A DNA stretch of 64,000 bases from Acutalibacteraceae bacterium. GTDB taxonomy: Bacteria; Bacillota; Clostridia; Oscillospirales; Acutalibacteraceae. The stretch covers positions 246 through 64,245 of the forward strand of contig JAZUQA010000012.1 in assembly GCA_045605425.1 (NCBI GenBank), in the 5' to 3' direction. The notes under the pieces were generated by a model. That model was given only the letters and a program-made list of their open reading frames with translations, was not told the DNA's origin and searched no databases. Both the position numbers and the translations under genes were made by a program. Shown in pieces: positions 1 through 64,000 of the stretch (position 1 is the first letter of the stretch; each line of letters opens with the position of its first letter).

Positions 1-1767
1 ACCGTTATCAAATACGAGAATTCTGTCACAGAAACGGCAGGAGGACAGACGGTGGGAGATATAAACCGCTGTTTTGTCCTTAACCATATCATTGAAACGT
101 GAATAGATTTCGTGTTCGGCGATAGGGTCGAGCGATGCGGTGGGTTCGTCAAGTATAACAAATGCTGCATCTTTATATAATGCTCTTGCGATTGCGAGTT
201 TCTGTGCTTCACCGCCTGAGATTTCAACGCCGTCTTCTTCAAAATCTTTGTAAACGGGAGTTTTGAGTCCTTTCGGCATAGCTTTTACTCTTTCAAGCAT
301 ACCTGCTTTTTCAAGTGACGACCATACTTTTTCTTCATCATAATCAACACTTGCAGCAACATTTTCGCCAACAGAGAATGAGAACAACTTGAAATCTTGG
401 AATACAACAGAAAACAATTTCAGATAATCCTCATAATCGTATTTCTGAATATCTATTCCATTGAGAGCTATATATCCCTCTGTCGGGTCATATAGACGAC
501 AAAGCAATTTTATCATTGTCGTTTTACCGCTACCATTCATGCCGACAACTGCGATTCTGTCACCGACCTTAAATTTAAGGTTGAGGTTTTTAATCGCATA
601 TTTATCGGCACCCGGATATTTGAAGCTAATATTGTGGAACTCAATGTCATACTGATTATCCATTCGTTTTTCTGTGGGGATAGTGCCGTAATGCATTTCG
701 GTGGGAATATCAAGGTATTCAAAGAACAGCTCAAGAAAATCATTGTTTGCACGAAGATCAGCAATAGCCATTGCAAAGAGAAATGTTGCCGAAGCAATTT
801 TTGAAACACACCATTGATATTTGACAAAACTACCAAGACCGAAAGATCCTATATAAACTTTTATTGCCACATAGAGATATGTCAATGCCGTCATTGCAAC
901 CCAAAAGCCGTTATGCCACATACCTTTTTTCTTTTCGTTGTTAAACCAATCGTTCTTATGATTTTTCCATTCATTATAAAAAATATCAGAAGAATAATTG
1001 ACAAGCTTTTGTTGCGAAAAAATTCTGACATCCTTGCCCGTCTTACTATCGTCAAGATAATCGTTAAGATAGTAATGCAAAAGTCTGCCCGAATAGGAAC
1101 ATTTTTTCATATTATCAGCAATCAGATGACTGTACTTGCCGTTAGCCTTGTAATCAAAAAACGTAAGTGCAGCAATAATTACGAAGAAAAGCAAAGTCGC
1201 AACAGGAGAATCAATAAACTTTTGGAAGCCTGAAAGGATTCTGTCCGAATGCATAAAAAACATTTCAAGAGAAACTCCAAAAGCAAGAATACCACGCCAA
1301 AAAGCATTGAAGAATGTGACAAGTCTACCTACAAGTCCGCTGAACCTTGCTGTGTCACCACTGCTATCTGTTATTGTCTGTCTCATTGCTTTTATTTTTG
1401 AATCTTCCATGTTTTTATAATCCATTGAAAAATTCTTTTCATTGAGCAACATTTCTTCCCACTTGTTTGCGATTATATGAAATGAGCGAACTTTTCGCCA
1501 GGATTTATCACGGATAATACGAAAAACAATTTCCAAAGAGTAGCAAGAAATCAAAATTATAAGTTTCTTGATATCTCTGTTACCAACAAGCTCATCAATA
1601 ATGGCTGCTGTTATATAATTTGATGCTACATATGTTGCCGCAAAACAAAACGAAAACACATTTATATGAAAAAGTAAATGTGGAGTTGAGGTGTTTACTA
1701 GTTTTATCGCACGACTTATAATTAAAAAATCTTGTTTGAGAGTGCGTTTGTTTTTACTGTTGGTCAT
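1..1767 (-). CDS. ABC transporter ATP-binding/permease fusion protein (exporter half), C-terminus beyond window edge
   Basis: Own minus-strand translation. The ATG at comp(1765..1767) overlaps the TGA of the upstream gene (ATGA). The frame stays open to base 1, so it is absent from the ORF track. TM-rich N half, then Walker A GMNGSGKTT (about comp 520..546), signature ISGGEAQK, Walker B FVILDEPT, ISHRLSS. Confidence 0.85.
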   Translation of the reverse strand, partial: MTNSKNKRTLKQDFLIISRAIKLVNTSTPHLLFHINVFSFCFAATYVASNYITAAIIDELVGNRDIKKLIILISCYSLEIVFRIIRDKSWRKVRSFHIIANKWEEMLLNEKNFSMDYKNMEDSKIKAMRQTITDSSGDTARFSGLVGRLVTFFNAFWRGILAFGVSLEMFFMHSDRILSGFQKFIDSPVATLLFFVIIAALTFFDYKANGKYSHLIADNMKKCSYSGRLLHYYLNDYLDDSKTGKDVRIFSQQKLVNYSSDIFYNEWKNHKNDWFNNEKKKGMWHNGFWVAMTALTYLYVAIKVYIGSFGLGSFVKYQWCVSKIASATFLFAMAIADLRANNDFLELFFEYLDIPTEMHYGTIPTEKRMDNQYDIEFHNISFKYPGADKYAIKNLNLKFKVGDRIAVVGMNGSGKTTMIKLLCRLYDPTEGYIALNGIDIQKYDYEDYLKLFSVVFQDFKLFSFSVGENVAASVDYDEEKVWSSLEKAGMLERVKAMPKGLKTPVYKDFEEDGVEISGGEAQKLAIARALYKDAAFVILDEPTASLDPIAEHEIYSRFNDMVKDKTAVYISHRLSSCRFCDRILVFDNG

Positions 1768-3569
1768 TTCTCCTCTGCCTCCTCTCTGTAATACTTGCTT
1801 TGAATTTGATACATTTCAGCATATTTACCCGAGAGCTGTATAAGTTCATCGTGTGTACCGATTTCGGCAATGCGATTTTCATCAAGCAATACTATCCTGT
1901 CGCAAAATCTAGTTGATGAAAGTCTGTGTGATATGTAAATCGATGTTCGGTTTTGTGAAATTTCACTGTAGCGAAGATAAATTTCATTTTCGGCAATAGG
2001 GTCAAGTGCAGCGGTAGGCTCATCCAGAATAAGAATTGGTGCGTCCTTGTAAATTGCCCTTGCCAACAACAGCCTTTGTGTTTCGCCTCCTGATAGTTCA
2101 ACTGCATTTTCATTAACAGTTTTTACAAGTAGTGTATTTTCTTCTTGCGCCAATGACTTGATTTTTTTGTATAGTCCGGCTTTGTTTATGCAGTCGAAAA
2201 ATCTTTCCCTGTTACTTTCGCTAGCTGGTAACATAGAAACATTTTCAAGCACACTGCAAGGCATAAATCTTGGATCCTGAAAAACTGCAGATATAATCTT
2301 ATAATAATCATCACGATTAAATTCGGTTATATCTGTTCCGTTGACAAGAACCTTACCCTCAGTCGGTCGGTAAAGGCCGCAAATGATTTTAACAAGAGTT
2401 GTTTTTCCTGCTCCGTTTATGCCCACAAGTGCAAGATTTTCGCCTTTTTTGATCTTCAAGTTGACATTTTTTAGAACTTCATTATCACTTTCAGGATAAG
2501 TGAACGAAACATTTTGAAGTTCTATTTCATATGGTAAATCTTTTGGTAAAGGCTTTCCGTTGCGGTTTCTTGCCGTGTTTTTAATATCAAGAAATTCACG
2601 CAGGTTACCAATTTCCATATTAACTTGAATATTGCCTACGGCAACGTTACCGATTTCCGTTACATATGCTGCAAATTCCGTAACTGTAAACACATATAGT
2701 ACAAGTTCTGTTTTAGATATATTGCCATCAAGCATTGCGTGTACAATGTAGATAAATATTCCTATTTCTATACCGATACTCAACACAAGCGAAATCATAT
2801 CAGTACAAAAATAATAAAAATACATTTTTTGTGTCCAGAATTTTCTTTCACCGATAAAGTATTCACTCATATGTATAAGATAGTCTCGTAATTGATAGAG
2901 CCTTATATCTTTTGCCGATGCAAAGTCACGAGAAATACGGTTGACATAATTTAACCTTCTGTCAATTTTTGCAATAGGACCTTTTGTTTTGTTTATAAGC
3001 CGACTTTCCAAAGCAACTGAAACAAGTTTCAATGCTTCAAGCCCCGTTAATATAATAATCAGCCATGGATTCAAAGTAACAGTTATTGTTCCGTATATAA
3101 GAGTCAAAAGCAACATAGTAAAGAGTTTACCGTATTGTTCAGTAAAAGCATATACACCTTCATATGAAAGGGCATTTTTAGCTTTCTGATATTTTTCTCT
3201 GCCAACCGGTCCCTCAAGCAGGTCAAAATCCATATCCATGACTTTTTGGCCGAGATAAACATCAAAATTTCTCTCTATTTGAATACGTTTGCTTTGAATT
3301 TTTTGCCACAACACATTGCTTGCGGAATTTGAAATAATTTGTACCGCAGTAACAGCAAGCGTAACTAAAACTATTGCTGTCAAGCCTTCTTGGTTTTCAA
3401 GACAATATGTGAGTGATGTCGCAAAACTCGCAACACCAAGTTCAACGATAACAACAAAAATATCATACACTATGTTCATTGGTATCAATGTTTTATCCCA
3501 TTTGCTCAAAGCTTTAAACATAAATAAGGTGTTGTCTAAAAATGAATGGGTTGTTTTTTTCTTTTTCAC
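1764..3569 (-). CDS. ABC transporter ATP-binding/permease fusion protein
   Basis: 601 aa ORF with a TM-rich N half, Walker A GINGAGKTT, signature LSGGETQR, Walker B ILILDEPT and ISHRLSS. The 4-nt overlap with the next ABC gene suggests a heterodimeric exporter. Confidence 0.9.
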   Translation of the reverse strand: MKKKKTTHSFLDNTLFMFKALSKWDKTLIPMNIVYDIFVVIVELGVASFATSLTYCLENQEGLTAIVLVTLAVTAVQIISNSASNVLWQKIQSKRIQIERNFDVYLGQKVMDMDFDLLEGPVGREKYQKAKNALSYEGVYAFTEQYGKLFTMLLLTLIYGTITVTLNPWLIIILTGLEALKLVSVALESRLINKTKGPIAKIDRRLNYVNRISRDFASAKDIRLYQLRDYLIHMSEYFIGERKFWTQKMYFYYFCTDMISLVLSIGIEIGIFIYIVHAMLDGNISKTELVLYVFTVTEFAAYVTEIGNVAVGNIQVNMEIGNLREFLDIKNTARNRNGKPLPKDLPYEIELQNVSFTYPESDNEVLKNVNLKIKKGENLALVGINGAGKTTLVKIICGLYRPTEGKVLVNGTDITEFNRDDYYKIISAVFQDPRFMPCSVLENVSMLPASESNRERFFDCINKAGLYKKIKSLAQEENTLLVKTVNENAVELSGGETQRLLLARAIYKDAPILILDEPTAALDPIAENEIYLRYSEISQNRTSIYISHRLSSTRFCDRIVLLDENRIAEIGTHDELIQLSGKYAEMYQIQSKYYREEAEEK

Positions 3570-3636
3570 GCTTTATCACCTCGCATTATGACTATATCAA
3601 AAAAGCAACCCGAAAAGGTTGCTTTTGCACGAACGG

Positions 3637-4380
3637 TTATTTCTTTTGCACGAATGGTAACATTATTTCTGTACCAAACACTCCGTCTTCAAACTGACGG
3701 TTGACAAAGCCGTTGTATTTATCGGCGATTCTGTCAACTCTCATAAGTCCGAAGCCATGATTTTCACCCTTTGAAGATTTATATACCTTGCCCTTTTTAG
3801 CAGGAGTGCCAATCATTGAGTTAGTAACGTTTATGTAAAGCTGCTGTTTGAAAAGTCCGATATAAACACGGATAAATCTCTGAGTTTTGTCCTCGATCTT
3901 TTCGCAAGCTTCCATCGCATTGTCAAGCAAATTGCCGATGATAACGCAAAGTTCAACACCGTTTACACTGCATTCTTCGGGTATGGTTGCAGTAACCTCA
4001 TAAGGAAGATTTCTTGATTTGCAGAGTGCAAGTTTACTGTTGAGAATAGCATCCGCCATAACATTGCCGGTTTTGACAACCGTATCAACTGTGTTGAGGT
4101 CAACCGTCAGTTCGCCGAGATAGTTGCCAAGCTCGGTAAGGTTGCCCATTTCAAGTGACGCACGCATAACCTGAATGTGATTTTTATAGTCGTGACGCCA
4201 ACCTCGCATTGTTTTATAAATGTTCTGAACTTCCTCACAATGCTTTGTGATAAGGTCGTTCTGATACTCGGCAATACGCTTGTCTGTAAAGTTGCGGATA
4301 TATCTTCTCGTGAAAACAACCGCCAGAACTATTGCAAGCAAAACGCCTGCAACCGCTGCGGAAATAATCCAATAATTCAT
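3637..4380 (-). CDS. GHKL sensor histidine kinase (LytTR-partner, HPK10-like) with a single N-terminal TM helix
   Basis: 247 aa. TM helix MNYWIISAAVAGVLLAIVLAVVF, H-box WRHDYKNH, N-box GNLLDNAMEA, G-box GFGLMRV. 4-nt overlap with the response regulator gene. Confidence 0.8.
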   Translation of the reverse strand: MNYWIISAAVAGVLLAIVLAVVFTRRYIRNFTDKRIAEYQNDLITKHCEEVQNIYKTMRGWRHDYKNHIQVMRASLEMGNLTELGNYLGELTVDLNTVDTVVKTGNVMADAILNSKLALCKSRNLPYEVTATIPEECSVNGVELCVIIGNLLDNAMEACEKIEDKTQRFIRVYIGLFKQQLYINVTNSMIGTPAKKGKVYKSSKGENHGFGLMRVDRIADKYNGFVNRQFEDGVFGTEIMLPFVQKK

Positions 4381-5090
4381 TGACTGATACCTCTGTAAAA
4401 ATTGATGAAAGCCATATTGACATCGTTATACATTCGCCTTGAAACAGGAATACTTTTGCCATTGTCAAAGACTACATCTGTTTTGCTAATTCTTGAAATA
4501 TGCTGAATATTAGCTATGTATGAACGGTGACATTGAATGAAGCTCTTATCAAGCATTTTAGCAATATCAGAAATCGGGAGCTTAGCATTATATTCACCGT
4601 TTTCGCAAACAACACAGCTTGAATGTCCGAAGGCTTCAACATAAATAATATCTTTCAAATTTACTTTGAGGCTCTCGTTATCAACCGAAAGCAGCACGAA
4701 ATTATCTTCTTTCTTCAGGTTGTCGCAAGCCTTTGAAAGAACCTCAGAAAGCTTTTCTTTCTCAACGGGTTTAATCAGATAATGAAGCGCTGAAACATCG
4801 TAACCCCGTGAAATGTAATCGGGGAAACCGGTTATGAAAACAATCTGCATACTGCTGTTCGTTTCACGGATTTTCTCGGCAAGCTCAATGCCGTCCATCG
4901 CTTTCATTTGAATATCAAGCAGAAGAATATCAAAGCTTTTGTCTTCCTCATACTTAAAAAGAAACGCCTCCGCACTCGCAAAACCCGAAATGTTAACGGC
5001 GGTTTTGGTTGACTTTGCCCACTCCTGCGTGAGTGATGTCAGATATTCAATTTCAATCAGTTCATCATCGCACACAGCAATATTGAGCAT
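4377..5090 (-). CDS. LytTR-family response regulator
   Basis: 237 aa. Receiver domain (AVCDDE, LLLDIQM) plus a C-terminal LytTR DNA-binding domain (FIQCHRSYIANIQHI). Confidence 0.9.
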   Translation of the reverse strand: MLNIAVCDDELIEIEYLTSLTQEWAKSTKTAVNISGFASAEAFLFKYEEDKSFDILLLDIQMKAMDGIELAEKIRETNSSMQIVFITGFPDYISRGYDVSALHYLIKPVEKEKLSEVLSKACDNLKKEDNFVLLSVDNESLKVNLKDIIYVEAFGHSSCVVCENGEYNAKLPISDIAKMLDKSFIQCHRSYIANIQHISRISKTDVVFDNGKSIPVSRRMYNDVNMAFINFYRGISQ

Positions 5091-5237
5091 AGCATTCGTT
5101 CCTTTCGTTGAGATAATATAATTTTAGTTGTAAACGGAATAAATGTCAATGGGGATGTTTTTTGTGAGTAGGAATAGAAATAATTGCAATCACGCACAAT
5201 AAAATACACCTGATTGAGATTTTTTCTCAATTAGGTG

Positions 5238-5265
5238 TTGACTTTTGAGGTTTTTTGAATATAAT
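5238..5265 (+). promoter_or_regulatory. Putative sigma-70 promoter of the AAA/RloB/TIR-like operon
   Basis: TTGACT (5238..5243), 16-nt spacer, TATAAT (5260..5265). An imperfect inverted repeat cctgattgaga/tctcaattagg lies just upstream (about 5208..5234). Confidence 0.5.
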
Positions 5266-5300
5266 AAATATTGTAGAGGACAAAAAGGAGAGAATTGATT

Positions 5301-6575
5301 ATGTTACTTCAATTTAATTTTAAAAATTACAAATCATTTAGAGACGATACAACATTAGATTTAACTGCAACCAAAATTTCCGAATATAGCAACCATGTTA
5401 TTTCAGTAGCCAATGAGAAGGTTCTTCCTGTTGCTGCAATATTTGGAGCTAATGCAAGTGGCAAATCTAATGTCCAAGAAGCATTTAGATATATGACATT
5501 ATATGTTATTAATTCATTAAAATACGGTGGAGATGAATCTTCCAGCAAAAAGAAAAAGTCTGAATTCTTTAAACCCACGCCGTTTTTGTTTGATTCTAAA
5601 AGCAAAACAGCAGAATCTTCTTTTGAAGTCTATTTTATTGATTCTGAAGAAAACGGAGCAAAAACGTACAATTATGGTTTTACTGTTAATGCAAGTGGTG
5701 TTTGTGAAGAGTGGCTTAATTGTAAATCCAAGTCTTCTCGTGGAAACTATAAAAGAATCTTTTATAGAAATGGAAATGAATACGATTTGTCAGGCATTCC
5801 TGCAAAAAGTCAGGAAAATTTAAAGATTGCTTTGGAAAAAGAAACTTTAATTGTATCTTTAGGGGCAAAACTCAAAATCTCCAAGTTAAAATTTATTCGT
5901 GACTGGTTTATTAACAACGATTTCGCTGATTTTGGCAGACCTATTGAAAATTTCTTCCTTTCTCAACTTGTACCGGAAGGATTTGCTGAGGATGAAGCGG
6001 TTCAACAAAATGTCGTTGATTATTTCGCTACATTCGATCCGTCTGTAATTGGATTTAATGTAGAGGTGCTTCCGGCAGACGGAGAAGATGATGATGAACA
6101 CCTGAAAATAGATGCTATCCATAAAATGATAGATTCTGAAGAAACAACACAAATTCCTTTACAACACGAATCTGCAGGCACACTTAAAATGTTTGCTCTG
6201 TATCCGATGTTACAGGATGTTTTATCTACTGGAGGAGTTTTATTTGTTGATGAATTAAACGCTCGTCTTCATCCGTTGTTGGTCAGAACATTTATAATTA
6301 CTTTTCTTAATCCGGAAATTAACACAAAACACGCTCAACTCATATTCACCTCTCATGACTCATGGCAGCTTAACGGAAATATGATGAGACGAGATGAAAT
6401 TTGGTTTGCTGAAAAGGATTTGGACGGTGTTTCAAACCTCTATTCTTTAGCTGATTTCGTGGATGAAGACGGAACAAAAATCCGTAAGGATGAAAATTAC
6501 GAAAAGAACTATTTGTTAGGTAAATATGGAGCAATTCCTACCTTAAAGCACTTTGATATGTTTAAGGAGGCTTAA
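5301..6575 (+). CDS. AAA family ATPase (AAA_15/AAA_21-like, ABC-type fold), AbiLi/AriA-like
   Basis: ORF 5295..6575; the ATG at 5301 is 8 nt after GGAGAG. N-terminal LQFNFKNYKSFRD motif, Walker A GANASGKSN, Walker B-like LFVDELNARLHP, FTSHD near the C-terminus. This is the typical layout of defence-associated SMC/ABC-like ATPases. Confidence 0.8.
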   Translation: MLLQFNFKNYKSFRDDTTLDLTATKISEYSNHVISVANEKVLPVAAIFGANASGKSNVQEAFRYMTLYVINSLKYGGDESSSKKKKSEFFKPTPFLFDSKSKTAESSFEVYFIDSEENGAKTYNYGFTVNASGVCEEWLNCKSKSSRGNYKRIFYRNGNEYDLSGIPAKSQENLKIALEKETLIVSLGAKLKISKLKFIRDWFINNDFADFGRPIENFFLSQLVPEGFAEDEAVQQNVVDYFATFDPSVIGFNVEVLPADGEDDDEHLKIDAIHKMIDSEETTQIPLQHESAGTLKMFALYPMLQDVLSTGGVLFVDELNARLHPLLVRTFIITFLNPEINTKHAQLIFTSHDSWQLNGNMMRRDEIWFAEKDLDGVSNLYSLADFVDEDGTKIRKDENYEKNYLLGKYGAIPTLKHFDMFKEA

Positions 6576-6578
6576 CAA

Positions 6579-7229
6579 ATGGCTCGAATCGAAAGAAACG
6601 GAAATCGAAAAACAAGAGACCAGTTTGCTAAAAAAAGAGTCCCTGAGTTAGGCTATTATTTCATTGTAACTGACACAAAAGAAACAGAACAAAATTATAT
6701 GCATGGGTTGAGAGACTCTATTCCGTCGGATTTACAAGGCAAACTGGTAATAAAGGTAGTTAAAACCAAAACAAAAAACTTGGTAGAAGAGGCAATGGAT
6801 CTCGCCTCTTTGCATCCACAATATGGAGAAACTTGGATTATTTTTGACAGAGATCAAGTTCAAAATTTTGATGAGATCATTTGGCAAGCAAGAGAAAAAG
6901 GCATTCATGTCGGATGGACAAACCCATGTATTGAAGAATGGTTTTGTGCATATTTCGGCAAAATGCCTACATACGCAGATTCAGTTTCGTGCTGTTCGGG
7001 ATTCGGCAAAATTTTCGAGAATGCTACCAATCAAAAATACGAAAAATCAGATACGGCAATATACAAAAAGCTGATTCGTTTCGGAAACGAAGACGAAGCA
7101 ATTAAACTTGCTCAAAGAAAATTGAGTGAACACCGAGCGAACGGTAAGACAAAACCTTCAGAGATGAACCCTTGTACAACTGTTCACCTTTTGGTTGGTG
7201 AGATAAAAGGTAAAACAAAAAAGGAGTAA
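6579..7229 (+). CDS. RloB-like protein (Toprim-like partner of the AAA ATPase), AbiLii-like
   Basis: 216 aa. YYFIVTDTKETEQNY near the N-terminus and WIIFDRDQVQNFDEIIWQAREKGIHVGWTNPCIEEWF match my recollection of RloB family hallmarks (xxDrD, NPcFE-W). The start is 3 nt after the upstream stop, with AAGGAGG embedded in the upstream gene end. Confidence 0.75.
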   Translation: MARIERNGNRKTRDQFAKKRVPELGYYFIVTDTKETEQNYMHGLRDSIPSDLQGKLVIKVVKTKTKNLVEEAMDLASLHPQYGETWIIFDRDQVQNFDEIIWQAREKGIHVGWTNPCIEEWFCAYFGKMPTYADSVSCCSGFGKIFENATNQKYEKSDTAIYKKLIRFGNEDEAIKLAQRKLSEHRANGKTKPSEMNPCTTVHLLVGEIKGKTKKE

Positions 7230-7232
7230 AGT

Positions 7233-8393
7233 ATGGCAAAACAAAAAGTAACTGAAAAAACAGAATCTTGTAAAAAAACAACCACACCGAAATCTGCAAA
7301 TACTCCCGAAAAGTCTATTAAAAAGACTATAAGACAAACAGATTTGCCTAAAGTTTCTCTTGAAGATGCTTTAAAAGTTCCAATGGCAATTTGGGATCAA
7401 TATGCTGGCGGCGCAACTCAACCGATATTTGTTGCGCAGGCAATAGGGATTTCCCCATCCAGTTCCAATTGGAGGGTGCTGAGCGGAGCGGCTATTGCAT
7501 ATGGATTAACAGAAGGTGGGTATAATTCTAAAGAAATTTCGCTAACCGAATTAGGCAGGAGAATTGTCGCACCCACCTCCGAAAACGATGATAAATTAGC
7601 TCTTTTTCAAGCTGCTCAACTGCCACATTATTTTAAAAATTTTTACGAAAAATATGGTAATGGAAGTAAGTTGCCACAGGAAAACATTGCAGCAAATATT
7701 CTTACATCATGGGGAGTGCCTAAATCTGATGCTAAAGATGCTTTTGATTTAATAAGGAGAAATGGTGAATATTGCGGATTAATAGTAACCATACATGGTA
7801 ACCAATATGTTAATACCACGCCTCCGAAAACAACAACAGAAGCAGAAGAAAAACTCGCCACTTCCTTTGAAAACAGTGAAGAAGAAATAATTGTTCCTGA
7901 CAGAGTGCTTGAAAGCTTAGATATAGCTATTGATAAGAAAGAAGAAGCTCTTAAGCCTGATGTTGTTAACAATAAAGTTTTCATATCGCATGGAAAAAAT
8001 AAAAAGGTTGTTGAACAATTAAAACAATTGCTTGAATTTGGAGCTTATGATCCTGTTGTGTCAGTAGAAAGAGAAACAACTGCAATATCTGTACCAGACA
8101 AAGTTTTCAATGATATGAAAATGTGCAATGCTGGGGTTATTCATATTGAAGGCGAGCGAAAACTGTTAGATACAGAAGGACAAGAACATAGCTTGATAAA
8201 TGAGAATGTGTTAATTGAAATAGGTGCAGCTATTGCCTTATTCAATAAAAAGGTTATCTTGCTATGCAAAAAAGGAACCGCTTTGCCTTCAAATTTACAA
8301 GGTTTATATCGTTGTGAGTACGAAGGGGAACAATTGGATTATGAGTCAACAATGAAACTGCTTAAAACGTTCAGTGAATTCAGAAAGAATTAA
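7233..8393 (+). CDS. Two-domain protein: uncharacterised N-terminal region plus C-terminal TIR-like nucleotide-binding domain (Cap12/Pycsar-effector type)
   Basis: 386 aa. The C-terminal ~135 aa read VFISHGKNKKVVEQLKQLLEFG ... ENVLIEIGAAIALFNKKVILLCKKGTALPSNLQGLY, which parallels the VFIVHG / NVIFELG / PSDLxG pattern of the predicted TIR-like nucleotide-binding family. The start is 3 nt after the RloB stop, with AAGGAG 6 nt upstream. Confidence 0.6.
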   Translation: MAKQKVTEKTESCKKTTTPKSANTPEKSIKKTIRQTDLPKVSLEDALKVPMAIWDQYAGGATQPIFVAQAIGISPSSSNWRVLSGAAIAYGLTEGGYNSKEISLTELGRRIVAPTSENDDKLALFQAAQLPHYFKNFYEKYGNGSKLPQENIAANILTSWGVPKSDAKDAFDLIRRNGEYCGLIVTIHGNQYVNTTPPKTTTEAEEKLATSFENSEEEIIVPDRVLESLDIAIDKKEEALKPDVVNNKVFISHGKNKKVVEQLKQLLEFGAYDPVVSVERETTAISVPDKVFNDMKMCNAGVIHIEGERKLLDTEGQEHSLINENVLIEIGAAIALFNKKVILLCKKGTALPSNLQGLYRCEYEGEQLDYESTMKLLKTFSEFRKN

Positions 8394-8395
8394 AT

Positions 8396-8435
8396 ATAAC
8401 GCGGCTGTGAATTTCATAGCCGCGTTATATTTTAT
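8396..8435 (+). terminator. Intrinsic terminator after the three-gene operon
   Basis: Perfect 11-bp stem ataacgcggct / agccgcgttat with an 11-nt loop, followed by a T-rich tract. Confidence 0.7.
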
Positions 8436-8507
8436 AATAAACATATATAAAATGTCTTTCAATATTTTATAAGAGTTACTATCTATAATACAATTTCATT
8501 TTATGTG

Positions 8508-10142
8508 TTAAATCATTTTAAAATATTTCAACGCATCAACAATTGCGTCTTCTTTTTCTTTCGGGCAGTTGGGGACACGGTGGCCGTCTTTGCCTTTGTT
8601 ATAGCATTCTCTTTCAATGATGCCGTGTTTGGTTTTGACCTGAGCTATATATAACGAAGAAACCTTCAGTCCGAACTTTTTGAACACATATTCCTTGATT
8701 TCATCATAGGTTGCCTTGCTTTCAGCTGCGGTAATATCCATCTCATCAAGGTCTAAATCTATGTCGATATATGCGTCGGCCTTTCGTTGGGACAACTGGA
8801 CAACCGTCTCTGTATGGACGGTTTTGGGGAATAAGTCTACGGGGGTTACGAAGTGTTTGCCGTTTTCTTCGGGCACGGTATAGCCGAGGGTGGCGAAAAC
8901 TGCGCAGTCACGGGCGAGGGTTGCAGGGTCACACGAAACATATACCACACGCTTCGGGCTCATTTTAGCAACCGTTTTGATAATTGCTTCGTCACAGCCC
9001 TTTCTGGGCGGGTCGAGAATTATTACGTCGGGCTTTATGCCTTCTTTTTCCAGCTCTGCCGCTGCAAGCGAAGCGTCGCCGCAGATGAAGCGTGCGTTTT
9101 TAATGCCATTCCTTTCTGCGTTTTTCTTTGCGTCCTCTATTGCGTCGGGTATGATTTCAACGCCGATAAGCTGTTTTACTCTTTTTGCCATAGTCAGTCC
9201 GATTGTGCCCACACCGCAGTACATATCGAGAAGTACGGTGTTTTTATCTAACTCGGCATATTCTGCGGCAAGGGAATAGAGCCTTTCCGCCTGTGCACGG
9301 TTGACCTGATAGAAGGAAAGCGGTGAAATTTCAAATTCGGTTTCGCACAGTGTGTCGGTAATACTGCCTTTTCCGAAAAGGGTCTTGTTTTTTGCACCAA
9401 GAATTACGTTTGTTTTTTCTTTGTTTGTGTTGATTACAAGCCCCGTTGCGCCCTTGGCACAAATCATTTCCCACAGCTTTTCCGAGTGGGGAAGGTTATT
9501 TCCGTTTATTACGAGGCAGACGAGGATTTCCCTGCAGTCTTTTGCCGCACGGATATATATGTGGCGGAGCAGTCCTTTGTGGGAATTTTCGTCATAAACG
9601 CTTATATGATTTTCCTCTGCCCAGTTTCTCACCTGCTCGGCAATAGCCGAAAACGCTTCGGGCTGAAGCAGGCAGCTTTCACAGCCGATTATGTTGTGAC
9701 TGCGGCGTGAAAAGAAGCCTGTCTTGATTTTTCCCTGCTCTTCGCCTACGGGTAGCTGTGCCTTGTTGCGGTAGCCGACTGTTGTTTCGCTGCCGATAAT
9801 ATCTCTTATATTAAGCGGCAGACCTGCAATGCGGTGAAAGGCATCCTCCACACGCTGCTGTTTTATTTTAAGCTCTGCCTCATAGCTGATGTGGCGGTAT
9901 GCACAGCCCCCGCAACGCCTGAATACGGGGCAGTCGGGCTCAACTCTGTCGGGCGAGGGCTTGATTATTTCCATTGCCTTTGCAACGGCATAATTCTTTT
10001 TTACCTTTATTGCGTGTGCAAGAATTGTGTCGCCAACTGCCGTGAGGTCGGCAAAAACAGCCATACCGTCAATATGGCCTACGCCGCTTCCCTCGGCGGT
10101 CATTCCCGTTATTTCAAGCTCAAATTCGTCGTTCTTTTTCAA
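8508..10142 (-). CDS. rlmD: 23S rRNA (uracil-5)-methyltransferase RlmD/RumA family with a ~90 aa C-terminal extension
   Basis: 544 aa. N-terminal TRAM domain, Fe-S cysteine cluster CPVFRRCGGCAYRH, SAM-binding DMYCGVGTIG, catalytic region VYVSCDPATLARD. Extra C-terminal domain after about residue 455. Confidence 0.85.
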   Translation of the reverse strand: MKKNDEFELEITGMTAEGSGVGHIDGMAVFADLTAVGDTILAHAIKVKKNYAVAKAMEIIKPSPDRVEPDCPVFRRCGGCAYRHISYEAELKIKQQRVEDAFHRIAGLPLNIRDIIGSETTVGYRNKAQLPVGEEQGKIKTGFFSRRSHNIIGCESCLLQPEAFSAIAEQVRNWAEENHISVYDENSHKGLLRHIYIRAAKDCREILVCLVINGNNLPHSEKLWEMICAKGATGLVINTNKEKTNVILGAKNKTLFGKGSITDTLCETEFEISPLSFYQVNRAQAERLYSLAAEYAELDKNTVLLDMYCGVGTIGLTMAKRVKQLIGVEIIPDAIEDAKKNAERNGIKNARFICGDASLAAAELEKEGIKPDVIILDPPRKGCDEAIIKTVAKMSPKRVVYVSCDPATLARDCAVFATLGYTVPEENGKHFVTPVDLFPKTVHTETVVQLSQRKADAYIDIDLDLDEMDITAAESKATYDEIKEYVFKKFGLKVSSLYIAQVKTKHGIIERECYNKGKDGHRVPNCPKEKEDAIVDALKYFKMI

Positions 10143-10199
10143 TGTAATTCCCCTTGAATATTTGCAAGTATATATTGTAATATATTAATAGGTGATATT

Positions 10200-10508
10200 A
10201 TGGATAAATCGGTTTTTGAAAAAATATATGATGTGGTTAAACAGATTCCCCGTGGCAAGGTGGCTACCTACGGACAAGTTGCCTTGCTTGCAGGAAACCC
10301 ACGGTGGGCAAGGGTAGTCGGCTACGCCCTGCACGTCAATCCCGACCCTGACACAATTCCCTGCTACCGTGTTGTCAACCGTGAGGGCAGGGTTTCGCCT
10401 GCCTTTGCCTTTGGCGGAGAAAATATGCAGATTTTAATGCTGGAGGGTGACGGAATAAAGGTCACCGACGGAAAGGTGGATTTATCCGTCTGCCAATGGC
10501 TTCCTTGA
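10200..10508 (+). CDS. MGMT-family protein (methylated-DNA-protein-cysteine methyltransferase DNA-binding domain only)
   Basis: 102 aa. IPRGKVATYGQVA and the active-site-like IPCYRVV (canonical PCHRV). Confidence 0.75.
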   Translation: MDKSVFEKIYDVVKQIPRGKVATYGQVALLAGNPRWARVVGYALHVNPDPDTIPCYRVVNREGRVSPAFAFGGENMQILMLEGDGIKVTDGKVDLSVCQWLP

Positions 10509-10958
10509 TTTTAATATCTTTAAAACAACAATATATAAAAGTACGCAAACGGCAATTCCGACTGCCGCACCTGTTGCATCTACTGCAATATCGCTTATCT
10601 GAAACGCTCTGCCGGGAACAAAAATCTGGTGAATTTCATCGCTGATTGCGTAAAGCACCGCCACGGCAAAGCAGATGAAAGGCTTTGATTTGCCCGTGGT
10701 CTGTAAAAAAGCGTGGAAAAGCAGGGCGCCGAGTCCGCAGTATTCAAGTCCGTGCGCAAGCGTGCGGAAGGCCTCGTGCCCCAGAAAATCGGTAAGCCAC
10801 GCAAAAACGGCAAATATGCCGTTCATAACTGCCATACTCAATTCGGCACTTTCTTCTCGGGGCTGATGTGAAAGGTAAAAAATCACACCCATGCAGGCGG
10901 CAACTGCTGCCCAACCGATAAGGATGCCGAATTTTCTTTTTGTGCTGTAGTTTTTCAT
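10482..10958 (-). CDS. VanZ family membrane protein
   Basis: 158 aa, 4 TM segments, DEIHQIFVPGRAFQISDIAVDATGAAVG motif typical of VanZ-like proteins. Confidence 0.7.
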   Translation of the reverse strand: MKNYSTKRKFGILIGWAAVAACMGVIFYLSHQPREESAELSMAVMNGIFAVFAWLTDFLGHEAFRTLAHGLEYCGLGALLFHAFLQTTGKSKPFICFAVAVLYAISDEIHQIFVPGRAFQISDIAVDATGAAVGIAVCVLLYIVVLKILKSRKPLADG

Positions 10959-12592
10959 TAGTCTTTCAATATCTCCGTTTGGTCAAGTCTGATTATACTT
11001 CCCGAATGTGTGTAGTAAATGCCTACGGCGTTTTCGTTTGTTGCGGTATAGCCCGAGCGGTAGTAAATCGGACAGAAAACCGCATTCTGTACAAGATATT
11101 CCTGTGCCTTCATACAGCCGTCTGCAATGCTTTGCAGACCTGTGGCGGTGTTGAGCTGTGAAACAAGCGTGTTGAAGTTTTTGGAATTGTAGCGGCAGAT
11201 GTTGTTGCCGTCACGGAAGGTGGAAAGAAACTGAACGGCGGTCTGTGCCGTTGTGGTGATTTCGGTGAGCGCACATTGGTAGCTGCCGCTGCTTATACGC
11301 TTGTCGAGCTCCGCTTTTTCAAGCACCTCAACCTTTGCGTAAAACGTTATACCGAAAAGCTGCTGCCATTTCTGGATTATGCGGCGCACGGCTGTTTCGT
11401 ATTCGGGTGTACACAGCACGGTGAATTCGCAGGATTTGAGGTTGCATTCCTTGTAGTACTTTTTAGCGGCGCTTTCGTCGTAGCTCAGCGTGCCGAGCGC
11501 AGGCATAAAGCTCGAATAGGTTTTTCCCTCAACCGTGCAGGACGGCGGCACTATGCTCAGCGCACGGTTTTCCTCCGCTTCGCCCGAAGCCTCACGGATT
11601 ATGTCGAAATCAAGAGCTTTGATAAGTGCAAGGCGCAGACGGTTGCTCTTTGTAAGTGAATCCGAGCAGTTGAATGCAAGACCCCACACGCCGTTTTTGT
11701 ATTCGTTTATGCTGTAGCCCTCTTTTTTGACGGCATCTATGCTCGAATAAAGTATCGGGGCGGAGGCATAGGTATCGTCGGACAGGTTTTCGAGGATGAT
11801 TGCTTCGTCCGTAGTGTACGCAAAGGTGACGGAATAAACCTTTGCCTGCGCCTGCGGATTGTCAACGTTACGGCGCAGTATCATATTGCTGCCCTTATAC
11901 CAGCGTGAAAGGTAGAAGCTGCCGTTGCACAGCACATACTGTGCGTCAAGTCCGTGTCTGCCGCCCGTGGCTTCAAAAAACGCCTGCTTGCAGGGCATTG
12001 AAATCGGCTCGGTGAGCATTGAAAGAAATTCGCCGCTTGCGTATTCAAGCTGTATTTGTACGGTGTATTCGCCCGTTGCGGTAACGCCGAGCGCACTCAC
12101 GGGCAATTCACCCTTGTGCACCTTTTCGGCATTCTTTATCATATAAAGGCGCTTTGCGTCGGGAGCCTTGGTTTCGGGGTCGAGAGCCCTCTGCAGTCCG
12201 AAAACAAAGTCTGCCGCAGTTACACGCAGGTCAATTGCCGTTTCCCAGTCCTCGCCGAAAATCTCCTCGTGGTTGGAGTTGATGTGCCACTTTTTGTCCT
12301 CGTGAAGTGAAAAAGAATAGGTAAGCCCGTCGGGAGAAACTGAAACGCTTTTTGCCGCCGCAGGCTGAATTTCGCCCGTTGCGGTCAGCTTCATAAGCCC
12401 CTCAAAGCAGTTGAGCACAACAGTCCTGCTCTCACGGGTAACGGCTATCTGCGGGTCAAGCGTGTCGGGCTCGGCACTTAAAGGCAGTCGCAGCTCAGCA
12501 TCCTTGACCGTTTTTGAACAGCCCGAAAAACAGCCGCAGACCGTAATCAGCGAAAGGATAAGTATAGCTATTTTTAAAGAATACTTTTTCAT
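10958..12592 (-). CDS. Peptide/oligopeptide ABC transporter substrate-binding lipoprotein (family 5 SBP)
   Basis: ORF 10958..12613. The likely start is MKKYSLKIAILILSLITVCGC (ATG comp 12590..12592), which has a lipobox. The length and LRLPLSAEPDTLDPQ motif are typical of family 5 SBPs. Confidence 0.7.
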   Translation of the reverse strand: MKKYSLKIAILILSLITVCGCFSGCSKTVKDAELRLPLSAEPDTLDPQIAVTRESRTVVLNCFEGLMKLTATGEIQPAAAKSVSVSPDGLTYSFSLHEDKKWHINSNHEEIFGEDWETAIDLRVTAADFVFGLQRALDPETKAPDAKRLYMIKNAEKVHKGELPVSALGVTATGEYTVQIQLEYASGEFLSMLTEPISMPCKQAFFEATGGRHGLDAQYVLCNGSFYLSRWYKGSNMILRRNVDNPQAQAKVYSVTFAYTTDEAIILENLSDDTYASAPILYSSIDAVKKEGYSINEYKNGVWGLAFNCSDSLTKSNRLRLALIKALDFDIIREASGEAEENRALSIVPPSCTVEGKTYSSFMPALGTLSYDESAAKKYYKECNLKSCEFTVLCTPEYETAVRRIIQKWQQLFGITFYAKVEVLEKAELDKRISSGSYQCALTEITTTAQTAVQFLSTFRDGNNICRYNSKNFNTLVSQLNTATGLQSIADGCMKAQEYLVQNAVFCPIYYRSGYTATNENAVGIYYTHSGSIIRLDQTEILKD

Positions 12593-12750
12593 ATATATGC
12601 ATCGACCTAACATAAATCTTTATTAAGCTATTTTATTATATAACATCATAGTGAATATGGCAAATGTTTTTTATTTGAACCGAAAGCACACAAATAAACA
12701 AAACCTTTTCATAATTGTGAAAAAATTTGTGCAATATCCAAAAAAATATA

Positions 12751-12779
12751 TTGAAATGCGAAAAATTATATGTTATAAT
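12751..12779 (+). promoter_or_regulatory. Putative sigma-70 promoter upstream of the EF-G paralog
   Basis: TTGAAA (12751..12756), 17-nt spacer, TATAAT (12774..12779). Confidence 0.5.
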
Positions 12780-12883
12780 CCACTATGTTATCGCTTTTAG
12801 TGCCATATAAGGCAAAAGCAATAGAACATAAATTTTCATAGCGGCGGCGGTTTTGGTGCCGCGCCGTCAAGGAGGAAACCACA

Positions 12884-14938
12884 GTGAAAGCCTATAACGC
12901 AAAAGACATCCGCAATATCGCCCTCGCCGGTCACGGCGGCAGAGGTAAAACTTCTCTTGCAGAAGCAATGCTCTACCTTGCCAAGGCAACAGACCGCCTC
13001 GGCAGAGTTGCGGACGGAAATACAGTTCTCGACTACGATGCTGAAGAAAAGCGCAGAGGCGCTTCTGTTTCAACAGCGGTTGCCCCCATCGAGTGGAAGG
13101 ACACAAAGGTTAATATAATCGACACTCCCGGTATGTTCGACTTCGCAGGCGGCGTTGCCGAGGGTATCAGAGCTGCTGAATGTGCACTTGTTGTTGTCGG
13201 CGGCAGCATGGAAAAGTTTGATGTCGGCGCAGAAAAGGCAATCAAGGCTGCTGACAAGCGTGGCATTGCAAAGATGTTCGCTGTCACAAGGCTTGATTCC
13301 GAGCAGAACGACTTCTACAGAACATTTAACACAATTGTTGCTCAGGTCGGTGCTTCCGCCTGCCCGATTGTTGTTCCCCAGATTGAGGACGGCAAGGTTA
13401 TCAGCTACGTAAACCTTGTTACAAACAAGGCTTATTCCTACACCTACGGCAACGCAACAGAAATTGCAATGCCCGACGATGACAGAGTCAACGCTATGAG
13501 AGATATTTTCAACGAGGCTGTTGCTTCCGCTGACGATGCTCTTATGGAAAAATTCTTCGAGGGTGAGCCCTTCACACAGGAAGAAATCGTAAACGGCCTC
13601 AAGACAGGTGTTGCAGAGGGGCTTGTTATCCCCGTATTCGCTTGTGCAGGCTATACAATGGACGCTGTTGATATGCTTATCGACGGTATTGTCAACTTTG
13701 CTCCCAACGCTGCCGATTACGCAGGCGAGGCAGACCTCAAGTGTGACGAAAACGGCGCTCTTGCAGCGGTTTGCTTCAAGACGGTTGCTGACCCGTTTGT
13801 CGGTAAGATGTCCTATTTCAAGGTTGTTTCCGGTAAGCTGACATCCGATGCTCAGGCCGTTAACTCCCGTACAGGTGAGCCCGAGCGTATGGGCAAGCTC
13901 GTCACAGTCCGTGGCGGTAAGCAGGAAGATGCAGCCGTTATCCCTGCAGGCGATATCGGTGCTGTTACAAAGCTCTCCAACACAGTTACGGGCGATACAC
14001 TCTACGCTCCCAAGAGCGAGGTTATTCTTGACCCCGTTTCCTTCCCTGCACCCTGTATGTCAATGGCAGTAAATGTCAAGAAGAAGGGTGAGGAAGAAAA
14101 GGTTGCCGCAGGCCTTCTCAGACTTGCTGAGGAAGACCCGACAATCAAGTACTACACAAACAAAGAAACACGTGAGCAGATTGTCAGCGGTCTTGGCGAG
14201 CAGCACATCGACGTTGTCAAGTCCAAGCTCAAGGCAAAGTTCGGCGTTGAGGTTGACCTCACTGTTCCCCGTGTTGCATACCGTGAAACCATCCGCAAGG
14301 TTGTTGACAAGCAGGGTCGCCATAAGAAGCAGTCCGGCGGTCACGGTCAGTTCGGTGATGTTTGGATTCGTTTCGAGCCCTATATGGGTGAGGAAGACTT
14401 CGTTTTCACCTCTGACGAGGTTGTCGGCGGCGCAGTTCCCAAGAACTTCTTCCCCGCAGTTGAAAAGGGTCTTCGTGAGTGCATTGCAAAGGGTCTTATC
14501 GCAGGCTACCCGATGGTCGGCGTAAAGGCTGCCCTTCACGACGGTTCATATCACCCCGTTGACTCCTCTGAAATGGCCTTCAAGACAGCTGCTGCTCTTG
14601 CATTCAAGGCTGCTGTTCCCGAGGCACAGCCCACAATTCTTGAGCCCGTAGGTCTTCTCAAGGTCTATATGCCCGAATCCAAGTTCGGCGACATCATGGG
14701 CGATATTACAAAGCGCCGTGGCCGTGTTATCGGTATGGGTCCGTCCGACGAGCCCTCACTCCAGGAATTTGTCGCTGAAGTTCCCATGGCAGAAATGGGT
14801 GACTTCGCAACAGTTCTTCGCTCCGTAACACAGGGCAGAGGTCACTTCTCCTTCGAGTTCGTCCGCTACGAGGATGCTCCCATGAACGTTCAGCAGAAGG
14901 TTATTGAAGAGGCAAAGGCACGCATGGAAGACGAATAA
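12884..14938 (+). CDS. Elongation factor G family GTPase (EF-G paralog)
   Basis: 684 aa, GTG start after AAGGAGGA. G1 GHGGRGKTS, DTPGMFDF, EF-G domains II-V recognisable (HKKQSGGHGQFGDV, GYPMVGVKAALHDGSYHPVDSSEMAF). Confidence 0.85.
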   Translation: MKAYNAKDIRNIALAGHGGRGKTSLAEAMLYLAKATDRLGRVADGNTVLDYDAEEKRRGASVSTAVAPIEWKDTKVNIIDTPGMFDFAGGVAEGIRAAECALVVVGGSMEKFDVGAEKAIKAADKRGIAKMFAVTRLDSEQNDFYRTFNTIVAQVGASACPIVVPQIEDGKVISYVNLVTNKAYSYTYGNATEIAMPDDDRVNAMRDIFNEAVASADDALMEKFFEGEPFTQEEIVNGLKTGVAEGLVIPVFACAGYTMDAVDMLIDGIVNFAPNAADYAGEADLKCDENGALAAVCFKTVADPFVGKMSYFKVVSGKLTSDAQAVNSRTGEPERMGKLVTVRGGKQEDAAVIPAGDIGAVTKLSNTVTGDTLYAPKSEVILDPVSFPAPCMSMAVNVKKKGEEEKVAAGLLRLAEEDPTIKYYTNKETREQIVSGLGEQHIDVVKSKLKAKFGVEVDLTVPRVAYRETIRKVVDKQGRHKKQSGGHGQFGDVWIRFEPYMGEEDFVFTSDEVVGGAVPKNFFPAVEKGLRECIAKGLIAGYPMVGVKAALHDGSYHPVDSSEMAFKTAAALAFKAAVPEAQPTILEPVGLLKVYMPESKFGDIMGDITKRRGRVIGMGPSDEPSLQEFVAEVPMAEMGDFATVLRSVTQGRGHFSFEFVRYEDAPMNVQQKVIEEAKARMEDE

Positions 14939-15252
14939 ACCCAAAGTTGCGCAAATTGAGCGAACAAGTCATTTTTCCCTCCTCGGCGTATCTCATACGC
15001 CTGTCGTCGGGAGAAAATGCCTTCTTCATCACAATTTGTCAACTTGCGTGATTGCGCATATTAATATTAAGAGAAGAACAAAAGAAACTTAAAAACATCA
15101 GGCTTATGGGTTAGTACTCATAAGCCTGTTTTCATATCTGAATTATGTCATTCCTGTGATGAAAAAGATAAAATTTATAAAAGTATAAAAATATGTTTGA
15201 AATAATTCTGATTTCGTGCTATTATAACAGCATATCAGTATAAAGGGAGGTT

Positions 15253-16704
15253 TTGTTTTTGGACGATTTTAAGGAAAACAACGGCCTTGAGCCAGTTCCC
15301 GAAGAAGAAACCGTTTCCGGCGGCGATGTGCCTGCCGAGGAAACAGCCGAAAACAACATTCAGCCTGAGGAAATTCAGGAAACAGAAGTTAATGAGGAGG
15401 ACGGCATCCTCATCACACCGCAGGATGATTCGGGCGAAGAGGCTGCAGATGAAGAGGAAATGTGTATCCTCTGCGGCGAGAAGCCTGCAGACAAATCCTT
15501 CGGCGAAAATTACGACCTTTGCGCAGACTGCCGCAAGAGCCTTATCAAGAGCCCGATGCGTTTCAGCGGCTTCCTTGCAATTCTTGTGCTGTTTTGTGCA
15601 GGTGTATGGGGTCTGCTTTTTGCCGCAAACCAGGCAAACACTCTTATGGGCGTGCTTGAGGGCGATGAATTTGCCGCTCAGAACCGTCTTTACACCGCAA
15701 TTTCATCTTATTCCTCTTCCGGTAACATCGGCTGGAAAACCGCAAAGAATATGATTAACGCTTATAATAAGTCCGGTTATCTGAGCGGTATCAACAGCAC
15801 GGTTTCAACCTATTTCTACGATGCAACCTCTCTTGAAGAGGGTGACACCCTTACCTTTGCCGAAAAGGCAGGCAAGGCTGACCTCAACGCACCGTGGAAC
15901 AAGGATGTAAAGAAGATTTACACGGATTATAACGATGCAATGGCGGCTTACCAGAAATACTACGCATTTATTGCGGAGTATGACGAGCAGCTTTACTACG
16001 GCAGCATCAAGGCGGAGGACATCCCCTACGATGAGGTCAACGCAAAGTACGAGGTCGCAATGAACGACGCCGAAGCGGACATTGACCGTGCTTTTGTAAG
16101 ATACTGCCAGTACTACCTTGCATATATGTGCAATAAGGAGCTTTCCGTTCAGCACGGCTACCTTGCCGAGGTTGCTGAAATTGCTCCCGAACGCGGCTGG
16201 CTTTACCTTACTCCTCTTACCGAGATGAATGTAATGCTCGGCAACTACGAGGAAGCACTTGAGGGCTGTGACGCACTTGAGGCTGCAAACGCAGACGACC
16301 TCTACGGCGAATACTACCGTGCACAGGCGTTCAGAAGACAGGGCGATTATACCGAAGCACTGAAAAAGTGTGAGGCTATGATAGCCGATTATGCTAACAA
16401 CCAGTTCTATTATGCTTATTATGAGGCGGCAATCACAGCCTTCCTTATGGGCGATTACGACAAGGCTCTTGAATATTCGGAAGCCTGCTACGGCGGCGGT
16501 ACAAGCGGCGTTTACCTCAACGAGCAGACGGTCAACTTCCACGCACTTGTTTGCAAGAAGCTCGGCGATGAAGAGGGCTACAAGGCCGTAGTCGAATTCC
16601 TCAAGGGGTACGAAATGGAAATCAGCCCCACTGTAGAGCAATACCTTAACGGCGAGGTTACAGCCGAAGAAATCTTCAACGAAAGGGAGGCGGCATTTGA
16701 ATGA
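15253..16704 (+). CDS. Hypothetical membrane protein: acidic N-terminus, CxxC..CxxC zinc-ribbon, one TM helix, TPR-like C-terminal region
   Basis: 483 aa ORF (the TTG at 15253 or 15259 follows GGGAGG). CILCGEKPADKSFGENYDLCADCRK. Helical-repeat-like C-terminal half. Confidence 0.6.
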   Translation: MFLDDFKENNGLEPVPEEETVSGGDVPAEETAENNIQPEEIQETEVNEEDGILITPQDDSGEEAADEEEMCILCGEKPADKSFGENYDLCADCRKSLIKSPMRFSGFLAILVLFCAGVWGLLFAANQANTLMGVLEGDEFAAQNRLYTAISSYSSSGNIGWKTAKNMINAYNKSGYLSGINSTVSTYFYDATSLEEGDTLTFAEKAGKADLNAPWNKDVKKIYTDYNDAMAAYQKYYAFIAEYDEQLYYGSIKAEDIPYDEVNAKYEVAMNDAEADIDRAFVRYCQYYLAYMCNKELSVQHGYLAEVAEIAPERGWLYLTPLTEMNVMLGNYEEALEGCDALEAANADDLYGEYYRAQAFRRQGDYTEALKKCEAMIADYANNQFYYAYYEAAITAFLMGDYDKALEYSEACYGGGTSGVYLNEQTVNFHALVCKKLGDEEGYKAVVEFLKGYEMEISPTVEQYLNGEVTAEEIFNEREAAFE

Positions 16705-17279
16705 CAGTCTGGTACGTAATCACAAAGATTTTTACATTCCCCGGCGCACTCACAAAGGCTTTTTATGAGCAGCTTATGTGCAAGATTTTCAAGTGCCCCG
16801 TTGAGGATAACCGTTACCTGCGCACGGACGAAATGTGCGGCCACGTTGAGCACGAGTTTATCGAAAGACCGGTTGCCAGCTTTATGTATTGCTTTATTCC
16901 CGGTCTGCTCAACTTCTTCTTCGGTCTTTTCCTTGGCTTCTTCCCGTTTATAAACGTTGTTTATCTCGGCAATTACAGCGGCTTTGTCGCTTCTTCTCAG
17001 ATTCTTTCCTCCGCAATTACGGATGCAAATGCTGTTGCGCTTGTTGATATGCTCCTGCCCATTATCTTTATGTGGCTGAGCGTTTCAATGTTCAACAACC
17101 TCTTCCCCTTGCTTGAGGATGCTGTCGTTATGAAGGAGCAGTATTCAAAGCTTAACGGCTTTGCAAAGGGAATTTTCTTCCCCGGCTATATCGTAATGAA
17201 GGTCGGCGCAAGACTTGAAAAATACGGCATCAGCTTTATTATTCTTGCCGTGCTCTCCTTTGTATTTGCTATACTTTAA
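16701..17279 (+). CDS. Hypothetical integral membrane protein
   Basis: 192 aa, 4-nt overlap with the upstream gene, several hydrophobic helices. Followed by the terminator aaaaagctcacagc/gctgtgagcttttt (17296..17328). Confidence 0.6.
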   Translation: MTVWYVITKIFTFPGALTKAFYEQLMCKIFKCPVEDNRYLRTDEMCGHVEHEFIERPVASFMYCFIPGLLNFFFGLFLGFFPFINVVYLGNYSGFVASSQILSSAITDANAVALVDMLLPIIFMWLSVSMFNNLFPLLEDAVVMKEQYSKLNGFAKGIFFPGYIVMKVGARLEKYGISFIILAVLSFVFAIL

Positions 17280-17340
17280 AACTTAAAGCGCATTAAAAAG
17301 CTCACAGCGTAAAAGCTGTGAGCTTTTTGTGTGTAAGGAT

Positions 17341-17505
17341 GCTGATAAACTGTAATTAAAATAATAAATAAGAAATAATAAAGAATAAAGAAGGGTGGGC
17401 TTCGCCCACACCCATTTATATTCGGGTGCGGGTGTCCCGCCCTAATTTATTATTTTTTCTTTCTTCTTTATTCTTTTAGCAACAATTTATTGTTGCGCTA
17501 AACTG
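17341..17505 (+). repeat. Intergenic palindromic element, copy A (heptamer-repeat arms plus conserved GC-rich core 17393..17452)
   Basis: The core gggtgggcttcgcccacacccatttatattcgggtgcgggtgtcccgccc is shared with copies at 31539..31584 and 51947..51996. A-rich heptamer arm on the left and T-rich arm on the right. 3' hairpin gcaacaatttattgttgc. Confidence 0.7.
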
Positions 17506-17509
17506 TTAT

Positions 17510-19573
17510 TTAAAACTCCAGCATCTCAATCATCTTTCCGCCGTAGAGGGGATAGGAGCAGATGCGGTTTGCGGAAACGGTATAGAGCGTGTCGTGGATA
17601 TAGGTTGCACGCTTAATCGCACCGTTTGAGTAGGACTCCTTATTGTAATAGAAGGTGGTTTTTCCGTCTGGGCTGTATTCGGGGGCACCGTTTTCTTCTG
17701 CCTCATAAGAATTGGAGTAGCTGCCTATCGGCTCGATTTTGCCGTCCTTGATTTTCAGCGTACACAGCTTTGTGTCGTGATAGCCGAGGGTCGGCTCATA
17801 CTCGTTGTAAATAAAGCCGAGAATGTTTCTGTTTGAGCAGTCCATAACTGTCTTGTGGTTAGTCTGAGCATTGGCATTTTTGATTATAAAACGGTCGATT
17901 TCCTGCGGCTTTGTCGGGTCGGAAATATCAAACAGCGATATTTTAAGGGCATCTGTTGCGCCTGTTTCGTCGCCGTCCGTGCCTATGCCGACAAGGTAGC
18001 CGTTAAACGGGTGAAGGTAGCTTGAGAAGCCGGGGATTTTAAGCTCGCCGACGATTTTCGGCTTTTTCATATCCGTGAAATCAATTACAAACAGCGGGTC
18101 CGTCTGCAGGAAGGTGACGACATATCCGTATTTGCCGATGTAGCGTACGGACTGTATTGTTTCGCCGGGTGCTATGCCGTCAAGCTTTGCAACCTGCTTT
18201 AAGTTTTTGTCAAGCACGGTAATCTGATTATATTCGTTTAGCGTGGTTGCGATTCGGATATAGCCGTCCCTTTCGTCAAGCGAAAACTGGTTGAGTATTC
18301 TGCCCTCAACCTCGCCCGTGCCGTCTGCCTCGATAACGCCGTTTTTAAAGGTGAAGCGGTGAATGACGGTTTTTAAGCTTGAAGGGGAGAAGCTGACAAA
18401 TTCGCCGTTGCCTTCTTTGGTTTCGTAGCGGTCAGCGATGATATAGAGGTTATTTGCCGTGCAGTTAACCTCTCTGCCGTTGCCGAGTATTGCCGAGGTT
18501 TTCGGCTCAAAATCGGGCTTTTCGAGGTCAAGCGTGCTCATAACAACATAGGTGCTCGAATTGTTATCGTCCTGCGGAAGAATGCTTATCATCTGCGAGG
18601 AAAGAACCTCTGCCTTGCCGTTTGTTTCGGTTTCGGGGGCTATATCGTTATACTTTGCGTAGCCGTTGTAAATTTCAATTTCCCCGGGGTAAACCGTGTA
18701 CTGTGAAAGCAGAATTACCCTGCCGTCAACAAGGCGTGAGGAGAAATAGTTGCCGTCCTGTGAAAAATCGTTGGTTTTCACGGGCTTTTTTCTGTCCGAA
18801 ATATCGTATATGATAAGTCTTGACTTGGGCTCCTTGTCCCAGTCTGTGCCGATTATGACGAGCGTTTCACCGTAAAGGTACATACCCTCGGCACCCGTTG
18901 TGGAGTTGTAGTAAACATCTGTTTTACTGACGAGCTTCATCGTTTTGGCTTCGACTATTTTTACTGTCCAGTCGCTTAAAATGTAAATGTACTTGCCGTC
19001 ATTTTTGATGATGTCGTCCTCGTCAACGTTGAAATACTGTGTGTTTGTTGCGCCGAAATCTGCGTGGTCGGAAAGTGCAGAGCTTGTGCCCGTTGTAACA
19101 GAGCTGTTTATGGTGCCTATGCCTGCTTCGGGCATGGCTTCTTCAGCGGCGAGCATATCGTCTGCCGCTGCTTCAAGCTTTTCGCTGAAGAGGTTGACGG
19201 TACCGTAATGAAAGCGGTTATTATTCTTGTATTCTGCTTTGAGTGCCGTAAAATAATCGACGAATACCTGTTCGTCGTTGCCCGAAATGGCAAACTCCGC
19301 ATCTGCTATAACAGACGGGATTTTCTTTACGGCAGGGGAAAAGTAGCTGTTGACAAAAGCACCTGCACCCACAAGCACAACAAGTGCAGCAATTGCGGCG
19401 GACAGCCTGCGGACAAGCCTTTTTTTGCCTGCCTTTTTGCCGTTTTGCTCCTTGCCTGCAACAAGTCTGACGGTGGCGTTTTCGGCAATTCCGGCAGGTA
19501 ATGTCAATTTTTCGTTGACGGGCTCAAGTGTGTTTTTAATGAAATTAAGGTTATTCTTATCGGTTTTCTTCAT
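17510..19573 (-). CDS. Secreted/membrane-anchored beta-propeller domain protein, co-transcribed with an ECF sigma factor
   Basis: 687 aa with an N-terminal TM anchor. Repeated beta-strand motifs (DIIKNDGKYIYILS, ISLFDISDPTKPQEI) resemble the COG4880-type beta-propeller family. 4-nt overlap with the sigma gene. Confidence 0.6.
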   Translation of the reverse strand: MKKTDKNNLNFIKNTLEPVNEKLTLPAGIAENATVRLVAGKEQNGKKAGKKRLVRRLSAAIAALVVLVGAGAFVNSYFSPAVKKIPSVIADAEFAISGNDEQVFVDYFTALKAEYKNNNRFHYGTVNLFSEKLEAAADDMLAAEEAMPEAGIGTINSSVTTGTSSALSDHADFGATNTQYFNVDEDDIIKNDGKYIYILSDWTVKIVEAKTMKLVSKTDVYYNSTTGAEGMYLYGETLVIIGTDWDKEPKSRLIIYDISDRKKPVKTNDFSQDGNYFSSRLVDGRVILLSQYTVYPGEIEIYNGYAKYNDIAPETETNGKAEVLSSQMISILPQDDNNSSTYVVMSTLDLEKPDFEPKTSAILGNGREVNCTANNLYIIADRYETKEGNGEFVSFSPSSLKTVIHRFTFKNGVIEADGTGEVEGRILNQFSLDERDGYIRIATTLNEYNQITVLDKNLKQVAKLDGIAPGETIQSVRYIGKYGYVVTFLQTDPLFVIDFTDMKKPKIVGELKIPGFSSYLHPFNGYLVGIGTDGDETGATDALKISLFDISDPTKPQEIDRFIIKNANAQTNHKTVMDCSNRNILGFIYNEYEPTLGYHDTKLCTLKIKDGKIEPIGSYSNSYEAEENGAPEYSPDGKTTFYYNKESYSNGAIKRATYIHDTLYTVSANRICSYPLYGGKMIEMLEF

Positions 19574-20115
19574 ATCTCGTTCCCTCCTTTTTCGAGTTCG
19601 CTTCGCAGCTTTTTAAGCGAGCGTGACAGCTTTGAGCGGACAGTTGCGGCAGGCAGAGCGGTGATTCTGGCTATCTCTTTTGAGTTGCAGCCGCAAACTG
19701 CGCTTAGCAGAACTATGCCTTTTTCCTCTTGGCTGAGTTGGTTTATAAGGCGCAGTAAATCAAGCCCGAGCAGTATTTTTTCGCCCGAATCGCTTGTTGG
19801 AATTTCCGCACAGAAATCAAGCGAAGCCGTGTTAGCTGAGTATTTTTCACGCAGAATATGTTTGCAGCAATGACTGAGAATTTTGAAAAACCAAGCCTTT
19901 GCCGCCTCTTCGTTTCTTAAGCGGTTTATGCTTTTCCACGCTTCAAGTGCGGTGTCCTGCACAGCGTCCTGTGCCGCTTCAGCCGAGCCGAGGCTGTACA
20001 GCGCATAGCGGTACATTTCGCCGCTGAATTTTGAGTATAGCTCACCGAAGGCTCTTGCATCGCCGTCCCTTGCTTTTTTTGTAAGCAATGCCGTGTTGTC
20101 TTTCATTTTTCTCAC
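19570..20115 (-). CDS. RNA polymerase sigma-70 family (ECF-type) sigma factor
   Basis: 181 aa. Region 2 (FGELYSKFSGEMYRYALY, DAVQDTALEAWKS) and region 4 HTH (SKEIARITALPAATVRSKLSRSLKKLR). Confidence 0.85.
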   Translation of the reverse strand: MRKMKDNTALLTKKARDGDARAFGELYSKFSGEMYRYALYSLGSAEAAQDAVQDTALEAWKSINRLRNEEAAKAWFFKILSHCCKHILREKYSANTASLDFCAEIPTSDSGEKILLGLDLLRLINQLSQEEKGIVLLSAVCGCNSKEIARITALPAATVRSKLSRSLKKLRSELEKGGNEI

Positions 20116-20128
20116 CTGCTTTCTGTTT

Positions 20129-20419
20129 TCAGCGGCAGACTATAACCGCATTTATAGCATTGCCAAAGGCTGAATACATTACAATTTCTTCGATGTTGTC
20201 CGTGTCATCGTAATATTTAATTACGATACCGTAGCCCAAGCCTTTATAATACGGGTGGTTACCACCGTAATTGGCAATTTCTGCAAAAACAGGCTCCTTT
20301 ATTTTGGAAACGCAGGCAAAATCGGTAAAGAAAACGCCTGCCCAGATAAGCAGAGGAATGCAGATTACAGCTATTAAGGCAATAATTTTCTTTTTGCGTT
20401 TTTTCATAAGCGGTATCAC
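20129..20419 (-). CDS. Small hypothetical membrane-anchored protein
   Basis: 96 aa with an N-terminal TM helix. First gene of the sigma operon. Confidence 0.5.
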   Translation of the reverse strand: MIPLMKKRKKKIIALIAVICIPLLIWAGVFFTDFACVSKIKEPVFAEIANYGGNHPYYKGLGYGIVIKYYDDTDNIEEIVMYSAFGNAINAVIVCR

Positions 20420-20558
20420 CTCTTACGGTAAAATTTGAGTACTCACCTATATAGTGTGAAAAAAGAAGGAAAGTGTTGCATTATTTTCTAATATTTTATA
20501 ATAAAAATTTAAAAAATTCTATACCATTGTGCCAAGTTTTATGTTATAATGCCAATAT

Positions 20559-21251
20559 ATGTGTGAAAGTGTTGCTTTTTATCGAAAAGGGGTGGTGCAA
20601 GTGGCAAGAAAATATGATTTTGTGCTGTTCGATTTTGACGGCACAATTGCCGACACGGGCAGAGGAATTATGCGCTGTGCCCTTATTGCGCTCAACTTTT
20701 ACGGCTACGATGAGCCTGACAGAGAAAGGCTGAAGGCTTTTGTAGGTCCTCCGCTTGTTGACAGCTTTATGACCTACGGCGCAGACCTTGAAACGGCACG
20801 GAAGATGGTGGACAAATACCGTGAGCACTATTCGGCAGGCGGTATGTTTGAGTCCGATTTGTATGACGGTGCTAAAGAGATGTTGAAAGCGCTTCACGAA
20901 GCAGGCTGTAAAATGGCAATTGCTTCTTCAAAGCCGGGCAAATACGTTGCCGCAATTCTCGAAAAGCTCGGAATAGATGAATACTTTTCGTTCATCTCCG
21001 CCCCCGAAATAGGTCACGTCAACCCCACAAAGCAGGAGCTTATTGACGCCGCTGTTACTGCCCTCGGTGCAGATAAAGCCAAAACCGTTATGGTAGGCGA
21101 CAGGCTTTTTGATATTGAGGGTGCAAAGCTCTCAGGCGTAGCGTCAATCGGTGCAGTCTACGGCTTCGGCGGTGAAGAGGAAATGAAAAAGCACGGCGCT
21201 GATATGTTTGCTTACAGCACATCGGAAATTACGGAGTTGATACTTGAATGA
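20559..21251 (+). CDS. HAD-superfamily hydrolase (phosphoglycolate phosphatase-like)
   Basis: FDFDGTIADT motif I, SSK motif, GDRLFD motif. The true start may be the GTG near 20601. Confidence 0.8.
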   Translation: MCESVAFYRKGVVQVARKYDFVLFDFDGTIADTGRGIMRCALIALNFYGYDEPDRERLKAFVGPPLVDSFMTYGADLETARKMVDKYREHYSAGGMFESDLYDGAKEMLKALHEAGCKMAIASSKPGKYVAAILEKLGIDEYFSFISAPEIGHVNPTKQELIDAAVTALGADKAKTVMVGDRLFDIEGAKLSGVASIGAVYGFGGEEEMKKHGADMFAYSTSEITELILE

Positions 21252-21628
21252 AGATAATAACCGATTTTTTTAGGGCAATAATTCTTATAGCACTTGTAGC
21301 GGTTATAGCCGTTACGGGCTGCTTTGCGGCGATATTCTTTACAGGCAAGGATGAGCCCGAGGAAATTTTCATAATGGAATACGCCCTTGTTTTTGAAAAG
21401 GGTGAGGATGAAAAGCTGGACGTGTGGTTTGTCGAAAAGGCAGCGTGTGCCGAGCTTGAAAACGGTGACGGCGCAGTTTATTACGACGGCAGCTACTGTG
21501 CGGCAAACGCTATGGTCAGTTCAGACGGGGCTGTCAGCTTTTACGCTTCGGACGACCTTAGCTATAACGTTTCTGTGAACGATGAAAATATCGTCGGCAG
21601 GGTAATAGCCTGCTGGCAACAAAAATAA
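21248..21628 (+). CDS. Hypothetical protein with N-terminal TM helix
   Basis: 126 aa ORF with a 4-nt overlap with the HAD gene. Confidence 0.55.
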   Translation: MKIITDFFRAIILIALVAVIAVTGCFAAIFFTGKDEPEEIFIMEYALVFEKGEDEKLDVWFVEKAACAELENGDGAVYYDGSYCAANAMVSSDGAVSFYASDDLSYNVSVNDENIVGRVIACWQQK

Positions 21629-21696
21629 ATTTCTGCAATATAGTATATAGGGGTAAGTTTTTATCCCGTAATTAATTGCAGGGGGAAAGCATTTAA

Positions 21697-22830
21697 ATGG
21701 AAGCTTATCTTGACAACAGCGCTACGACCTGCCTTTGCCCCACGGCAAAAGAAAAAACGGTCGAAGCGATAAACAAATACTACGGCAACCCGTCCTCGCT
21801 TCACAGTATTGGTACGGCGGCTTCTAGGCAGCTTGAGGCGGCAAGGGCTGCGGTTGCGGCCACTCTTTCCTGCGAAAGCGAAGTGATTGTTTTTACAAAC
21901 AGCGGCACGCTTGCCAACAATGCGGCAATCTTCGGTGCGGCACACGCACTCAAAAGGCGTGGCAACAGAATTGTCACCACCGCAATTGAACACCCGAGTG
22001 TGCTTGAATGTATGAAAGCCCTTGAAAAAGAAGGCTTCGAGGTAATTTACCTCAAGCCCGACAGATACGGCAGAATAAACCGCAGGGATCTGATGCAGGC
22101 GGTAAACGCAAAAACCGTGCTTGTGAGCATGATGTATGTCAATAACGAGGTTGGCAGCATCCTGCCCGTCGAGGCGGCAAGAGCGGCAGTAAGGGCGGCA
22201 AAAGCACCTGCGCTCATTCACTGTGATGCCGTTCAGGCTTACGGCAAGCTGGCGGTCAAGCCCTCACGCCTGGGTGTGGATTTGCTCACGGCAAGCGGTC
22301 ACAAAATCAACGGTCCGAAGGGTGTCGGCTTTCTGTACGTACGCAAGGGCGTAAGGCTTGCGCCTTATATCTACGGCGGCGGTCAGGAGGGCAAGATTTA
22401 TTCCGGCACACAGCCTATGCCCACAATTATGGGTCTGTGGGGTGCGGTTGAGGAATTGCCCGACCCGAATATTCAGCTTGAAAAGACACGGCTTCTGCGT
22501 GACTACTTCGTTTCGCAGGCTGTGAATATAGAGGGTGTGGTTATCAACTCGTGTGATGAAGCTCTGCCCTATATAATCAATATTTCACTTCCGGGTCACC
22601 CGTCGCAGACGGTGCTCAATTTCCTGTCTGAAAGAGGAATTTACGTTTCGGGCGGCTCAGCCTGCTCAAAGGGTCACCGCTCTCACGTGCTCACTGCTAT
22701 GGGGCTTGAGCCCGAACTCACCGATTCGGCACTGCGAATCAGCCTTTGCCGCTTTACGACAAAGGATGAAATTGATATGCTGCTCTGCGGTCTTGACGCT
22801 GCAACGGCAACTTTGAGAAAGAAAAAATAA
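21697..22830 (+). CDS. Cysteine desulfurase (NifS/IscS family)
   Basis: 377 aa. PLP-lysine motif SGHKINGPKGVG and catalytic loop SGGSACS. Confidence 0.9.
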   Translation: MEAYLDNSATTCLCPTAKEKTVEAINKYYGNPSSLHSIGTAASRQLEAARAAVAATLSCESEVIVFTNSGTLANNAAIFGAAHALKRRGNRIVTTAIEHPSVLECMKALEKEGFEVIYLKPDRYGRINRRDLMQAVNAKTVLVSMMYVNNEVGSILPVEAARAAVRAAKAPALIHCDAVQAYGKLAVKPSRLGVDLLTASGHKINGPKGVGFLYVRKGVRLAPYIYGGGQEGKIYSGTQPMPTIMGLWGAVEELPDPNIQLEKTRLLRDYFVSQAVNIEGVVINSCDEALPYIINISLPGHPSQTVLNFLSERGIYVSGGSACSKGHRSHVLTAMGLEPELTDSALRISLCRFTTKDEIDMLLCGLDAATATLRKKK

Positions 22831-22863
22831 CAAAAATAATTATTTTAAAATAAAGGACATAAA

Positions 22864-24030
22864 ATGAAAGAAGTAATACTCATTAAAAACGGCGAGCTTG
22901 CCCTCAAGGGTCTTAACCGCCGCACGTTTGAAGACGTAATGATACGGAATATGCGCCGCAGACTGGCTGACCTTGGCACCTTCACCTTTACTCCGGCACA
23001 GTCCACAATTAAAGTTGAGGGTGAGGACGGCGTTGACCTTGAAGAAGCGGTTGAGCGCATTTCCAAGGTTTTCGGTATAGCAGGCTTCTCCCGTGCACTC
23101 AAGCTCGAAAAGGATTTTTCCCTCGTGCTTGAAAACACGGGTAAATATCTTGAACAGCAGCTGCTTGAAGCAAATACCTTCAAGGTAACCGCAAAGCGTT
23201 CGGACAAAAAGTTCCCCTACGACTCACCGCAGATTTGTCTGCTGCTTGGCGAAAGACTGCTTAACGAATTTGACCACCTTACCGTAGATGTTCACAACCC
23301 CGACCTTACCGTTACCGTTGAGGTGCGTGATCACGATATATTCGTTCACGCAAATCAGCTCAAGGGTGCAGGCGGTATGCCCGTCAGCACGGCAGGCAGG
23401 GCTGCACTTATGGTTTCGGGCGGTATTGACAGCCCCGTTGCAGGCTGGATGATGGCAAAGCGTGGCGTGGAGCTTACCGCAATTCACTTTGCTTCTCCTC
23501 CCTACACCAGCGAAAGGGCAGAGCAGAAGGTGCACGATCTTCTTGCCAAGGTCGCAAAGTACGCAGGCAGAATTGAGCTGACCGTAGTGCCCTTTACCGA
23601 AATTCAGGAGCAGATAAGGGACAAGTGCCCCGAAGACCTGTTCACAATAATTATGCGCCGTGTAATGGTAATCTGTACCGAAAAACTTGCAAGGTACGGC
23701 GGCTGTGGTGCGCTCATAACGGGCGAAAGCCTCGGTCAGGTTGCAAGCCAGACCCTCGGCGCAATCGGCTGTACGGATGCCGTTGCAACAATTCCCGTTT
23801 TCCGTCCGCTCATCGGTATGGATAAGGACGAAATCATTGCAATTTCACGCAAGATTGACACCTTTGATATTTCAATTCTCCCCTTTGAGGACTGCTGTAC
23901 GGTGTTCACACCCAAGCACCCCAGAACAAGACCCAAGCTGCCCGATGTCGAGGCGGCAGAGGCTGCTCTCAACCTTGACGAGCTCGTGGAAAGAGCCGTC
24001 GCAAACGTAAGAAGGATTAAAATCGGTTAA
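22864..24030 (+). CDS. thiI: tRNA 4-thiouridine(8) synthase ThiI
   Basis: 388 aa. THUMP-type N-terminus and PP-loop SGGIDSPVA. Adjacent to the cysteine desulfurase gene. Confidence 0.9.
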   Translation: MKEVILIKNGELALKGLNRRTFEDVMIRNMRRRLADLGTFTFTPAQSTIKVEGEDGVDLEEAVERISKVFGIAGFSRALKLEKDFSLVLENTGKYLEQQLLEANTFKVTAKRSDKKFPYDSPQICLLLGERLLNEFDHLTVDVHNPDLTVTVEVRDHDIFVHANQLKGAGGMPVSTAGRAALMVSGGIDSPVAGWMMAKRGVELTAIHFASPPYTSERAEQKVHDLLAKVAKYAGRIELTVVPFTEIQEQIRDKCPEDLFTIIMRRVMVICTEKLARYGGCGALITGESLGQVASQTLGAIGCTDAVATIPVFRPLIGMDKDEIIAISRKIDTFDISILPFEDCCTVFTPKHPRTRPKLPDVEAAEAALNLDELVERAVANVRRIKIG

Positions 24031-24032
24031 TT

Positions 24033-25289
24033 ATGAACTGCGAAATCATTTGTGTGGGTACCGAGCTTCTGCTCGGCGATATACTGAATACAAACGCTCA
24101 ATATCTTGCCCGTGAGCTTGCCGCTTTAGGCATAGGCGTTCATCACCAGCAGGTTGTCGGCGACAATCCGCAGAGAATGCGTGAATGTATGTCCCGTGCG
24201 CTGAATGAAAGCGATATGATAATTCTTTCGGGCGGATTAGGTCCTACGGCGGATGACCTTACAAAGGAAATCTGCTGTGAGGTTATGGGCGAAAGATTAG
24301 TGCTTGACGAGGATATACTCGAAGGCATAAAAAGCTACTTCGTGTCCCGTGGCAGGCAGATGGCTGACAACAACAAAAAGCAGGCATTTGTTCCCGAAAA
24401 CGGCATTGTTTTCTCGAACAGAAACGGTACAGCACCCGGCTGCGGTATTGAAAAGGACGGCAAAATTGCAATTATGCTTCCCGGCCCTCCGAGAGAGCTC
24501 CGGCCTATGTTCGAAAAAGAGGTTATGCCCTACATTGCAAAAAAGACGGGCGGCATAATCCTTTCAAAGCAGGTGCGTACTTTCGGTATAGGCGAATCGA
24601 ATATGGCTGCCGCAGTTGAGGATTTGCTCGACGGCGAAAACCCCACCGTTGCCCCCTACGCCAAGGACGGCGAAGCGCTTCTGCGTGTTACCGCAAGAGC
24701 CGACAGTGAAGAAAAAGCCTCGGCAATGTGTGACGAAACGATAGAAAAAATCCGTGAGCGTATAGGCGAATACATCTACGGCATTGATGTTTCAAGCCTT
24801 GAAGAAAAGGCGGTTGAGCTGTTGCTGGCTCACGGTAAAAAGCTCGCCCTTGCGGAAAGCTGCACGGGCGGATATATAGCCAAGAGAATTACGGATATTC
24901 CGGGCTCTTCGGCTGTGTTTGAATACGGTATAGTTTCCTATTCAAACGAGGTTAAAATAAACCTGCTGGGCGTAAAAGCCGAAACAATTGAAAAATATAC
25001 CGAGGTCAGCTCACAGACTGCCGCAGAAATGGCACAGGGTGTGCGCAGGCTTTCGGGTGCGGATTTTGCTTTGAGCGTTACGGGCATTTCGGGTCCGGGC
25101 GGCGGCAGTGAGGATAAGCCCGTAGGTCTTGCCTATATCGGCTTTGCCCACGAAGGCGGCACAACGGTAAAAGAGCTGCGCACAGGCAAAAAAGAGAATT
25201 CAAGAGATTATAACAGATATGTTGCGGCGTCAACTGCTTTGCATATGCTGGTTGATTATCTGAACGAAAAGGACGGCGAATTACTATGA
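24033..25289 (+). CDS. cinA: Competence/damage-inducible protein CinA (nicotinamide-nucleotide amidase family)
   Basis: 418 aa. N-terminal MoCF-type domain (EIICVGTELLLGDILNTNAQYLA) and C-terminal PncC-like domain (LALAESCTGG). Confidence 0.9.
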   Translation: MNCEIICVGTELLLGDILNTNAQYLARELAALGIGVHHQQVVGDNPQRMRECMSRALNESDMIILSGGLGPTADDLTKEICCEVMGERLVLDEDILEGIKSYFVSRGRQMADNNKKQAFVPENGIVFSNRNGTAPGCGIEKDGKIAIMLPGPPRELRPMFEKEVMPYIAKKTGGIILSKQVRTFGIGESNMAAAVEDLLDGENPTVAPYAKDGEALLRVTARADSEEKASAMCDETIEKIRERIGEYIYGIDVSSLEEKAVELLLAHGKKLALAESCTGGYIAKRITDIPGSSAVFEYGIVSYSNEVKINLLGVKAETIEKYTEVSSQTAAEMAQGVRRLSGADFALSVTGISGPGGGSEDKPVGLAYIGFAHEGGTTVKELRTGKKENSRDYNRYVAASTALHMLVDYLNEKDGELL

Positions 25290-27187
25290 CAGAGGAAAAA
25301 GACTACGGTTCAAGAAGCCCGAGCTTCAACGACCTTATCAAAAAGTATCAGGCGATTAACGAGAGCGGCGAAGTTTCAAAGGAAGCCGTTGAGGAAATAC
25401 CCGAGCCCGAGCTTAAGTCCGACAAGGATTTTGAAAAGCAGCTTGGCGAAATAATAGACAGCGTTGAACAGCCCGAGCAGGCTTTGCCAGAGGAGTTTAC
25501 CTTTGACGAGTCACTTATTCCCGAGGTTGAGGATGAGCCTGAAATGACCTTCAAGAAGGAAGAGCCGAAGTTTGCATACGACCTTAATATGTTCGGTGCG
25601 GCGGCTCAGAGCAGCTTCAATATAGACGATATTGACGACTCGTGGCTTGATTCTTCGCTTGATGAGAGCATATTCTACGACCCGTCAAAGCCCAAGGCTC
25701 CTGTAACCGTTGAAACGGCTGAGGAATTCGTTCCTGAGACAGAGGAAATACCCGAAGAAGTAATTGAAGAGGTTATTGAGGAAGCTGCCGAAGAAACCGC
25801 AGAGGAAATTCAACCCGAGCCTGTTGAGGAAGAGATTTCAGAAATAACAACTGAAGAAGTTGTTGAAGAAGCAGCCCAAGAAGCAGAGAAAGAGCCGGAG
25901 CCGATTGTGGAAGAAATCCGCAAGGAGCCTGTCTTTGTGCCCGTGGAGGAGCCTGTTGAGGCACAGCCGATTAAGGCTGCAGGCGGCTACATTGCCCCGA
26001 GTGCGGCAGAAAACTTTACCTTTGACCCCGACAGCGGTCTGGATTTTGACGAGGATGAGGAGCCAAAGCTCCCTGAAATGCCGTCAGACCTGCCTGTTTT
26101 CACACCTGCCGTGCCCGATGAAAAGAAGAACAAAAAGCTCGGCAAGAAAAAGGAAACCAAGGCTGTAACCAGCTTTTCAAAGGACTATATGATTGGCGGT
26201 GATGAGGGTAAGCCGGCTAAGAGAGGCAACTTCTTCACACGCAATTTCATTCCCTCAAAGGATGATTCTGCTGCCGAGAAGGTTCGCAAGATTGTTATGG
26301 TAATTGCGGTTATTGCCGCACTTGTTTCGGGCGGTTACCTGTTCAACGACTACGTTATAGCTCCCTTTGTGAATACAAAACAGCTCGATGAGCTCAGCGG
26401 TATGATAGGTGAGGGCAACAACGTTGTCAATACACAGAGCCTTGCCGAAAAGTATCCCGGCGTTGCCTTCCCCGAGGGCATGCTTGAAAAGTATGCCGCA
26501 CTTTACGCAAGAAACAAGGATTTTGTCGGCTGGATTGAAATTGACGGGCTTGACATTTCTCTCCCCGTAGTCAGAGGCGAGAACAACGACAAGTACCTCA
26601 AAACCGATTTCGACGGCAAGTACAGCAAGTACGGCTCAATCTTTATGAACTGCGCAAACAAGGTTGACTCACTCAACTACAACACAACTATTTTCGGTCA
26701 CTATATGAAGGATACGAAAATGTTCGGCAATCTTATGCAGTACAAGAGCATTGCAGGCTACAAAAAGGCGCCTGTAATTGAGTTCAACACGATTTACGGC
26801 GACTACAAGTGGAAGGTCTTTGCCGCATACATCACCAACGGCACATCAGCAGGCGATGACGGCTACCTGTTCAACTATATGTTCACAGACCTTTCAACAA
26901 ACGAGGCGGTTGAAGAATTCCTCGGCGAAATAAAGCTGAGAACAATCTATTACCCCAATGTTGACATTGCCGTTTCGGACAGAATTCTTACTCTTTCCAC
27001 CTGCACCTACGAGCTTGACGAGGGCAGACTTATTGTTATGGCAAGAGCGGTCAGACCCGGCGAAAGCACGGACGTTGACCTTACAAATATCCGTGTAAAT
27101 CCCAACCCGAGATACCCCCAGGGCTACTACACGGAAAACAACCTGAGCAACCCCTACAAATCCTATAACAAGTGGTATCCGTCATAG
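25286..27187 (+). CDS. Class B sortase-like transpeptidase with long acidic N-terminal extension
   Basis: 633 aa. About 330 aa of E/P-rich low complexity, a TM helix, then a sortase domain with FGHYMKDTKMFGNL and catalytic TLSTCTY. Ends in TAG. Confidence 0.75.
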   Translation: MTEEKDYGSRSPSFNDLIKKYQAINESGEVSKEAVEEIPEPELKSDKDFEKQLGEIIDSVEQPEQALPEEFTFDESLIPEVEDEPEMTFKKEEPKFAYDLNMFGAAAQSSFNIDDIDDSWLDSSLDESIFYDPSKPKAPVTVETAEEFVPETEEIPEEVIEEVIEEAAEETAEEIQPEPVEEEISEITTEEVVEEAAQEAEKEPEPIVEEIRKEPVFVPVEEPVEAQPIKAAGGYIAPSAAENFTFDPDSGLDFDEDEEPKLPEMPSDLPVFTPAVPDEKKNKKLGKKKETKAVTSFSKDYMIGGDEGKPAKRGNFFTRNFIPSKDDSAAEKVRKIVMVIAVIAALVSGGYLFNDYVIAPFVNTKQLDELSGMIGEGNNVVNTQSLAEKYPGVAFPEGMLEKYAALYARNKDFVGWIEIDGLDISLPVVRGENNDKYLKTDFDGKYSKYGSIFMNCANKVDSLNYNTTIFGHYMKDTKMFGNLMQYKSIAGYKKAPVIEFNTIYGDYKWKVFAAYITNGTSAGDDGYLFNYMFTDLSTNEAVEEFLGEIKLRTIYYPNVDIAVSDRILTLSTCTYELDEGRLIVMARAVRPGESTDVDLTNIRVNPNPRYPQGYYTENNLSNPYKSYNKWYPS

Positions 27188-27457
27188 GGTGACGAGTATA
27201 ATCCGAACTCGCCCAAAAGCGTGAATTTTTGCGGCTTTTCGGCGTTTCGGATTTGAAAGGCAACAGCCTGTCGGCATCCTCAACATCCAAAAATCCATCA
27301 AAAATTCGCACTTTTGGGTCGAAGATTTTTTGCGAAGCGGATTTTTGGCATATCAAGGCACAAAACGCAGTAAATCCTAACGGATTTACGAGTATTTTAA
27401 CGATGAGATGGCGGAAATCCGCCCCGCAAAAACGGGTTCGGATTATTCTTGCCACCC
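27187..27457. repeat. 271-bp intergenic element bounded by 22-bp imperfect terminal inverted repeats
   Basis: GGGTGACGAGTATAATCCGAAC (27187..27208) versus the reverse complement of 27436..27457, GGGTGGCAAGAATAATCCGAAC (19/22 identical). Internal inverted repeat cccaaaagcgtgaattttt / aaaaattcgcacttttggg. Confidence 0.6.
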
Positions 27458-27494
27458 TAAGGCTAAAGGAATTACCCTAAGGAGAATATAAACA

Positions 27495-29825
27495 ATGCCG
27501 ATGAATATAAGTTTTATAGCTCTGAATATCAGCGGTGCAGAAACCGTTCAGTATGCTGCGGATAAGCTCCGTGGTGTACTGTCGGGCTACGGCAGGTGCG
27601 ATTTCAAGCTTTGCGGTTCAATGTCGCAGGTGTCCGCCTCCCTCGGAGATGCTTTTGCAAATTCCGAGGTTATAGTTGTGGGCATCGAGCCTTCAGCTTA
27701 CTGCAAGTCAAAGCTCGCCATACTCAGAGCAATGCACATCAGAACACAGCTCAACGAGCAGCTCAAAGCAATGATGCCCGAAAAATCCGATATGACTGCG
27801 GCTCAGGTTTCAATGCATTGCGCTATGCCCGTAAATGCCGAGGTTTTTGCTTCGGCGGACGGTCTTTATTCGGGCTTTGCTCTTCAGAGCGGTAAGCAGC
27901 ACTTCGTTCTGCTCACTCTGGACAAGCTCAGGCTTGAGCCTGCCGTTTCGCAGGGTCTTGTGCCCTACCTTGAAAAGGCAGCACCCACTGCAGGGGAGAA
28001 GGAAGAGATTACACCCGATTCATCTCTTGCTGCAAAGGCTTCCGAAAAGCTATCCGCCTGCGGCAAGAAGGTTTATTTTGCCGCAACGCCCTCCTGCGAA
28101 ATGGTAAAGGAGCTTTGCTCTTCGCAGCTTGAAAGCGGCACAATGTGCTTTAGCGATTATACGAGCGACAGGGGCAGCGAAGCTCCCCGAAGCTACATAG
28201 CCGACCTTGCACGCTACGCAATTCCCGAGGGCTCAACCGATTTCGGTGCGGCTGTTTCCAACGTCTTTACGGGCACGTCGCAGGATTCGGGTGAGCAGAA
28301 ATATAACATTTACGTTGCGGTTGCCGATGTTTCGGCCTCCCGTGTGCTTCGCTTTGCCTCACAGCCGGGCGAAACACCCGAGGAGCTTATCACCGCCGCA
28401 ATTGAAATGCTTATGGAAATGATATGCGACAAGTGCGACGAAATCAACGCACCCGTTGAAGCAGTACCCTTCAGCGCAGAGCCGATTGAAGAAATTGAAG
28501 AGCCTGCACCCGAAGAAAAAGCAAAGAAGAAGCACAGAGGAATAAGAACGCTCGTTTACGTTCTGCTTGCAATTGTGCTTGCGGTAATTGCATATTTCGG
28601 TTATAACGGCTTTGAAAACGCAAACCAGAACAAGGCAGACGCTATAGGCGTCTTTACTCAGTACGTTTCGGGAGCCGCTGACATCAGCGGCTCTGACCTT
28701 TTTTACGATGAAGAACTGGAATTTATAACCTTTGAAGAAGAAACAAGTGAAGTCCCCGAAGAACCGTCGGGCGAAATTACAAGCGAATTAAATACGACAG
28801 AAACGGAAACCACCGTTGATATAGAGAGCACAACCGACAGGACAAGCTCAACAACAACCACAAAAAAAGAAACCACCACAAAAAAAGTTACAACTACGGC
28901 AAAGCCTACTACAACCGCAAAGCCCACAACTACCGCAAAACCCACTACTACAGCCAAGCCTACAACAACCGCAAAGCCCACCACAACGAAAAAAGATGTT
29001 GTTGATACGGGTGACTACAGGGGTGAATTTGTGTTTACAGTTTACGGCTACGGTCACGGTGTCGGTATGAGCCAGGAGGGTGCATTAGGCTACTCAAAGC
29101 AGGGCTGGAGCCACAGCCAGATACTTGCTCATTACTACCCCGGTACAACCCTTGTCAAGGCTGACCCCGATATGCCCGAAACAATTAAATTCGGCGGTGT
29201 GGATTACCCGATAGTTGAGTACCTTTGCCGAAGCGTTGCCGCAGAAATCGGCACGAATACAAACAACTCAACAAGAGAAGCCCACAAGGCACAGGCGGTT
29301 GCAATTTACACCTATGCCAAGCGCTACGGCTTCAATCTCAGATCTTCCTTACACGCCTTCAACAAGTCATATAGTTTTGAAGGCACGGCACTTGAAGAGG
29401 CGGTAAAAGCCGTGCTTGGCGAATACCTTTCCTACAACGGCAAGCCTGTAATGGCAACCTACTACGCAATGTCTGCAGGCAGAACGGTAAAGGCTTCTAC
29501 CGTCTGGAGCGGCGAAACCTACCCTTACCTTGAAACCTCTGTTGAAAGCACGCCCGACAAAAGCTGTGCAAGGTACAAAACGACCTATACAATTTCCGCA
29601 AATGAGTTCCGTGAGCTTATGAAAAACAATATTGACGTTGAGCTGACCGGTGACCCGAGCGGTTGGATAAAGATAATCAAGCACGACTCTGCCGTGAGCA
29701 GTAAGGTCGGTTATGTTGAAAAAATGACCGTCGGCAACAAGACCATAAGCGGCTCTGCGTTCAGAGGTACGGCTATGGCGTACAAAATTCGTTCACACTG
29801 CTTCAGCGTTGAATATGTAAAATAA
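27495..29825 (+). CDS. SpoIID/LytB-domain protein with long N-terminal region, TM helix and Thr/Pro-rich linker
   Basis: 776 aa. C-terminal SpoIID-type motif VYGYGHGVGMSQEGA, central TM helix, and a (P)TTTAK repeat linker. Confidence 0.75.
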   Translation: MPMNISFIALNISGAETVQYAADKLRGVLSGYGRCDFKLCGSMSQVSASLGDAFANSEVIVVGIEPSAYCKSKLAILRAMHIRTQLNEQLKAMMPEKSDMTAAQVSMHCAMPVNAEVFASADGLYSGFALQSGKQHFVLLTLDKLRLEPAVSQGLVPYLEKAAPTAGEKEEITPDSSLAAKASEKLSACGKKVYFAATPSCEMVKELCSSQLESGTMCFSDYTSDRGSEAPRSYIADLARYAIPEGSTDFGAAVSNVFTGTSQDSGEQKYNIYVAVADVSASRVLRFASQPGETPEELITAAIEMLMEMICDKCDEINAPVEAVPFSAEPIEEIEEPAPEEKAKKKHRGIRTLVYVLLAIVLAVIAYFGYNGFENANQNKADAIGVFTQYVSGAADISGSDLFYDEELEFITFEEETSEVPEEPSGEITSELNTTETETTVDIESTTDRTSSTTTTKKETTTKKVTTTAKPTTTAKPTTTAKPTTTAKPTTTAKPTTTKKDVVDTGDYRGEFVFTVYGYGHGVGMSQEGALGYSKQGWSHSQILAHYYPGTTLVKADPDMPETIKFGGVDYPIVEYLCRSVAAEIGTNTNNSTREAHKAQAVAIYTYAKRYGFNLRSSLHAFNKSYSFEGTALEEAVKAVLGEYLSYNGKPVMATYYAMSAGRTVKASTVWSGETYPYLETSVESTPDKSCARYKTTYTISANEFRELMKNNIDVELTGDPSGWIKIIKHDSAVSSKVGYVEKMTVGNKTISGSAFRGTAMAYKIRSHCFSVEYVK
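28890..28988 (+). repeat. In-frame 18-bp tandem repeat (about 5.5 copies) encoding TTTAKP units
   Basis: acaactacggcaaagcct / actacaaccgcaaagccc / acaactaccgcaaaaccc / actactacagccaagcct / acaacaaccgcaaagccc. Synonymous variation between units. Confidence 0.85.
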
Positions 29826-29839
29826 AGGAGAATTTAGCT

Positions 29840-31453
29840 ATGATAAAAACTGCACTTGTTTCTTCGCTTGAAAAGGTTTTTCCTCAGAGTGAGGGCGGCT
29901 TTGTAATTACAGAAAAAATGTCCATGCTTATCGGCGAAAAAGGCGGCTTTCAGTTGGCTGTCTTCACCGATGAGCCCTTGAGATTTGCTCTTAATGAGAA
30001 TAACGCAATTAAGGTTACGGGCTACAACGTGCTTCCCGTGCCCTCAAAGCTCCCGTTTTATGAGGATCACGACGACGATATTATTGTTTCGCCCGACGGA
30101 TATTATCCCGATTATCTTGTTCCCTGCGAAAACGGCGAAATTGAGTTTGTCAACGGCGGCTGGTGCTCCGTCTGGTTTGAGGTTGAGGCAGAAAGACCGG
30201 GTACAAACGAAATTGAAATCACTCTTTATAATGAGGAAAACGAAGCTGTGGCAGCCGAAAAATTTACCGTCAAGGTTATTAATGCAGAGCTTCCCGAGCA
30301 GAAGCTGATCTGCACGAACTGGTTTCATTGTGACTGCCTTGCAACGTGGTACAAGGTTGATGCTTTCAGCCAGGAGCATTGGCAGATTATCGAAAGCTTT
30401 ATGAAAACCGCAAGCGACCACGGCATCAATATGATACTCACACCCTTGTTCACACCTCCGCTTGACACGGCGGAAGGCGGCGAAAGACCCACAATGCAGC
30501 TTGTTGACGTAACCGTAACGGGTGAGGACGAATATGCCTTCGGTTTCGATAAACTCCGCCGCTGGATTGAAACGGCAAAGCGAAGCGGAATGAAATATTA
30601 CGAGCTTTCCCACCTGTTTACACAGTGGGGTGCAAAGCACGCACCGAAAATTGTTGATGTAAACGGCAAAAAGCTCTTCGGCTGGAAAACACCTGCAGGC
30701 GGCAAAAAATACCGCAGCTTCCTCACTCAGCTTGCCCCGGCACTTGACTGTGTGCTCGAGGCAGAGGGTATTAAGGAATACTGCTGGGTACATACCTCCG
30801 ACGAGCCTAACCTTGCTGACCTTCGCTCTTACAGCAAGGCAAGCCGTTTGTTAAAAGAGCTTTTCCCCGATTACAATATGTTCGATGCACTCAGCGATTA
30901 TAAGTTTTATAAAAAAGGGCTTGTTAAAACTCCCGTGCCCTCACTCAACCACGCAGAGCCCTTTATCGGCAACGTAGAAAACCTCTGGACATACTACTGC
31001 TGCGGTCAGTACAAGGGCACAGCCAACCGCTTTATGGCTATGCCGTCATACCGTGGCCGTGTACTCGGACTTCAGCTTTATAAATTCCGCTGTCAGGGCT
31101 TTTTGCAGTGGGGTTATAATTTCTGGTACAGCCAGCATTCAAAGTACGAAATCAATCCCTTTGAAACCACCGATGCTCTCGAAGCCTTCCCCTCGGGTGA
31201 TGCCTTTGTCGTCTACCCTGGTGAGGACGGCAAGCCCCTTTGCTCACTTCGCTTCAAGACCTTCCGTGAAGCCCATCAGGATTTGAGAGCACTCCAATTG
31301 CTCGAAAGCAAAATCGGCTATGAAAAAACGGTTGCCCTCATCGAAAACACAACGGGCGGCGAGCTCACCTTTATGAATTACGAAAGAGGCATCGAGCCCA
31401 TGCTTGCAAAGAGGGAAAGAGTTAATGCAATGATAGAGGAGTATTGCAAATAA
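29840..31453 (+). CDS. Hypothetical cytoplasmic protein, possibly DUF4091/glycoside-hydrolase-like
   Basis: 537 aa intact ORF with an RBS. The family assignment rests only on size and general resemblance. Confidence 0.4.
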   Translation: MIKTALVSSLEKVFPQSEGGFVITEKMSMLIGEKGGFQLAVFTDEPLRFALNENNAIKVTGYNVLPVPSKLPFYEDHDDDIIVSPDGYYPDYLVPCENGEIEFVNGGWCSVWFEVEAERPGTNEIEITLYNEENEAVAAEKFTVKVINAELPEQKLICTNWFHCDCLATWYKVDAFSQEHWQIIESFMKTASDHGINMILTPLFTPPLDTAEGGERPTMQLVDVTVTGEDEYAFGFDKLRRWIETAKRSGMKYYELSHLFTQWGAKHAPKIVDVNGKKLFGWKTPAGGKKYRSFLTQLAPALDCVLEAEGIKEYCWVHTSDEPNLADLRSYSKASRLLKELFPDYNMFDALSDYKFYKKGLVKTPVPSLNHAEPFIGNVENLWTYYCCGQYKGTANRFMAMPSYRGRVLGLQLYKFRCQGFLQWGYNFWYSQHSKYEINPFETTDALEAFPSGDAFVVYPGEDGKPLCSLRFKTFREAHQDLRALQLLESKIGYEKTVALIENTTGGELTFMNYERGIEPMLAKRERVNAMIEEYCK

Positions 31454-31454
31454 C

Positions 31455-31630
31455 AGTTTGTCGATGAAATCGACAAACTGTTAATGAAGAATGAATAATG
31501 AAGCCGCTTGCGCTGATGAATAATGAATAATAAAGGAAGGGCTGCGCCCTTGCCCGTTTTATATTCGGGTGCGGGTGTCCCGCCATCAATTATTCATTAT
31601 TCAATATTCATCATTAATTATTCATTAAAT
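31455..31630 (+). repeat. Intergenic palindromic element, copy B (core 31539..31584)
   Basis: Left arm heptamers aatgaag/aatgaat/gaataat. Core gggctgcgcccttgcccgttttatattcgggtgcgggtgtcccgcc. Right arm attattc repeats (exact reverse complement of tgaataatgaataat). 5' hairpin cagtttgtcgat/atcgacaaactg. Confidence 0.7.
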
Positions 31631-31669
31631 AAAATCAAGCAGTACAACCACACGGCTGTACTGCTTTCT

Positions 31670-32302
31670 TTATGCTTGATTAAATTCTTTACACACCCTT
31701 GCAAGGTTACATATTTCACACTTGGGCTTGCGTGCGTTGCACACGGCTCTGCCGTGGAGCACACAGCGGTGGCAGAAATCGTTGCTTTCCTCGGGCGGGA
31801 GCAGCTTTTTGAGCTGGATTTCAACCTTGTACGGGTCTTTTGTTTTTACCAGACCGAGGCGGTTTGAAATGCGGATAAGGTGCGTGTCCGCAACAACGGC
31901 AGGCTGCCTGTAAACGTCGCCTACAATCAGGTTTGCCGTTTTTCTGCCGACACCGGGCAGACGGACGAGGTCGTCAATATTGTCGGGGACTTTGCCGCCG
32001 TACTCGTCGAGTATCATTTTTGCCATAGCGATAATATCCCGTGCCTTCATGTGGTAAAAGCCGCAGGGGCGGACGATTTCCTCAACGTCCTCAATTTCTG
32101 CGTTGGCGTAATCCTCAAGCGTGGGATATTTTTCAAAAAGCTTCGGGGTGACGAGGTTTACCCTCGCATCCGTACACTGTGCCGAAAGCCGTGTTGCGAT
32201 TATGAGCTGAACGGGGTCTGCCGCATCAAGTGAGCATATCGCCTCGGGGTAGTCCTTTTTGAGCTGTTCAACCGCAAATTCGGCAATTTCTTTTTTATGC
32301 AT
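31670..32302 (-). CDS. nth: Endonuclease III
   Basis: 210 aa. HhH-GPD motif LPGVGRKTANLIVGD and C-terminal 4Fe-4S cluster CNARKPKCEICNLARVC. Confidence 0.9.
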   Translation of the reverse strand: MHKKEIAEFAVEQLKKDYPEAICSLDAADPVQLIIATRLSAQCTDARVNLVTPKLFEKYPTLEDYANAEIEDVEEIVRPCGFYHMKARDIIAMAKMILDEYGGKVPDNIDDLVRLPGVGRKTANLIVGDVYRQPAVVADTHLIRISNRLGLVKTKDPYKVEIQLKKLLPPEESNDFCHRCVLHGRAVCNARKPKCEICNLARVCKEFNQA

Positions 32303-33342
32303 TATTTAACACCAAACTTATAAACTGTTCTGGATTTGAATTCTTCGCCTGCTTTGAAGGTGCACTGCGGAAATTCGGGGTGGTTGGGTGCGTCGGGATA
32401 AACCTGGGTTTCAAGGCAGAAGCCTGCGTGCTGTACCATCGGACAGCCGCCCTTGCCCTTTTTTGTGCCGTCAAGGAAGTTGCCGGTGTAGAACTGTACA
32501 CCCGGTCTGTCGGTGTAAACTTCCATTGTTCTGCCGCTGACAGGTTCAAGCACGCTTATCTTTACGCCGTCACCGCTGTTGAGGCAAAGGTTGTGGTCGT
32601 AGCCCTTTGCGGCGTTAAGCTGGTCGTAATCGGCGTGAATTTCCTTGCCGATTTTCTTGAATTCTCTGAAATCAAAGGGTGTGCCCTCAACCTTGCGGAT
32701 TTCGCCCGTGGGAATGCTGTCGGGTGTTGTGGGTGTGAAATAGTCGGAATCAAAGCGGATTTCGTGGTTAAGCACATCGCCGCTGTTGCAGCCTGCAAGG
32801 TTGAAATAAGCGTGGTTTGTAAGATTTATGATTGTCGCCTTGTCCGAAACGGCGGAGTAGTCGATTATAACCTCATCGCTGTCGGTGAAGGTGTATTTTA
32901 CGCTGACCTTGATTGTGCCGGGGAAGCCGTAGGTGCCGTCGGGAGAAACTGCGGAGAAGATAACGGCGTTGTCACCGCATTCCTCTGCGTCAAAATTTGC
33001 GTGGGAGAATTCGCCGCTTGAATGAAGGCTCTTTACGCCGTCCTCATTGCAGTCAACCTGGTATTCGGTGCCGTCAATTGTGAATTTACCGCCGCCGATA
33101 CGGTTTGCAAATCTGCCGACAAACTGACCCTGGTAGTCGGAAAGGTTAATCTGACCGTCCATATCGTCAAAGCCCAGCAGAACGTCCTGAAGAATATCGT
33201 CCTTGTCGGGCACAAAGGCAGAAAGCCAGGTTGCACCGTAGGTGATGAATTCAACAAAGTTGCCCTCTGCGTTCTTGATTTTGTATTTGTAAACCTCGCT
33301 GCCATCGGGCATTGCGCCCCAGACACTTTTTGTAATGCTCAT
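32302..33342 (-). CDS. galM: Aldose 1-epimerase (galactose mutarotase)
   Basis: ORF 32302..33405. The likely start is MSITKSVWG (ATG comp 33340..33342) after GGAG. Motifs NHAYFNL and GFCLETQVYPDAPNHPEF. Confidence 0.85.
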   Translation of the reverse strand: MSITKSVWGAMPDGSEVYKYKIKNAEGNFVEFITYGATWLSAFVPDKDDILQDVLLGFDDMDGQINLSDYQGQFVGRFANRIGGGKFTIDGTEYQVDCNEDGVKSLHSSGEFSHANFDAEECGDNAVIFSAVSPDGTYGFPGTIKVSVKYTFTDSDEVIIDYSAVSDKATIINLTNHAYFNLAGCNSGDVLNHEIRFDSDYFTPTTPDSIPTGEIRKVEGTPFDFREFKKIGKEIHADYDQLNAAKGYDHNLCLNSGDGVKISVLEPVSGRTMEVYTDRPGVQFYTGNFLDGTKKGKGGCPMVQHAGFCLETQVYPDAPNHPEFPQCTFKAGEEFKSRTVYKFGVK

Positions 33343-33429
33343 ATCAAAACTCCTGATTAAGTAAAGTGTTATATTCAGTATAAGGTTTATATAAGTAAAA
33401 GTCAATTGTCAAATTAGAGTTTGTTTAAA

Positions 33430-33570
33430 CGCAGAGTGCAGAGCTCAGAACGCAGAACGGTGGGAGGGCTCCGCCCTCACCCATTATAATAATCGCTCTA
33501 AATCAATGTTTTATAAAATCGGAGCGAAGCGACCCTTCGTTCTGCACTCTGCGTTCTGCATTCTGCACTC
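33430..33570 (+). repeat. Intergenic palindromic element, variant copy D (GC-rich heptamer arms)
   Basis: Left arm gcagagt gcagagc tcagaac gcagaac. Right arm gttctgc actctgc gttctgc attctgc. First core hairpin gagggctccgccctc followed by cccattata, as in copy A. Confidence 0.6.
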
Positions 33571-33690
33571 ATCTCGACAAACTATAATTTATCTTATCCA
33601 ATCCTTTGCTGCGTTATTTTTCAAAAAACTCTTGACAAAATTGCGATTATTGATATAATAACTTGTGTTGCATATTGCAACGGCAAATGT

Positions 33691-33767
33691 GGCCCGGTAG
33701 TTCAGTTGGTTAGAACGCTAGCCTGTCACGCTAGAGGTCGACGGTTCGAGCCCGTTCCGGGTCGCCA
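33691..33767 (+). tRNA. tRNA-Asp (anticodon GTC)
   Basis: Cloverleaf folded by hand: acceptor GGCCCGG/CCGGGTC, anticodon stem CTAGC/GCTAG with loop CTGTCAC, T-arm GACGG-TTCGAGC-CCGTC, encoded CCA. Confidence 0.9.
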
Positions 33768-33772
33768 TATTT

Positions 33773-33848
33773 GCTGCTATGGCTCAGGTGGTAGAGCACA
33801 TCCTTGGTAAGGATGAGGTCGGCAGTTCGAGTCTGCCTAGCAGCTCCA
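33773..33848 (+). tRNA. tRNA-Thr (anticodon GGT); integration target of the downstream element
   Basis: Acceptor GCTGCTA/TAGCAGC, anticodon stem CATCC/GGATG with loop TTGGTAA, T-arm GGCAG-TTCGAGT-CTGCC, encoded CCA. The 3' 46 nt are repeated at 42000..42045. Confidence 0.9.
33803..33848 (+). repeat. attL (46-bp direct repeat, 3' part of the functional tRNA-Thr)
   Basis: cttggtaaggatgaggtcggcagttcgagtctgcctagcagctcca is identical to 42000..42045. Confidence 0.9.
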
Positions 33849-33951
33849 ATCCCTTGAAACTTAAGGTTTCAAGGGATTTTTCATTTGTTTTTGAAATTTC
33901 TTAGACCTCATCCCTGAATCGCAATTTTTTAGTAAAGGATGCGGTCTAACT

Positions 33952-34884
33952 ATGAACAGAAAAATCACTATGAACAGGACTGAAAACAAGACTTTTGAAC
34001 AGGTCTTTTCAATGTTCATAACTTCACGAGCGGCAAAAGGCGTTGCCGATGCCACAATCAGGAATTATCATCAACATTTGCACAGTATTTCAAAGTATCT
34101 TGACATTCAGATGTCCTTTGATGCTCTTTCCAAAAGCACTATCGATGAAATGATTGTATCAATGAGAAAATCAGAACTTGCACACAACTCTATTGCAACC
34201 TATGTCAGGGTTATAAAGACCTTTTTGACTTGGTGCAATGAAGAAGGTTTGTCTGATGTAAGAATCAAAGGTCTGAAGGAAAAGGAAACAATCAAAGAAA
34301 CCTACTCCGATGAAGAACTTGAGAAACTTCTTGAGAAACCGAAAAAGGATTGTAATTTTTGCGAATACCGCAATTGGGTTATCGTCAATTTTCTTCTCAA
34401 TAGCGGATGCCGAGCGGCAACCATACGGAACATTCAGAACAGGGATGTTGACCTTCAGCGAAAACAGGTTATCTTCCGCCATAATAAAAATGGCAAGATT
34501 CAGGTTATTCCCCTTTGCACCCTGATGTGTAATATTCTTTATGATTATATGAAAATCCGACAAGGAAAATCGGAAGATTATCTTTTCTGCGACCAATACG
34601 GTCAGATGTTTACGGAGAATGGTCTCAGACTTGCCATTGAGCGGTATAATAAAAAAAGAGGTGTATCAAAAACAAGCACGCATCTGTTCCGACACACCTT
34701 CGCCCGAAAGTATTTAGTTGATTGCGGCGGCGATGCCTTTATGCTTCAAAGGCTCTTGGGTCATAGCACCCTGAATATGACAAAGCATTACTGCACAATC
34801 TTTGATGCAGATATTGCCAAGAACTATGACAGGGTTTCTCCTTTGGCTCAGATGCACCAAGAGAAAAAGAAAATAATAAAGTAA
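33952..34884 (+). CDS. Tyrosine-type site-specific integrase
   Basis: 310 aa. Catalytic signature GCRAATIRN (R), HLFRHTF (H-x-x-R), LGHSTLNMTKHY (H..Y). Confidence 0.9.
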   Translation: MNRKITMNRTENKTFEQVFSMFITSRAAKGVADATIRNYHQHLHSISKYLDIQMSFDALSKSTIDEMIVSMRKSELAHNSIATYVRVIKTFLTWCNEEGLSDVRIKGLKEKETIKETYSDEELEKLLEKPKKDCNFCEYRNWVIVNFLLNSGCRAATIRNIQNRDVDLQRKQVIFRHNKNGKIQVIPLCTLMCNILYDYMKIRQGKSEDYLFCDQYGQMFTENGLRLAIERYNKKRGVSKTSTHLFRHTFARKYLVDCGGDAFMLQRLLGHSTLNMTKHYCTIFDADIAKNYDRVSPLAQMHQEKKKIIK

Positions 34885-34983
34885 TAAAATAAAAGAAGTA
34901 GGAAATCATCAGGTTTCCTACTTCTTTTTATCAACCATATTACAAGTTTATAAAGACAGTATAACAACTTTTTAACAACTTTT

Positions 34984-36105
34984 TTAATCGCTATACATAT
35001 CTCTTATCTTATCCAAATGAGCCTTATAACCTTCAACCACATGGTCAGGCGAAAGAATCTTTACTCTTTTGCCGAACCCTGCTAACCAACCATAAAAAGG
35101 GTCGCTTATATCAACTGTTGTCATAACCGTAAAATAATCTTTGTCGAGCTTAGAATATGACACGCCCTTTTTGCCAAACCGCTCAACAACGGCATCCAAA
35201 AGGAAGTTAGGAAAACAAAGTGTGACGACTTCGGTTTTGCCTTTGAACATATTAAAAGTTCTTTTTACAAGCGAATCAATGTTGGTTTTTTCGTATTCTT
35301 CTTTGCCCTCTCTTGGCTCAAATGTAAAACAAACATCTTTCATTCTGTCAACTCTGTAAATTCTTATCTCTTTGTATTTATCATCAAATCCTAAAAGATA
35401 GTAATTACCTTCATTGACTATGAGTTTAAAAGGACTTACAACGTACTTTTCGCCCTTTCTTTGTGCAACCTGATTGTGAAGGTCATTGATTGAGTTTTTC
35501 ATATAATGAAAACTTATCTTTTCGGGTTCGTGCGGTTCGCCGTCAAAACTTACGCTCATCGCATCGTAAATGGTTTGAATGTTGTATATCAGAGCGGTAT
35601 TTGTTGTCTTGGGTCTGTCGATAACAAAAGCATCCGCCTTTATTTTTTTCGCCTGATGTTCGCTGAGAAATTCACAGGCGGCATCAATCAATCTCTGAGC
35701 CTCAGATTCAGAAACAAATTTTGCCGAGTTTATACATTCTGTCATAAGGCGTATATCTTCAAGATTAAAGTGCCTTTTATCTATGTAAAAACCTTTTTTA
35801 TACTTGTATTTTATAAGTTTTTCTTCATCATATTCATCAGTCGCAATTACTTCTGCAGCTTCTATAATATCAGAATCATTTTCAAGCATCCAATTAACTT
35901 CATTTATTTCTTCAATATCTTTGTATATTGAGCGGCGTTCAGCATAAATCTGACAACTTTCCTGAAGAAACCCCTCAATATCTTTACCTGTTGCAAAATG
36001 CTCTGCATCGGTATTTTTGAGAAGATATTGAAGAACGATGTAAGGCTTCATGCGTTGCTTTGTTTTTTTGCCGTGATGCTTGTCAGGATGCTTTTTCTCT
36101 GCCAT
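34984..36105 (-). CDS. HTH plus WYL domain transcriptional regulator
   Basis: 373 aa. N-terminal wHTH-like region (YIVLQYLLKNTDAEHFATGKDI) and WYL-type core VVSPFKLIVNEGNYYLLGFDDKYKEIRIYRVDRMKDV. Confidence 0.7.
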   Translation of the reverse strand: MAEKKHPDKHHGKKTKQRMKPYIVLQYLLKNTDAEHFATGKDIEGFLQESCQIYAERRSIYKDIEEINEVNWMLENDSDIIEAAEVIATDEYDEEKLIKYKYKKGFYIDKRHFNLEDIRLMTECINSAKFVSESEAQRLIDAACEFLSEHQAKKIKADAFVIDRPKTTNTALIYNIQTIYDAMSVSFDGEPHEPEKISFHYMKNSINDLHNQVAQRKGEKYVVSPFKLIVNEGNYYLLGFDDKYKEIRIYRVDRMKDVCFTFEPREGKEEYEKTNIDSLVKRTFNMFKGKTEVVTLCFPNFLLDAVVERFGKKGVSYSKLDKDYFTVMTTVDISDPFYGWLAGFGKRVKILSPDHVVEGYKAHLDKIRDMYSD

Positions 36106-36191
36106 AATATATCACCTTCTTGTGTCTGTTGGCGATATTATAACACGCAAGTCCAAAAGTGTGAAGTCTCTTAGTGTATTTATTAAAGCAC

Positions 36192-36400
36192 TTGAAAATT
36201 TAAATTTATATTGATATAATAATATTACCACACAAAATCAAATATTTTACTCATACAAGAGGTGGCATTTTTGTCTTTCGGCAAAAGTGCGGACTTCTAT
36301 ATTCGCATTTCTTGTATGAGTGACGAAAGATTTTGTGTGGTAGCAAATCGAAGTTCCGCATTTTTCGGTGTGTGTGGCTTCGGTTGCACACACTTTTTTA
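36192..36400 (+). ncRNA. Promoter-proximal structured RNA (nested rod-like hairpin plus intrinsic terminator); class unknown
   Basis: TTGAAA (36192..36197), 17-nt spacer, TATAAT (36215..36220). Perfect 14-bp stem 36226..36239 / 36329..36342, perfect 11-bp stem 36250..36260 / 36310..36320, and inner stem gcatttttg/caaaagtgc. Terminator gtgtgtgtggc-ttcg-gttgcacacac plus T-run (36368..36400). Confidence 0.5.
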
Positions 36401-36500
36401 TTTTATGGAGAATAAAACGGTGTCAGCTTGTATTGAGGAGGCGAAAATACGATTCTCCATAAACAGTATCAAAATACATACAAAACAAGAGGTGTTTATT

Positions 36501-37175
36501 ATGAAGAAAACTATATCCTTACTTTTAACATTTATGCTTTTACTGACTTTTGCCGCTTGCGGTAATAAACAAGATAACTTTTTGACAAAAACAAGCTGGA
36601 CAAATATTTACGACGAAAGTGATACTTTTACGTTTAAGGCTGACGGAACAGGAACATTTGGAAACATAAGCACTACATGGTCATTAGAAAATAGCAGATT
36701 AACTGTTTCGTATATGGGAACAATAAGAACTATGACAATAGAGTTTGATATTGTTGAATTTGAAAATTCAACAATAATTATTGAATGCCCAAACGATATT
36801 GTTGACACAAAAATATTAGTTTCTTCTGACAATTATGCAACAGAATCAGAAAAAGTTATAAATTATTTAAACACAGCAGCAACACCTTTGGACTGGGATA
36901 CGGTATATGATGAATATCTTTTAAACAAAGCACGAGCCGCAGAAAAGTATACAGGAACAATCGTAAAATGGACTGCAAAAGTTTATTATATAAGCGATAA
37001 TTTTTGTCAAATGGCAATAGAAGCTTCGAAAGGTAGTCCTGTAAACCCAATAGAGGTATATATGGAAACCAGTGAACTGACAAAGTTCAATATCTATGAT
37101 GAAATAACTGTTATCGGTATTTTAGAAATGGATTCAGCATCAACTCAAATCAACGGTGCATTTGTTGTGGACTAA
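36501..37175 (+). CDS. Hypothetical lipoprotein (element cargo)
   Basis: Lipoprotein signal MKKTISLLLTFMLLLTFAACGNK with a lipobox. The ORF-track extension back to 36333 covers the structured RNA and terminator and is unlikely to be real. Confidence 0.7.
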   Translation: MKKTISLLLTFMLLLTFAACGNKQDNFLTKTSWTNIYDESDTFTFKADGTGTFGNISTTWSLENSRLTVSYMGTIRTMTIEFDIVEFENSTIIIECPNDIVDTKILVSSDNYATESEKVINYLNTAATPLDWDTVYDEYLLNKARAAEKYTGTIVKWTAKVYYISDNFCQMAIEASKGSPVNPIEVYMETSELTKFNIYDEITVIGILEMDSASTQINGAFVVD

Positions 37176-37225
37176 AAAAATATTTAAATCAAAAAGGAAC
37201 GGCAATAAAACCGTTCCCTTTTCTT

Positions 37226-37813
37226 TTATGTCTCCAAAATAGAAAGATATTTATAAACCGTGTTTCGGCTCAGACCGCAGACCCTTGCGAACTCTGAAAG
37301 ATTCAGATTACCCGATTTGAAAGACGGATAATGTCTGTAAAACACTTGCGGAATCTGCTCTAATGTTGTGTGCGGTCGCCCGATTTTCGCTCCCTTCGCC
37401 GCCGCATTCCGCATCCCTGAACGCACTCTTTCACGGATGATTCTGAGTTCGAGTTCCGCAAACACTCCCGACATCTGAATGAACGCATTTGTCATGGGGT
37501 CAATCTGACCGTTTGAACAATCTACCGTAATACTGCCGACAATAACAAGTCTGAGTTTCTTTTCCTTTACGGTGTCAATAATTTCGCACAGTTGTTTTGT
37601 GCTTCGGGCAAGTCTTGAAACTTCGAGTGTGTATATTGAATCACCCTCTTTCGCCTGTGCCAAGAGTGATGAAAGTTCCTGTTTTACGGCACTGTCGCCG
37701 TGTTCGTATTCAAGGAATATTTCCGTTGCTCCTGCGGTTTTAAGTTCCCTGATTTGGCGGTCGATATCCTGTTTGTTTTCGTTGGTACTGCATCGAGCAT
37801 ATCCGTAGTTCAT
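37226..37813 (-). CDS. Small serine recombinase (resolvase/invertase family)
   Basis: 195 aa. Catalytic N-terminus MNYGYARCSTNENKQDIDRQ, SRLARS motif, C-terminal HTH (SEFARVCGLSRNTVYKYL). Confidence 0.9.
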   Translation of the reverse strand: MNYGYARCSTNENKQDIDRQIRELKTAGATEIFLEYEHGDSAVKQELSSLLAQAKEGDSIYTLEVSRLARSTKQLCEIIDTVKEKKLRLVIVGSITVDCSNGQIDPMTNAFIQMSGVFAELELRIIRERVRSGMRNAAAKGAKIGRPHTTLEQIPQVFYRHYPSFKSGNLNLSEFARVCGLSRNTVYKYLSILET

Positions 37814-37861
37814 GATTTATCCTTTCACCGCCCCACTTTTGCGTGGGGCGGATTGTTTTGT

Positions 37862-38137
37862 TTAGCAGATTGAGAAGCGGCGGCTGCTGACTTGCTTTGT
37901 AAATTCCTTATACATATCGCCGTGAGCCTTTTTGAAGGATGTTGTATCAAATCTCTGTGAGAGAACCGATGTCCAACGGATGATGTATGCTCCTGCTTCA
38001 AGTTCCTCTGTGTTTTGATTGAGCATTTCGGCTTTCAGTGCGTCTCTTATTGCCTCGGCTTCTGCCTTTGCATCCTCAATGATTGTTTCCCACTCTGTGA
38101 GTGCCTCAATTTTTTTGATGATTTCATTGCTTGACAT
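37862..38137 (-). CDS. Hypothetical small coiled-coil protein
   Basis: 91 aa ORF upstream of, and co-oriented with, the recombinase gene. Followed by the hairpin ccgccccac/gtggggcgg (37829..37851). Confidence 0.5.
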   Translation of the reverse strand: MSSNEIIKKIEALTEWETIIEDAKAEAEAIRDALKAEMLNQNTEELEAGAYIIRWTSVLSQRFDTTSFKKAHGDMYKEFTKQVSSRRFSIC

Positions 38138-38191
38138 AGTTGTTATCTCCTTTGTTTTTTATTTGTTTGTTGTGTATCAACTGTCTTTATT

Positions 38192-38295
38192 ATACACAAA
38201 GTTCAGTGCATAGTCAATCGGCAATATGCACAAAGTTAAGTGCATAGAATTGGAGAAATTATACACTTGACTTTGTGTATATTGTTTGATATAAT
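38192..38295. promoter_or_regulatory. Divergent promoter/operator region: two 22-bp direct repeats, a palindrome and a consensus promoter for the XRE gene
   Basis: ATACACAAAGTTCAGTGCATAG (38192..38213) and ATGCACAAAGTTAAGTGCATAG (38226..38247), 20/22 identical. Palindrome tatacac..gtgtata overlaps TTGACT (38267..38272). 17-nt spacer, then TATAAT (38290..38295). Confidence 0.6.
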
Positions 38296-38324
38296 GATTA
38301 CAATGGAAAAGGGGGCTTTTAAAT

Positions 38325-38543
38325 ATGCCAATAGTATATGATAAATTATTTCAACTTTTGAAAGACAAAGGTTATACCACATACAAAATCCGACAGGAGA
38401 AGATAATAGGTCAGGGAACGCTGACCGCATTAAAAAATGGAACAGGCGGCTTAGACCACAAAACGCTTGCTCGACTTTGTGAAAAGTTTGATTGTCAGCC
38501 TGCCGACCTCATGGAGTATGTGAAAGACCCCGATGCTCAATAA
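38325..38543 (+). CDS. XRE/Cro-CI family HTH transcriptional regulator
   Basis: 72 aa. YKIRQEKIIGQGTLTALKNG ... TLARLCEKFDCQPADLMEY is typical of short HTH_26-type regulators. Confidence 0.85.
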   Translation: MPIVYDKLFQLLKDKGYTTYKIRQEKIIGQGTLTALKNGTGGLDHKTLARLCEKFDCQPADLMEYVKDPDAQ

Positions 38544-38821
38544 AGGGGGAAAATTGATTCTTGAACAAATAACGGTATTTTTTGAGCGGATTACCCTCGA
38601 TTTTTACTGAGCCAAAAGTGTCAAGGAAAAGAGTTGGTTTCTTGAACGGATAGACGGGGGCAATATTTCGGGAGAATCGAAAACTTTTTCACCGTTTGCG
38701 GAATTGCGTGGTTCGTTCTCCGTCTGAATGTGTTTTTTATTTTGGATTACGGTTTGAGCCGACCGCAAATGATAGAATTATTCTTTCACCGTAAAACGAG
38801 CCAAAAGGAACATAAACGAAA

Positions 38822-38864
38822 AATACGGCAAACCTTGAGATTGTCTCTCTTGGTTTGCCGTATT
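38822..38864. terminator. Bidirectional hairpin between the XRE gene and the end of the minus-strand operon
   Basis: Perfect 13-bp stem aatacggcaaacc / ggtttgccgtatt with a 17-nt loop. Confidence 0.55.
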
Positions 38865-38865
38865 G

Positions 38866-39000
38866 TCATTTGAAATCCTTAAAGATTTCGTCAAGAGCCA
38901 TATCGAGTGCGGTTTTCATGCTCTTTTGCATAAAGGCAAGAATTTCCGCCTCGATTATGTTTTTCTTTTTCTTCTTCTTTTTGTCTTTTGGATTCGACAC
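38866..39000 (-). CDS. Small lysine-rich hypothetical protein (44 aa)
   Basis: Own translation: GTG start 8 nt after AGGTGA, VSNPKDKKKKKKKNIIEAEILAFMQKSMKTALDMALDEIFKDFK, TGA stop. Last ORF of the operon. Confidence 0.4.
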   Translation of the reverse strand: MSNPKDKKKKKKKNIIEAEILAFMQKSMKTALDMALDEIFKDFK

Positions 39001-39002
39001 CG

Positions 39003-39188
39003 TTATTTCACCTCACTTGTAAAGATGAATTGAACAGTCTCAGGTTCTTCCGAATCCTGTAATGAGTTGTAGAAATTATCTCTCTGTTCTCTATAGTTTT
39101 CTATTGCAGATTTGCCGTTCATTTGATAATAAAACAAATCAGGAACTTTGCCCTATGCTCTGTTAAACTCCAATAAATCTTTATTCAT
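39003..39188 (-). CDS. Small hypothetical protein (61 codons) containing one in-frame TAG (comp 39153..39155)
   Basis: Own translation: GGAGA RBS, MNKDLLEFNRA[TAG]GKVPDLFYYQMNGKSAIENYREQRDNFYNSLQDSEEPETVQFIFTSEVK, TAA stop. The ATG overlaps the TGA of the TAG-read-through GIY-YIG ORF (ATGA). Confidence 0.45.
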
Positions 39189-39622
39189 ATATATTCTCCT
39201 TCCATAATATCATCAAGGGATATATTCAATGCACCCCTGTTGACCGTATAACTTCTCCAATTTTCCTCTTTTGGAATCTGAGTGTTCAGCGGCGGCTAAT
39301 ACAGGCGGATGAAATATCCTTCTCTTTCTCCGATTTCTTCTTCGATTTCTGCTCTTGTTTTGCTCTTGGCGGTATAAAGAACGTTGAATCTGACGTTATA
39401 TTTCCGCCTGTGGGCTTCCGCAAGAACTTTGTATTTGTTCTCTTTCGGATTTCCCATTGAAGCCCAATGTTCCGCCATTCGGTATAGAATATCTTTGCTT
39501 TTACCGATATAAACGATTTTATTGTTGACGGTTATTGAATAAACCCCCGAACACTAAAACTTTTTACTCCATTCTTGCTCTATGTATTTGTTGTATATGT
39601 TCTGTATGTGTAAATTACTCAT
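39185..39622 (-). CDS. GIY-YIG nuclease-domain protein with two in-frame TAG codons (comp 39554..39556 and 39296..39298); recoded/suppression-dependent, or a pseudogene
   Basis: Own translation after the AAGGAAGGAGA RBS: MSNLHIQNIYNKYIEQEWSKKF[TAG]CSGVYSITVNNKIVYIGKSKDILYRMAEHW...EREGYFIRLY[TAG]PPLNTQIPKEENW...GEYI, TGA stop. The GIY (GVYSI) and YIG (VYIGKS) motifs have no canonical start codon after the first TAG. The conserved E..I..Y.P.LN motif spans the second TAG. Confidence 0.6.
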
Positions 39623-39637
39623 ATTCATTCTCCTTCC

Positions 39638-40120
39638 TTAAAATACAAAATTACCGTATTCGTCTGTTGAACACTCTCTTACTTTTGGATTCTTTATATT
39701 GTTATAATTTATATTATTCGAGCTTATAATTTTCTCTATATTATTATGCGTATTTTCAATAACCCCTGCTGAGGTGTATTCAGAATTTGAAGGGGTATAT
39801 TCATTGTCGGGGGAAGGGGTATTTTCAATATCCCTCTCCGCACTTTTGTAAATCGCATCATAATCCACTATGATTTCGCCTTGCTGACCGTTTACACTTG
39901 GCTTATGTATTATCCAACCTTTTTCAATTAATGCTTTTCTTGCACTCTTATATGTTGTTTCCGTCATTCCGCAACGGTTCATAACTGTTGCCTCAGGAAC
40001 GGCAAAACTGCCGTTATCTGCATTTCCTGTCAGAAATAATATCAGTTTCAACTAAGCTCCTTCTTTGCCTGTCAGACCGTTAAATATTATTGATTCAAGG
40101 TGATTCGTTCTCATTGCCAT
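39638..40120 (-). CDS. Winged-HTH replication-initiator-like protein with one in-frame TAG (comp 40052..40054)
   Basis: Own translation: MAMRTNHLESIIFNGLTGKEGA[TAG]LKLILFLTGNADNGSFAVPEATVMNRCGMTETTYKSARKALIEKGWI... A standard-code alternative exists (TTG start at 40051 with AAGGAG upstream). The frame is also open further upstream to the ATG near 40189. Confidence 0.55.
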
Positions 40121-40151
40121 TCCCCACTTTTTATCCCTGTTTTTTTCTCCA

Positions 40152-40331
40152 TTAGCCCTCAGTATCGGTGCCTGAATAAAAACGCCCATAACCGCAAATC
40201 CTCCACTGTTCGCAAATAAATCTGATATACTGACTTGTATTCATGTGATATTTTCTTGCCTACTCTTGGATTGCTTCCTTTTCTTTTTCAGTCAGGCGAA
40301 GGTCAATTTTTTTATCTTTTTTTGGACTCAT
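40152..40331 (-). CDS. Ribbon-helix-helix (MobC/CopG-like) protein with one in-frame TAG (comp 40260..40262)
   Basis: Own translation after the AAAGGAGAG RBS: MSPKKDKKIDLRLTEKEKEAIQE[TAG]ARKYHMNTSQYIRFICEQWRICGYGRFYSGTDTEG, TAA stop. The RHH pattern (basic tail, RLT.E.K..I...A.....S.YIR) runs across the TAG. Confidence 0.6.
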
Positions 40332-40401
40332 ATTATCTCTCCTTTTACTTGTAAATTTTCTTTGAAATGAATTATCAGACATTGTCCTACCTTCTAAATA
40401 T

Positions 40402-40430
40402 ATTATACAAAAATTTTTTGTTAAAATCAA
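40402..40430 (-). promoter_or_regulatory. Putative sigma-70 promoter of the TAG-containing operon
   Basis: On the minus strand: TTGATT (comp 40425..40430), 17-nt spacer, TATAAT (comp 40402..40407). Confidence 0.55.
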
Positions 40431-40446
40431 AAAAGAGCGGTCGCCG

Positions 40447-40486
40447 CAAACAAAAGCACCGCTGAACTCGATTGAATTCAGCGGTG
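40447..40486 (-). terminator. Intrinsic terminator after the paralog-pair operon
   Basis: Minus-strand hairpin caccgctgaa / ttcagcggtg (40457..40486) followed by cttttgtttg. Confidence 0.6.
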
Positions 40487-40521
40487 GACTTGCTTTATTA
40501 AAATACATGGAGTTGTTCCTT

Positions 40522-41043
40522 TCAGGCAGCAGGGTCAACTATTTCATTTTCTTCAGTTGCGTTAACGTTTTCTGCAACTGCGTTATCGATTTTTATAACT
40601 GCGTTATCTTTTTCCTCTTGGACTTCATCAGAATTTTTGTCAACAGTCGGCATACCATAATTTACGATTTCAGGATATTTCTTCAAAAACCAATTTTTAA
40701 TTTCAGGATAACGGTATGCTTTTGAATGACATTCACTGATAAAAAGTTTATCATCAAGTTCTTTAAGAACGGCATCTCTTGTTTCAACAGGCTCAAACCT
40801 TTTGATATATTCTTTCATATAATCATAAGTTAATCCTTTATAGTGTTCCTGATTGCTGTTAGTGTTTATATCTTCACGGATAACCACCTCAAAATTCGGA
40901 AAACTCTTTACATACTCGACAAGCATTTTGTATTCCTTGTTTTTTGGGTTTTTTGCCTTTTCCGCAAACCATTTATAAAGAATGATTTGCTTGTTTGCGT
41001 AATCAATTCTTGCAGGGTTTATTCTTTTTCTTGACTTAGCCAT
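40522..41043 (-). CDS. Hypothetical protein, paralog B of the upstream gene
   Basis: ORF 40522..41052. The ATG at comp 41041..41043 is 8 nt after AAGGAAGG. Shares the YKGLTYDYMKEYI and IKNWFLKKYPEI motifs with paralog A. Confidence 0.6.
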   Translation of the reverse strand: MAKSRKRINPARIDYANKQIILYKWFAEKAKNPKNKEYKMLVEYVKSFPNFEVVIREDINTNSNQEHYKGLTYDYMKEYIKRFEPVETRDAVLKELDDKLFISECHSKAYRYPEIKNWFLKKYPEIVNYGMPTVDKNSDEVQEEKDNAVIKIDNAVAENVNATEENEIVDPAA

Positions 41044-41065
41044 GATATTCACCTTCCTTTCTTAA

Positions 41066-41512
41066 TTAAGCCACAACTCTAAGCTTGGCTTTCTTTTCTT
41101 CACGAGCCTTTGCTCTCTTGGTTTTGATTTCCTTAAGTGTCTTGTCAGTATCATTGTTGAATTCTTCGATTTCAGGATATGTCGCCAAGAACCACATTTT
41201 AATGTCACCATAAGAGTATTCTTTGATAGTAACATCTCTTTCACCTTTTTCATTAAGACCCCTGAGCTTATAGAACATTTTCAGGTTTTCTTCCTTATTT
41301 TCATGAGCTTCGATGTATCGCTTCATGTAATCATAACCAAGACCTTTGTATGTGTCTCTCTTGGTTGAGTTTGCTTTTACAACAATTTCATAACCTGTGA
41401 ATATTGTGCGGAACTTTACAAGTTCTTCAAACTTTTCACTTCCGAACTTTCCTGCTTCCTTTGATTCCGCCTTTGTCATTACAATAACTTTCTTTTCGTG
41501 ATTTGCATACAT
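41066..41512 (-). CDS. Hypothetical protein, paralog A
   Basis: 148 aa. Motifs YKGLGYDYMKRYI and IKMWFLATYPEI, with a basic C-terminal tail. Confidence 0.6.
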   Translation of the reverse strand: MYANHEKKVIVMTKAESKEAGKFGSEKFEELVKFRTIFTGYEIVVKANSTKRDTYKGLGYDYMKRYIEAHENKEENLKMFYKLRGLNEKGERDVTIKEYSYGDIKMWFLATYPEIEEFNNDTDKTLKEIKTKRAKAREEKKAKLRVVA

Positions 41513-41999
41513 AATTTTTCTCCTTAATAATAGGCGTTAGGTCGCCACCCTATTTTTATTATTCAGCGGTAAGTCGCTACCTTATTTCAGCACTTCAGGT
41601 TTCACCGTTTGCCTCTTGGTTTCATTCACTCCTTTCAGGCGATTTGTTTTGGTGTGTTCCCCTCTGCTGTGACTACAGTATATCACGCAATCTGAATTTA
41701 TCAGTCGTTATAAATGCAAAAAAACAAGAACGACACAAAGCTTTTCAAAAAAGTTGTATCTTTCTTCTTAAATAGTTGTTATTAGGTTGTTATAAAGGCT
41801 CATAAATGTTGTTAAAAACTTATTACATACCTGTTGATTTTATAATATAATTGTTTTATACTATTATTGATTTAGAGATGAGGTCTGAGTTAGTATGAAA
41901 CAAGACCTCTACATAATTAAAAATCCTAAAACTTGTTTGGTGTCAAGGGGTTGTTGGGGGTATCGTCTCCAAAACAAGACCGAGAATCGGTCTTGTGTG

Positions 42000-42045
42000 C
42001 TTGGTAAGGATGAGGTCGGCAGTTCGAGTCTGCCTAGCAGCTCCA
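42000..42045 (+). repeat. attR (46-bp copy of the tRNA-Thr 3' end)
   Basis: Identical to 33803..33848. Followed by the hairpin aaatcccgtttgc/gcaaatgggattttt, which I read as the original tRNA terminator. Confidence 0.9.
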
Positions 42046-42141
42046 GAAATCCCGTTTGCATTAAGCAAATGGGATTTTTTCAATAAAAAGCAAAATTAGA
42101 GCTTGTCGGGGTCTTTATCAATGTAAAATTGATTATCGACC

Positions 42142-42310
42142 GTAGGGAGCGACGCCCTCGTCGCTCCGTGGTAAATATTATATCAATCTTATGACGAGCT
42201 GTAGGGGCGACCTTTGGTCGTCCGCAACAAAAGCGATGTGACAATATGCATTACCATAAGGTGGATATATCAACAACCTTTTTCGGAGCGACGGGGGCGT
42301 CGCTCCCTAC
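42142..42310. repeat. 169-bp GC-rich hairpin element with perfect 13-bp terminal inverted repeats
   Basis: GTAGGGAGCGACG (42142..42154) and CGTCGCTCCCTAC (42298..42310). Each end also forms a local hairpin, ggagcgacg-N3/4-cgtcgctcc. A third related hairpin, ggcgacctttggtcgtcc, lies in the middle. Confidence 0.6.
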
Positions 42311-42342
42311 TCTTTAAAAATAACACGAAAGGAATAAGCATT

Positions 42343-42849
42343 ATGGTTTTTCCCGAAAAAAGCAAGAGGGTTTCCAAGATTGACACTTACCTTAACTGTG
42401 CGGAGGTTTTTGCCTACAGAAGCACCTGCCTCAAGCGCAAATACGGTGCGGTTATAGTCAAGGACGACGTGGTTATTTCCACGGGCTACAACGGCTCGCC
42501 CAGAGGCTTTGAAAACTGCTGTGAAATCGGTCACTGTCCCCGTATGGCGCAGGATATGCACCAGGGTGAGGGCTACGGAATCTGCCGTGCCGTACACGCC
42601 GAGATGAATGCCCTGCTCAACTGTTCACGCCAGCAGACACTCGGTGCGGATTTGTACCTTGTCGGTGTCAATCCTTCGGACAACACTATCCACAAGGCAA
42701 AGCCCTGCCCTGTATGTGCAAGGAATATCATTCAGGCAGGCATACGAAATGTTTACCTGCGTGTGGGTGAGGGTGAGGACGAATATATTGTAGTGCCTGC
42801 CGACGAGCTGAAATGGCTGCAGGAAACTGTGGATAATAAAAAAGCATAA
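42343..42849 (+). CDS. Deoxycytidylate (dCMP) deaminase, ComEB family
   Basis: ORF 42214..42849. The likely start is MVFPEKSK (ATG 42343) after GAAAGGAA. Zinc motifs HAEMNAL and PCPVCA. Confidence 0.85.
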   Translation: MVFPEKSKRVSKIDTYLNCAEVFAYRSTCLKRKYGAVIVKDDVVISTGYNGSPRGFENCCEIGHCPRMAQDMHQGEGYGICRAVHAEMNALLNCSRQQTLGADLYLVGVNPSDNTIHKAKPCPVCARNIIQAGIRNVYLRVGEGEDEYIVVPADELKWLQETVDNKKA

Positions 42850-42914
42850 ATATTATTTATAATATTATACAGAAAAAAGTATGCTGGTTTTTGCTCGATT
42901 TGTGCAATAATTAC

Positions 42915-42943
42915 TTGATAAATCGGTATTATTTATGTATAAT
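42915..42943 (+). promoter_or_regulatory. Putative sigma-70 promoter of the NifU-like/GGGtGRT operon
   Basis: TTGATA (42915..42920), 17-nt spacer, TATAAT (42938..42943). Confidence 0.5.
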
Positions 42944-42984
42944 ACATTGTGAGATTAAATGGCTCAGAAAGGAGACTAATAAAA

Positions 42985-43677
42985 ATGAACTATTCACATG
43001 AAGTAGAAAAAATGTGTGTCGTTGCCAAGGGTCCCCACCACGGTCCTGCTCCCATCCCTGAAGAGGGCAAGTGGGTTAAGGCATACGAAATCAAGGACAT
43101 TTCCGGCTTCTCACACGGTGTGGGCTGGTGTGCTCCCCAGCAGGGTACCTGCAAAATTTCTCTTAACATCAAGGAAGGCATCGTAGAGGAGGCACTTGTT
43201 GAGACTATCGGCTGCTCCGGTATGACTCACTCCGCAGCTATGGCTGCCGAGATTCTTCCCGGTAAGACACTTCTTGAGTGCCTTAACACAGACCTTGTTT
43301 GTGACGCTATCAACGTTGCAATGCGTGAAATCTTCCTTCAGCTCGTTTACGGCAGAACTCAGTCCGCTTTCTCCGAGGACGGTCTTCTTGTCGGTGCAGG
43401 TCTTGAGGACCTCGGCAAGGGCCTTCGTTCACAGGTCGGTACAATGTTCTCCACAAAGGCTAAGGGCGTTCGTTACCTCGAAATGGCTGAGGGCTACGTA
43501 ACACGTATGGCTCTCGACGCTAACGACCAGGTTATCGGCTACGAGTTCGTTAAGCTCGGCAAGATGCTTGAGGATATCCGCCACGGCGTTTCTCCTGACG
43601 AAGCATACAAGAACAATATGGGCAGCTACGGCAGATTCGCAGACGCTGCAAAATACATCGACCCCAGAGAAGAATAA
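42985..43677 (+). CDS. NifU/IscU-N-terminal-like protein (partner of the GGGtGRT protein)
   Basis: Start MNYSHEVEK after GAAAGGAG. ETIGCSGMTHSAAMAAEILPGKTLLE resembles the IscU scaffold core. Confidence 0.55.
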   Translation: MNYSHEVEKMCVVAKGPHHGPAPIPEEGKWVKAYEIKDISGFSHGVGWCAPQQGTCKISLNIKEGIVEEALVETIGCSGMTHSAAMAAEILPGKTLLECLNTDLVCDAINVAMREIFLQLVYGRTQSAFSEDGLLVGAGLEDLGKGLRSQVGTMFSTKAKGVRYLEMAEGYVTRMALDANDQVIGYEFVKLGKMLEDIRHGVSPDEAYKNNMGSYGRFADAAKYIDPREE

Positions 43678-43694
43678 GAAGGAGGTAGAATACA

Positions 43695-44693
43695 ATGGCT
43701 GTTACATTTGAAGGTAAAGAAAGAAGAATGGAAAAAATCGAGGCTTGCCTTGCTGAGTACGGTATCGAAAGCCTTGAAGCTGCCAGAGATCTCTGCCTCT
43801 CCAAGGGCATCGACGTCGAAGCAATCGTTAAGGGCACACAGCCCATTGCTTTCGAGAACGCTGTCTGGGCATACACTCTCGGTGTAGCTATCGCTCTTTC
43901 CAAGGGCACAACAAACGCTGCAGATGCTTCCGCTGATATCGGTATCGGCCTTCAGGCATTCTGTATTCCCGGTTCCGTTGCTGAAAACCGTAAGGTTGGT
44001 CTTGGCCACGGTAACCTTGGCTCAATGCTTCTCAAGGACGAAACAAAGTGCTTTGCATTCCTTGCAGGTCACGAGTCCTTTGCAGCAGCAGAAGGTGCAA
44101 TCAAAATCGCTCTTACCGCTAACAAGGTTCGTAAGGAGCCCCTTCGTGTTATCCTCAACGGTCTCGGTAAGGACGCTGCTATGATCATTTCCCGTATCAA
44201 CGGCTTCACCTATGTTGAAACCGAGTACGATTTCTACAAGGACGAGCTTACAGTTGTTAACACAACTCCTTACTCCGACGGCGACCGTGCTCTTGTTCGC
44301 TGCTTCGGCGCTAACGATGTTCTTGAAGGCGTTGCAATTATGAAGCACGAGGGTGTTGAGGTTTCCATCACCGGTAACTCCACCAACCCCACACGCTTCC
44401 AGCACCTTGTTGCAGGCACCTACAAGAAGTGGGCAATTGAAAACGGCAAGAGCTACTTCTCCGTTGCTTCCGGCGGCGGCACAGGCAGAACTCTTCACCC
44501 CGATAACGTTGCTGCAGGTCCTGCTTCCTACGGTCTTACAGACTCCATGGGCAGAATGCACGGCGACGCTCAGTTTGCTGGTTCTTCCTCTGTTCCTGCT
44601 CACGTTGAGATGATGGGTCTCATCGGTATGGGTAACAACCCGATGGTCGGCGCTACAGTTGCTTGCGCAGTTGCTGTTGCACAGGCTAAGTAA
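43695..44693 (+). CDS. GGGtGRT family protein (conserved, function unknown)
   Basis: 332 aa. Contains the eponymous motif SGGGTGRTLHPDNV. Confidence 0.75.
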   Translation: MAVTFEGKERRMEKIEACLAEYGIESLEAARDLCLSKGIDVEAIVKGTQPIAFENAVWAYTLGVAIALSKGTTNAADASADIGIGLQAFCIPGSVAENRKVGLGHGNLGSMLLKDETKCFAFLAGHESFAAAEGAIKIALTANKVRKEPLRVILNGLGKDAAMIISRINGFTYVETEYDFYKDELTVVNTTPYSDGDRALVRCFGANDVLEGVAIMKHEGVEVSITGNSTNPTRFQHLVAGTYKKWAIENGKSYFSVASGGGTGRTLHPDNVAAGPASYGLTDSMGRMHGDAQFAGSSSVPAHVEMMGLIGMGNNPMVGATVACAVAVAQAK

Positions 44694-44816
44694 TTTATCT
44701 TGCGTACACTGATTTTTCAGAGTCGCTAAAAAGCAACAATTTTCACGCTCATTGGGTGGCAAATTATGCTGCCCAATGAGTTGCCATTAAATTGGAAATT
44801 ATAAGGAGATATTAAA

Positions 44817-46052
44817 ATGAAAGCATTTAAGAGAGTTCTCGCAGTTATTCTTTCTCTTGTTATGGTTCTTTCCCTTACCTGCACAGCGTTTGCAGAGTCC
44901 GATTATTCCACACCCCCCACGGAAAGACTCCGTTTTGACTCCAAGGGCTACTTCCGTATCCTTCAGCTTGCAGACTGCCAGGACGGTATGCTTCCCCGCT
45001 ACGGTATGATTGAGTTCATCAAGAAGGCTCTTGATAAGTATAAGCCCGACCTTGTTGTTTTCACAGGTGACAACACAACCTCTATCAGCACTGAGTTCGA
45101 GGCAAAGCTGGCTATTGAAGCTATTATCAAGCCCGTAGCTGATGCAGGCGTTCCCTTTACCTTCGTTTTCGGCAACCACGATGCTGAGGACGTTTCCAAG
45201 GAATACCACTACAGCATTTATTCTCAGTACTCCAACTGCTACGCTTACGATGCAGTTCCCGAAATGTACGGTATGGGTACACACAACCTTCCCATCTACT
45301 CTGCAGACGGCAGCAAGGTTGCCTTCAACCTCTGGATGTTCGACTCCAATATGTACAATGAAAAGGGTAACTACGACCACATCCACGAAGACCAGCTTCA
45401 GTGGTATGTAGATGCTTCCAATACTCTCAAGGCACAGAACGGCGGCGAGGCAGTTCCCTCACTTGCATTCCAGCACATCGTTCCTAACGAGATTATGGAC
45501 TATGTTATCGAAACAGAAAAGGCTGACCCCAACGGCTTTACAACTACAAACAAAGAAACCGGTGAGACACACCACTATGCTCTCAACCCCGAGTACGCAG
45601 AAAAGGGCTCAATTCTGCAGGAGAGACCCTGCCCCGGTGAGTACGACAGCCAGCAGATGGAGCTCTTTGAGCAGCAGGGTGACGTTCTCGGCGTATTCGT
45701 AGGCCACGACCACGTTAACGACTACATAATCAACACAACCCTCAAGAACGCAAAGGGTGAGAGCATTGACATTGTCAACACACCCGGCTGCACATTCTCA
45801 TCTTACGGCGACGAGCTTATGAGAGGCTGCCGTATCATCGACCTCAACGAGAAGGATCCCTGGAACTACAAGACAGAGTCTCCTACATTCTTCAACGTTA
45901 TGGGTGACACAGAGGAAACACGTATGATGTCCTATTTCTCAAGAGAAATCGGCTGGTGGTACGTTGCAAAGGTTCTCGAGTTCATTCCCGAAATCGGTCC
46001 GGCACTTGCAGAGGGCTTCCTCAAGCTCGTTTACACACTTGCACATCTGTAA
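44817..46052 (+). CDS. Secreted metallophosphoesterase (calcineurin-like)
   Basis: Signal peptide. Motifs GDNT, GNHD, GHDHVND. Confidence 0.8.
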   Translation: MKAFKRVLAVILSLVMVLSLTCTAFAESDYSTPPTERLRFDSKGYFRILQLADCQDGMLPRYGMIEFIKKALDKYKPDLVVFTGDNTTSISTEFEAKLAIEAIIKPVADAGVPFTFVFGNHDAEDVSKEYHYSIYSQYSNCYAYDAVPEMYGMGTHNLPIYSADGSKVAFNLWMFDSNMYNEKGNYDHIHEDQLQWYVDASNTLKAQNGGEAVPSLAFQHIVPNEIMDYVIETEKADPNGFTTTNKETGETHHYALNPEYAEKGSILQERPCPGEYDSQQMELFEQQGDVLGVFVGHDHVNDYIINTTLKNAKGESIDIVNTPGCTFSSYGDELMRGCRIIDLNEKDPWNYKTESPTFFNVMGDTEETRMMSYFSREIGWWYVAKVLEFIPEIGPALAEGFLKLVYTLAHL

Positions 46053-46102
46053 GTTTTAAATCCGAAATATTGTAAAAATAAATAAGAAAGAGCGGTGAAA
46101 AA

Positions 46103-46810
46103 ATGGGAGCTTTTCTCGAAAGCGTTTTAAATTTCGACCTCTCCGTTTTCAGTGCAGTTTTCTCAATCAGAACAGGCTTTCTTGATACTGTTCTGAACGT
46201 TATCACAACTATAGGCGACGGCTGGGCATTCCCGCTTATTGCCGTTATACTTCTTCTTTTCAAGAAGACACGCAAGCTCGGTATGGTTATTCTCGGTGCG
46301 CTTGGCGTAATGCTCGTTATCAACAACGAAATTCTCAAGCCCGTCATTGCAAGAATCCGTCCCTGCTATATTTTCGACCTTGAGGCTCTTATGAGCAACA
46401 AGGAAGCCTTTGTCAGCGGCGGTAAGGAAGAAATGTTCAACGAAATTTACGAGCGTGTAAAGGCAGGCATTGCCGCAGCACCCGAAATGGCTGCAAAGTG
46501 GGTTCAGGCATACACCTTCCCCGGTGTTGACCATATGCCCACAAGCTGGTCCTTCCCCTCGGGTCACACCTCTTCCTCCTTCGCAGCTGCAACAGCAGTG
46601 TTCTCCGTTAACAAAAAGTGGGGTATCCCTGCTTACGTCTTTGCCGCAATCGTTGGCTTCTCCCGCATTTACCTCGGTGTTCACTACTGCACCGACGTTC
46701 TTGCAGGCGCAGTCCTCGGCGTAGTTTACGGCATAATCGGTGTTCTTGTTGTTTCCCTTATCATCAAGGCACTCAAGAAGAACGAAAAAACAGCAAAGTT
46801 TTTCGAATAA
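46103..46810 (+). CDS. PAP2-family phosphatase (membrane)
   Basis: KPVIARIRP, PSGHTSS, SRIYLGVHYCTD. Confidence 0.85.
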   Translation: MGAFLESVLNFDLSVFSAVFSIRTGFLDTVLNVITTIGDGWAFPLIAVILLLFKKTRKLGMVILGALGVMLVINNEILKPVIARIRPCYIFDLEALMSNKEAFVSGGKEEMFNEIYERVKAGIAAAPEMAAKWVQAYTFPGVDHMPTSWSFPSGHTSSSFAAATAVFSVNKKWGIPAYVFAAIVGFSRIYLGVHYCTDVLAGAVLGVVYGIIGVLVVSLIIKALKKNEKTAKFFE

Positions 46811-46829
46811 TCAGAAAGGAAGTATTGTT

Positions 46830-47402
46830 ATGAACAAACCTGTTCTTATAGAAACCTCTGCACGTCACGTTCACGTTTCCCGTGAGCATCTTGATATACT
46901 CTTCGGTGAGGGCTATGAGCTTACCTGCAAGAAGGAGCTTTCCCAGCCCGGTCAGTACGCTTGCGAAGAGCGTGTAGCAGTTGTCGGCCCCAAGGGCAGC
47001 TTTGCCGCTGTTTCAATCCTTGGCCCCGTCAGACCTGCAACTCAGGTTGAAATCTCCGCTTCGGACGCACGTTCAATCGGCGTTGCTGCTCCCGTTCGTG
47101 AGAGCGGCGACACAGCAGGCAGCGGTGCTTGCAAGCTCGTCGGCCCCAAGGGTGAAGTTGAAATTACAGAAGGCGTTATCGTTGCAAAGCGCCACATCCA
47201 CGCAACTCCCGAGGATGGCGAAAAGTACGGCATTAAGGATAAGGAAATCGTTTCCGTTAAGGTTGAGTCCAACGGCAGAAGCCTTGTATTCGGCGATGTT
47301 GTTGTCCGCCTTAACCCCAATTTCAGCCTTGCAATGCACATTGATACTGACGAATCCAATGCAGCAGGCTGCACACCCGGTATGATGGGCGAGATTTGCT
47401 AA
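46830..47402 (+). CDS. pduL: Phosphate propanoyltransferase / phosphotransacylase PduL
   Basis: Start MNKPVLIETSARHVHVS. Duplicated motifs ARHVHVS and KRHIHATPED. The upstream ORF-track extension overlaps the PAP2 gene. Confidence 0.85.
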   Translation: MNKPVLIETSARHVHVSREHLDILFGEGYELTCKKELSQPGQYACEERVAVVGPKGSFAAVSILGPVRPATQVEISASDARSIGVAAPVRESGDTAGSGACKLVGPKGEVEITEGVIVAKRHIHATPEDGEKYGIKDKEIVSVKVESNGRSLVFGDVVVRLNPNFSLAMHIDTDESNAAGCTPGMMGEIC

Positions 47403-47463
47403 TCACCACATAAAATTAACAGCTCAACCGATTGATTTCGGTTGAGCTGTTTTTTGTGTTTTT

Positions 47464-47545
47464 AAAGAATAAATAATAAAGAAGAAATAAGAAAGAATAA
47501 ATATTTTTTCTTTATTCTTTATTAATTATTATTTCTTCTTTATTT
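47464..47545. repeat. AT-rich heptamer-repeat palindrome without a GC core
   Basis: aaagaat aaataat aaagaag aaataag aaagaat faces a T-rich complement (tttattc tttatta ...). Lies directly after the pduL terminator (47420..47455). Confidence 0.5.
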
Positions 47546-48379
47546 GTACCTGTATGCCCTTACATAATCAACTATAAACTCCGACGGGAGGCAATCGTTT
47601 TTACTCATATCGCCTGCCCAGGATTTGGGGTCGGGTGCGCCGTTTGAGCCGCCGACCTCTACGGAAAGGATGAGATATTCGGGTGTTTGCGAAGTACCGC
47701 CGAAGGAGGTTCTGCCCGTTTCCACACCGTTTATGTAGAAGATGTATTCGTCCTCGTTCCATTCAAGGCCGTAGGTGTTGTATTCCTCGTAGGGGTTGTT
47801 TGCCTTGAAATTGCCGACACGCTTGCTTTTCAGGTCTTCACCGTAGCCGTCGTAGTGGACGTTGGAGGTTATGCAGTCACGCTTGAAAAGCTTTTTGCCG
47901 TAGTAGGGGGATTCAAAAATATCAATTTCTGCGCCGTCCATGCCCGAGCCGTCAACATTCGCCATTGTGTGCGAATTCATCCAGAATGCTGCCCACTGCC
48001 CCGTGCCCTTTGGCAGAATACAGCGGATTTCAAAATAGCCGTAAGTCTGCTCGTACAAATCCCTTGTCAGAAGTATCTGCGAGTAGTAGCCTGCAGGGCA
48101 GCCGCCTGCGCCTTCTTCAAGATATTTTGTGTAAATGTGAAGGTTGCCGTCCTTGACCTCAACCATACTCTTATGCAGGTAACCGCCCTTGCGGACGAGT
48201 GCCTTGTCCGTGTTGCCGTTAAGGCCCTGCCACTTGGTGGTGTCGAGGGTATCGCCCTCAAATTCGTCTTTCCATTCGAGCACGAAATCGTCAAGATTGA
48301 TTTCCTTTTTCTGCAAGCCCAGAAGACCGCCGAAAAACGTAAAGATCGCCATAAAAGCAGCTATTATGGACTGAAACAT
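47540..48379 (-). CDS. Glycoside hydrolase family 16 (beta-glucanase/laminarinase-like), membrane-anchored
   Basis: 279 aa with an N-terminal TM/signal. Catalytic motif GAEIDIFE. Confidence 0.8.
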   Translation of the reverse strand: MFQSIIAAFMAIFTFFGGLLGLQKKEINLDDFVLEWKDEFEGDTLDTTKWQGLNGNTDKALVRKGGYLHKSMVEVKDGNLHIYTKYLEEGAGGCPAGYYSQILLTRDLYEQTYGYFEIRCILPKGTGQWAAFWMNSHTMANVDGSGMDGAEIDIFESPYYGKKLFKRDCITSNVHYDGYGEDLKSKRVGNFKANNPYEEYNTYGLEWNEDEYIFYINGVETGRTSFGGTSQTPEYLILSVEVGGSNGAPDPKSWAGDMSKNDCLPSEFIVDYVRAYRYK

Positions 48380-48507
48380 AGGCGTAACCTCCGATATATT
48401 ATATACCTTTATATTACAATATGAAAATATGCTTTGTCAATCTCAACAAGATATTAATCTGTTTCAGGATTTTGTTAACAAATATTTAACAAATTTATTT
48501 CAGGGAG

Positions 48508-48536
48508 TTGAAAGTGATAGTGTATTTTGGTATAAT
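48508..48536 (+). promoter_or_regulatory. Putative sigma-70 promoter of the MMPL transporter gene
   Basis: TTGAAA (48508..48513), 17-nt spacer, TATAAT (48531..48536). The palindrome ttgttaacaaatatttaacaa lies upstream (about 48472..48492). Confidence 0.5.
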
Positions 48537-48581
48537 ACTAAATGGTACAAAAGGGAAATTTCATAGAAGGGAAAATAGGAA

Positions 48582-51500
48582 ATGCTAAAAAAGATAGCAG
48601 GCTTTATTGTTGACAAACGAAAGCTGCTGCTCATTGCCGCTGCGGTTATCTGCGTAATAAGCGCCGTGCTGTTAACGCAGGTAGAGGTCAATGACGATAT
48701 GACGAAATACCTTGCAGAAGATTCGCCGATGAAAATCGGTCTGGATATAATGAACGAGGAATTTCCTGCCGCACCGACCGTGCAATCGGTAAGAGTTATG
48801 TTCGAGAACCTGCCCGAGGGGGAATGGGCAGCGGTGCTTGAACGGCTTGAAAAAATGGAGTTTGTTTCAAGCGTTACTTACGATGAAAACAGTAAGTACC
48901 ACAATATAGACGGGTACACGCTTTATGTTCTGAACACGGACTATGCCTACGACAGCGAGGAATTTGCCGCCATTGAAACGGCACTCGAAGAAGGGGTTTC
49001 GGGCTACGATTACCAATGGCGAAGCAACGAAATTGCCGCAATGCCCGATTTGCCGATATGGATTCTCCTTGCGGCTGTTGCGATACTGCTCATAATTCTG
49101 TTTGTTATGTGCGGCTCGTGGATTGAGCCCTTGCTCTTCCTTGGCGTAATAGGTGTTGCCGTGCTTATCAATATGGGTACAAATATTGTGCTCGGCAGCG
49201 TTTCAACAATAACGTTTTCAATTGCGTCTATCTTACAGCTCGTTCTGTCGATGGACTATTCGATTATTCTCATTAACCGCTACAGGCAGGAAAAGCAAAA
49301 GAGCAGGGACAACATAAAGGCTATGAAAAAGGCTCTTCGCCGTGCCTTCCCGTCAATCGCTTCCAGCGCTATGACTACCGTTGTGGGCTTGCTTGCGCTC
49401 GTGTTTATGAGCTTTAAAATCGGTATGGATTTAGGTATTGTGCTTGCAAAGGGCGTTGCTGTAAGTATGCTCTGCGTTGTCACAATTCTGCCCGGTATAA
49501 TTCTTGCCTGCGATAAGCTGATTGTAAAAACAGCCAAAAAAGAGCTTCACATTCCCACCGGCGGTGCAGGCAGACTCAGCTACCGCCTGCGTCACATAAT
49601 TGCCGGCGTTTTCGTTGTGCTTTTTGTGGGCAGCTATATTCTGCAGAATATGACGGGCATAGTCTATACTCTTGCCGACGAAGACCCGATTGCAGACGTT
49701 TTTCCGCTTGAAAGCCAGCTTGTCGTGGTTTATGAAACCAAGGATGAGCAGGCAGTTTCAAGCCTTGCCGCAGAAGTTGAAAAGGATGAAAACGTAGTGT
49801 CCGTTATGGGCTATTCAACAATACTCAACAGACCCTATACCTCCGATAAGCTGCTCACTGCCGTTTCGGCTATGGCGGGTGACGTACCGCTTGACGAGAG
49901 TGTAATAAAAATGCTCTATTACGATTATTATACGGGCGGCGAAACGGGCAAAATCACCGTCGGCGATTTCTTAAAGTTTGTAAGCGAAAACGTTGTCGGC
50001 AACGAGCTTTTCGCTTCATATATTGATGCGGATAAAATGGGTGACAGCCTTGATATGATAGGCAATTTCACCGACGCAAAGGCACTCACAACTCCTATGA
50101 ACAGCCGTGAAATTTCCGAGCTTTTCGGTATGCCCGAAAAGGATATAAGGGATTTGTATCTGCTTTATTTCACAACCAACGGCGGCGTTGACACGGGCAC
50201 TATGAGCGTGCCGGTTTTCGCCGATTTCGTGCTCAATGAAGTTTCACAGAATAAAACCTACAGCGCATTTTTTGATGAAGAAACCAAGGCTCAGCTTTCC
50301 TCGCTTTCAATGTTTACAAAGCCCGAGGAGCTCACAAATCCCGTAACTTATTCTGAAATTGCAGAATTTCTCGGTCAGGACGAGGAAACGGCAAGAATGC
50401 TCTTTGCCTATTACCACGCATTTGAAAACGGCAGGCTCAACACAATACGTCTGCTTTCAATGATGAATGAAATCAACGCTGAAACGGCAAAGGATTATAA
50501 GCTCTCTGTACAGACTGTTGTCAACTTCCTTTCCGACAACAAAGAGAGCCTCGGCGATATGATGGACGAGGCACAGGCGGCACAGATTGCCACGGCAAAA
50601 ACAATGGTTAACGCCTGCATTGATGGCACTCAATACAAGCCGGGTGAGCTTGCAGCCCTTACAGGTATGGAAAAGAGCCAGGCTCAGCAGCTTTACCTGC
50701 TCTATGTAAGCAGTCACGGTGACACATCCTCTTGGAAAATGAGCGTTGAGCAGTTTATTGCCTTCCTCAATTCTGATGTGCTTACAAACCCCGATTATGC
50801 AAGTATGATTGACGGTGAAACCGCGTCAATGCTTAACGCCGCCGAAACTGTCATTTCTTCAGTTATTGAGGGCAAGGAATACTCCGCTGCCGAAATGTCG
50901 GATATGCTTGGCGGTATGAGCGATATGCTCACCCCCGAAATGATGGAGCTTGCCTACATCTTCAAGGCAGGTATCGATTCAAGCGACCCCGAATGGACTA
51001 TGTCCATTGAGCAGATGTTCAACCACCTTGTAAACGATATGGTTAAGGACCCCCGTTTCGATGCGGTTATTGACACCTCGACAAGAGATATGCTCTCCTC
51101 TGCACAGACACAGCTTTCCGACGGCAAGCTGCAGCTTGTTTCGCCCGATTATTCCCGAATGATAATAAATAATGTTTATCCGGATGAGTCGGAAGAAACG
51201 ACAGCCTTCATTGAAAATCTTCACGCAACACTTGGTGAAAGCTTAAGCGGTGAATACTACCTTGTCGGCAACAGCGCAATGAACTACGAAATGCAGCAGA
51301 CCTTTGACAAGGAGCTGCTCTTCATCACGGCGCTGACTATAATTGCTATATTTATAGTTGTTGCAATTACCTTCCGCTCTCTTGTTGTTCCTGCCGTGCT
51401 CGTGCTTCTTGTTCAGTGCGGTGTTTATATCACGGTTGCCTTCCTCGGTTTACAGGGCAGCACGATTTACTATCTTGCGCTGCTGATTGTCGAATGTATC

Positions 51501-51848
51501 CTTATGGGCTCGACGATAGACTACGGTATTCTGTTTACAAACTACTACCGTGAAAGCCGCCGTAAAATGCCGAAGAAGGAGTCGCTTGAGGCAGCGTATG
51601 CCGGCTCAATACACACGATTATGACCTCTGGTCTGATTATGATACTGGTTACTGCTATTGTCGGCAAATTCTTTGAAAACCCGACAATCGGCCAGATTTG
51701 CACCACCATTTCAATCGGCAGCTTCAGCGCCGTACTGCTCATTCTTGTTGTCCTGCCCGGTATGCTCGGCAGCCTCGACAGGTTTGTTGCAGGCAAGGAC
51801 AGACTAAAGCCCGAAAAGAAAAAAGACGATATAAAACAGAAGAGATAA
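48582..51848 (+). CDS. MMPL/RND-superfamily membrane transporter
   Basis: 1088 aa. Two blocks of about 6 TM helices, each preceded by a large extracytoplasmic domain. Confidence 0.75.
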   Translation: MLKKIAGFIVDKRKLLLIAAAVICVISAVLLTQVEVNDDMTKYLAEDSPMKIGLDIMNEEFPAAPTVQSVRVMFENLPEGEWAAVLERLEKMEFVSSVTYDENSKYHNIDGYTLYVLNTDYAYDSEEFAAIETALEEGVSGYDYQWRSNEIAAMPDLPIWILLAAVAILLIILFVMCGSWIEPLLFLGVIGVAVLINMGTNIVLGSVSTITFSIASILQLVLSMDYSIILINRYRQEKQKSRDNIKAMKKALRRAFPSIASSAMTTVVGLLALVFMSFKIGMDLGIVLAKGVAVSMLCVVTILPGIILACDKLIVKTAKKELHIPTGGAGRLSYRLRHIIAGVFVVLFVGSYILQNMTGIVYTLADEDPIADVFPLESQLVVVYETKDEQAVSSLAAEVEKDENVVSVMGYSTILNRPYTSDKLLTAVSAMAGDVPLDESVIKMLYYDYYTGGETGKITVGDFLKFVSENVVGNELFASYIDADKMGDSLDMIGNFTDAKALTTPMNSREISELFGMPEKDIRDLYLLYFTTNGGVDTGTMSVPVFADFVLNEVSQNKTYSAFFDEETKAQLSSLSMFTKPEELTNPVTYSEIAEFLGQDEETARMLFAYYHAFENGRLNTIRLLSMMNEINAETAKDYKLSVQTVVNFLSDNKESLGDMMDEAQAAQIATAKTMVNACIDGTQYKPGELAALTGMEKSQAQQLYLLYVSSHGDTSSWKMSVEQFIAFLNSDVLTNPDYASMIDGETASMLNAAETVISSVIEGKEYSAAEMSDMLGGMSDMLTPEMMELAYIFKAGIDSSDPEWTMSIEQMFNHLVNDMVKDPRFDAVIDTSTRDMLSSAQTQLSDGKLQLVSPDYSRMIINNVYPDESEETTAFIENLHATLGESLSGEYYLVGNSAMNYEMQQTFDKELLFITALTIIAIFIVVAITFRSLVVPAVLVLLVQCGVYITVAFLGLQGSTIYYLALLIVECILMGSTIDYGILFTNYYRESRRKMPKKESLEAAYAGSIHTIMTSGLIMILVTAIVGKFFENPTIGQICTTISIGSFSAVLLILVVLPGMLGSLDRFVAGKDRLKPEKKKDDIKQKR

Positions 51849-51891
51849 CCTTAAAAAAACCGCTGAGTTTTCAGCGGTTTTTTTCTGAAAA

Positions 51892-52055
51892 GTGAATAAT
51901 GAATAATGAAGTCGCTAACGCTGATGAATAATGAATAATTAAGGAAGGGCTACGCCCTTGCTCATCATTATATATTCGGACGCGGGTGTCCCGCCCACAA
52001 TTATTCATTATTCACTATTCATTATTCATTCGCAACAATTTTTATTGTTGCGATA
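51892..52055 (+). repeat. Intergenic palindromic element, copy C (core 51947..51996)
   Basis: gaataat heptamer arm, core gggctacgcccttgctcatcattatatattcggacgcgggtgtcccgccc, attattc heptamer arm, 3' hairpin cgcaacaatttttattgttgcg followed by ataaaccgt (compare copy A). Confidence 0.7.
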
Positions 52056-52129
52056 AACCGTAAGTTGTTTGACTTTTTTATACTATAATGTATAATAAGA
52101 ATTTAGCATTATTAAAAGGAGGCGAGAGG

Positions 52130-53950
52130 ATGAGGGCAACTGTTGATTTCAAGGCGAAGGCGCATATTTTCCGCAACACGGCTTTTATGCTTAAATGCGG
52201 TCTGAAATGCGCTCCCGTATCTATGTTCCTTATTCTTTCTGCATATATAGCCGAAAACGTTTATTATTCCGTTGTGGTCAGCGTTATGTTTCTGCAGACC
52301 GCACTTGAAATAATCGAGGGCAACGGCAGCTTTAAGGAGTTTGTAATAAAAATCGGTCTTATAATTCTTGGTAAACTGATTATTGACCTTTATGCTTACA
52401 TTGATTTTCACCCCGTCAGAGAGCGGTTTGAAATCAAGTGCGAGGGCTACATAAACAATATGATATTCAAAAAGGCTCAGCAGGTGGAGCTTGCCTGCTA
52501 TGAGGACCCCGACTTTTTTGACAACTACAACCGTGCTACCTGGCTTGTTGAAAGAGGCGGCTACAAGCGCATTATCGAGGGTACGGGATGGACTCTGGGC
52601 TCGGTTGTGAGTATTGTTGTGCTTGCGGTTTACCTCTGGCAGCTTGACCCTGTCCTGCTTGCCTTTGTGGCTTGTCCCTTGCTGGTTATGTTTTTCCGTA
52701 TCAGGCGCAACGCTGTGGAGTTTGCCCGTGAAAAGGAAATGACACCCTTTGAAAGGCAGAAGGATTATACAAGAAGAACTGTTCTTCTCAAAGACTTTGC
52801 AAAAGAAATCAAGACCACCGATATTTTCACCGTTGTCAAGCGCCGTTTTAAGCAGGCGATTGACGACAATATGCGTGTTATAAAAAAGTACGGCTGGCGC
52901 ATAGCCGTGCTTGAAGCGTTGAGCGACTTTTTCGGCGAGGTTATTCCCGTTGGCGGCGGCTTCGGCTACGGCTGTTACAGACTTATTGTACTCGAAAACC
53001 TTGCAATTTCGGATTTTTCCGTGCTCGTTGCGGCAATAACGAACTGCCGTAACAAGTTAAACCAGCTTGCACACTATTTCACAATGCAGCAAAAGCACTG
53101 CCTGTGGGTGCAGAATCTGCGTGAATTCCTCGAATATGAGCCGAAAATCAAAAGCGGCGAAATTGCTCCGGGCGAATTTGAAAGCCTTGAATTCCGTAAC
53201 GTTTCCTTCCGCTATTCCGAGAAAAAGGATTACACCCTCAAAAATGTTTCCTTTAAAATTAACAGAGGCGAAAGCATAGCCGTTGTCGGTCACAACGGCG
53301 CAGGCAAAACCACGCTCTCAAAGCTGATGATGCGCCTTTATGATGTGACGGAAGGCGAAATTCTCTATAACGGCATTAACATAAAGGAATATGATTTGCT
53401 GAAATACCGTGAAAGGTTTGCAAGCGTTTTTCAGGATTACAGAATTTTTGCAATGACCGTTGCGGAAAACGTGCTTATCCAAGAGGTGGACGAAAGCAAT
53501 ATTTCCGTTGCACAAAAAGCACTTGAAATGAGCGGTGTTGCGGATAAAATTGCAAGCCTGCCCGAAGGAATAAACAACCTTCTTACCAAGGAATTTGACG
53601 AAAACGGAGCAGCTCTTTCGGGCGGCGAAAGCCAGAAAGTGACCATAGCCAGAATGTTAGCTAAGCAGTTTGATCTGGCTATTCTTGATGAGCCCTCCTC
53701 TGCGCTTGACCCCGTTGCGGAATCTAAAATGTACGATAACCTGATGGAAGGCACAAAGGGTAAAACAGTTGTCTATATTTCCCACCGCCTTTCAAGTGCC
53801 ACACGAAGCGATAATATTCTCGTTTTCTCCGACGGTGAGCTGATTGAGCAGGGCACACACGAGGCGCTTATGGCACTCGACGGCGAATACTGCAGAATGT
53901 TCACGCTCCAGGCCTCCGGCTACAGAGAGGAGGGTGAGGACAATGAGTAA
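52130..53950 (+). CDS. ABC transporter ATP-binding/permease fusion protein
   Basis: The ATG at 52130 follows AAAGGAGG; the track start at 52088 lies in the promoter. Walker A GHNGAGKTT, signature LSGGESQK, Walker B LAILDEPS. Confidence 0.9.
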   Translation: MRATVDFKAKAHIFRNTAFMLKCGLKCAPVSMFLILSAYIAENVYYSVVVSVMFLQTALEIIEGNGSFKEFVIKIGLIILGKLIIDLYAYIDFHPVRERFEIKCEGYINNMIFKKAQQVELACYEDPDFFDNYNRATWLVERGGYKRIIEGTGWTLGSVVSIVVLAVYLWQLDPVLLAFVACPLLVMFFRIRRNAVEFAREKEMTPFERQKDYTRRTVLLKDFAKEIKTTDIFTVVKRRFKQAIDDNMRVIKKYGWRIAVLEALSDFFGEVIPVGGGFGYGCYRLIVLENLAISDFSVLVAAITNCRNKLNQLAHYFTMQQKHCLWVQNLREFLEYEPKIKSGEIAPGEFESLEFRNVSFRYSEKKDYTLKNVSFKINRGESIAVVGHNGAGKTTLSKLMMRLYDVTEGEILYNGINIKEYDLLKYRERFASVFQDYRIFAMTVAENVLIQEVDESNISVAQKALEMSGVADKIASLPEGINNLLTKEFDENGAALSGGESQKVTIARMLAKQFDLAILDEPSSALDPVAESKMYDNLMEGTKGKTVVYISHRLSSATRSDNILVFSDGELIEQGTHEALMALDGEYCRMFTLQASGYREEGEDNE

Positions 53951-55763
53951 AAGGCTTAAAAAGAACAAGGAAAAAGAAAAGGCGCACAGCATAAGAAACT
54001 ATATTTTTATGCTCCGCTTTATTACGAAAAATTCTCCGTTCCTGCTTATCAACTATATCCTTGCCGATGTGCTGACAAACCTGCCGTGGCTGCTTTCAAA
54101 CGTAGTGCTTCTCAAGTATATAATCGACGTTGTTACGCAAGGTGAGGACTACGGCAGAATAGCTGTTGCGCTCGGTATTTTTGCGGCAGCAATAGTTTTA
54201 GGCAACCTCTATAATACCGTTGTCTACGAAATCTATCTGCCTAAGCAGAAGGAAAAGCTGTACTACAAGCTCTATTCCGATATTTACGAAAAGGCGGCAA
54301 GGATGGATTTTTCATCCTATGACGACCCGAAGTTTTATAACGATTTCGTGCTTGCAATGAACACAATGAGCGACAGAGTGGAAAGCGTTATAAGCAGTAC
54401 ACAGCGTATTGTAAGTAACCTCTTTTCAATTTTTACGATCACCGCCGTTATTGCAACCATTGACCCGATGAGCTTTTTGTTCGTAATTGCCTGCGTGGCT
54501 ATAATGATACCTACGGGCAGGCTTATAGGCAAGGTCAACGTAGATAAAAAACAGGCGATGACACCGCTTGACAGAAAAAATCTTTATTTTTCCCGTGTGT
54601 TCTATCTGCAGGATTACGCAAAGGAGCTTCGCCTCAACCCTGCGGGCGAAATGATTGAGCGCAGATATGTTGCCAATATCTACGACAGAATTAAAACTAT
54701 CCGTCCCTTCCTGTGGAAGCAGTGTATGCTCTATTTTTCACAGGAGAGTCTGCCGCTGACATTGCTCATCAGCTTCGGCGTAACTGTTTATATGGGCTAT
54801 CAGGCGATAGTCACTAAGGAAGTAGGCTTGGGTGATTTTGCGGCAACCTTCAACGGCGTTACTGTTGTCAGCAACAGCGCCTTTGCGCTCACAACCTGGT
54901 TTGCCGTAACCTTCCGTGAAAACGGGCTTTACGTTGAAAAGTTCAGAAAGTTTATGAATGCGGAAGAAAAAATCAAGGACGGTACGCTTGAAACAAAGCT
55001 AGAAAAGCCCGAAACGATAAGGCTTGAAAATGTTTCGTTTACCTATCCCGGTAACACCGTGCCAACACTTAAAAACATCAGTCTTGAAATCAAGCCCTAT
55101 CAGAAAATTGCACTTGTAGGCTACAACGGCGCAGGCAAAACAACGCTTACAAACCTGCTCTTAAGGCTCTACGATGTGACGGACGGCGCAATTACTGTTG
55201 GCGGTAAGGACATAAGGGAGTGGAAAATAAAGGCGTACCACGAAAACTATGCCGCCGTTTTCCAGGATTTCTCTCTCTTCGGTGCCACAATCGGCGAAAA
55301 CGTAGCAATGAACGACAGCCCCGACAGTGAAAGAGTGCTGAAAGCCCTTGATGAAAGCAGCTTCACCAAAAAGCTGCCCGACGGCACGGACACCGTTTTG
55401 CTTCGGGAATTTGATGAGGACGGACTATCCCTTTCGGGCGGTGAGGGGCAGAAGGTTGCCGTTGCAAGGGCTTTTTATAAGGACTGTCCCTTTGCAATTC
55501 TTGACGAGCCAAGCGCAAACCTCGACCCCGTTTCGGAATATTCGCTCAATGAAGCTATGTCAAGAGCTGCCCGTGACAAGACTGTTATCTTCATTTCTCA
55601 CCGTCTTTCCACAACCGTTATGGCAGACGTGATTTATATGCTCGAAAACGGCGAGATTGTCGAAAGCGGCAGCCACGAGGAGCTTATGGCTAAAAATGGA
55701 AAATATGCCTATATGTTCAGGCTTCAGGCTGAAAAATATAAAGAGAATGAAATAGTCAAATAA
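53943..55763 (+). CDS. ABC transporter ATP-binding/permease fusion protein
   Basis: Start MSKRLKKNK overlaps the upstream stop by 8 nt. Walker A GYNGAGKTT, signature LSGGEGQK, Walker B FAILDEPS. Confidence 0.9.
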   Translation: MSKRLKKNKEKEKAHSIRNYIFMLRFITKNSPFLLINYILADVLTNLPWLLSNVVLLKYIIDVVTQGEDYGRIAVALGIFAAAIVLGNLYNTVVYEIYLPKQKEKLYYKLYSDIYEKAARMDFSSYDDPKFYNDFVLAMNTMSDRVESVISSTQRIVSNLFSIFTITAVIATIDPMSFLFVIACVAIMIPTGRLIGKVNVDKKQAMTPLDRKNLYFSRVFYLQDYAKELRLNPAGEMIERRYVANIYDRIKTIRPFLWKQCMLYFSQESLPLTLLISFGVTVYMGYQAIVTKEVGLGDFAATFNGVTVVSNSAFALTTWFAVTFRENGLYVEKFRKFMNAEEKIKDGTLETKLEKPETIRLENVSFTYPGNTVPTLKNISLEIKPYQKIALVGYNGAGKTTLTNLLLRLYDVTDGAITVGGKDIREWKIKAYHENYAAVFQDFSLFGATIGENVAMNDSPDSERVLKALDESSFTKKLPDGTDTVLLREFDEDGLSLSGGEGQKVAVARAFYKDCPFAILDEPSANLDPVSEYSLNEAMSRAARDKTVIFISHRLSTTVMADVIYMLENGEIVESGSHEELMAKNGKYAYMFRLQAEKYKENEIVK

Positions 55764-55811
55764 TTGACATATAAGCAGATTTATAATAAAATATAAAGTT
55801 GATAAAGACAT

Positions 55812-56155
55812 AAGCGGACTGGGCAGCTGCGGCAGCAGGGACTTATCACCCCTGCGCTGAGGAAAGTCCGGGCTTCACAGAGCAGGATAACGGCTAACGG
55901 CCGCCGAGGGTGACCTTAGGGAAAGTGCAACAGAGATATACCGCCTGCCTTTTGGCAGGTAAGGGTGGAAAGGCGAGGTAAGAGCTCACCGGCGTGCAGG
56001 AGACTGCACGGCCCTGCAAACCCTATCCGAAGCAACATCGAGCGGAGTGGCTTGCTCGGCCCATACTCCAACGGATGGCGTGAGCCCTGCGGCAACGCAG
56101 GGCCAAGAAAGATAGTTGCCTTAAACGACAGAACCCGGCTTACAGGTCCGCTTGT
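55812..56155 (+). ncRNA. rnpB: RNase P RNA, bacterial type A
   Basis: P1 pairing aagcggac/gtccgctt. Universal GAGGAAAGTCCGGGC at about 55858. AGGGTGGAAAGGCGAGGTAAGAGCTCACC and ACAGAACCCGGCTTA are conserved blocks. Confidence 0.9.
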
Positions 56156-56182
56156 GTTTTTAAAAATATCTGTTATCTCATA

Positions 56183-56250
56183 GTTATTATCTTTTATCTC
56201 TTATCTCTCGTTGCTTTTAAGATGTTGCTTAGATAAAAGATAACAAATAA
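56183..56250. repeat. AT-rich heptamer palindrome downstream of rnpB
   Basis: Heptamers ttatctt ttatctc ttatctc. Perfect 13-bp inverted repeat ttatcttttatct (56187..56199) / agataaaagataa (56231..56243). Confidence 0.55.
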
Positions 56251-56290
56251 TAATTAATAGATAATAGTTTTTGTGGGAGGGGAGAGCACT

Positions 56291-57394
56291 ATGGAAGACA
56301 TATACATCGGCGGCAAAAAGCCAATGGATGACAATTCGACAGCCGAGGATATATATATAACTCCCCGCCGCAGACAGCAACCGGCTTATGAGCCGCCGAA
56401 GGAGCCCTTTTACCCCGACGAAGAGCCCGAAAACGAGCCGGAAGAGCCCGAAGAAAAGCGGCCGAAGAAAAAGAAAAAATCAAAATTTTTCCGCAGGATA
56501 AAGGCGATAATTCTTGTTGCCGCCCTGCTTGTCGGTTTGCTTACGGGTATGGTTTACCACACCTTCAGCAGCGTCAATTACAACGAAACGGGTCACGGCG
56601 AAAACGTCTTTCTCGATGAGGACAAGCTCATGCAGAGCACTTCAGTCAAGAACATACTTCTCATCGGTGTGGACAGGCGTAACCCCGACGAATCCTCACG
56701 CTCGGATACTATGCTTCTGGTATCGCTCAACACAAAAACGGGCAAAATAAAGCTGACCTCCTTTATGCGTGACACCTATGTGTATATCCCCGAGCGGCAG
56801 AAGAATGCAAAGCTCAACGCTGCCTGCACCTGGGGCGGTGCGCAGATGGTTATGGACACCATTGAATACAACTTCAATATTAAAATCGACCACTATATGC
56901 TTGTCGATTTCACAATGTTTGAGGATATTATCAACGGCCTTGACGGTGTTAACGTTGAAGTAACCGAAAAAGAAGCCAGGTATATGCGTGATAAGGTTCA
57001 CCTGAAAAACGTTCAGGCAGGTGAGAGTGTTCACCTCAACGGAAAAGAGGCGCTGTGGTATTGCCGTATCAGAGCTCTCGATTCGGACTTTATGCGCACC
57101 AAGCGTCAGCGCAAGGTTATGACTGCGCTTATAGAAAAGGTCAAAAAGACCAATCCCTTTGAGCTTTATACTCTTACGGGAGAAATAGTCAGCCTTGTCG
57201 AAACGGATATGTCACCAGCAACGCTCACCTCGCTTGCGGTAAACGGGCTTTTCCGCTACCTGCACTACGATATTGAGCAGGGCAGTGTGCCAAAGGAAGG
57301 CACATGGCAGAGCAAAAAGATTTCGGGTCAGTCCGTGTTGAGCGTTGACCTTGGCGAAAACAGAGAATATCTTGAAGAATTTATATATGAATAG
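56291..57394 (+). CDS. LytR-CpsA-Psr (LCP) family cell-wall polymer transferase
   Basis: The ATG at 56291 follows GGGAGGGGAG. TM anchor and LCP motif RSDTMLLVSLN. Ends in TAG. Confidence 0.85.
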   Translation: MEDIYIGGKKPMDDNSTAEDIYITPRRRQQPAYEPPKEPFYPDEEPENEPEEPEEKRPKKKKKSKFFRRIKAIILVAALLVGLLTGMVYHTFSSVNYNETGHGENVFLDEDKLMQSTSVKNILLIGVDRRNPDESSRSDTMLLVSLNTKTGKIKLTSFMRDTYVYIPERQKNAKLNAACTWGGAQMVMDTIEYNFNIKIDHYMLVDFTMFEDIINGLDGVNVEVTEKEARYMRDKVHLKNVQAGESVHLNGKEALWYCRIRALDSDFMRTKRQRKVMTALIEKVKKTNPFELYTLTGEIVSLVETDMSPATLTSLAVNGLFRYLHYDIEQGSVPKEGTWQSKKISGQSVLSVDLGENREYLEEFIYE

Positions 57395-57406
57395 GGGACG
57401 GTAATA

Positions 57407-58813
57407 ATGAAGCAGTTTATGGGTAAGGACTTCCTTCTGGATAACGAAGTGGCTGTTGAGCTTTTTGAAGCCGCTAACGAAATGCCGATTTTTGACTGGC
57501 ATTGTCACCTTTCGCCCAAAGAAATTTACGAAAACAAACAGCCGTCGGACATCGCCTGGCTTATGCTTGGCGGCGACCACTACAAGTGGCGTGCAATGCG
57601 CTCCTTCGGCATTGACGAAAAATACATCACGGGTGACGCAAGCTGGCACGACAAGTTTGTTGCCTTTGCAACAATGCTTGCTTACGCTCCCGGCAACCCG
57701 CTTTACCATTGGACTCACCTTGAGCTTCAGCGCTATTTCGGCATTGACACACCTTTAAGTGCAAAGACAGCCGAGGAAATCTGGGAAAAGGCAAACGCAC
57801 AGATTAAGGCAGGCGGCTTTACTCCCCGTGAGCTTATCGCAAAATCCAACGTTTCCTGCGTTTTCACAACCGATGATCCTGCGGATTCGCTTGAATACCA
57901 CGTGCTTCTTGTCAAGGACGAAAGCTTCAAGACAAAGGTTATTCCTGCTTTCCGTCCCGATAAGGCTCTCGGTATCGAGCTTCCCTCATTTATTCCGTGG
58001 CTCAGCAGCCTTGAAGAGCGTGTGGGCAGAAAGATTGAAAGCTATTCAGCACTTGAAGAGGCTCTGCTCGAAAGAATAGAAGCCTTTGCAGCTATGGGCT
58101 GTAAGGGCAGCGACCACGCTTTCACCTATGTACCCTATGCCGAGGCTTCACCCGATGAGCTTGAGGCGATATTCCAGAAGGGCAGACTCGGCGGCAGCTT
58201 CACTACGCACGAGCTTGACGCTTACCGCACTGCACTTCTTCGCACTCTTGCCAAGGAATACGCACGCCGTGGCTGGGCTATGGAGCTTCACATGGGTCCG
58301 ATGAGAAACAACAACACCCTTATGTTTAATAAAATAGGCCCCGACACGGGCTTTGACTCAATAGACGACAAGGAAATTGCACAGCCCCTTTCACGCTTCC
58401 TTGACAGCCTTGCAAAGGAGGAGCTTCTTCCCAAGACTATCCTCTTTACTCTCAACCCCAAGGACAACTATGTTCTCGGCACTATGCTCGGCAACTTCCA
58501 GAATTCCGACGCACCGGGTAAAATCCAGTTCGGCAGCGGCTGGTGGTTCAACGACAACCTTGACGGTATGCGTGAGCAGATGAAGGCACTCGGCAACCTT
58601 TCCGTTCTCGGAAAATTTGTCGGTATGGTTACGGATTCCCGTTCCTTCCTTTCTTACCCCAGGCACGAGTATTTCCGCCGCATTCTCTGCGGTCTGCTCG
58701 GCGATATGGTTGACAAGGGTCTTTATCCCAACGATATGGAAACACTTAAACAGCTCGTGCAGGATGTTTCCTACAACAACGCTGTAAAATACTTTGGAAT
58801 AGAGGGTATCTGA
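57407..58813 (+). CDS. uxaC: Glucuronate isomerase
   Basis: 468 aa. FDWHCHLSPKEIYEN and WWFND motifs characteristic of UxaC. Confidence 0.9.
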   Translation: MKQFMGKDFLLDNEVAVELFEAANEMPIFDWHCHLSPKEIYENKQPSDIAWLMLGGDHYKWRAMRSFGIDEKYITGDASWHDKFVAFATMLAYAPGNPLYHWTHLELQRYFGIDTPLSAKTAEEIWEKANAQIKAGGFTPRELIAKSNVSCVFTTDDPADSLEYHVLLVKDESFKTKVIPAFRPDKALGIELPSFIPWLSSLEERVGRKIESYSALEEALLERIEAFAAMGCKGSDHAFTYVPYAEASPDELEAIFQKGRLGGSFTTHELDAYRTALLRTLAKEYARRGWAMELHMGPMRNNNTLMFNKIGPDTGFDSIDDKEIAQPLSRFLDSLAKEELLPKTILFTLNPKDNYVLGTMLGNFQNSDAPGKIQFGSGWWFNDNLDGMREQMKALGNLSVLGKFVGMVTDSRSFLSYPRHEYFRRILCGLLGDMVDKGLYPNDMETLKQLVQDVSYNNAVKYFGIEGI

Positions 58814-58815
58814 GT

Positions 58816-59928
58816 ATGCAGATGAGAAAATTTAAAGGTATAGATGTTGAAGTTTTTCCGCTGGGCTTTGGCTGTATGCGCTTCCCCACAAAGGGCAGAA
58901 ACCATAAAATCGACCGTGAAACCTCAACCGAAATGATACGCCACGCAATTGACGAGGGCGTTAATTATATCGACACGGCTTATTACTATCACGACGGCGA
59001 GAGTGAGGAATTTGTCGGCGAAGCACTCGGTGACGGCTACAGAGAAAAGGTTTACCTTGCCACAAAGTGTCCCGTTTATGATTTAACCGATGAAATAACC
59101 TTTGAAATGCGTCTTGACACTCAGCTTGAAAGGCTGAAGACTGACCATATAGATTTCTACCTTCTCCACACCCTCAACAAGGATTTGTGGAACAACAAGG
59201 TTCTTAAGTATAACGTGCTTGACAGTATGGTTAAGGCAAGAGAAGCAGGCAAAATCAAGTACCTCGGCTTCTCTTTCCACGACGATGTTGAGCTTTTCAA
59301 GGAAATCGTTGATGCCTTTGACTGGGATTTCTGCCAGATTCAGTACAACTACGTTGACACCAAGCATCAGGCAGGAACAGAAGGTCTGGAATACGCTTAC
59401 GACAAGGGTATGAGCGTAATTATTATGGAGCCTCTTCGTGGCGGCAGACTTGTCAAGGGTCTGCCCGAAAGAGTAAAGGATGTTCTGCCCAAGTCAAAGA
59501 GCAAGGTCGAAACAGCACTCGACTTTATCTGGGACAGGGAAGAGGTAGCTCTTGTCTTAAGCGGTATGAGCACACCCAAGCAGGTTGAGGATAACCTGCG
59601 CTACGCAAAGCGCAGCAGCGTGAATATGCTCACCCCTTACGAAAGAAACTGCCTCAAAAAGGCTGATGAGGTTTTCCACACAATGCCGCTTGTCGGCTGC
59701 ACGGGCTGCGAATACTGTATGCCCTGCCCGTTTGGCGTGGATATTCCCGGCTGCTTTGCAGCGTATAACGCCTCTGTCCATAAGGGCAAGAGAACGGCAA
59801 AGGAAAGGTACGAAGCACTGGGCGGCAAAGCAGACCTCTGCCGTGCCTGCGGCAAGTGTAAATCTGCCTGCCCCCAGAGCATTAACATCCCCGAAGAAAT
59901 GAAGAAAATCGAGGCTTGTTTTGAATAA
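58816..59928 (+). CDS. Aldo/keto reductase with C-terminal 4Fe-4S ferredoxin-type domain
   Basis: 370 aa. AKR N-terminus (LGFGCMRFP, IDTAYYYHDGESE). C-terminal CTGCEYCMPCP and CRACGKCKSACP. Confidence 0.8.
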   Translation: MQMRKFKGIDVEVFPLGFGCMRFPTKGRNHKIDRETSTEMIRHAIDEGVNYIDTAYYYHDGESEEFVGEALGDGYREKVYLATKCPVYDLTDEITFEMRLDTQLERLKTDHIDFYLLHTLNKDLWNNKVLKYNVLDSMVKAREAGKIKYLGFSFHDDVELFKEIVDAFDWDFCQIQYNYVDTKHQAGTEGLEYAYDKGMSVIIMEPLRGGRLVKGLPERVKDVLPKSKSKVETALDFIWDREEVALVLSGMSTPKQVEDNLRYAKRSSVNMLTPYERNCLKKADEVFHTMPLVGCTGCEYCMPCPFGVDIPGCFAAYNASVHKGKRTAKERYEALGGKADLCRACGKCKSACPQSINIPEEMKKIEACFE

Positions 59929-59952
59929 TAAACCTTCCCGGAGGTATTGAAT

Positions 59953-61026
59953 ATGGCTAACGATACGGTATGGATAATCGTTCCGGTATATAATGCTGAA
60001 AAAACACTTAAAAAGTGTGTCAGGTCAATACAAAAGCAGACCTATAAAAACTGGAAACTTGTTCTTGTCGATGATGGCTCAAAGGACAAAAGCGGCGAAA
60101 TATGCGATAAGTTTGCCGCAAAAGATGACAGAATAATTGCCGTGCATCAGGCAAACGCAGGTCCGAGTGCGGCAAGAAAAAAAGGAGTCTACCATATTGA
60201 TGATGACGGTTACTGCGCTTTTTGCGACAGCGATGACCTGATGCCGAAAAATGCACTGGAGCTGATGTTGGATGAAGCGAAACGTACTGACGTCGATATG
60301 GTTTGCGGCAAGATGGTTGTTACATACAAGGGCATAAAACTTCCGAATGAATTGGTTTTCAAATGCTTTTCTGCTCCTAAAGTATATGAGAAGAATGAGC
60401 TGATGGCAGAGCTGTTTAGTGCTTGCATTGGTTGCGGTTCGGATTTTCCGGTCAGTCTTTGCGGCAAGATTTTTAAGATAGCCAAAATCAAGCCTGTAGT
60501 TCTTGATGACTGTGCCATACCTAAAAAATTTGCGGAAGATCTGGACGTAATGTTGCGTGCGATGCCGGGTTTTGAAAGGTGCAGTGTAATAAACGAAGAA
60601 GTTTATCTGTATCGCAAAGGCGGCGGCACAAGTGGCTTTATGCCCGAATATTTGACTGACAGCCTGTTTTTGTTTGAGAGAAAGAAAGATTATCTGAATT
60701 TATATACAGGTCATGCAGATGTCAAAGGTGCGATTTCTTCCGAACTGCTGACAAATTCAATTACATACCTTACCGTGTGTAAGCGTTTTGAGCGGTATAC
60801 CAAAGGCTCGCTTGAAGCTGAGATCGTATATGTCTGCTCACTGCCCGAAATCAGGGAAGCTCTGAGTGAAAAAGGAGCGGAAAATTTGAAATGGGCTTAC
60901 CCTGGAGCGTGGGAATGTATGAAGGTGGATGATTTTTTTGGTTTGGAAAAGATAGTTGTCGATTATGTAGAAATGCTTAGACAACGCACTTTGATAAAAA
61001 AAATAATCGGTGTCCTGAAAGAATAA
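59953..61026 (+). CDS. Glycosyltransferase family 2
   Basis: IIVPVYNAEKTLKKCVRSIQKQTYKNWKLVLVDDGSKDKSG and CDSDD (DxD). Paralogous to 62229..63290. Confidence 0.85.
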   Translation: MANDTVWIIVPVYNAEKTLKKCVRSIQKQTYKNWKLVLVDDGSKDKSGEICDKFAAKDDRIIAVHQANAGPSAARKKGVYHIDDDGYCAFCDSDDLMPKNALELMLDEAKRTDVDMVCGKMVVTYKGIKLPNELVFKCFSAPKVYEKNELMAELFSACIGCGSDFPVSLCGKIFKIAKIKPVVLDDCAIPKKFAEDLDVMLRAMPGFERCSVINEEVYLYRKGGGTSGFMPEYLTDSLFLFERKKDYLNLYTGHADVKGAISSELLTNSITYLTVCKRFERYTKGSLEAEIVYVCSLPEIREALSEKGAENLKWAYPGAWECMKVDDFFGLEKIVVDYVEMLRQRTLIKKIIGVLKE

Positions 61027-61074
61027 GTTTTATTAAATAGTCTATCGACTGTTTCAGTTGTGAGGTGAGTGTTT

Positions 61075-62232
61075 ATGAAGAACGGTACGTTCAACAACAG
61101 CAAAAAGAAATCTTTGTGTATTTTGGTAGAGTGCTTTGTTGTAGGCGGTGTAGAAAGAGTTATAATTGATGCACTGAATGAGATTTCGGATTTTTTTGAT
61201 GTTACTCTGTTCGTTTATTCAAATATAGTTGATAAGAACGTACTGAAAAAGTTGCCCGATAATGTTCGTGTGGTTGTAGGTAGCCGTTCAATGTCAAGAA
61301 TTAGAGCATTGCTGCTGAGCATACCTGTGCTTGGTGAGCTGATTATTAGACGTGCTTTGCGTGAAAAGTTTGATTACCTGGTTGTTGCAAAGCCGCACTT
61401 CCTTATGGCATCACGTAGCGGTATGGCAGTCGAAACGGTCTATTGGGATCATAGTGGTAAGGACGCTATGTATGCTGATAGCCGCAATCTGAGCTTTTTG
61501 AGGAAAATCAACAAAATCCGCATAGCCTACGGAATCAGGAAATATGATTCGGTGTGGCTGCTGAGTAATGAAATAAAGGAGCAAATTGATACAGCTTTCA
61601 GCTTGAAAAACAGTGTTGTCTTGTCTAACCCGATGGATTGCGAAGCCGTGTTAGCGAAGTCACAGGAAACTCCGGAAGATTTGGAGATAAGATCGGATTT
61701 CAATATTGTTATGGTAGGCCGACTGTCTCCTGAAAAAGGTTTTGCGAGGGTAGTGTCGGCTTTGTCAGAGCTTGACAGCATAAAAGACTGGCATTTATTT
61801 ATCATCGGTGACGGACAGGAAAGAGAAAACCTGTTGAATTTGCGTGAAGGCTCAAAGGTAAAAGACAGAATAACTTTGCTAGGAGCGAAGGATAATCCTT
61901 ATAAATATATGAAATGTATGCAACTTCTAGTTTGTCCGTCGTATGCCGAAAGCTTCGGCCTGGTAATGCTTGAAGCCGCTCTTTTGAAAGTGCCTGTTTT
62001 GGCAACGGATACTCAGGGCGCACGCTATGTGTTGGGCAACGGGAAATACGGCATAATTATGCCTAACGATGACGGCGGTATTAAAGAGGCTCTGGAGAAA
62101 ATTCTCAATGAGTCCGGCGGTGTGGATGTTGATGTGGAATCGGTTTATCTTTGGGCGATGAAGCATGATAAAAAAGTGTTCGGTAAAAATATGTTAAAGT
62201 GTCTTGACGAAGACGGGATGGGTGGAGCATGA
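61075..62232 (+). CDS. Glycosyltransferase family 4 (GT-B, group 1)
   Basis: GRLSPEKGF and PSYAESFGLVMLEA motifs. Confidence 0.8.
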   Translation: MKNGTFNNSKKKSLCILVECFVVGGVERVIIDALNEISDFFDVTLFVYSNIVDKNVLKKLPDNVRVVVGSRSMSRIRALLLSIPVLGELIIRRALREKFDYLVVAKPHFLMASRSGMAVETVYWDHSGKDAMYADSRNLSFLRKINKIRIAYGIRKYDSVWLLSNEIKEQIDTAFSLKNSVVLSNPMDCEAVLAKSQETPEDLEIRSDFNIVMVGRLSPEKGFARVVSALSELDSIKDWHLFIIGDGQERENLLNLREGSKVKDRITLLGAKDNPYKYMKCMQLLVCPSYAESFGLVMLEAALLKVPVLATDTQGARYVLGNGKYGIIMPNDDGGIKEALEKILNESGGVDVDVESVYLWAMKHDKKVFGKNMLKCLDEDGMGGA

Positions 62233-63290
62233 ACAGTACGATATGGATAATTGTTCCCGTTTACAATGTGGAAAAGCTTTTGGGCAAATGTGTGAAGTCT
62301 GTGCAAAGGCAAACATTTAAAAATTGGAAAATGGTGCTGGTTGATGACGGTTCTACTGACAAAAGCGGTAAGCTGTGCGATGAGCTTGCGTCGGGTGATG
62401 ACAGAATAAGTGTTGTTCATACTGAAAATTGCGGCTTGCCCGGTGCAAGAAGAAATGGTTTGCGTCAAATTCCCGATAACGGTTATTGCTGCTTTTGCGA
62501 CAGTGATGATGAGCTGCCGGATAACGCTCTGGAGGTTTTGTTCGCTAAGGCAGAGGAAACCAAAGCAGATTTAGTCAGCGGATGCATGGTGAGAGTTTTA
62601 AAAGGCTTGAAGCTGCCGTATAATGCATTCGGTCAAATCCCCGAAGAAAAGGATGTGTTTGACAGGGAAGAAATGCTGAGCGGCATATATATAGGCTGTT
62701 TCGGAATGAATATTTTTCTGCCTAACCTTTGGGGTAAGCTTTACAGGATTGAAAATCTGAAGAAAGTTATGCTTGACGGAAGTAAAATTCCGAAGTATTT
62801 TGCAGAAGATCTGGATGTTACGCTAAGGCTTATGCCTATGCTTGACAAGGTGGCTTTTGTTCCAGATACGGTTTATAATTACCGTGTAGGTGGCGGCACA
62901 TCGAAGTTTATGCCGACTTTTCTTGAAGATAATTTGTTTATGTACAACCGAAAAAAAGAATATATGCACTATTACACAGGGAAGCTTGATGCTCACAGGC
63001 TGATTGCTATTGAACTGAAAAACATAGCTATGAGTTATTTTGCAATGTGCAATAAATTCAACAAATTCCCTTTGGGCGGTGACCTGAAAAAGGAAATCGA
63101 GGCTGTTTGTGATTTGCCTGAAATACAGGAAGCGGCAACACTTATCGAAGGCGATACGTCCGGATTTGTCGGTTCGGCAGAGGCTCTTATAAGTATGGAT
63201 GCTCAGAGAATAGCGTCTGTTGTATGTGCTCAGCAAGAAAATGACAAGGGAATTAAAGCAATTGCAAAAAAGATTATTGCAAGACTGTAA
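62229..63290 (+). CDS. Glycosyltransferase family 2
   Basis: IIVPVYNVEKLLGKCVKSVQRQTFKNWKMVLVDDGSTDKSG and CDSDD. 4-nt overlap with the GT4 gene. Confidence 0.85.
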   Translation: MNSTIWIIVPVYNVEKLLGKCVKSVQRQTFKNWKMVLVDDGSTDKSGKLCDELASGDDRISVVHTENCGLPGARRNGLRQIPDNGYCCFCDSDDELPDNALEVLFAKAEETKADLVSGCMVRVLKGLKLPYNAFGQIPEEKDVFDREEMLSGIYIGCFGMNIFLPNLWGKLYRIENLKKVMLDGSKIPKYFAEDLDVTLRLMPMLDKVAFVPDTVYNYRVGGGTSKFMPTFLEDNLFMYNRKKEYMHYYTGKLDAHRLIAIELKNIAMSYFAMCNKFNKFPLGGDLKKEIEAVCDLPEIQEAATLIEGDTSGFVGSAEALISMDAQRIASVVCAQQENDKGIKAIAKKIIARL

Positions 63291-63360
63291 TTTTGTGAAT
63301 TGATATATAATTCCACCAAATTAAGCCGGTTTAATTGTCTTAATTTTGCCACTCATGTGC

Positions 63361-63389
63361 TTGACATGGGTGGCTAAATTTGATATAAT
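63361..63389 (+). promoter_or_regulatory. Putative sigma-70 promoter of the rpsF-ssb operon
   Basis: TTGACA (63361..63366), 17-nt spacer, TATAAT (63384..63389). About 85-nt leader before rpsF. Confidence 0.55.
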
Positions 63390-63475
63390 TCCATATTGCT
63401 GTAATGAATTTACGGCAAATCCTTGCTTCGGAACAGGAGAGTCCGGGGCCAAAGACCATAAGGAGGTGCAAATCA

Positions 63476-63754
63476 ATGAACAACTACGAGATCATGTTGG
63501 TATTCTCCCTTGCAAAGGGTGAGGAGGCTGCAAACGCACTCACAGAGAAGTTCCAGGGTATGATCGAGAAGAACGGCACTGTTGAAAACGTTGATGTATG
63601 GGGTAAGCGCAAGCTTGAGTACCCGATCAACGACGAAACAGAAGCTCTCTATGTAGTTATCAACTACCAGAGTGCTCCCGATTTCCAGACAGAGCTCGAC
63701 CGTGTTCTCAAGATCACAGACGGCGTTCTTCGTTCAATGATCATCCGCAAGTAA
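63476..63754 (+). CDS. rpsF: 30S ribosomal protein S6
   Basis: MNNYEIMLVF...WGKRKLEYPI, typical of S6. RBS AAGGAGG. Confidence 0.9.
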   Translation: MNNYEIMLVFSLAKGEEAANALTEKFQGMIEKNGTVENVDVWGKRKLEYPINDETEALYVVINYQSAPDFQTELDRVLKITDGVLRSMIIRK

Positions 63755-63772
63755 TTAAAGGAGGAAAAAGAA

Positions 63773-64000
63773 ATGCTCAACTGTGCAGTTCTTATGGGTC
63801 GCCTTGTTGCAGACCCTGAGCTCCGTACAACTACTACGGGAATTTCTGTTACTTCATTTACCGTCGCTGTTGACCGTGGCTACGTCCGTCAGGGCGAGGA
63901 GCGTCAGACAGATTTCATCAACGTTGTTGCATGGCGTCAGACAGCAGATTTTGTCACACGCTATTTCCGCAAGGGCTCGATGATTGCTGTTCAGGGCTCA
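63773..64000 (+). CDS. ssb: Single-stranded DNA-binding protein, 3' end beyond window
   Basis: Own translation from the ATG at 63773 after AAAGGAGG: MLNCAVLMGRLVADPELRTTTTGISVTSFTVAVDRGY...FINVVAWRQTADFVTRYFRKGSMIAVQGS. Not in the ORF track because there is no stop in the window. Confidence 0.9.
   Translation, partial: MLNCAVLMGRLVADPELRTTTTGISVTSFTVAVDRGYVRQGEERQTDFINVVAWRQTADFVTRYFRKGSMIAVQGS

Follow-up and report, generated by a model that had tools for sequence, protein, structure and literature searches.

Operon layout and control elements

Within the window, i.e., the whole 64,000-nucleotide stretch of Acutalibacteraceae DNA that was analysed, we find three closely packed genes on the forward strand together with their control elements:

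5206-5238, no strand assigned: palindrome with 14-bp arms (ACACCTGATTGAGA-ttttt-TCTCAATTAGGTGT), abutting the -35 box
5238-5265, forward strand: sigma-70-type promoter TTGACT-16-TATAAT, 11/12 consensus positions
5301-6575, forward strand: gene 1, 424 aa, AbiLi-type ABC ATPase (AAA_21)
6579-7229, forward strand: gene 2, 216 aa, RloB/AbiLii Toprim-superfamily protein
7233-8393, forward strand: gene 3, 386 aa, two-domain protein with a C-terminal TIR-like domain
7314-7832, forward strand: N-domain of gene 3 (residues 28-200), a helical, winged-helix-like module
7974-8324, forward strand: CAP12/Pycsar-type TIR domain of gene 3 (residues 248-364; PF10137, 5.6e-17)
8392-8432, forward strand: intrinsic terminator with a perfect 19-bp stem and a 3-nt loop, followed by UUUUAU

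According to the open reading frame coordinates, the stop-to-start gaps are exactly 3 nt at both junctions, and the downstream Shine-Dalgarno sequences lie within the last codons of gene 1 (AAGGAGG, 6563-6569) and gene 2 (AAGGAG, 7221-7226). The promoter at 5238-5265 is the sole strong forward-strand promoter for genes 1-3, and no promoter-like site of comparable quality was found on this strand immediately before either of genes 2 and 3; lacking its own promoter at this locus, gene 3 relies for expression on that of the AbiL pair (genes 1 and 2, see below). The terminator fold reaches a dG of -27.7 kcal/mol (z = -8.9), which none of 200 shuffles equalled; the stem length is taken from this fold, the pattern scan having failed to pick the terminator up. 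Coordinates, promoter score and fold agree with the earlier note, which described three genes 3 nt apart with embedded Shine-Dalgarno sequences, one promoter and one terminator, and a three-gene operon with one near-consensus promoter and one strong terminator is thus confirmed.

The palindrome also folds stably (dG -20.7 kcal/mol, z = -6.7). Its position upstream of gene 1 and its sequence are kept in all seven aligned loci, whatever cargo follows the AbiL pair; the arms show compensatory changes among these loci, and the TTGAC and TATAAT elements of the promoter do not vary across them. We regard the palindrome as a candidate operator or insulating hairpin of the AbiL module.

Genes 1 and 2 form an AbiL pair

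Gene 1 matches the profiles AAA_21 (Pfam, 6.7e-29) and AbiLi (PADLOC, 3.7e-88), and its Walker A (K55), signature (ESAGTLKMF), Walker B (D317/E318) and H-loop (TSHD) motifs are invariant among 79 unique relatives. Gene 2 matches RloB (Pfam, 1.5e-32) and AbiLii (PADLOC, 1.6e-19); the Toprim glutamate E37, the DxD motif D90/D92 and NPCIEEW are invariant among 60 unique relatives, and RloB has been placed in Toprim with a conserved E and DxD (PMC12065111). The pair keeps every catalytic motif. AbiL is a two-component system (PMC13064643), and both parts of its two-gene definition (PADLOC/DefenseFinder-style) are found here: an AbiLi-type ATPase gene and, adjoining it on the same strand with a 3-nt gap, an AbiLii/RloB Toprim gene. 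We infer an anti-phage function for the three genes of the operon.

Gene 3 encodes a sensor-like domain joined to a TIR-like domain

The gene 3 protein consists of a disordered N-terminus, the N-domain, a disordered linker (about residues 200-245) and the C-terminal TIR-like domain. The N-domain is modelled with a pLDDT of 94; it has no match among Pfam families and no significant fold match in the PDB (best E = 0.06, with weak winged-helix and FokI-recognition-like matches). Its own family comprises 2,972 clusters at 50% identity, and fusions of it with PF10137, Pkinase or AAA_15 occur in other proteins. The N-domain is presumed to be a sensor or oligomerisation domain.

The C-terminal domain matches PF10137 with 62.3 bits (curated cut-off, 24.7 bits) over profile positions 1-118 of 119, and has the TIR/flavodoxin-like fold with a conserved Glu-containing motif that membership of this family entails. 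The residues of its motifs VFISHGKN, NENVLIEIGAA and LPSNLQGLY, including E329, are invariant in 24 relatives, and copies that accompany an AbiL pair share the invariant motifs of stand-alone relatives. In a profile alignment with the motifs of PycTIR (8jsj), NVLIEIG aligns with NVHLEFG, and Foldseek matches include SfTIR-STING (7un8, E = 1e-5), SARM1, the SPARTA TIR and DNPH1. E329 may be the catalytic residue of a putative NADase. Gene 3 looks self-contained, with a winged-helix-like N-domain and an intact, predicted TIR NADase-type domain.

All motifs quoted in the earlier note were found again (LQFNFKNYKSFRD, GANASGKSN, VDELNARLHP, FDRD, NPCIEEW, VFISHG, NVLIEIG and PSNLQG), and its three domain assignments (AAA_21/AbiLi, RloB/AbiLii and PF10137 CAP12/Pycsar TIR) hold far beyond chance.

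The gene 3 family mostly stands alone

With more than 3,458 protein clusters, the gene 3 family is represented in 532 GTDB species from many phyla and Archaea, and its distribution across phyla is patchy. Neighbourhoods were sampled at the best 80 loci per scan, here out of 532 species. The ATPase/RloB neighbour is missing in 78 of these 80 species loci; a gene 3 relative with genes 1 and 2 upstream occurs among them only in L002, and a second locus with all three genes, near-identical to the window (L001), was found via an exact-protein look-up. No neighbour family recurs in more than 5 of the 80 loci, most copies are flanked by intergenic gaps on both sides, and the neighbourhoods are highly varied, with restriction-modification (R-M) or mobile-element genes frequent. 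One copy (L168) is 64-67% identical to the copies from three-gene loci and nested inside their clade, and it stands alone next to an MjaI-type R-M system, with no AbiL remnant at the locus. Collectively, these results show that the gene 3 family is autonomous.

The database label of this family is merely 'nucleotide-binding protein', and, instead of being an immune effector, gene 3 might regulate by binding DNA or process nucleotides as an enzyme (nucleoside deoxyribosyltransferase/DNPH1-like), its co-transcription with AbiL being fortuitous. The C-domain fold also matches DNPH1, the CMP N-glycosidase BcmB and nucleoside 2-deoxyribosyltransferases (E about 4e-3 to 1e-2), and the weak winged-helix resemblances of the N-domain point the same way. 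However, the best sequence and fold matches lie in the CAP12/Pycsar/TIR-STING clade, the family shows the varied, often R-M- or mobile-element-rich neighbourhoods and patchy spread described above, and the position of gene 3 at this type of locus is otherwise held by defence systems, which makes a non-immune role highly improbable.

The trio is a cassette in a small Clostridia clade

Co-occurrence of all three genes is confined to a small clade (window/L001, L002, L162-167 and L171), in which the trio is found in at least five different genomic contexts with junctions of 3-4 nt. Identity to the window falls in parallel for gene 1 (99/86/73%), gene 2 (97/75/64%) and gene 3 (94/68/59%), and DNA homology among these loci has the palindrome and the stop codon of gene 3 as its exact limits (5195-8394). 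The terminator region is common to the window and the stand-alone locus L168, and absent from the other trio loci. The trio is hence a stable, co-diverging cassette in this clade.

A variable cargo slot follows RloB

In the reverse direction, we sampled 80 loci whose ATPase is 55-87% identical to gene 1. RloB is kept in nearly all of them, while full-length gene 3 occurs in none of the 80. A same-strand open reading frame starts within 40 nt of the RloB stop in 43 of 72 loci, often after 2-33 nt, and none does so in 23 of 72. The cargo comprises type II CBASS (cyclase, E1/E2, JAB, 2TM), Pycsar (PycC, PycTM), ThsB genes (in L117), DUF5343 with Ymh/HEPN, LmuA-like, ResIII helicase or PDC-M36A genes, or nothing. 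Several cargo open reading frames in the slot carry no annotation, so the slot could be mined for new defence genes. Even AbiL pairs at 85-87% identity have unrelated cargo or no cargo, cargo types are interleaved across the ATPase tree, and DNA homology to AbiL loci with other cargo starts at the palindrome (5191-5225) and breaks after about 7246. As the other cargoes are complete autonomous systems, occupancy of the slot does not imply dependence on the pair.

One slot (L100) holds a domain-swapped protein in which a relative of the gene 3 N-domain is joined to a different TIR, which hints that this AbiL lineage prefers this class of protein.

Discussion

The earlier note proposed a new three-part machine in which the ATPase/RloB pair runs gene 3 as a dedicated TIR-like component. 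The operon and the domains stand, whereas the dedicated component finds no support: the pair is missing in 78 of 80 species loci and replaced by no other shared partner, the stand-alone copy in L168 nests among trio copies, and in close ATPase/RloB relatives the slot is empty or filled with different, complete defence systems. Synteny of gene 3 with ATPase/RloB fails for nearly the whole family and holds for the small clade, where the trio co-diverges across at least five contexts. We postulate that two defence modules, AbiL and an autonomous sensor-TIR gene, are stacked in one operon under one promoter (probability roughly 0.6), because the TIR-like gene stands alone almost everywhere else. 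Parallel co-divergence of the trio would also be expected of a functionally integrated system and counts against the stacking reading, as do the recurrence of the trio in several contexts, the reliance of gene 3 on the AbiL promoter and the domain-swapped protein of L100; functional coupling within the Clostridia clade is possible, but stacking is the more economical explanation.

In a true three-component system, infection would be detected by ATPase/RloB, and the pair would govern the TIR-like protein, e.g., through sequestration or by setting off its oligomerisation, so that this protein serves as an additional or alternative effector. The 3-nt junctions with embedded Shine-Dalgarno sequences, the single promoter and terminator, the maintenance of the trio as a co-diverging unit whose homology ends exactly at its borders, and the related L100 protein, which combines this N-domain with another type of TIR, fit such a system. 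Nevertheless, we consider it unlikely, given an overwhelmingly stand-alone family with one such copy inside the trio clade itself, AbiL pairs at 85-87% identity whose cargo is unrelated or lacking, slot cargoes that are complete systems, and trio copies of gene 3 that share their invariant motifs with stand-alone relatives; moreover, RloB is already a nuclease-type effector with intact catalytic residues.

The conservation of palindrome and promoter whatever the cargo bears on another explanation, namely that the AbiL-type pair is a generic leader module for any following defence cargo, gene 3 being one such cargo. The palindrome-promoter would regulate transcription so that cargo is expressed or retained under its control, perhaps with toxin-antitoxin-like stabilisation. 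The 43 of 72 loci with close same-strand cargo, often leaving no room for a promoter, and the interleaving of cargo types in the ATPase tree fit this, as do the RloAB pairs known within type I R-M loci (cited in PMC13064643, PMC12065111) and PARIS, which acts as a toxin-antitoxin pair (PMC13064643). On the other hand, the pair also lives alone (23 of 72 loci without tightly linked cargo), defence genes form islands for non-mechanistic reasons, and neither gene 1 nor gene 2 revealed a regulator domain; a general leader role is therefore distinctly improbable. Also quite unlikely, in our estimate, is that the Clostridia-lineage pair serves as a platform, on which the conserved palindrome-promoter together with the tight 3' junction would create a docking slot for swappable effectors possibly gated by the ATPase/RloB complex. 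The cassettes expressed there would be sensor-TIR proteins of two TIR types, DUF5343 with HEPN, and even whole CBASS or Pycsar systems. If the platform reading were true, the trio would represent an integrated, ATPase/Toprim-controlled TIR NADase system in its most stable form.

Under the stacking reading, module A (5195-7232) is the AbiL/RloAB-type pair with its own conserved promoter and promoter-abutting palindrome, in which, by analogy with PARIS, the ATPase may keep the Toprim nuclease inactive until a phage cue frees it. Module B (7233-8439) would be a self-contained single-gene system from a widespread stand-alone family: its N-domain may sense a cue or drive oligomerisation and thereby switch on the TIR domain, which, as in PycTIR and TIR-STING, would deplete NAD+ and abort the infection. 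Module B occupies the variable slot directly 3' of RloB, where related AbiL loci put other complete defence systems, and a small group of Clostridia would have retained the combination as a fixed, mobile cassette. The two modules would probably function independently.

A gene packed tightly into an operon with a known defence pair is not, for that reason alone, a dedicated component, and here family-wide synteny argues against such over-reading. Gene 3 represents a very widespread, uncharacterised candidate single-gene defence family (532 species), in which a novel sensor-like domain at the N-terminus precedes a CAP12/Pycsar-clade TIR and which lacks a cyclase partner. The analysis also brings to light an AbiL-type lineage in which the promoter-palindrome is conserved and defence cargo gathers in a hot slot; this may help explain the frequent embedding of ATPase/RloB pairs among other defence genes.

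Comparison with known systems

The trio corresponds to none of the named three-gene systems in PADLOC v2, in keeping with the earlier note, and its equation of ATPase plus RloB with AbiL is borne out, since genes 1 and 2 fit AbiL and not PARIS or Gabija. Gabija is defined by a fused ATPase-Toprim protein, GajA, and a UvrD-like helicase, GajB. It was rejected: the GajA match is weak (3.6e-5, residues 313-405), ATPase and Toprim are on separate genes and the operon has no helicase. PARIS (AriA/AriB) likewise has an ATPase and a Toprim nuclease on two genes, and an AriA/AAA_21-type profile matches gene 1 (2.3e-26); its ATPase is sensor and antitoxin, and its Toprim protein the released toxin (PMC13064643). 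PARIS was also rejected, because gene 2 has no AriB or DUF4435 match in Pfam/PADLOC at E <= 1 and only the generic AriA/AAA_21 profile matches gene 1; AbiLii and AriB have been reported to show no significant sequence similarity and to superpose poorly (PMC13064643).

Gene 3 resembles PycTIR, Cap12 (CBASS) and SfTIR-STING in placing an N-terminal sensor domain before a C-terminal PF10137-clade TIR domain; its NVxxExG and LPSxxxGL motifs align with PycTIR, and the SfTIR-STING TIR is its top fold match. These relatives are NADases upon oligomerisation, and in PycTIR it is oligomerisation that activates the PF10137 TIR behind the N-terminal sensor (PMC11224242). A Pycsar or CBASS signalling system was rejected, as genes 1-3 encode no cyclase or CD-NTase domain; with the gene 3 N-domain being, unlike in Pycsar, CBASS and STING, not CNBD, SAVED or STING, the activating cue probably does not come from a neighbouring gene in the form of a cyclic nucleotide. 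The single-gene candidate PDC-S35 of PADLOC has a related C-terminal TIR-like domain, five of its profiles matching gene 3 at residues ~219-380 (1e-9 to 4e-6). However, this match is weak and C-terminal only, and since the profiles (231-278 positions) do not include the gene 3 N-domain, PDC-S35 is a different family. Thoeris ThsB is also a TIR-family anti-phage protein and fills the same post-RloB slot in L117, but PF08937 and the ThsB profiles fail to match gene 3, and ThsA is absent.

Finally, genes 1 and 2 resemble AbiL of Lactococcus lactis (AbiLi/AbiLii) and Campylobacter RloAB, in which an ABC-type ATPase is followed by a small Toprim/OLD-like RloB, and known RloAB pairs are also embedded among defence genes (type I R-M loci; PMC13064643, PMC12065111). 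Unlike these systems, the operon has a third gene, translationally close-coupled downstream, and in this lineage the palindrome-promoter is conserved and the cargo slot variable.

Operon layout and regulatory features

The trio comprises an AbiLi-type ATPase gene (gene 1), a gene for an RloB/AbiLii Toprim protein (gene 2) and a gene for a two-domain TIR-like protein (gene 3), with exactly 3 nt between each stop codon and the next start. Its features in the window are as follows.

Features of the trio operon
5206-5238: palindrome with 14-bp arms, abutting the -35 box (dG -20.7 kcal/mol, z = -6.7)
5238-5265, + strand: promoter TTGACT-16-TATAAT (11 of 12 consensus positions)
5301-6575, + strand: gene 1 (424 aa)
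6563-6569, + strand: Shine-Dalgarno sequence AAGGAGG, inside the last codons of gene 1
6579-7229, + strand: gene 2 (216 aa)
7221-7226, + strand: Shine-Dalgarno sequence AAGGAG, inside the last codons of gene 2
7233-8393, + strand: gene 3 (386 aa)
8392-8432, + strand: terminator, a perfect 19-bp hairpin followed by UUUUAU (dG -27.7 kcal/mol, z = -8.9)

The operon and domain description of the earlier note was accurate in all details that we checked. The palindrome recurs before gene 1 in each of the seven aligned loci (the window, the trio loci L002, L162, L165 and L171, and L082 and L100, which carry gene 1 relatives), whatever cargo follows the RloB gene, and changes in its arms are compensated, e.g., ACATCTATTTGAGA/CCTCAAATAGATGT in L171; TTGAC and TATAAT are invariant across the same loci. 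The palindrome may act as an operator for autoregulation or as an insulating hairpin. No + strand promoter comparable to the 5238-5265 site was found before gene 2 or gene 3. On the minus strand, a divergent promoter-like TTGACA-17-TAAAAT (5149-5121) faces the LytTR operon.

Genes 1 and 2 form an AbiL-type pair

Gene 1 matches AAA_21 (6.7e-29) and the PADLOC AbiLi profile (3.7e-88), and gene 2 matches RloB (1.5e-32) and AbiLii (1.6e-19); NCBIfam profiles added nothing further for the three proteins. The Walker A motif GANASGKSN (K55), the ABC-signature-like ES.GTLKMF, the Walker B residues D317/E318 and the H-loop T.HD of gene 1 are all invariant among 79 unique relatives. Gene 2 carries the Toprim glutamate in TDT..TE (E37), the DxD in FDRD (D90/D92) and NPC.E.W, which are kept over 60 relatives; RloB has been placed in the Toprim superfamily on exactly these residues (PMC12065111). 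A 2026 review counts AbiL among the two-component systems, places it alongside PARIS as a combination of ABC ATPase and TOPRIM, and describes its mode of action as still undetermined (PMC13064643). In a working model borrowed from PARIS, the ATPase would be a sensor that doubles as the antitoxin, with the Toprim protein as the toxin that is released.

Gene 3 encodes a member of a widespread N-domain-TIR family

Residues 248-364 of gene 3 match the CAP12/Pycsar TIR family PF10137 (5.6e-17; 62 bits against a 24.7-bit cut-off). The protein is predicted to fold into two well-folded domains (pLDDT above 90 for the N-domain and about 80 for the C-domain) joined by a disordered linker. The best PDB folds for the C-domain are the SfTIR-STING TIR (7un8, E = 1e-5) and a TIR-STING complex (9lmq), followed at lower rank by DNPH1, the TIRs of SARM1, SPARTA and MyD88, and nucleoside deoxyribosyltransferases. 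A sequence search of the PDB gave only a marginal PycTIR match (E = 0.05), which served for aligning motifs and nothing more, and the family profile pairs NVLIEIGAA/LPSNLQGL with NVHLEFG/LPSDAAGL of PycTIR (8jsj). All 24 relatives compared keep the TIR motif residues unchanged, E329 among them. TIRs of the PF10137 clade (Cap12, PycTIR, TIR-STING) are NADases activated by oligomerisation via N-terminal sensors (PycTIR: PMC11224242).

The family is large, with more than 3,458 protein clusters at E <= 1e-3 that are conserved over the full length; the best 120 clusters are all 360-410 aa long and share 48% identity or more. The 532 GTDB species with relatives belong to Bacillota, Pseudomonadota, Acidobacteriota, Planctomycetota, Verrucomicrobiota, Actinomycetota, Chloroflexota and Bacteroidota, as well as to Archaea.

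The N-terminal part of gene 3 was analysed separately.

Position of the N-domain
7314-7832: N-domain, gene 3 residues 28-200 (pLDDT 94 when modelled alone)

Its predicted fold has no PDB match at E <= 0.001 (best E = 0.06); the weak likenesses are to O-methyltransferase winged-helix modules, FokI/BspD6I recognition domains, RuvB and GntR, and DNA binding by the modelled domain is a guess. Searches of Pfam and NCBIfam assigned it to no family, giving a sub-threshold DUF7226 match (E = 0.02-0.04) in the former and none in the latter. DUF5343, considered as a possible relative, was rejected (hhalign probability 0.2). When 1.84 billion representatives were searched with a profile, the N-domain turned up in about 2,972 clusters (50% identity). 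Among 149 representatives its partner is PF10137 in 46, a Ser/Thr kinase in four and AAA_15 in one; the others have unannotated or truncated C-termini, many being proteins of 240-300 aa with an unannotated C-terminus. In L100 the position directly after RloB is taken by a 390-aa protein (2072-3244, + strand of that locus) that overlaps the RloB end, carries the gene 3 N-domain at 30% identity (E = 3e-19) and has a TIR of another type (5.9e-11 to a CBASS effector-TIR profile, no Pfam match); it is a domain-swapped relative of gene 3. The N-domain is thus joined to interchangeable effectors, like a modular sensor or adaptor, which supports the view that gene 3 combines sensor and effector in one self-contained protein.

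Gene 3 is not generally tied to the ATPase/RloB pair

The earlier note had proposed that the trio may be a new variant, in which the ATPase/RloB sensor controls a dedicated TIR-like effector. This does not hold for the family overall, which is not syntenic with the pair: among the best 80 of the 532 species loci searched by tblastn, genes 1 and 2 lie upstream of gene 3 only in L002, the closest gene 3 relative of those loci (68%). Near another relative (L040) lies a divergently oriented ATPase of 27% identity. Clustering of the ORFs that flank gene 3 (three per side, 79 loci) revealed no recurring partner, the largest cluster covering five loci with mixed positions and strands; most copies are flanked by intergenic gaps, with neighbours in mixed orientations. 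Conversely, full gene 3 was found in none of 80 metagenomic loci with gene 1 relatives (55-87% identity), nearly all of which have an RloB gene immediately downstream of the ATPase gene. Our literature search found no named AbiL+TIR or RloB+TIR system.

A stand-alone gene 3 (P0010, locus L168) is 64-67% identical to the trio copies, closer than the copy of the trio locus L171, and adjoins an MjaI-type R-M system. Upstream of it, no AbiL remnants were detected even at E <= 10, and about 1.3 kb without a called gene precede it (L168:3675-5000). Its DNA homology to the window spans 7333-8439 and includes the terminator region (8394-8439), which is not common to the other trio loci.

The trio behaves as a cassette

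Exact-protein look-ups (gene 3 relatives of 59-94% identity) placed the trio, with junctions of 3-4 nt, in at least five genomic contexts.

Genomic contexts of the trio
Window and the near-identical L001: LytTR two-component/ABC locus on one side, RumA-type methyltransferase on the other
L002: trio present
L162-L164: adjoining resolvase
L165-L167: PIN_12 gene on one side, TnpV and a T5orf172/Eco57I pair (a T5orf172/MUG113 protein with an Eco57I-type methyltransferase) on the other
L171: trio present

The mobile-element or defence genes beside the trios of L162-L167 fit cassette movement between defence islands. Trio loci share DNA homology over 5195-8394, which begins at the palindrome and ends with the stop codon of gene 3. 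Identities to the window are 99, 86-87 and 73% for gene 1, 97, 75 and 64% for gene 2, and 94, 67-71 and 59% for gene 3; these pairwise values give the same topology for the three genes, and hence point to a trio assembled once, then inherited and moved as a unit. This inference has two limits, namely the stand-alone gene 3 of L168 and the neighbour-joining tree of the ATPase, in which clades with DUF5343+Ymh or other cargo fall between the trio loci, indicating that cargo was replaced within the lineage. The co-divergence of the three genes, along with the lack of an own promoter for gene 3, would be compatible with a truly integrated three-component system; given the stand-alone and otherwise unpaired gene 3 copies, we regard such a system as unlikely.

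A variable cargo slot follows the RloB gene

In most loci, the gene in the slot directly after RloB follows at a very short distance on the same strand, and it differs between loci. Of the 72 loci whose sequence extends far enough downstream, 43 have a same-strand ORF (100 aa or longer) that starts within 40 nt of the RloB stop, six have one that starts at 41-150 nt, and 23 have none.

Cargo found in the slot
DUF5343 with a Ymh/HEPN-like gene: 10 loci, 2-nt gap, gene 1 85-87% identical to that of the window
Type II CBASS (cyclase, E1/E2, JAB, 2TM effector): 8 loci
Pycsar (PycC and PycTM)
ThsB
LmuA-like ABC-3C protein
ResIII/DEAD helicase
PDC-M36A
Mrr-like protein (recognised by eye, not by HMM)

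Unannotated slot proteins also occur among the metagenomic loci, e.g., of 955 aa in L149 and 858 aa in L161. CBASS and Pycsar cargoes bring their own effectors, and hence occupancy of the slot does not imply dependence on the pair. A further reading, which we consider quite improbable, is that the AbiL pair acts as a generic leader or stabiliser of whatever lies downstream.

Homology of the window to AbiL loci with other cargo runs from 5201 to about 7246. These homology limits, along with the conserved palindrome and promoter, mark the palindrome, promoter, gene 1 and gene 2 as one module and gene 3 with its terminator as another. When compared with L082 and L084, which carry DUF5343 cargo, DNA homology runs about 14 nt beyond the RloB stop (7233-7246), into the first codons of unrelated cargo genes (MAKQK... 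vs MAEQN...). This stretch may mark a joint at which cargo is exchanged by recombination.

Genomic setting and mobility

The GC content is 32-41% over window positions 1-8500, which hold the ABC transporter, histidine kinase, LytTR regulator and trio, and 45-53% from about 8.5 kb (RumA-type methyltransferase) onward, the comparison covering positions up to 16000. This suggests that the low-GC stretch is horizontally acquired DNA, and it may be a larger acquired island. No tRNA gene that could serve as an integration site lies in window positions 1-20000, and an exact-protein look-up of the LytTR neighbour, aimed at presence/absence polymorphism of the cassette, gave no record. Relatives of gene 3 are absent from 50,697 GenBank phage records, and IMG/VR holds three distant matches among 2.9 million contigs. 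The operon is absent from PLSDB plasmids, where two marginal matches cover the gene 1 5' end only.

Two probably stacked modules and their relation to known systems

Our collective results are best explained by two defence modules stacked in one transcription unit, a reading to which we assign a probability of roughly 0.6. The first would be an ATPase-Toprim pair of the AbiL/RloAB type under a regulated promoter of its own, and the second an autonomous sensor-TIR gene captured in the variable 3' slot of the pair; within a small clade of Clostridia, the two would then have become a fixed, mobile cassette. Two leads are of more interest: the N-domain-TIR family, which is widespread and uncharacterised, and the AbiL-headed cargo slot, which could be mined for new defence genes.

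Unlike PARIS, the window has a gene 2 that matches no AriB profile, and unlike Gabija, its genes are split and GajB is absent. The trio operon also differs from Pycsar and CBASS in having no cyclase, CD-NTase, CNBD, SAVED or STING domain, while PDC-S35 profiles match only the C-domain of gene 3, and weakly. The window trio combines known kinds of system rather than constituting a new category.

What the first reader, a model, noticed from the sequence alone, without database searches (positions are those of the whole stretch)
33803..42045. Codon partitioning inside the element and no suppressor tRNA: possible helper-gated (satellite-like) expression
Seen directly:
- Within the 8.2 kb element, integrase, WYL regulator, XRE regulator, serine recombinase, lipoprotein and the first minus-strand operon (paralogs A/B) contain no TAG.
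- All 13 element genes terminate in TAA or TGA.
- The five sense-like TAGs are confined to the second operon (own promoter at 40402..40430), which encodes RHH, replication-like and nuclease functions.
- I found no tRNA with a CUA anticodon in the element or elsewhere in the window. The only tRNAs are Asp-GTC and Thr-GGT.
- Only 2 of about 45 complete host CDS here end in TAG (27185..27187 and 57392..57394); TAA dominates.

Inference: maintenance and regulation genes are readable by the standard-code host. The replication/mobilisation module would be translated in full only when an amber suppressor is present, for example one supplied by a TAG-recoded helper phage or encoded elsewhere in the genome. 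This would be a translational gate for a satellite or IME. As far as I know, stop-codon recoding has been described for phage late genes but not as an induction gate for a satellite.
Basis: inference. Interest (0 to 1): 0.85.

Follow-up and report, generated by a model that had tools for sequence, protein, structure and literature searches.

The report
Amber-locked module in a mobile island
An 8.2 kb mobile island in a gut Clostridia genome writes four replication and nuclease genes with TAG apparently meaning glutamine, while its other genes use the standard code, so those four genes can be made in full only when the cell reads through TAG; this pattern was known for some gut phages but not for such a small element with no virion genes.

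Summary
The element (33803..42045) is a discrete insertion at tRNA-Thr, with a 46-nt perfect att repeat. Related strains have the empty site.

Five in-frame TAGs lie inside conserved domains of four genes of one transcription unit: RHH, Rep-like, GIY-YIG and p61. The other nine genes have none.

Across about 70 related loci, the module carries 172 TAG against 496 CAA/CAG. The other core genes carry 1 against 929. No in-frame TAA or TGA occurs. TAG positions turn over and pair with Gln. dN/dS downstream of the first TAG is about 0.1-0.25. These are sense codons (TAG=Gln), not decay.

No tRNA(CUA) is present in the window or in any related locus.

The element shares its integrase family, the Rep N-terminus, the GIY-YIG gene and the module promoter with a clade of ~25 kb phages resembling 'Topaz'. 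That clade has both standard-code and heavily TAG-recoded members.

Those recoded phages also lack any detectable tRNA. The absence of a suppressor in the element is therefore not diagnostic, and a helper-supplied suppressor is unproven.

Best reading: a phage-derived, satellite-like island whose replication module is translationally locked until UAG is decoded. The source of that decoding is unresolved. This is a new variant of a known kind.

The parts
33773..33848 (+). Host tRNA-Thr(GGT). Its 3' 46 nt (33803-33848) are attL.
   Evidence: ARAGORN, Rfam, 46-nt perfect direct repeat, empty-site alleles.
33952..34884 (+). Tyrosine integrase, TAG-free (13 Gln codons).
   Evidence: PHROG phrog_1 4e-43, NCBIfam Xer-like. 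It is 52% identical to the integrase of phages L020/L021 and 35% to that of TAG-recoded phage L027.
34984..36105 (-). HTH-WYL-WCX regulator, TAG-free.
   Evidence: Pfam WYL 5.7e-11, WCX, PADLOC WYL 2e-23.
36501..37175 (+). Lipoprotein, in the variable cargo slot. Relatives carry an Mrr-type nuclease or a 1030-aa surface protein here.
   Evidence: Lipobox in the translation. Cargo differs in L001 and L002.
37226..37813 (-). Small serine recombinase (resolvase type), TAG-free.
   Evidence: Pfam Resolvase 1.9e-29.
37862..38137 (-). p91, a conserved 91-aa protein, TAG-free.
   Evidence: PHROG 6244 1.6e-13 and RecE-like C-terminal 5e-11. dN/dS 0.05-0.14.
38189..38295 (.). Divergent promoter pair with an inverted repeat, between p91 and XRE.
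   Evidence: Two 11/12 sigma-70 matches. Hairpin-like Rfam noise hits at 38218-38288.
38325..38543 (+). XRE-family regulator, TAG-free.
   Evidence: PHROG transcriptional repressor. Pfam HTH_26/HTH_3 on homologues.
38822..38864 (-). Hairpin with 19-nt arms directly after the p44 stop. Likely terminator of the TAG-bearing unit.
   Evidence: Inverted repeat I2.
38866..39000 (-). p44, the last gene of the unit, lysine-rich. No TAG here; TAG in 2 of 20 homologues.
39003..39188 (-). p61, with in-frame TAG at codon 12 (39153-39155). Its ATG overlaps the GIY-YIG TGA stop (ATGA).
   Evidence: TAG pairs with Gln in homologues. dN/dS downstream 0.09-0.59, higher in distant pairs.
39185..39628 (-). GIY-YIG nuclease with in-frame TAGs at codons 25 (39554-39556) and 111 (39296-39298).
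   Evidence: Pfam GIY-YIG 3.8e-6, PHROG endonuclease. 62 of 63 distinct homologues carry at least one TAG. Codon 111 is CAG in L002. dN/dS about 0.1.
39638..40189 (-). Rep-like winged-helix protein (replication initiator or DnaD-like) with in-frame TAG at codon 46 (40052-40054). Iteron-like repeats inside the gene at 39750-39834.
   Evidence: PHROG replication initiation 7e-10 and DnaD-like 6e-9, HTH_36. TAG is CAG(Q) in L001. 40% identical over 93 aa to L027:8789-9370. Repeats D3 and D10.
40152..40331 (-). RHH protein (NikA/MbpA-like) with in-frame TAG at codon 24 (40260-40262).
   Evidence: Pfam NikA-like 8.7e-9 spanning the TAG. NCBIfam MbpA/MobA below cut-off. 11 of 11 homologues carry TAG.
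40402..40430 (-). Promoter of the TAG-bearing unit: TTGATT-17-TATAAT with an AAAAAATTTTT spacer.
   Evidence: Conserved in 9 related element loci and upstream of the lytic operon of phages L020-L023. Found nowhere else in 2.19 Mb of fetched loci.
40457..40486 (-). Intrinsic terminator after parB. It separates the two minus-strand units.
   Evidence: 13-bp stem, 7 GC pairs, T-run.
40522..41512 (-). parB (40522-41052) and parA (41066-41512): paralogous TAG-free proteins of unknown function.
   Evidence: Alignment A3/A4. No Pfam, PHROG, NCBIfam or PADLOC hit. AF2 pLDDT 71.5 with no PDB fold match.
42000..42045 (+). attR, the second copy of the 46-nt tRNA-Thr 3' segment.
   Evidence: The partial tmRNA/tRNA-like Rfam hit at 41947-42048 is this copy.

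Best explanation
The island at 33803..42045 belongs to a widespread family of ~8 kb integrative elements of gut Clostridia (Oscillospirales-type MAGs).

One transcription unit is written with TAG used as a glutamine codon. It comprises RHH, a Rep-like initiator with internal iterons, a GIY-YIG nuclease and p61; p44 in the same unit is TAG-free. The remaining genes are in the standard code: integrase, WYL and XRE regulators, cargo, serine recombinase, p91, parA and parB.

In a standard-code cell, ribosomes would stop at codon 24, 46, 25 and 12 of these four genes. The replication and nuclease functions are therefore translationally locked, even when the strong promoter at 40402-40430 fires. They are released only when UAG is decoded as Gln.

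The TAG-recoded ~25 kb temperate phages of these hosts need the same cellular state. The element is related to that phage clade through its integrase family, Rep N-terminus, GIY-YIG gene and lytic-operon promoter. The most likely biology is a phage-derived, satellite-like element that couples its replication to that code switch.

Shown: TAG is a translated sense codon, the partition is conserved, and the element is mobile.
Inferred: the lock is conditional, and a code-15 phage is the trigger.
Unknown: what decodes UAG.
For: TAG is sense:
- Four of the five TAGs lie inside Pfam domain matches.
- In close relatives the same positions are TAG or CAG. In distant relatives TAGs sit at other positions that are Gln in the window.
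- A near-invariant Gln (QIP motif) is TAG in 2 of 19 sequences.
- There are 172 TAG and no TAA or TGA in 14,085 module codons.
- dN/dS downstream of the first TAG is 0.10-0.25 for Rep, GIY and RHH, similar to the TAG-free genes.
- p61's ATG overlaps the GIY-YIG stop.

Partition: 1 TAG in 24,472 codons of the other core genes. That single TAG is in a 22%-identical integrase hit.

Separate unit: terminator plus promoter.

No suppressor.

Host uses the standard code: intact host ORFs, with TAG as stop in 4-12% of genes.

Mobility: 46-nt att repeat, empty sites in 96-98% identical strains, and other family members at other tRNAs or inside a gene.

Phage link:
- The terL clade of L020 holds strongly TAG-recoded genomes, with coding density rising from 0.60-0.68 to 0.90-0.93 when TAG is read as sense.
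- In that clade TAG aligns with Gln in terL, 82 of 162 aligned residues.
- In the complete recoded genome, the integrase is the only sizeable TAG-free gene.
- Shared genes. Shared promoter.

Literature: Borges et al. describe 22+/-3 kb TAG-recoded 'Topaz' prophages at tRNA-Thr of Oscillospiraceae with TAG-free integrases. They propose recoding as a lysis-lysogeny switch.
Against: - No helper was identified. None is in the window, where 1-9 kb holds signalling and defence genes and 60-64 kb holds glycosyltransferases.
- The recoded phage relatives carry no tRNA or other Rfam RNA either, so they cannot be shown to supply a suppressor.
- No terminase, capsid-size or other packaging-hijack gene was found, and no circular or VLP-derived copy.
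- The GIY-YIG search of the IMG/VR viral contigs returned no copy of the element itself.
- A divergent subfamily (L164/L165) has an almost TAG-free module, so the lock is not universal.
- Promoter similarity involves a near-consensus AT-rich promoter.
- The assignment of the phages to 'Topaz' rests on size, host and att site from the paper, not on sequence comparison.
Confidence: 0.5

Rival explanations
1. Host-intrinsic read-through, with no helper involved. UAG is decoded by the host itself. This could be a chromosomal tRNA(CUA) outside the window, or near-cognate tRNA-Gln(CUG) when RF1 is scarce or under stress. In this reading the TAGs act as attenuators or stress sensors that keep a nuclease and a replication initiator at very low levels.
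For: - The fully covered TAG-recoded phage has TAGs in nearly all genes except the integrase, and no tRNA. Some decoding capacity must exist before any phage protein is made.
- Borges et al. detected suppressor tRNAs in only 40% of TAG-recoded genomes.
- TAG is a rare stop in the window's host genes, 2 of 45.
- Gln is the natural near-cognate insertion at UAG (own knowledge).
Against: - Host genes do end in TAG (4-12%), so efficient constitutive suppression would be costly.
- No tRNA(CUA) appears among the tRNAs seen in any host flank, although only a small part of each genome was visible.
- Near-cognate read-through of one or two TAGs per gene would give very low yields.
Confidence: 0.28
2. 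An anti-phage sensor. The TAG-locked GIY-YIG nuclease and its partners are produced only when an infecting code-15 phage switches the cell to TAG read-through. They then cut phage or host DNA, as abortive infection or interference. The island is a defence island rather than a parasite of the phage.
For: - A WYL regulator and a variable cargo slot holding an Mrr-type nuclease or a lipoprotein are typical of defence islands.
- The nuclease is the gene that most consistently carries TAG, in 62 of 63 sequences.
- The logic needs no suppressor in the island.
Against: - PADLOC matches no known defence system. GIY-YIG hits only a homing-endonuclease model at 1e-4.
- The locked unit also holds a replication initiator with iterons and an RHH protein, which fits replication better than defence.
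- Homologous GIY-YIG and RHH genes sit next to terS in the phages themselves.
Confidence: 0.12
3. Decay. The copy is an inactive remnant whose genes were hit by nonsense mutations.
For: Under standard-code annotation the genes look fragmented. NCBI MAG records list truncated GIY-YIG proteins of 91-111 aa.
Against: - Only TAG occurs, never TAA, TGA or frameshifts, in about 130 homologous module genes.
- Purifying selection acts downstream of the TAGs.
- Some TAG positions are conserved and others turn over against Gln.
- The element is polymorphic with a perfect att repeat.
Confidence: 0.02
4. The host reads TAG as a sense codon genome-wide.
For: TAG stops are rare in the window.
Against: - Host genes are intact long ORFs under the standard code, with no in-frame TAG.
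- Two window genes and 16 of 131 flank genes end in TAG.
- Coding density of host DNA does not rise when TAG is read as sense (loci L001-L018).
Confidence: 0.01

Closest known systems
TAG-recoded temperate gut phages 'Topaz' and 'Garnet' (Borges et al., bioRxiv 10.1101/2021.08.26.457843)
   Same: - TAG is read as Gln in a standard-code host.
- The integrase is TAG-free.
- Integration is at tRNA-Thr of Oscillospiraceae (Topaz).
- Recoding was proposed to separate lysogeny functions from lytic functions.
- Many such genomes have no detectable suppressor tRNA.
- The element shares its integrase family, Rep N-terminus, GIY-YIG gene and promoter with a ~25 kb phage clade that has code-11 and code-15 members.
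   Different: - The element is 8.2 kb with no structural, packaging or lysis genes.
- Only one short unit (four genes, five TAGs) is recoded, and it encodes replication and nuclease functions rather than late genes.
- The element carries WYL and XRE regulators, a serine recombinase and a cargo slot.
- The identity of my phage loci with the published Topaz clade was not tested by sequence.
Phage satellites (SaPI/PICI, P4) - from own knowledge
   Same: - A small integrase-bearing island at a tRNA, with its own regulators and replication initiator.
- It is about one third the size of the candidate helper (8.2 vs ~25 kb).
- It has a cargo slot that may benefit the host.
- Its promoter resembles that of the helper's lytic operon.
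   Different: - Known satellites sense the helper through protein-protein derepression or transcriptional activators, not through the genetic code.
- No terS, capsid-remodelling, cos or pac function was recognised here.
- Helper dependence is untested.
Amber (sus) conditional-lethal phage mutants grown on supE hosts - from own knowledge
   Same: Expression of essential genes depends on a UAG-to-Gln suppressor supplied in trans.
   Different: Those are laboratory mutations. Here the TAGs are natural, conserved across a family and under purifying selection.
Integrative mobilizable elements with NikA/MbpA-type RHH accessory proteins
   Same: Integrase plus a small RHH protein with weak similarity to relaxosome accessory proteins.
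   Different: There is no relaxase and no recognisable oriT, and the RHH scores are below the curated cut-offs.

Membership tests
Code-15 (TAG=Gln) recoded phage or prophage | In-frame TAG in conserved genes at positions that are Gln in relatives | tested here: met
   The same holds for terL of the related phage clade.
Code-15 (TAG=Gln) recoded phage or prophage | Coding density rises by >10% when TAG is read as sense (criterion of Borges et al.) | tested here: inconclusive
   For the element, density goes from 0.71 to 0.76 if fragments are counted, or from 0.60 to 0.76 if only intact genes are counted. Only one unit is recoded.
Code-15 (TAG=Gln) recoded phage or prophage | It is a phage: terminase, portal, capsid, tail and lysis genes | tested here: not met
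   None among the 13 genes by Pfam, PHROGs or NCBIfam.
Code-15 (TAG=Gln) recoded phage or prophage | Own suppressor tRNA(CUA). This is frequent but not universal (40% of recoded genomes). | tested here: not met
   ARAGORN and Rfam. None in about 70 related loci.
Code-15 (TAG=Gln) recoded phage or prophage | Integrase avoids in-frame TAG | tested here: met
   0 TAG and 13 Gln codons in the window. 1 TAG against 224 Gln codons family-wide, and that TAG is in a doubtful hit.
Phage satellite (PICI/SaPI/P4-like) | Discrete integrative island with integrase and att sites, polymorphic between strains | tested here: met
   46-nt direct repeat and empty sites.
Phage satellite (PICI/SaPI/P4-like) | Own replication initiator and origin | tested here: inconclusive
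   Rep-like PHROG hits at 7e-10 and iteron-like repeats in the gene. No primase or helicase. Function is untested.
Phage satellite (PICI/SaPI/P4-like) | Genes or sites that hijack helper packaging (terS, capsid remodelling, cos/pac) | tested here: not met
   No such family was hit. DNA similarity to the phages, apart from coding similarity in the integrase and GIY-YIG genes, is limited to the promoter.
Phage satellite (PICI/SaPI/P4-like) | Induction, replication and transfer depend on a helper phage | not testable with these tools
   Requires read-depth or junction analysis in samples, or experiments.
Integrative mobilizable element | Relaxase and/or oriT | tested here: not met
   Only an RHH protein with sub-threshold MbpA/MobA/NikA similarity. 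No relaxase.
Decayed prophage remnant | Mixed stop types, frameshifts and relaxed selection | tested here: not met
   TAG only. dN/dS 0.1-0.25.

The most novel reading that the evidence does not exclude
A family of phage satellites keeps its replication and nuclease module behind amber codons. The module is released by the shift to TAG=Gln decoding that accompanies the lytic cycle of code-15 helper phages. The genetic code itself would then be the helper-sensing signal.

A corollary follows from the fact that neither the element nor its small recoded phage relatives carry a suppressor tRNA. These Clostridia, or an unrecognised factor, must provide inducible UAG decoding. The Hominicoprocola fusiformis isolate that carries a related module could make this testable.
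Probability: 0.35. Interest if true: 0.88.

Novelty: new variant of a known kind. Interest (0 to 1): 0.72.

Why it matters
Stop-codon recoding has so far been treated as a property of phage genomes, mostly of their late genes. Here the same device appears in a small, non-viral mobile island. It is confined to one transcription unit and conserved across many gut Clostridia.

This matters in three ways.
1. It extends alternative coding to a new class of mobile element.
2. It offers a simple, testable case of translation-level gating: four short genes with five codons.
3. It sharpens an open question. The element and its ~25 kb recoded phage relatives have no suppressor tRNA, so what decodes UAG in these hosts is unknown.

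There is also a practical point. Standard-code annotation of these MAGs truncates the genes (NCBI records list 91-111 aa fragments of a 145-aa nuclease), so the family is invisible to routine pipelines.

Tried and rejected
- Exact look-up of the window integrase in public assemblies: not on record.
- GenBank phages (tblastn with GIY-YIG) and PLSDB plasmids (megablast with the whole element): no match.
- A hidden or non-canonical suppressor. Rfam at E<=1 over the element gave only the two host tRNAs and the attR copy. The 96-nt 'tRNA-Lys' that ARAGORN calls in L006 is the attR pseudo-tRNA. The tRNA-SeC(UCA) next to some relatives is a host gene and reads UGA.
- A suppressor in candidate helper phages: no tRNA in 97 loci of the terL clade and no Rfam hit in a complete recoded genome.
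- Circular or excised copies: no contig with terminal overlap.
- A helper prophage in the window: none. The low-GC ends hold signalling and defence genes and glycosyltransferases.
- Function of parA and parB: no family hit in four libraries. The AF2 model (pLDDT 71.5) has no PDB fold match below E=0.4.
- Defence-system membership: no PADLOC system.
- A single-protein walk along a phage contig found only itself. An alignment query was needed.
- Pseudogene decay and genome-wide host recoding were rejected; see the rival explanations.

Full report
**What is in the window**

The finding's coordinates are exactly those of an inserted element. A perfect 46-nt direct repeat, the 3' part of tRNA-Thr(GGT), lies at 33803-33848 and at 42000-42045. 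The DNA between the copies has 37% G+C, against about 48% around it.

Metagenome scaffolds from closely related strains have flanks 96-98% identical to the window. In them, tRNA-Asp and tRNA-Thr are followed directly by the dCMP-deaminase gene, with no element. The element is therefore a discrete insertion that is polymorphic between strains.

It holds 13 genes:
- integrase
- HTH-WYL-WCX regulator
- lipoprotein
- small serine recombinase
- p91
- XRE regulator
- on the minus strand, two transcription units: parA-parB, and RHH / Rep-like / GIY-YIG / p61 / p44

A strong terminator (40486-40457) follows parB. A TTGATT-17-TATAAT promoter (40430-40402) precedes RHH. A 19-nt-arm hairpin follows p44.

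**Checking the observation**

Every item holds.
- The five in-frame TAGs are at RHH codon 24, Rep codon 46, GIY-YIG codons 25 and 111, and p61 codon 12.
- The other nine genes have none.
- All 13 genes stop at TAA or TGA.
- The Pfam matches (NikA-like, HTH_36, GIY-YIG) run across the TAGs in RHH and Rep and across GIY-YIG codon 111; GIY-YIG codon 25 lies just upstream of its match.
- p61 starts at an ATG that overlaps the GIY-YIG stop, the usual packing of a translated operon.
- ARAGORN finds only tRNA-Asp and tRNA-Thr in 64 kb. A permissive Rfam scan of the element adds nothing but the attR copy.
- Host ORFs end in TAA 31, TGA 12 and TAG 2 times.

In the window alone, TAG versus CAA/CAG is 5/14 in the unit and 0/45 elsewhere (p=0.0015).

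**Are the TAGs sense codons?**

A protein search with the nuclease found 104 relatives. Many are full-length with Q at both TAG positions.

Reading the DNA showed that these 'Q' residues are themselves TAG. They were translated by a recoding-aware gene caller. L002 and L003 have TAG at the same places as the window in RHH, Rep, GIY-YIG codon 25 and p61, while GIY-YIG codon 111 is CAG.

In the more distant L001 the TAGs lie elsewhere, each opposite a Gln of the window. Conversely, the window's Rep TAG is CAG in L001.

I then collected 15 genome loci, 52 metagenome loci and 3 further contigs. I translated them with TAG as a symbol and obtained these counts:
- The unit's genes carry 172 TAG, 496 CAA/CAG and no in-frame TAA or TGA in 14,085 codons.
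- The other core genes carry 1 TAG against 929 CAA/CAG in 24,472 codons.
- That single TAG is in a 22%-identical integrase hit.
- TAG occurs in 62 of 63 distinct GIY-YIG sequences, 11 of 11 RHH, 12 of 20 Rep and 12 of 16 p61.
- TAG occupies 29 different alignment columns in the first 19 loci. Where sequences are close, its partner is Gln. One example is a near-invariant Gln of the PPLN-QIP motif.
- dN/dS downstream of the first TAG is 0.10-0.25 in Rep, GIY-YIG and RHH, and 0.09-0.59 in p61. The TAG-free genes give similar values.

This excludes decay and shows translation through TAG, most simply as Gln.

The p-value of about 3e-70 ignores relatedness. The number of independent TAG positions makes the conclusion safe all the same.

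One divergent subfamily (L164/L165) has an almost TAG-free unit. The trait is therefore lineage-specific, as it is in recoded phage clades.

**Host code**

Host genes in the window and in the flanks of the relatives are intact under the standard code. They use TAG as a stop in 4-12% of cases. Coding density of those loci barely changes when TAG is read as sense. The host does not read TAG as sense genome-wide.

**Relation to phages**

The nuclease search in IMG/VR found two ~25 kb phages, L020 and L021. Their integrase is 52% identical to the window's. In them an RHH gene and a GIY-YIG gene (46% identical) sit just upstream of terS and terL.

Searching with their large terminase gave 67 loci. 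The nearest clade (71-80% terL identity, ~25 kb genomes) contains several strongly TAG-recoded members. Their coding density rises from 0.60-0.68 to 0.90-0.93 when TAG is read as sense. In their terL, TAG aligns mainly with Gln, 82 of 162 aligned residues.

In the fully covered 25,540-bp genome (L027 plus L090), nearly every gene has TAGs. The exception is the integrase, with 0 TAG and 13 Gln. This genome also has a Rep-like gene whose N-terminal 93 residues are 40% identical to the element's.

The element's 29-nt promoter recurs with at most 4 substitutions in two settings only:
- upstream of RHH in nine related element loci
- upstream of the lytic operon of L020-L023
It occurs nowhere else in 2.19 Mb of fetched DNA.

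Borges et al. describe 'Topaz': TAG-recoded 22+/-3 kb temperate phages integrated at tRNA-Thr of Oscillospiraceae with TAG-free integrases. They propose recoding as a lysis-lysogeny switch. My phage clade fits that description in size, and some of its members in TAG recoding and a TAG-free integrase; its host and att site were not determined, and I could not compare sequences with their genomes.

**The suppressor problem**

None of the 97 loci of this phage clade contains any tRNA gene. The complete recoded genome has no Rfam match at E<0.5. Borges et al. likewise found suppressor tRNAs in only 40% of TAG-recoded genomes.

Two consequences follow. First, the lack of a suppressor in the element is not evidence for dependence on a helper. 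Second, these phages are not shown to be a source of suppressor tRNA. In the recoded phage even the first genes after the promoter contain TAG, so some decoding capacity must precede phage protein synthesis. That keeps a host-side mechanism firmly in play.

**What it most likely is and does**

- Shown: a mobile integrative element whose RHH-Rep-GIY-YIG-p61 unit is translated with TAG as a sense codon, while its maintenance, regulation and cargo genes are in standard code.
- Inferred with good support: in an ordinary cell the unit's four proteins are truncated early, so the unit is locked at translation. This lock operates on top of any transcriptional control by XRE or WYL.
- Inferred with moderate support: the unit is the replication module. 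The evidence is the Rep-like initiator (PHROG 7e-10), iteron-like repeats inside its gene, and the same Rep-GIY-p61 order in L019 and L017.
- Hypothesis: the lock opens in the same state that recoded phages of these hosts require, making the element a satellite-like parasite or partner of such phages. Its size is one third of theirs.

I put the composite at 0.5. Within it, TAG as sense is about 0.95, a conditional lock about 0.7, and a phage-coupled trigger about 0.4.

The rivals are:
- host-intrinsic read-through acting as an attenuator (0.28)
- a defence sensor that releases a nuclease when a code-15 phage infects (0.12)
- decay (0.02)
- a recoded host (0.01)

**Comparison with what is known, and novelty**

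The mechanism class is known for phages and prophages: TAG=Gln in a standard-code host, with lysogeny genes kept readable. The element fails the test for being a phage because it has no virion, packaging or lysis genes. It also fails two tests for known satellite families, because no packaging-hijack function is present and helper dependence is untested.

Three literature searches found no description of a recoded satellite or other non-viral recoded mobile element. The library does not cover all journals. I therefore rate the finding a new variant of a known kind.

**Limits**

- Only small parts of the host genomes were visible, so a chromosomal tRNA(CUA) cannot be excluded.
- Gene sets for the statistics come from BLAST-defined homologous segments.
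- dN/dS values are simple Nei-Gojobori estimates.
- parA, parB, p61 and p44 remain without assigned function.

Noticed in passing
L171-L173, L175 versus window 33614-33849 and 42000-44697: Empty-site alleles in near-identical strains: tRNA-Asp and tRNA-Thr are followed directly by the dCMP-deaminase gene. They give the exact insertion boundaries.
   Followed up: yes
window 40402-40430; L001-L011; L020:1482-1510; L021:8663-8691: The promoter of the TAG-bearing unit, including its AAAAATTTTT spacer, is conserved across the element family. It recurs upstream of the lytic operon of related standard-code phages, which suggests shared regulation or ancestry.
   Followed up: partly
L027 + L090 (IMGVR_UViG_3300001517_000005, 25,540 bp) and 96 other loci of the clade: Heavily TAG-recoded ~25 kb phages have no tRNA gene and no Rfam RNA. 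Almost every gene except the integrase needs TAG decoding, so how they start translation is unexplained.
   Followed up: partly
L017:1915-3910 (Hominicoprocola fusiformis CLA-AA-H188) and L019:8956-10983: A cultured isolate carries a Rep-GIY-p61 core with in-frame TAGs. The same 2 kb, at 93% nt identity, ends a 96-kb low-GC viral contig whose upstream DNA is unrelated and whose UDG gene has a TAG at a conserved Gln. This is either a mobile module or a chimeric contig.
   Followed up: partly
proteins P0058, P0060, P0061, P0064, P0092 (NCBI/JGI) versus P0001-P0057 (Logan/ENA): Public standard-code annotations truncate the nuclease to 91-111 aa. Logan/ENA-derived entries show Q where the DNA has TAG, so 'homologues without TAG' in protein databases can be artefacts of the gene caller.
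   Followed up: yes
window 56273-57394 and 57407-58813: The LytR_cpsA_psr gene ends in TAG and is in frame with the next gene 12 nt downstream. TAG read-through would fuse the two proteins.
   Followed up: no
window 5295-8393 and 1764-5090: A low-GC stretch with defence-like genes (AAA_21 ATPase + RloB, and a protein with a CAP12/Pycsar-type TIR domain) lies next to an ABC exporter / GHKL kinase / LytTR regulator set.
   Followed up: no
L004 and L009 (MAG CALAQQ01): Two different members of the element family occur in one MAG: GIY-YIG 97% and 83% identical to the window, with different integration sites.
   Followed up: no
L139, L143, L149-L151: Distant family members lie next to tRNA-Pro(CGG) and tRNA-SeC(UCA). 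This is presumably another tRNA target site and not an amber suppressor.
   Followed up: no
L164:3781-5554, L165:3184-4808: A divergent subfamily has a different, larger Rep protein and an almost TAG-free unit. It is a natural standard-code comparator.
   Followed up: partly
window 41947-42048; L006:7636-7731: A tRNA/tmRNA-like signal at attR, which ARAGORN calls a 96-nt 'tRNA-Lys' in L006. It is the duplicated tRNA-Thr 3' part joined to an element hairpin. The anticodon loop in the repeat is that of tRNA-Thr.
   Followed up: yes

Follow-up and report, generated by a model that had tools for sequence, protein, structure and literature searches.

On the minus strand of a 64,000-nucleotide stretch of an Acutalibacteraceae genome, referred to below as the window, four consecutive genes are interrupted by TAG and by no other stop codon. 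Are these genes dead, or is TAG read as an amino acid here, and what would then decode it in a bacterium that uses TAG as a stop?

Five TAG codons interrupt otherwise intact genes

A preliminary description of the locus had placed five in-frame TAG codons in four adjacent genes and proposed an operon dependent on amber recoding or suppression. All five codons were recovered at the positions it gave (Table 1), and the four frames contain no internal TAA, TGA or frameshift. The four TAG-bearing genes are as described; a fifth gene, at 38866-39000, belongs to the operon as well. The five genes terminate in TAA, TAA, TGA, TAA and TGA, and none in TAG. Each is preceded by a Shine-Dalgarno sequence 7-10 nt upstream, and the stop codon of the GIY-YIG gene (39185-39187) overlaps the ATG of the following small ORF (39188-39186) in the proposed ATGA coupling. 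For the GIY-YIG gene, 39622 is the most likely start, with 39628 as the alternative, which corrects the earlier assignment. Its GIY and YIG motifs have no start codon of their own, as had been noted: the first in-frame start past the first TAG is Met51, beyond both.

Recognisable domains run across the TAG codons, as had been argued from motifs alone. The first gene matches the NikA-like family PF21983 (E=4.4e-9) over residues 4-37. In the second, HTH_36 covers residues 45-93, and PHROG matches fall in replication-initiation and DnaD-like families (270, 186, 428 and 678). The third matches the GIY-YIG family PF01541 over residues 27-112, as well as PHROG 1111, an endonuclease. The fourth found no match in Pfam or PHROG family searches. 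The fifth has one TAG in its homologue in L011, one of the related loci (numbered here with the prefix L), and internal TAG in 4 of 27 family hits. Counting TAG as sense takes the ORF-based coding density of 38866-40331 from 0.41 to 0.81. TAG is present in 4 of the element's 13 genes: within the window the operon has 5 TAG against 14 CAA or CAG codons, while for the eight other genes the figures are 0 and 45 (Fisher p=0.0015).

Table 1. Coordinates of the element, its genes, TAG codons and putative regulatory features within the window
Feature	Position	Strand	Remarks
attL core	33803..33848	+	3' end of tRNA-Thr(GGT), gene 33773-33848
Integrative element	33849..42045		8,197 bp, 13 genes, perfect 46-bp direct repeats
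Tyrosine integrase	33952..34884	+	standard code
WYL/WCX-domain regulator	34984..36105	-	standard code
Lipoprotein cargo gene	36498..37175	+	slot with content varying among related elements
Serine recombinase/resolvase	37226-37813	-	standard code
orf91	37862-38137	-	PHROG 6244, standard code
22-nt operator-like repeat, three copies	38191..38284		between the divergently oriented orf91 and HTH_26 gene
HTH_26 (Cro/CI-type) regulator	38325..38543	+	standard code
19-bp inverted repeat	38822..38864	-	directly after the last gene, likely operon end
Gene 5, Lys-rich ORF	38866..39000	-	44 codons, last of operon, no TAG in the window
Gene 4, small ORF	39003..39188	-	61 codons, one TAG, terminator TAA
TAG 5	39153..39155	-	codon 12, small ORF
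Gene 3, GIY-YIG nuclease	39185..39622	-	145 codons, two TAGs, terminator TGA overlapping next ATG
TAG 4	39296..39298	-	codon 109, GIY-YIG gene, within E..I..Y.P.LN block
TAG 3	39554..39556	-	codon 23, GIY-YIG gene, upstream of both catalytic motifs
Gene 2, winged-helix (wHTH) replication-initiator-like	39638..40189	-	183 codons, one TAG, terminator TAA
TAG 2	40052..40054	-	codon 46, wHTH gene
Gene 1, NikA-like ribbon-helix-helix	40152..40331	-	59 codons, one TAG, terminator TAA
TAG 1	40260..40262	-	codon 24, NikA-like gene
TAG-operon promoter	40402..40430	-	TTGATT, 17 nt, TATAAT
Intrinsic terminator	40457..40486	-	13-bp stem then T run, after orfB
orfB	40522-41052	-	orfA paralogue, unknown fold, standard code
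orfA	41066-41512	-	orfB paralogue, unknown fold, standard code
attR core	42000..42045	+	identical 46-bp tRNA-Thr 3'-end copy, right end of the element

TAG as a glutamine codon

Could the TAG codons be nonsense mutations in a dead island, or artefacts of sequencing or assembly? Five stops in four genes normally denote pseudogenes, and the NCBI annotation of the relatives does call truncated fragments. The lesions, however, are of one kind only. Across the GIY-YIG family, 82 of 100 domains contain internal TAG (152 in total, across 37 alignment columns), against one true internal TAA and three TGA (binomial p=1e-66). These counts came from one HMM applied to ORFs in which a single stop type was read through at a time; the other TAA and TGA hits were the C-terminal stop and were excluded as internal, and demanding at least six aligned residues on each side leaves 141 TAGs. 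Family-wide, a few C-terminal TAGs could not be classified as internal or terminal. Mixed lesions in relatives, which would have spoken for ordinary decay, were therefore not found, nor do alignments end at the TAGs: similarity continues, and beyond the first TAG dN/dS is 0.10-0.25 in all four genes. Because of this purifying selection, and because 11 of 13 aligned sequences (the window and 12 relatives) retain the TAG of the wHTH gene at dS of 0.6-1, we infer that the TAGs are translated past. Assembly error, the remaining outcome that would have undone the proposal, is opposed by the recurrence of all five TAGs in L003, L004 and L005, whose nucleotide sequences are 7-12% divergent from that of the window, and by TAGs in more than 80 independent assemblies, including genomes of cultured isolates, whose GIY-YIG genes also have them. 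Contradicted by the TAG-only lesions, the conserved sites, the purifying selection and the interchange with CAG described next, decay or artefact is a highly improbable reading.

In close relatives lacking TAG, CAG or CAA occupies four of the five window sites, in line with the expectation that homologues would carry glutamine there. The codon homologous to TAG 1 is CAG in L008, TAG in eight relatives and ACG in three; that of TAG 2 is CAG in L001 and L010; that of TAG 4 is CAG in L097, L098 and L008; and that of TAG 5 is CAA in L008. In L097 the DNA has TAG at the first GIY-YIG site and a true CAG at the second. Relatives of the NikA-like gene have TAG at the window position or at two others, and those of the small ORF have it at three other codons. 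Within the GIY-YIG alignment, TAG stands in 9 sequences in place of the near-invariant glutamine of LNTQIP (Q115; Q in 84), and column 51 holds 34 TAG and 22 Q. Column-based inference of the decoded residue gave +214 bits for glutamine and -45 for the next best, glutamate. We set aside the argument that close database homologues have Q, which is partly circular, those proteins having been gene-called with code 15; the codon-level comparisons are free of this circularity. Pyrrolysine decoding was rejected, given that the aligned residue is glutamine and that neither the window nor related loci yielded a tRNA(CUA). A check of sequence context found no common read-through motif around the TAGs; the biases present reflect shared homologous sites and avoidance of CTAG.

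Judged from sequence comparison, the five TAGs are sense codons for glutamine, an amber recoding of the code-15 type, and the proposal of the preliminary description is borne out. The combined data establish TAG as a selected and translated glutamine codon, with no proteomic or ribosome-profiling evidence.

A small integrative element without virion genes

The operon lies in an element of 36.8% GC, against 44.5% for the window, flanked by copies of a tRNA-Thr 3' end (Table 1). Elements of about 8 kb with the same gene order recur with different integrases and different cargo, and the variable slot of relatives holds nuclease-like genes. Recoded and standard-code genes diverge jointly in contiguous alignments. 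On this evidence, the element is a stable unit and not debris.

Gene content and Pfam and PHROG searches revealed no capsid, tail, terminase or lysis genes in the element, terL and portal being likewise absent, and tRNA and Rfam scans found no tRNA gene of its own. No packaging-hijack gene or site (terS, cos/pac, capsid redirection) was recognised in it, though orfA, orfB and the two small ORFs are of unassigned function, and PADLOC detected no defence system. By Pfam, it has no relaxase domain, only the accessory-type NikA-like ribbon-helix-helix protein; this, together with the typing of the one related plasmid as non-mobilizable, speaks against an integrative mobilizable element, which would carry a relaxase and oriT. 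An AlphaFold2 model of OrfB (pLDDT 72.7) had no significant Foldseek match in the PDB or BFVD. Searches of metagenome contigs with attP and empty-attB junction patterns gave 0 hits, and neither excision nor an empty site was observed. Against GenBank phages, neither megablast of the element nor tblastn of the GIY-YIG protein returned a match, and IMG/VR yielded no hits when scanned with the integrase or the wHTH protein singly.

Recoding is confined to one transcription unit

An intrinsic terminator divides the standard-code orfA-orfB unit from the TAG-bearing operon. Because this terminator and then a promoter precede nikA, we regard the cassette as its own transcription unit. The promoter block of about 35 nt, spacer included, is 84-91% identical in the phage fragments L087 and L108, in L083 and in the plasmid-like element pRGI00117, where it stands upstream of the same cassette.

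The use of TAG follows this boundary. Family-wide, TAG/(TAG+CAA+CAG) is 0.32 in nikA, 0.27 in the GIY-YIG gene, 0.17 in the small ORF, 0.12 in the tail ORF and 0.07 in the wHTH gene, making the nuclease the most TAG-rich long gene. In the other genes the corresponding counts are 0/301 for orfA, 1/332 for orfB, 0/112 for cro, 0/98 for orf91, 0/325 for WYL, 2/350 for the resolvase and 4/884 for the integrase. TAG thus makes up 7-32% of glutamine positions in the cassette versus about 0.3% in the element's other genes (Fisher p=3e-98), which demonstrates that recoding is confined to one transcription unit of the element.

The host code and the search for a suppressor

The host uses the standard code, with TAG as a stop: its long ORFs are intact, and TAG is the terminator of 2 of the 37 within the window and of 24 out of 250 in the flanks of related loci. 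Scans for tRNA(CUA) of the window together with 96 related loci, 1.3 Mb in total, and of about 20 Topaz-like phage loci were negative. As a positive control, ARAGORN called tRNA(cta) in 90 of 120 viral loci, mostly large phages found by a generic tRNA(CUA) pattern. We considered these 120 phages as carriers of the cassette and rejected them: searches for wHTH, NikA, the small ORF, orfA and orfB gave nothing, and the single TerL hit and three weak GIY-YIG hits (E about 2e-4 to 5e-4) make no convincing case for the cassette or for its type of terminase. A tRNA(CUA) pattern derived from tRNA-Gln had 0 hits in IMG/VR, and Rfam searches of the element and eight recoded phage loci returned ordinary tRNAs only. 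In all, no suppressor tRNA, release-factor or other code-change gene was found, the Topaz-like phage loci included, and the scans demonstrate that no suppressor is encoded in cis. Borges et al. (bioRxiv 10.1101/2021.08.26.457843) detected suppressors in a minority of the TAG-recoded phages, about 40%.

Relatives in phages and a plasmid

The same cassette is kept at more than 80 related loci, and its family occurs in more than 80 bacterial species, in which TAG use is the rule and not the exception; cultured carriers include Oscillibacter valericigenes An860, Pseudoflavonifractor phocaeensis An901, Pseudoflavonifractor sp. HCP28S3_F10 and Hominicoprocola fusiformis CLA-AA-H188. Among relatives, a single gene can hold as many as 4-5 TAGs, and every operon gene is affected. 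In host loci terL lies near the cassette in only 2 of 82. Small phages with TAG recoding, similar to the published Topaz clade, also carry the cassette, there upstream of terS/terL. Six loci (L085, L088, L089, L090, L113 and L118) are small phages whose coding density, 0.5-0.6 with TAG as a stop, reaches 0.9 once TAG is counted as sense. The wHTH gene followed by the GIY-YIG gene lies 1-2.5 kb upstream of terL in L088, L090, L087 and L108, and L088 has a TAG-free integrase adjoining a tRNA-Thr. In L087 and L108 the cassette is TAG-rich and the structural genes use the standard code, and because of this a simple picture of late genes following the phage's own code switch does not fit. A blastn comparison of the element with the phage loci for a shared cos/pac site found only the promoter block and coding similarity, and no helper phage for the window element was identified.

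A further relative, HG796263 (pRGI00117), is a 7,167-bp circular element that carries a TAG-bearing cassette beside a TAG-free Rep_3 initiator. It comes from an exonuclease-treated plasmid preparation of the rat caecum mobilome (PMC3913684).

Comparison with known recoded systems and satellites

The closest published counterparts are the Topaz prophages, TAG-recoded elements of 22 +/- 3 kb in Oscillospiraceae that sit at tRNA-Thr and have TAG-free integrases; for these and the Garnet prophages, recoding was proposed as a switch between resting and active programmes (Borges et al., bioRxiv 10.1101/2021.08.26.457843). As in both groups, TAG specifies glutamine inside a standard-code host; as in Topaz, our element sits at tRNA-Thr and keeps its integrase TAG-free, and small phages resembling the clade (L088, L090 and others) have homologues of the wHTH and GIY-YIG proteins. 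The window element is smaller, however, at 8.2 kb, and without terminase, capsid, tail or lysis genes it could form no particles on its own. It is recoded in one five-gene operon, whereas most Topaz genes contain TAG, and its recoded genes are of replication and nuclease type rather than structural or lysis genes. The Topaz clade is moreover defined on a tree of phage marker proteins, and the window element has no terminase or virion genes. In crAss-like and other phages, dual coding is arranged in blocks (Mgcod, bioRxiv 10.1101/2022.06.29.495998), and there is proteomic proof of code 15 (PMC9523058). Such phages likewise hold contiguous standard-code and TAG-sense blocks in one replicon, with TAG as glutamine. 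They differ in being large and virulent and, according to this literature, in often encoding their own suppressor tRNA and in recoding a block of late genes. Set beside these systems, the operon is a new variant of the stop-codon recoding known from phages.

In architecture the element resembles phage satellites, to judge from gene homology and layout. Known satellites such as PICI, P4-like elements and PICMI are small, have an integrase with att repeats at a tRNA gene and no virion genes, combine a Cro/CI-type switch region and its operators with a replication initiator and a variable cargo slot, and may occur as several related copies in one genome, traits that the element shares. Here, the HTH_26 gene with three operator-like repeats and the initiator-like wHTH gene would fill the corresponding places, their functions being inferred from homology only. 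Unlike those satellites, the element has no recognised terS or capsid-size-redirection gene, and helper dependence has not been shown. We know of no described satellite gated by the genetic code of its helper, and none was found in the literature searched. pRGI00117 shares with the element TAG-bearing wHTH and GIY-YIG genes behind the same promoter block, a lack of virion genes and a TAG-free maintenance gene (Rep_3). It differs in being plasmid-like, with a Rep_3 initiator and no integrase, in having a TerS-like HTH protein inside the recoded block, and in having been annotated with code 11 at deposit, so that its recoding went unnoticed.

Proposed activation in trans and competing explanations

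We propose that the operon is gated by its codons. In an ordinary cell its transcripts would give N-terminal stubs only, and the module would be silent because the host reads TAG as a stop and the element has no suppressor; the genes of the resting state (integrase, WYL and Cro-type regulators, resolvase, orfA/orfB) would be those kept TAG-free. Full-length products would require efficient UAG-to-Gln suppression in the cell. The inferred step is that a TAG-recoded phage of the Topaz-like clade, which infects the same bacterial order and carries a homologous cassette just upstream of its terminase genes, supplies this suppression in trans. The element would then be a satellite-like parasite or relative of recoded phages, its module gated by the helper's genetic-code switch. 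That an 8.2-kb element in tRNA-Thr holds a suppression-dependent operon with TAG as glutamine, activated in trans and presumably by a recoded helper phage, is in our judgement probable without being secure; the identity of the donor and the satellite lifestyle are inferences. The proposed donor lacks a demonstrated means of suppression, because no suppressor or code-change gene was found in the Topaz-like loci. More tentatively, and with doubt remaining on the heavier side, a whole satellite-like family, integrative and plasmid-borne, may take the code change of a helper phage as its induction signal.

Other sources of suppression, and other purposes, have to be weighed against this model. The host itself could supply it conditionally and independently of phages, if a suppressor tRNA is encoded on its chromosome or if RF1 activity falls in stationary phase or under stress; the TAGs would in that case tie the module to the physiological state of the host. 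The failure to find a phage-borne suppressor, also among the small and fully recoded members of the Topaz-like clade, together with the modest share of recoded phages in which Borges et al. found one, is compatible with this, and with host TAG stop usage of only 5-10% read-through would be cheap. Some 1 Mb of host flanks with dozens of tRNA genes nevertheless contains no tRNA(CUA), and a constitutive form is ruled out, since the other genes of the element strongly avoid TAG. No regulated bacterial amber suppressor of this kind is known to us, and we regard a host source as unlikely. Alternatively no suppressor may be needed: near-cognate decoding of UAG by tRNA-Gln would insert glutamine, and low-level read-through of window genes with one or two TAGs each could hold a possibly toxic module at trace expression, a form of translational attenuation for which a GIY-YIG nuclease is a plausible object. 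Relatives with 4-5 TAGs in one gene speak against it, as yields at the percent level would become multiplicatively negligible; the TAGs share no context that promotes read-through, and the cassette also resides in fully recoded phages, where efficient decoding must exist. Attenuation of this sort has little in its favour.

The trans-gating logic and its evidence would serve equally for a device of defence or interference, in which the nuclease is made upon the code switch of a recoded phage and damages phage or host DNA, in the manner of abortive infection or satellite interference. The WYL regulator, the variable slot with nuclease-like genes in relatives and the TAG-richness of the nuclease are consistent with this. 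Known defence systems, however, provide no match, a replication-initiator-like protein accompanies the nuclease in every case, and the pair is resident in phages next to terminase genes, which points to a role in replication or packaging. We give a defensive role as slender a chance as attenuation.

Consequences for gene expression and annotation

If activation in trans by a recoded helper is correct, the element would sense suppressor activity directly at the ribosome and thereby unlock a replication and nuclease operon, allowing it to replicate with the phage, ride its particles or interfere with it. Such a translational infection sensor would need no protein-protein or transcriptional trigger. 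Stop-codon recoding has so far been known from phages and prophages; here it is found in a minimal 13-gene element, in one operon, with no virion genes and no suppressor, and alternative coding is thereby no longer restricted to viruses but includes satellite-like and plasmid-like elements. The element offers a small, tractable system for studying the source of UAG-to-Gln decoding and the code switch as an expression gate. A practical consequence is a systematic annotation error: genes of the cassette are called fragments or pseudogenes on host contigs, and the annotation of at least one plasmid record in GenBank is wrong owing to unnoticed TAG recoding.

The element and its TAG-bearing operon

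The island has a GC content of 36.8%, against 44.5% for the window, and is bounded by perfect 46-bp direct repeats, a duplication of the tRNA-Thr(GGT) 3′ end. It comprises a tyrosine integrase, a WYL/WCX regulator, a lipoprotein cargo gene, a serine recombinase, orf91 (a small phage-type ORF), a Cro/CI-type HTH gene, the paralogues orfA and orfB of unknown fold, and the TAG-bearing operon; gene content, Pfam, PHROG and Rfam revealed no virion, terminase or lysis genes and no tRNA within it. A strong terminator 3′ of orfB, followed by a promoter (TTGATT-17-TATAAT), precedes the TAG-bearing genes, which thus form a separate transcription unit.

Minus-strand translation of positions 38700-40600 recovered all five in-frame TAG codons at precisely the coordinates given in the preliminary description and bore out its view of four otherwise intact genes, with no further stop or frameshift in any of the four frames. 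A Shine-Dalgarno sequence precedes every gene of the operon, the TGA of the GIY-YIG gene overlaps the following ATG, as proposed for ATGA coupling, and Pfam domains span the TAG sites, in keeping with the motifs described as running across them. The absence of a start signal for the GIY-YIG core also held: the first TAG lies before both catalytic motifs, and the earliest later in-frame start is Met51. PHROG profiles place the GIY-YIG protein among endonucleases and the winged-helix (wHTH) protein among replication-initiator or DnaD-like families. The operon genes terminate with TAA or TGA, never TAG.

Positions of the element, its features and related sequences
Feature	Locus	Position	Strand	Detail
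Integrative element	window	33849-42045		8,197 bp
NikA-like ribbon-helix-helix (RHH) gene	window	40331-40152	-	59 codons; TAG at codon 24
wHTH gene	window	40189-39638	-	183 codons; TAG at codon 46
GIY-YIG nuclease gene	window	39622-39185	-	145 codons; TAG at codons 23 and 109
Small ORF	window	39188-39003	-	61 codons; TAG at codon 12
Fifth short gene, completing the operon	window	39000-38866	-	
orfA and orfB	window	40522-41512		148 and 176 aa
21-bp tandem duplication	window	40547-40588		3′ part of orfB
22-nt repeats	window	38191-38284		three copies
Promoter block	window	40399-40433	-	
Promoter block	L087	247-281		
Promoter block	L108	246-280		
Promoter block	L119	3660-3702		
Promoter block	L083	8934-8964		
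Cassette	L087	1171-2535		RHH, small ORF, wHTH, GIY-YIG
Two small ORFs	L087	3246-3601		one TAG each
terS-like, terL, portal and capsid genes	L087	3757-11299		no TAG
Plasmid pRGI00117	L119 (HG796263.1)	1-7167		circular
Cargo	window	36498-37175		lipoprotein, weak Sie-like match
Cargo	L001	12584-13855		Mrr_cat/NA-iREase1 nuclease
Cargo	L002	12347-12658		SHOCT protein
Cargo	L097	3886-6978		1030-aa ORF

TAG as a glutamine codon

If the TAGs reflected ordinary decay, relatives should carry mixed lesions. DNA of GIY-YIG relatives was taken from 80 GTDB species-representative genomes, 14 IMG/VR contigs, and JGI, NCBI and Logan contigs, and a single HMM was compared with ORFs in which only one kind of stop was read through per search. 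Internal TAG occurs in 82 of 100 GIY-YIG domains (152 codons in 37 alignment columns), versus 1 TAA and 3 TGA that proved truly internal on inspection (p=1e-66), the other TAA and TGA matches being real C-terminal stops. These exceptions are a TGA replacing a conserved Gly at about column 97 in the identical loci L045 and L047, a TGA replacing Trp in L056 and the TAA in L025; they are probably genuine pseudogenes, a gauge of the background decay rate. Decay is effectively excluded, and so is assembly error, with all five window TAGs recurring in loci L003, L004 and L005, at 7-12% nucleotide divergence from the window, and TAGs present in cultured-isolate assemblies.

The residue decoded is Gln, which scored +214 bits by column-wise log-odds with the TAG codons themselves excluded, the next residue, Glu, scoring -45. 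Column 51 of the GIY-YIG alignment holds 34 TAG, 20 CAG and 2 CAA, and in nine sequences the LNTQIP motif has TAG where Gln is otherwise near-invariant. When the window was aligned codon by codon with 12 relatives, the expected Gln codons were found at the TAG sites of nikA (CAG in L008), the wHTH gene (CAG in L001 and L010), GIY-YIG site 2 (CAG in L097, L098 and L008) and the small ORF (CAA in L008). Further Gln positions of relatives are also TAG, and the NikA-like gene of L002 has two in succession. In all four genes, dN/dS 3′ of the first TAG is 0.10-0.25, and at dS 0.6-1 the wHTH TAG persists in 11 of the 13 sequences aligned.

The Gln seen at both GIY-YIG sites in the nearest protein homologues is partly circular evidence, because the database gene caller translated those short contigs with code 15. 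The same gene exists in two database versions, as full-length 145-aa proteins from short contigs called with code 15 (P0001-P0013) and as 82-111-aa fragments from long host contigs called with code 11 (P0058-P0064, P0072, P0081, P0088), the latter including NCBI entries titled 'GIY-YIG nuclease family protein'; homologue alignments can thus yield circular support. The codon-level results are independent of the code-15 protein alignment. In the absence of expression or proteomic data, we consider it very likely that TAG is a translated Gln codon and that the operon depends on suppression.

Recoding is confined to one operon

Among Gln-type codons of the window alone, TAG accounts for 5 of 19 in the operon versus 0 of 45 in the eight other element genes (p=0.0015). 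Family-wide, counting TAGs with at least 6 aligned residues on each side, the fraction TAG/(TAG+CAA+CAG) is 0.32 for the NikA-like gene, 0.27 for GIY-YIG, 0.17 for the small ORF, 0.12 for the last ORF and 0.07 for wHTH, versus 0/301 in orfA, 1/332 in orfB, 0/112 in the Cro-type gene, 0/98 in orf91, 0/325 in the WYL gene, 2/350 in the resolvase and 4/884 in the integrase (Fisher p=3e-98). Recoding is limited to one transcription unit. Nucleotide alignments continue across recoded and standard-code genes at equal identity, so the cassette evolved in place with the element and was not repeatedly re-imported.

The host reads UAG as stop: genes around the island are long, intact ORFs, with a true TAG stop in 2 of 37 in the window, and in the flanks of related elements TAG ends 24 of 250 such host ORFs. 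The gene-specific dichotomy in TAG use rules out constitutive suppression by the host; some element genes must function while UAG is a stop, and others are needed solely when UAG is Gln.

Related phages, elements and a plasmid

Small, fully TAG-recoded phages were found as IMG/VR contigs of 18-27 kb (L085, L088, L089, L090/L112, L113, L118), whose coding density increases from 0.5-0.6 to about 0.9 once TAG is read as a sense codon. In phage loci L088, L090, L087 and L108, terS/terL, portal and capsid genes follow 1-2.5 kb downstream of wHTH and GIY-YIG genes, which in L087 are preceded by an RHH gene. The integrase of L088 is TAG-free and adjoins tRNA-Thr. Phages of the L088 type fit what has been published on the Topaz clade, TAG-recoded phages of 22 ± 3 kb that reside in Oscillospiraceae at tRNA-Thr and whose integrases avoid TAG (Borges et al., bioRxiv 10.1101/2021.08.26.457843). 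L087 carries 8 TAGs in its 1.4-kb cassette, and its TAG distribution, like that of L108, is the opposite of what has been published, namely recoding of the late genes.

The terL of L088-type phages occurs near the cassette in only 2 of 82 host-genome loci; the remainder are ~8-kb elements without structural genes that vary in integrase, insertion site and cargo. The relatives, from which the host taxon is inferred, are Clostridia/Oscillospirales MAGs of ruminant and other gut origin, which frequently hold several element copies, with two to four diverged copies in several of them (L003 and L008 in CALAQQ01; L042, L048, L056 and L067 in JAZRPL01, Ructibacterium sp.; L013 and L017 in ONGJ01; L024 and L055; L063 and L079). 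Such multiplicity is common for satellites and integrative elements.

A third carrier is pRGI00117, a 7,167-bp circle from rat caecum, obtained from plasmid DNA that had been treated with exonuclease (PMC3913684). TAG is absent from its Rep_3 initiator; its HTH, TerS-like, wHTH and GIY-YIG genes have 1-4 each, and reading TAG as sense raises the coding density from 0.50 to 0.81. The deposited annotation lists 14 tiny code-11 CDSs and appears mistaken, the recoding having gone unnoticed. A promoter block of ~35 nt including the spacer, TTGATTTT..CAAAAAAATTTTTGTATAATAT, is 84-91% identical among the window element, L087, L108, locus L083 and pRGI00117, and stands upstream of the RHH-wHTH-GIY cassette in the first three; judged by its sequence, it may be a shared regulatory site.

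A proposed source of suppression

The element and its host neighbourhood contain no suppressor. ARAGORN and Rfam found no tRNA(CUA) in the 64-kb window, 96 related loci (1.3 Mb including the window) or about 20 Topaz-like phage loci; as a positive control, ARAGORN called tRNA(CUA) in 90 of 120 viral loci picked by a tRNA(CUA) pattern. A tRNA-Gln-derived suppressor pattern had no match in IMG/VR. Most TAG-recoded phages likewise lack a detected suppressor, one having been reported for only about 40% (Borges et al., bioRxiv 10.1101/2021.08.26.457843).

A resting cell could transcribe the operon, yet would obtain only stubs of 11-45 residues, because its UAGs are selected as Gln codons, the host stops at UAG and no suppressor is at hand. 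We infer that efficient suppression would be supplied in trans, most likely by a Topaz-like TAG-recoded phage, which has hosts, integration-site type, promoter block and cassette in common with the element. Suppression would then allow the replication-initiator and nuclease module to be expressed, and the helper's code switch would act as the gate of a satellite-like lifestyle. Neither helper nor suppressor has been identified, and searches of metagenome contigs for attP and empty-attB junction patterns did not reveal excision; whether a recoded helper phage supplies the suppressor to a satellite remains, in our judgement, evenly balanced. Conditional suppression by the host, as distinct from the constitutive form, is a rival source. 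Alternatively, trace natural read-through might act as an attenuator, or the gated nuclease might serve defence or interference. Recoding has been speculated to let a phage sense co-infecting phages via suppressor tRNAs (Borges et al., bioRxiv 10.1101/2021.08.26.457843); if the helper-phage proposal is true, the element becomes a concrete non-phage candidate for this kind of sensing.

It is established that phages and prophages of gut bacteria with the standard code can recode TAG to Gln, with proteomic validation in crAss-like phages (PMC9523058), and block-wise dual coding is already known (Mgcod preprint, bioRxiv 10.1101/2022.06.29.495998). In the literature searched, we found no small integrative or plasmid-like element, lacking virion genes and a suppressor, in which recoding is confined to a replication and nuclease cassette. 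At 8.2 kb, without terL or virion genes, the element does not belong to the Topaz clade; without a relaxase, it does not qualify as an integrative mobilizable element. Structurally it fits the criteria of a phage satellite; functionally it does not, since none of its genes was recognised as hijacking packaging and its dependence on a helper is undemonstrated.

Other features of the element

The 22-nt sequence TATRCACAAAGTTMAGTGCATA occurs three times, twice direct and once inverted, in the stretch separating orf91 from the divergently oriented HTH_26 gene, an operator-like layout typical of a repressor switch; as an Rfam RNA it scored only spurious miRNA-like hairpins. The adjoining orfA and orfB are kept in many elements, always in the standard code. 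The AlphaFold2 model, computed for orfB (pLDDT 72.7), has a small β-sheet followed by a helical bundle; Foldseek matched nothing significantly in PDB or BFVD, and the paralogues fall into no Pfam or PHROG family. The tandem duplication in orfB repeats a NAVAENV-like peptide within the C-terminal tail, which is modelled with low confidence. The slot flanked by the resolvase and the WYL regulator differs in content among related elements; it looks like a cargo hotspot and may hold defence genes.
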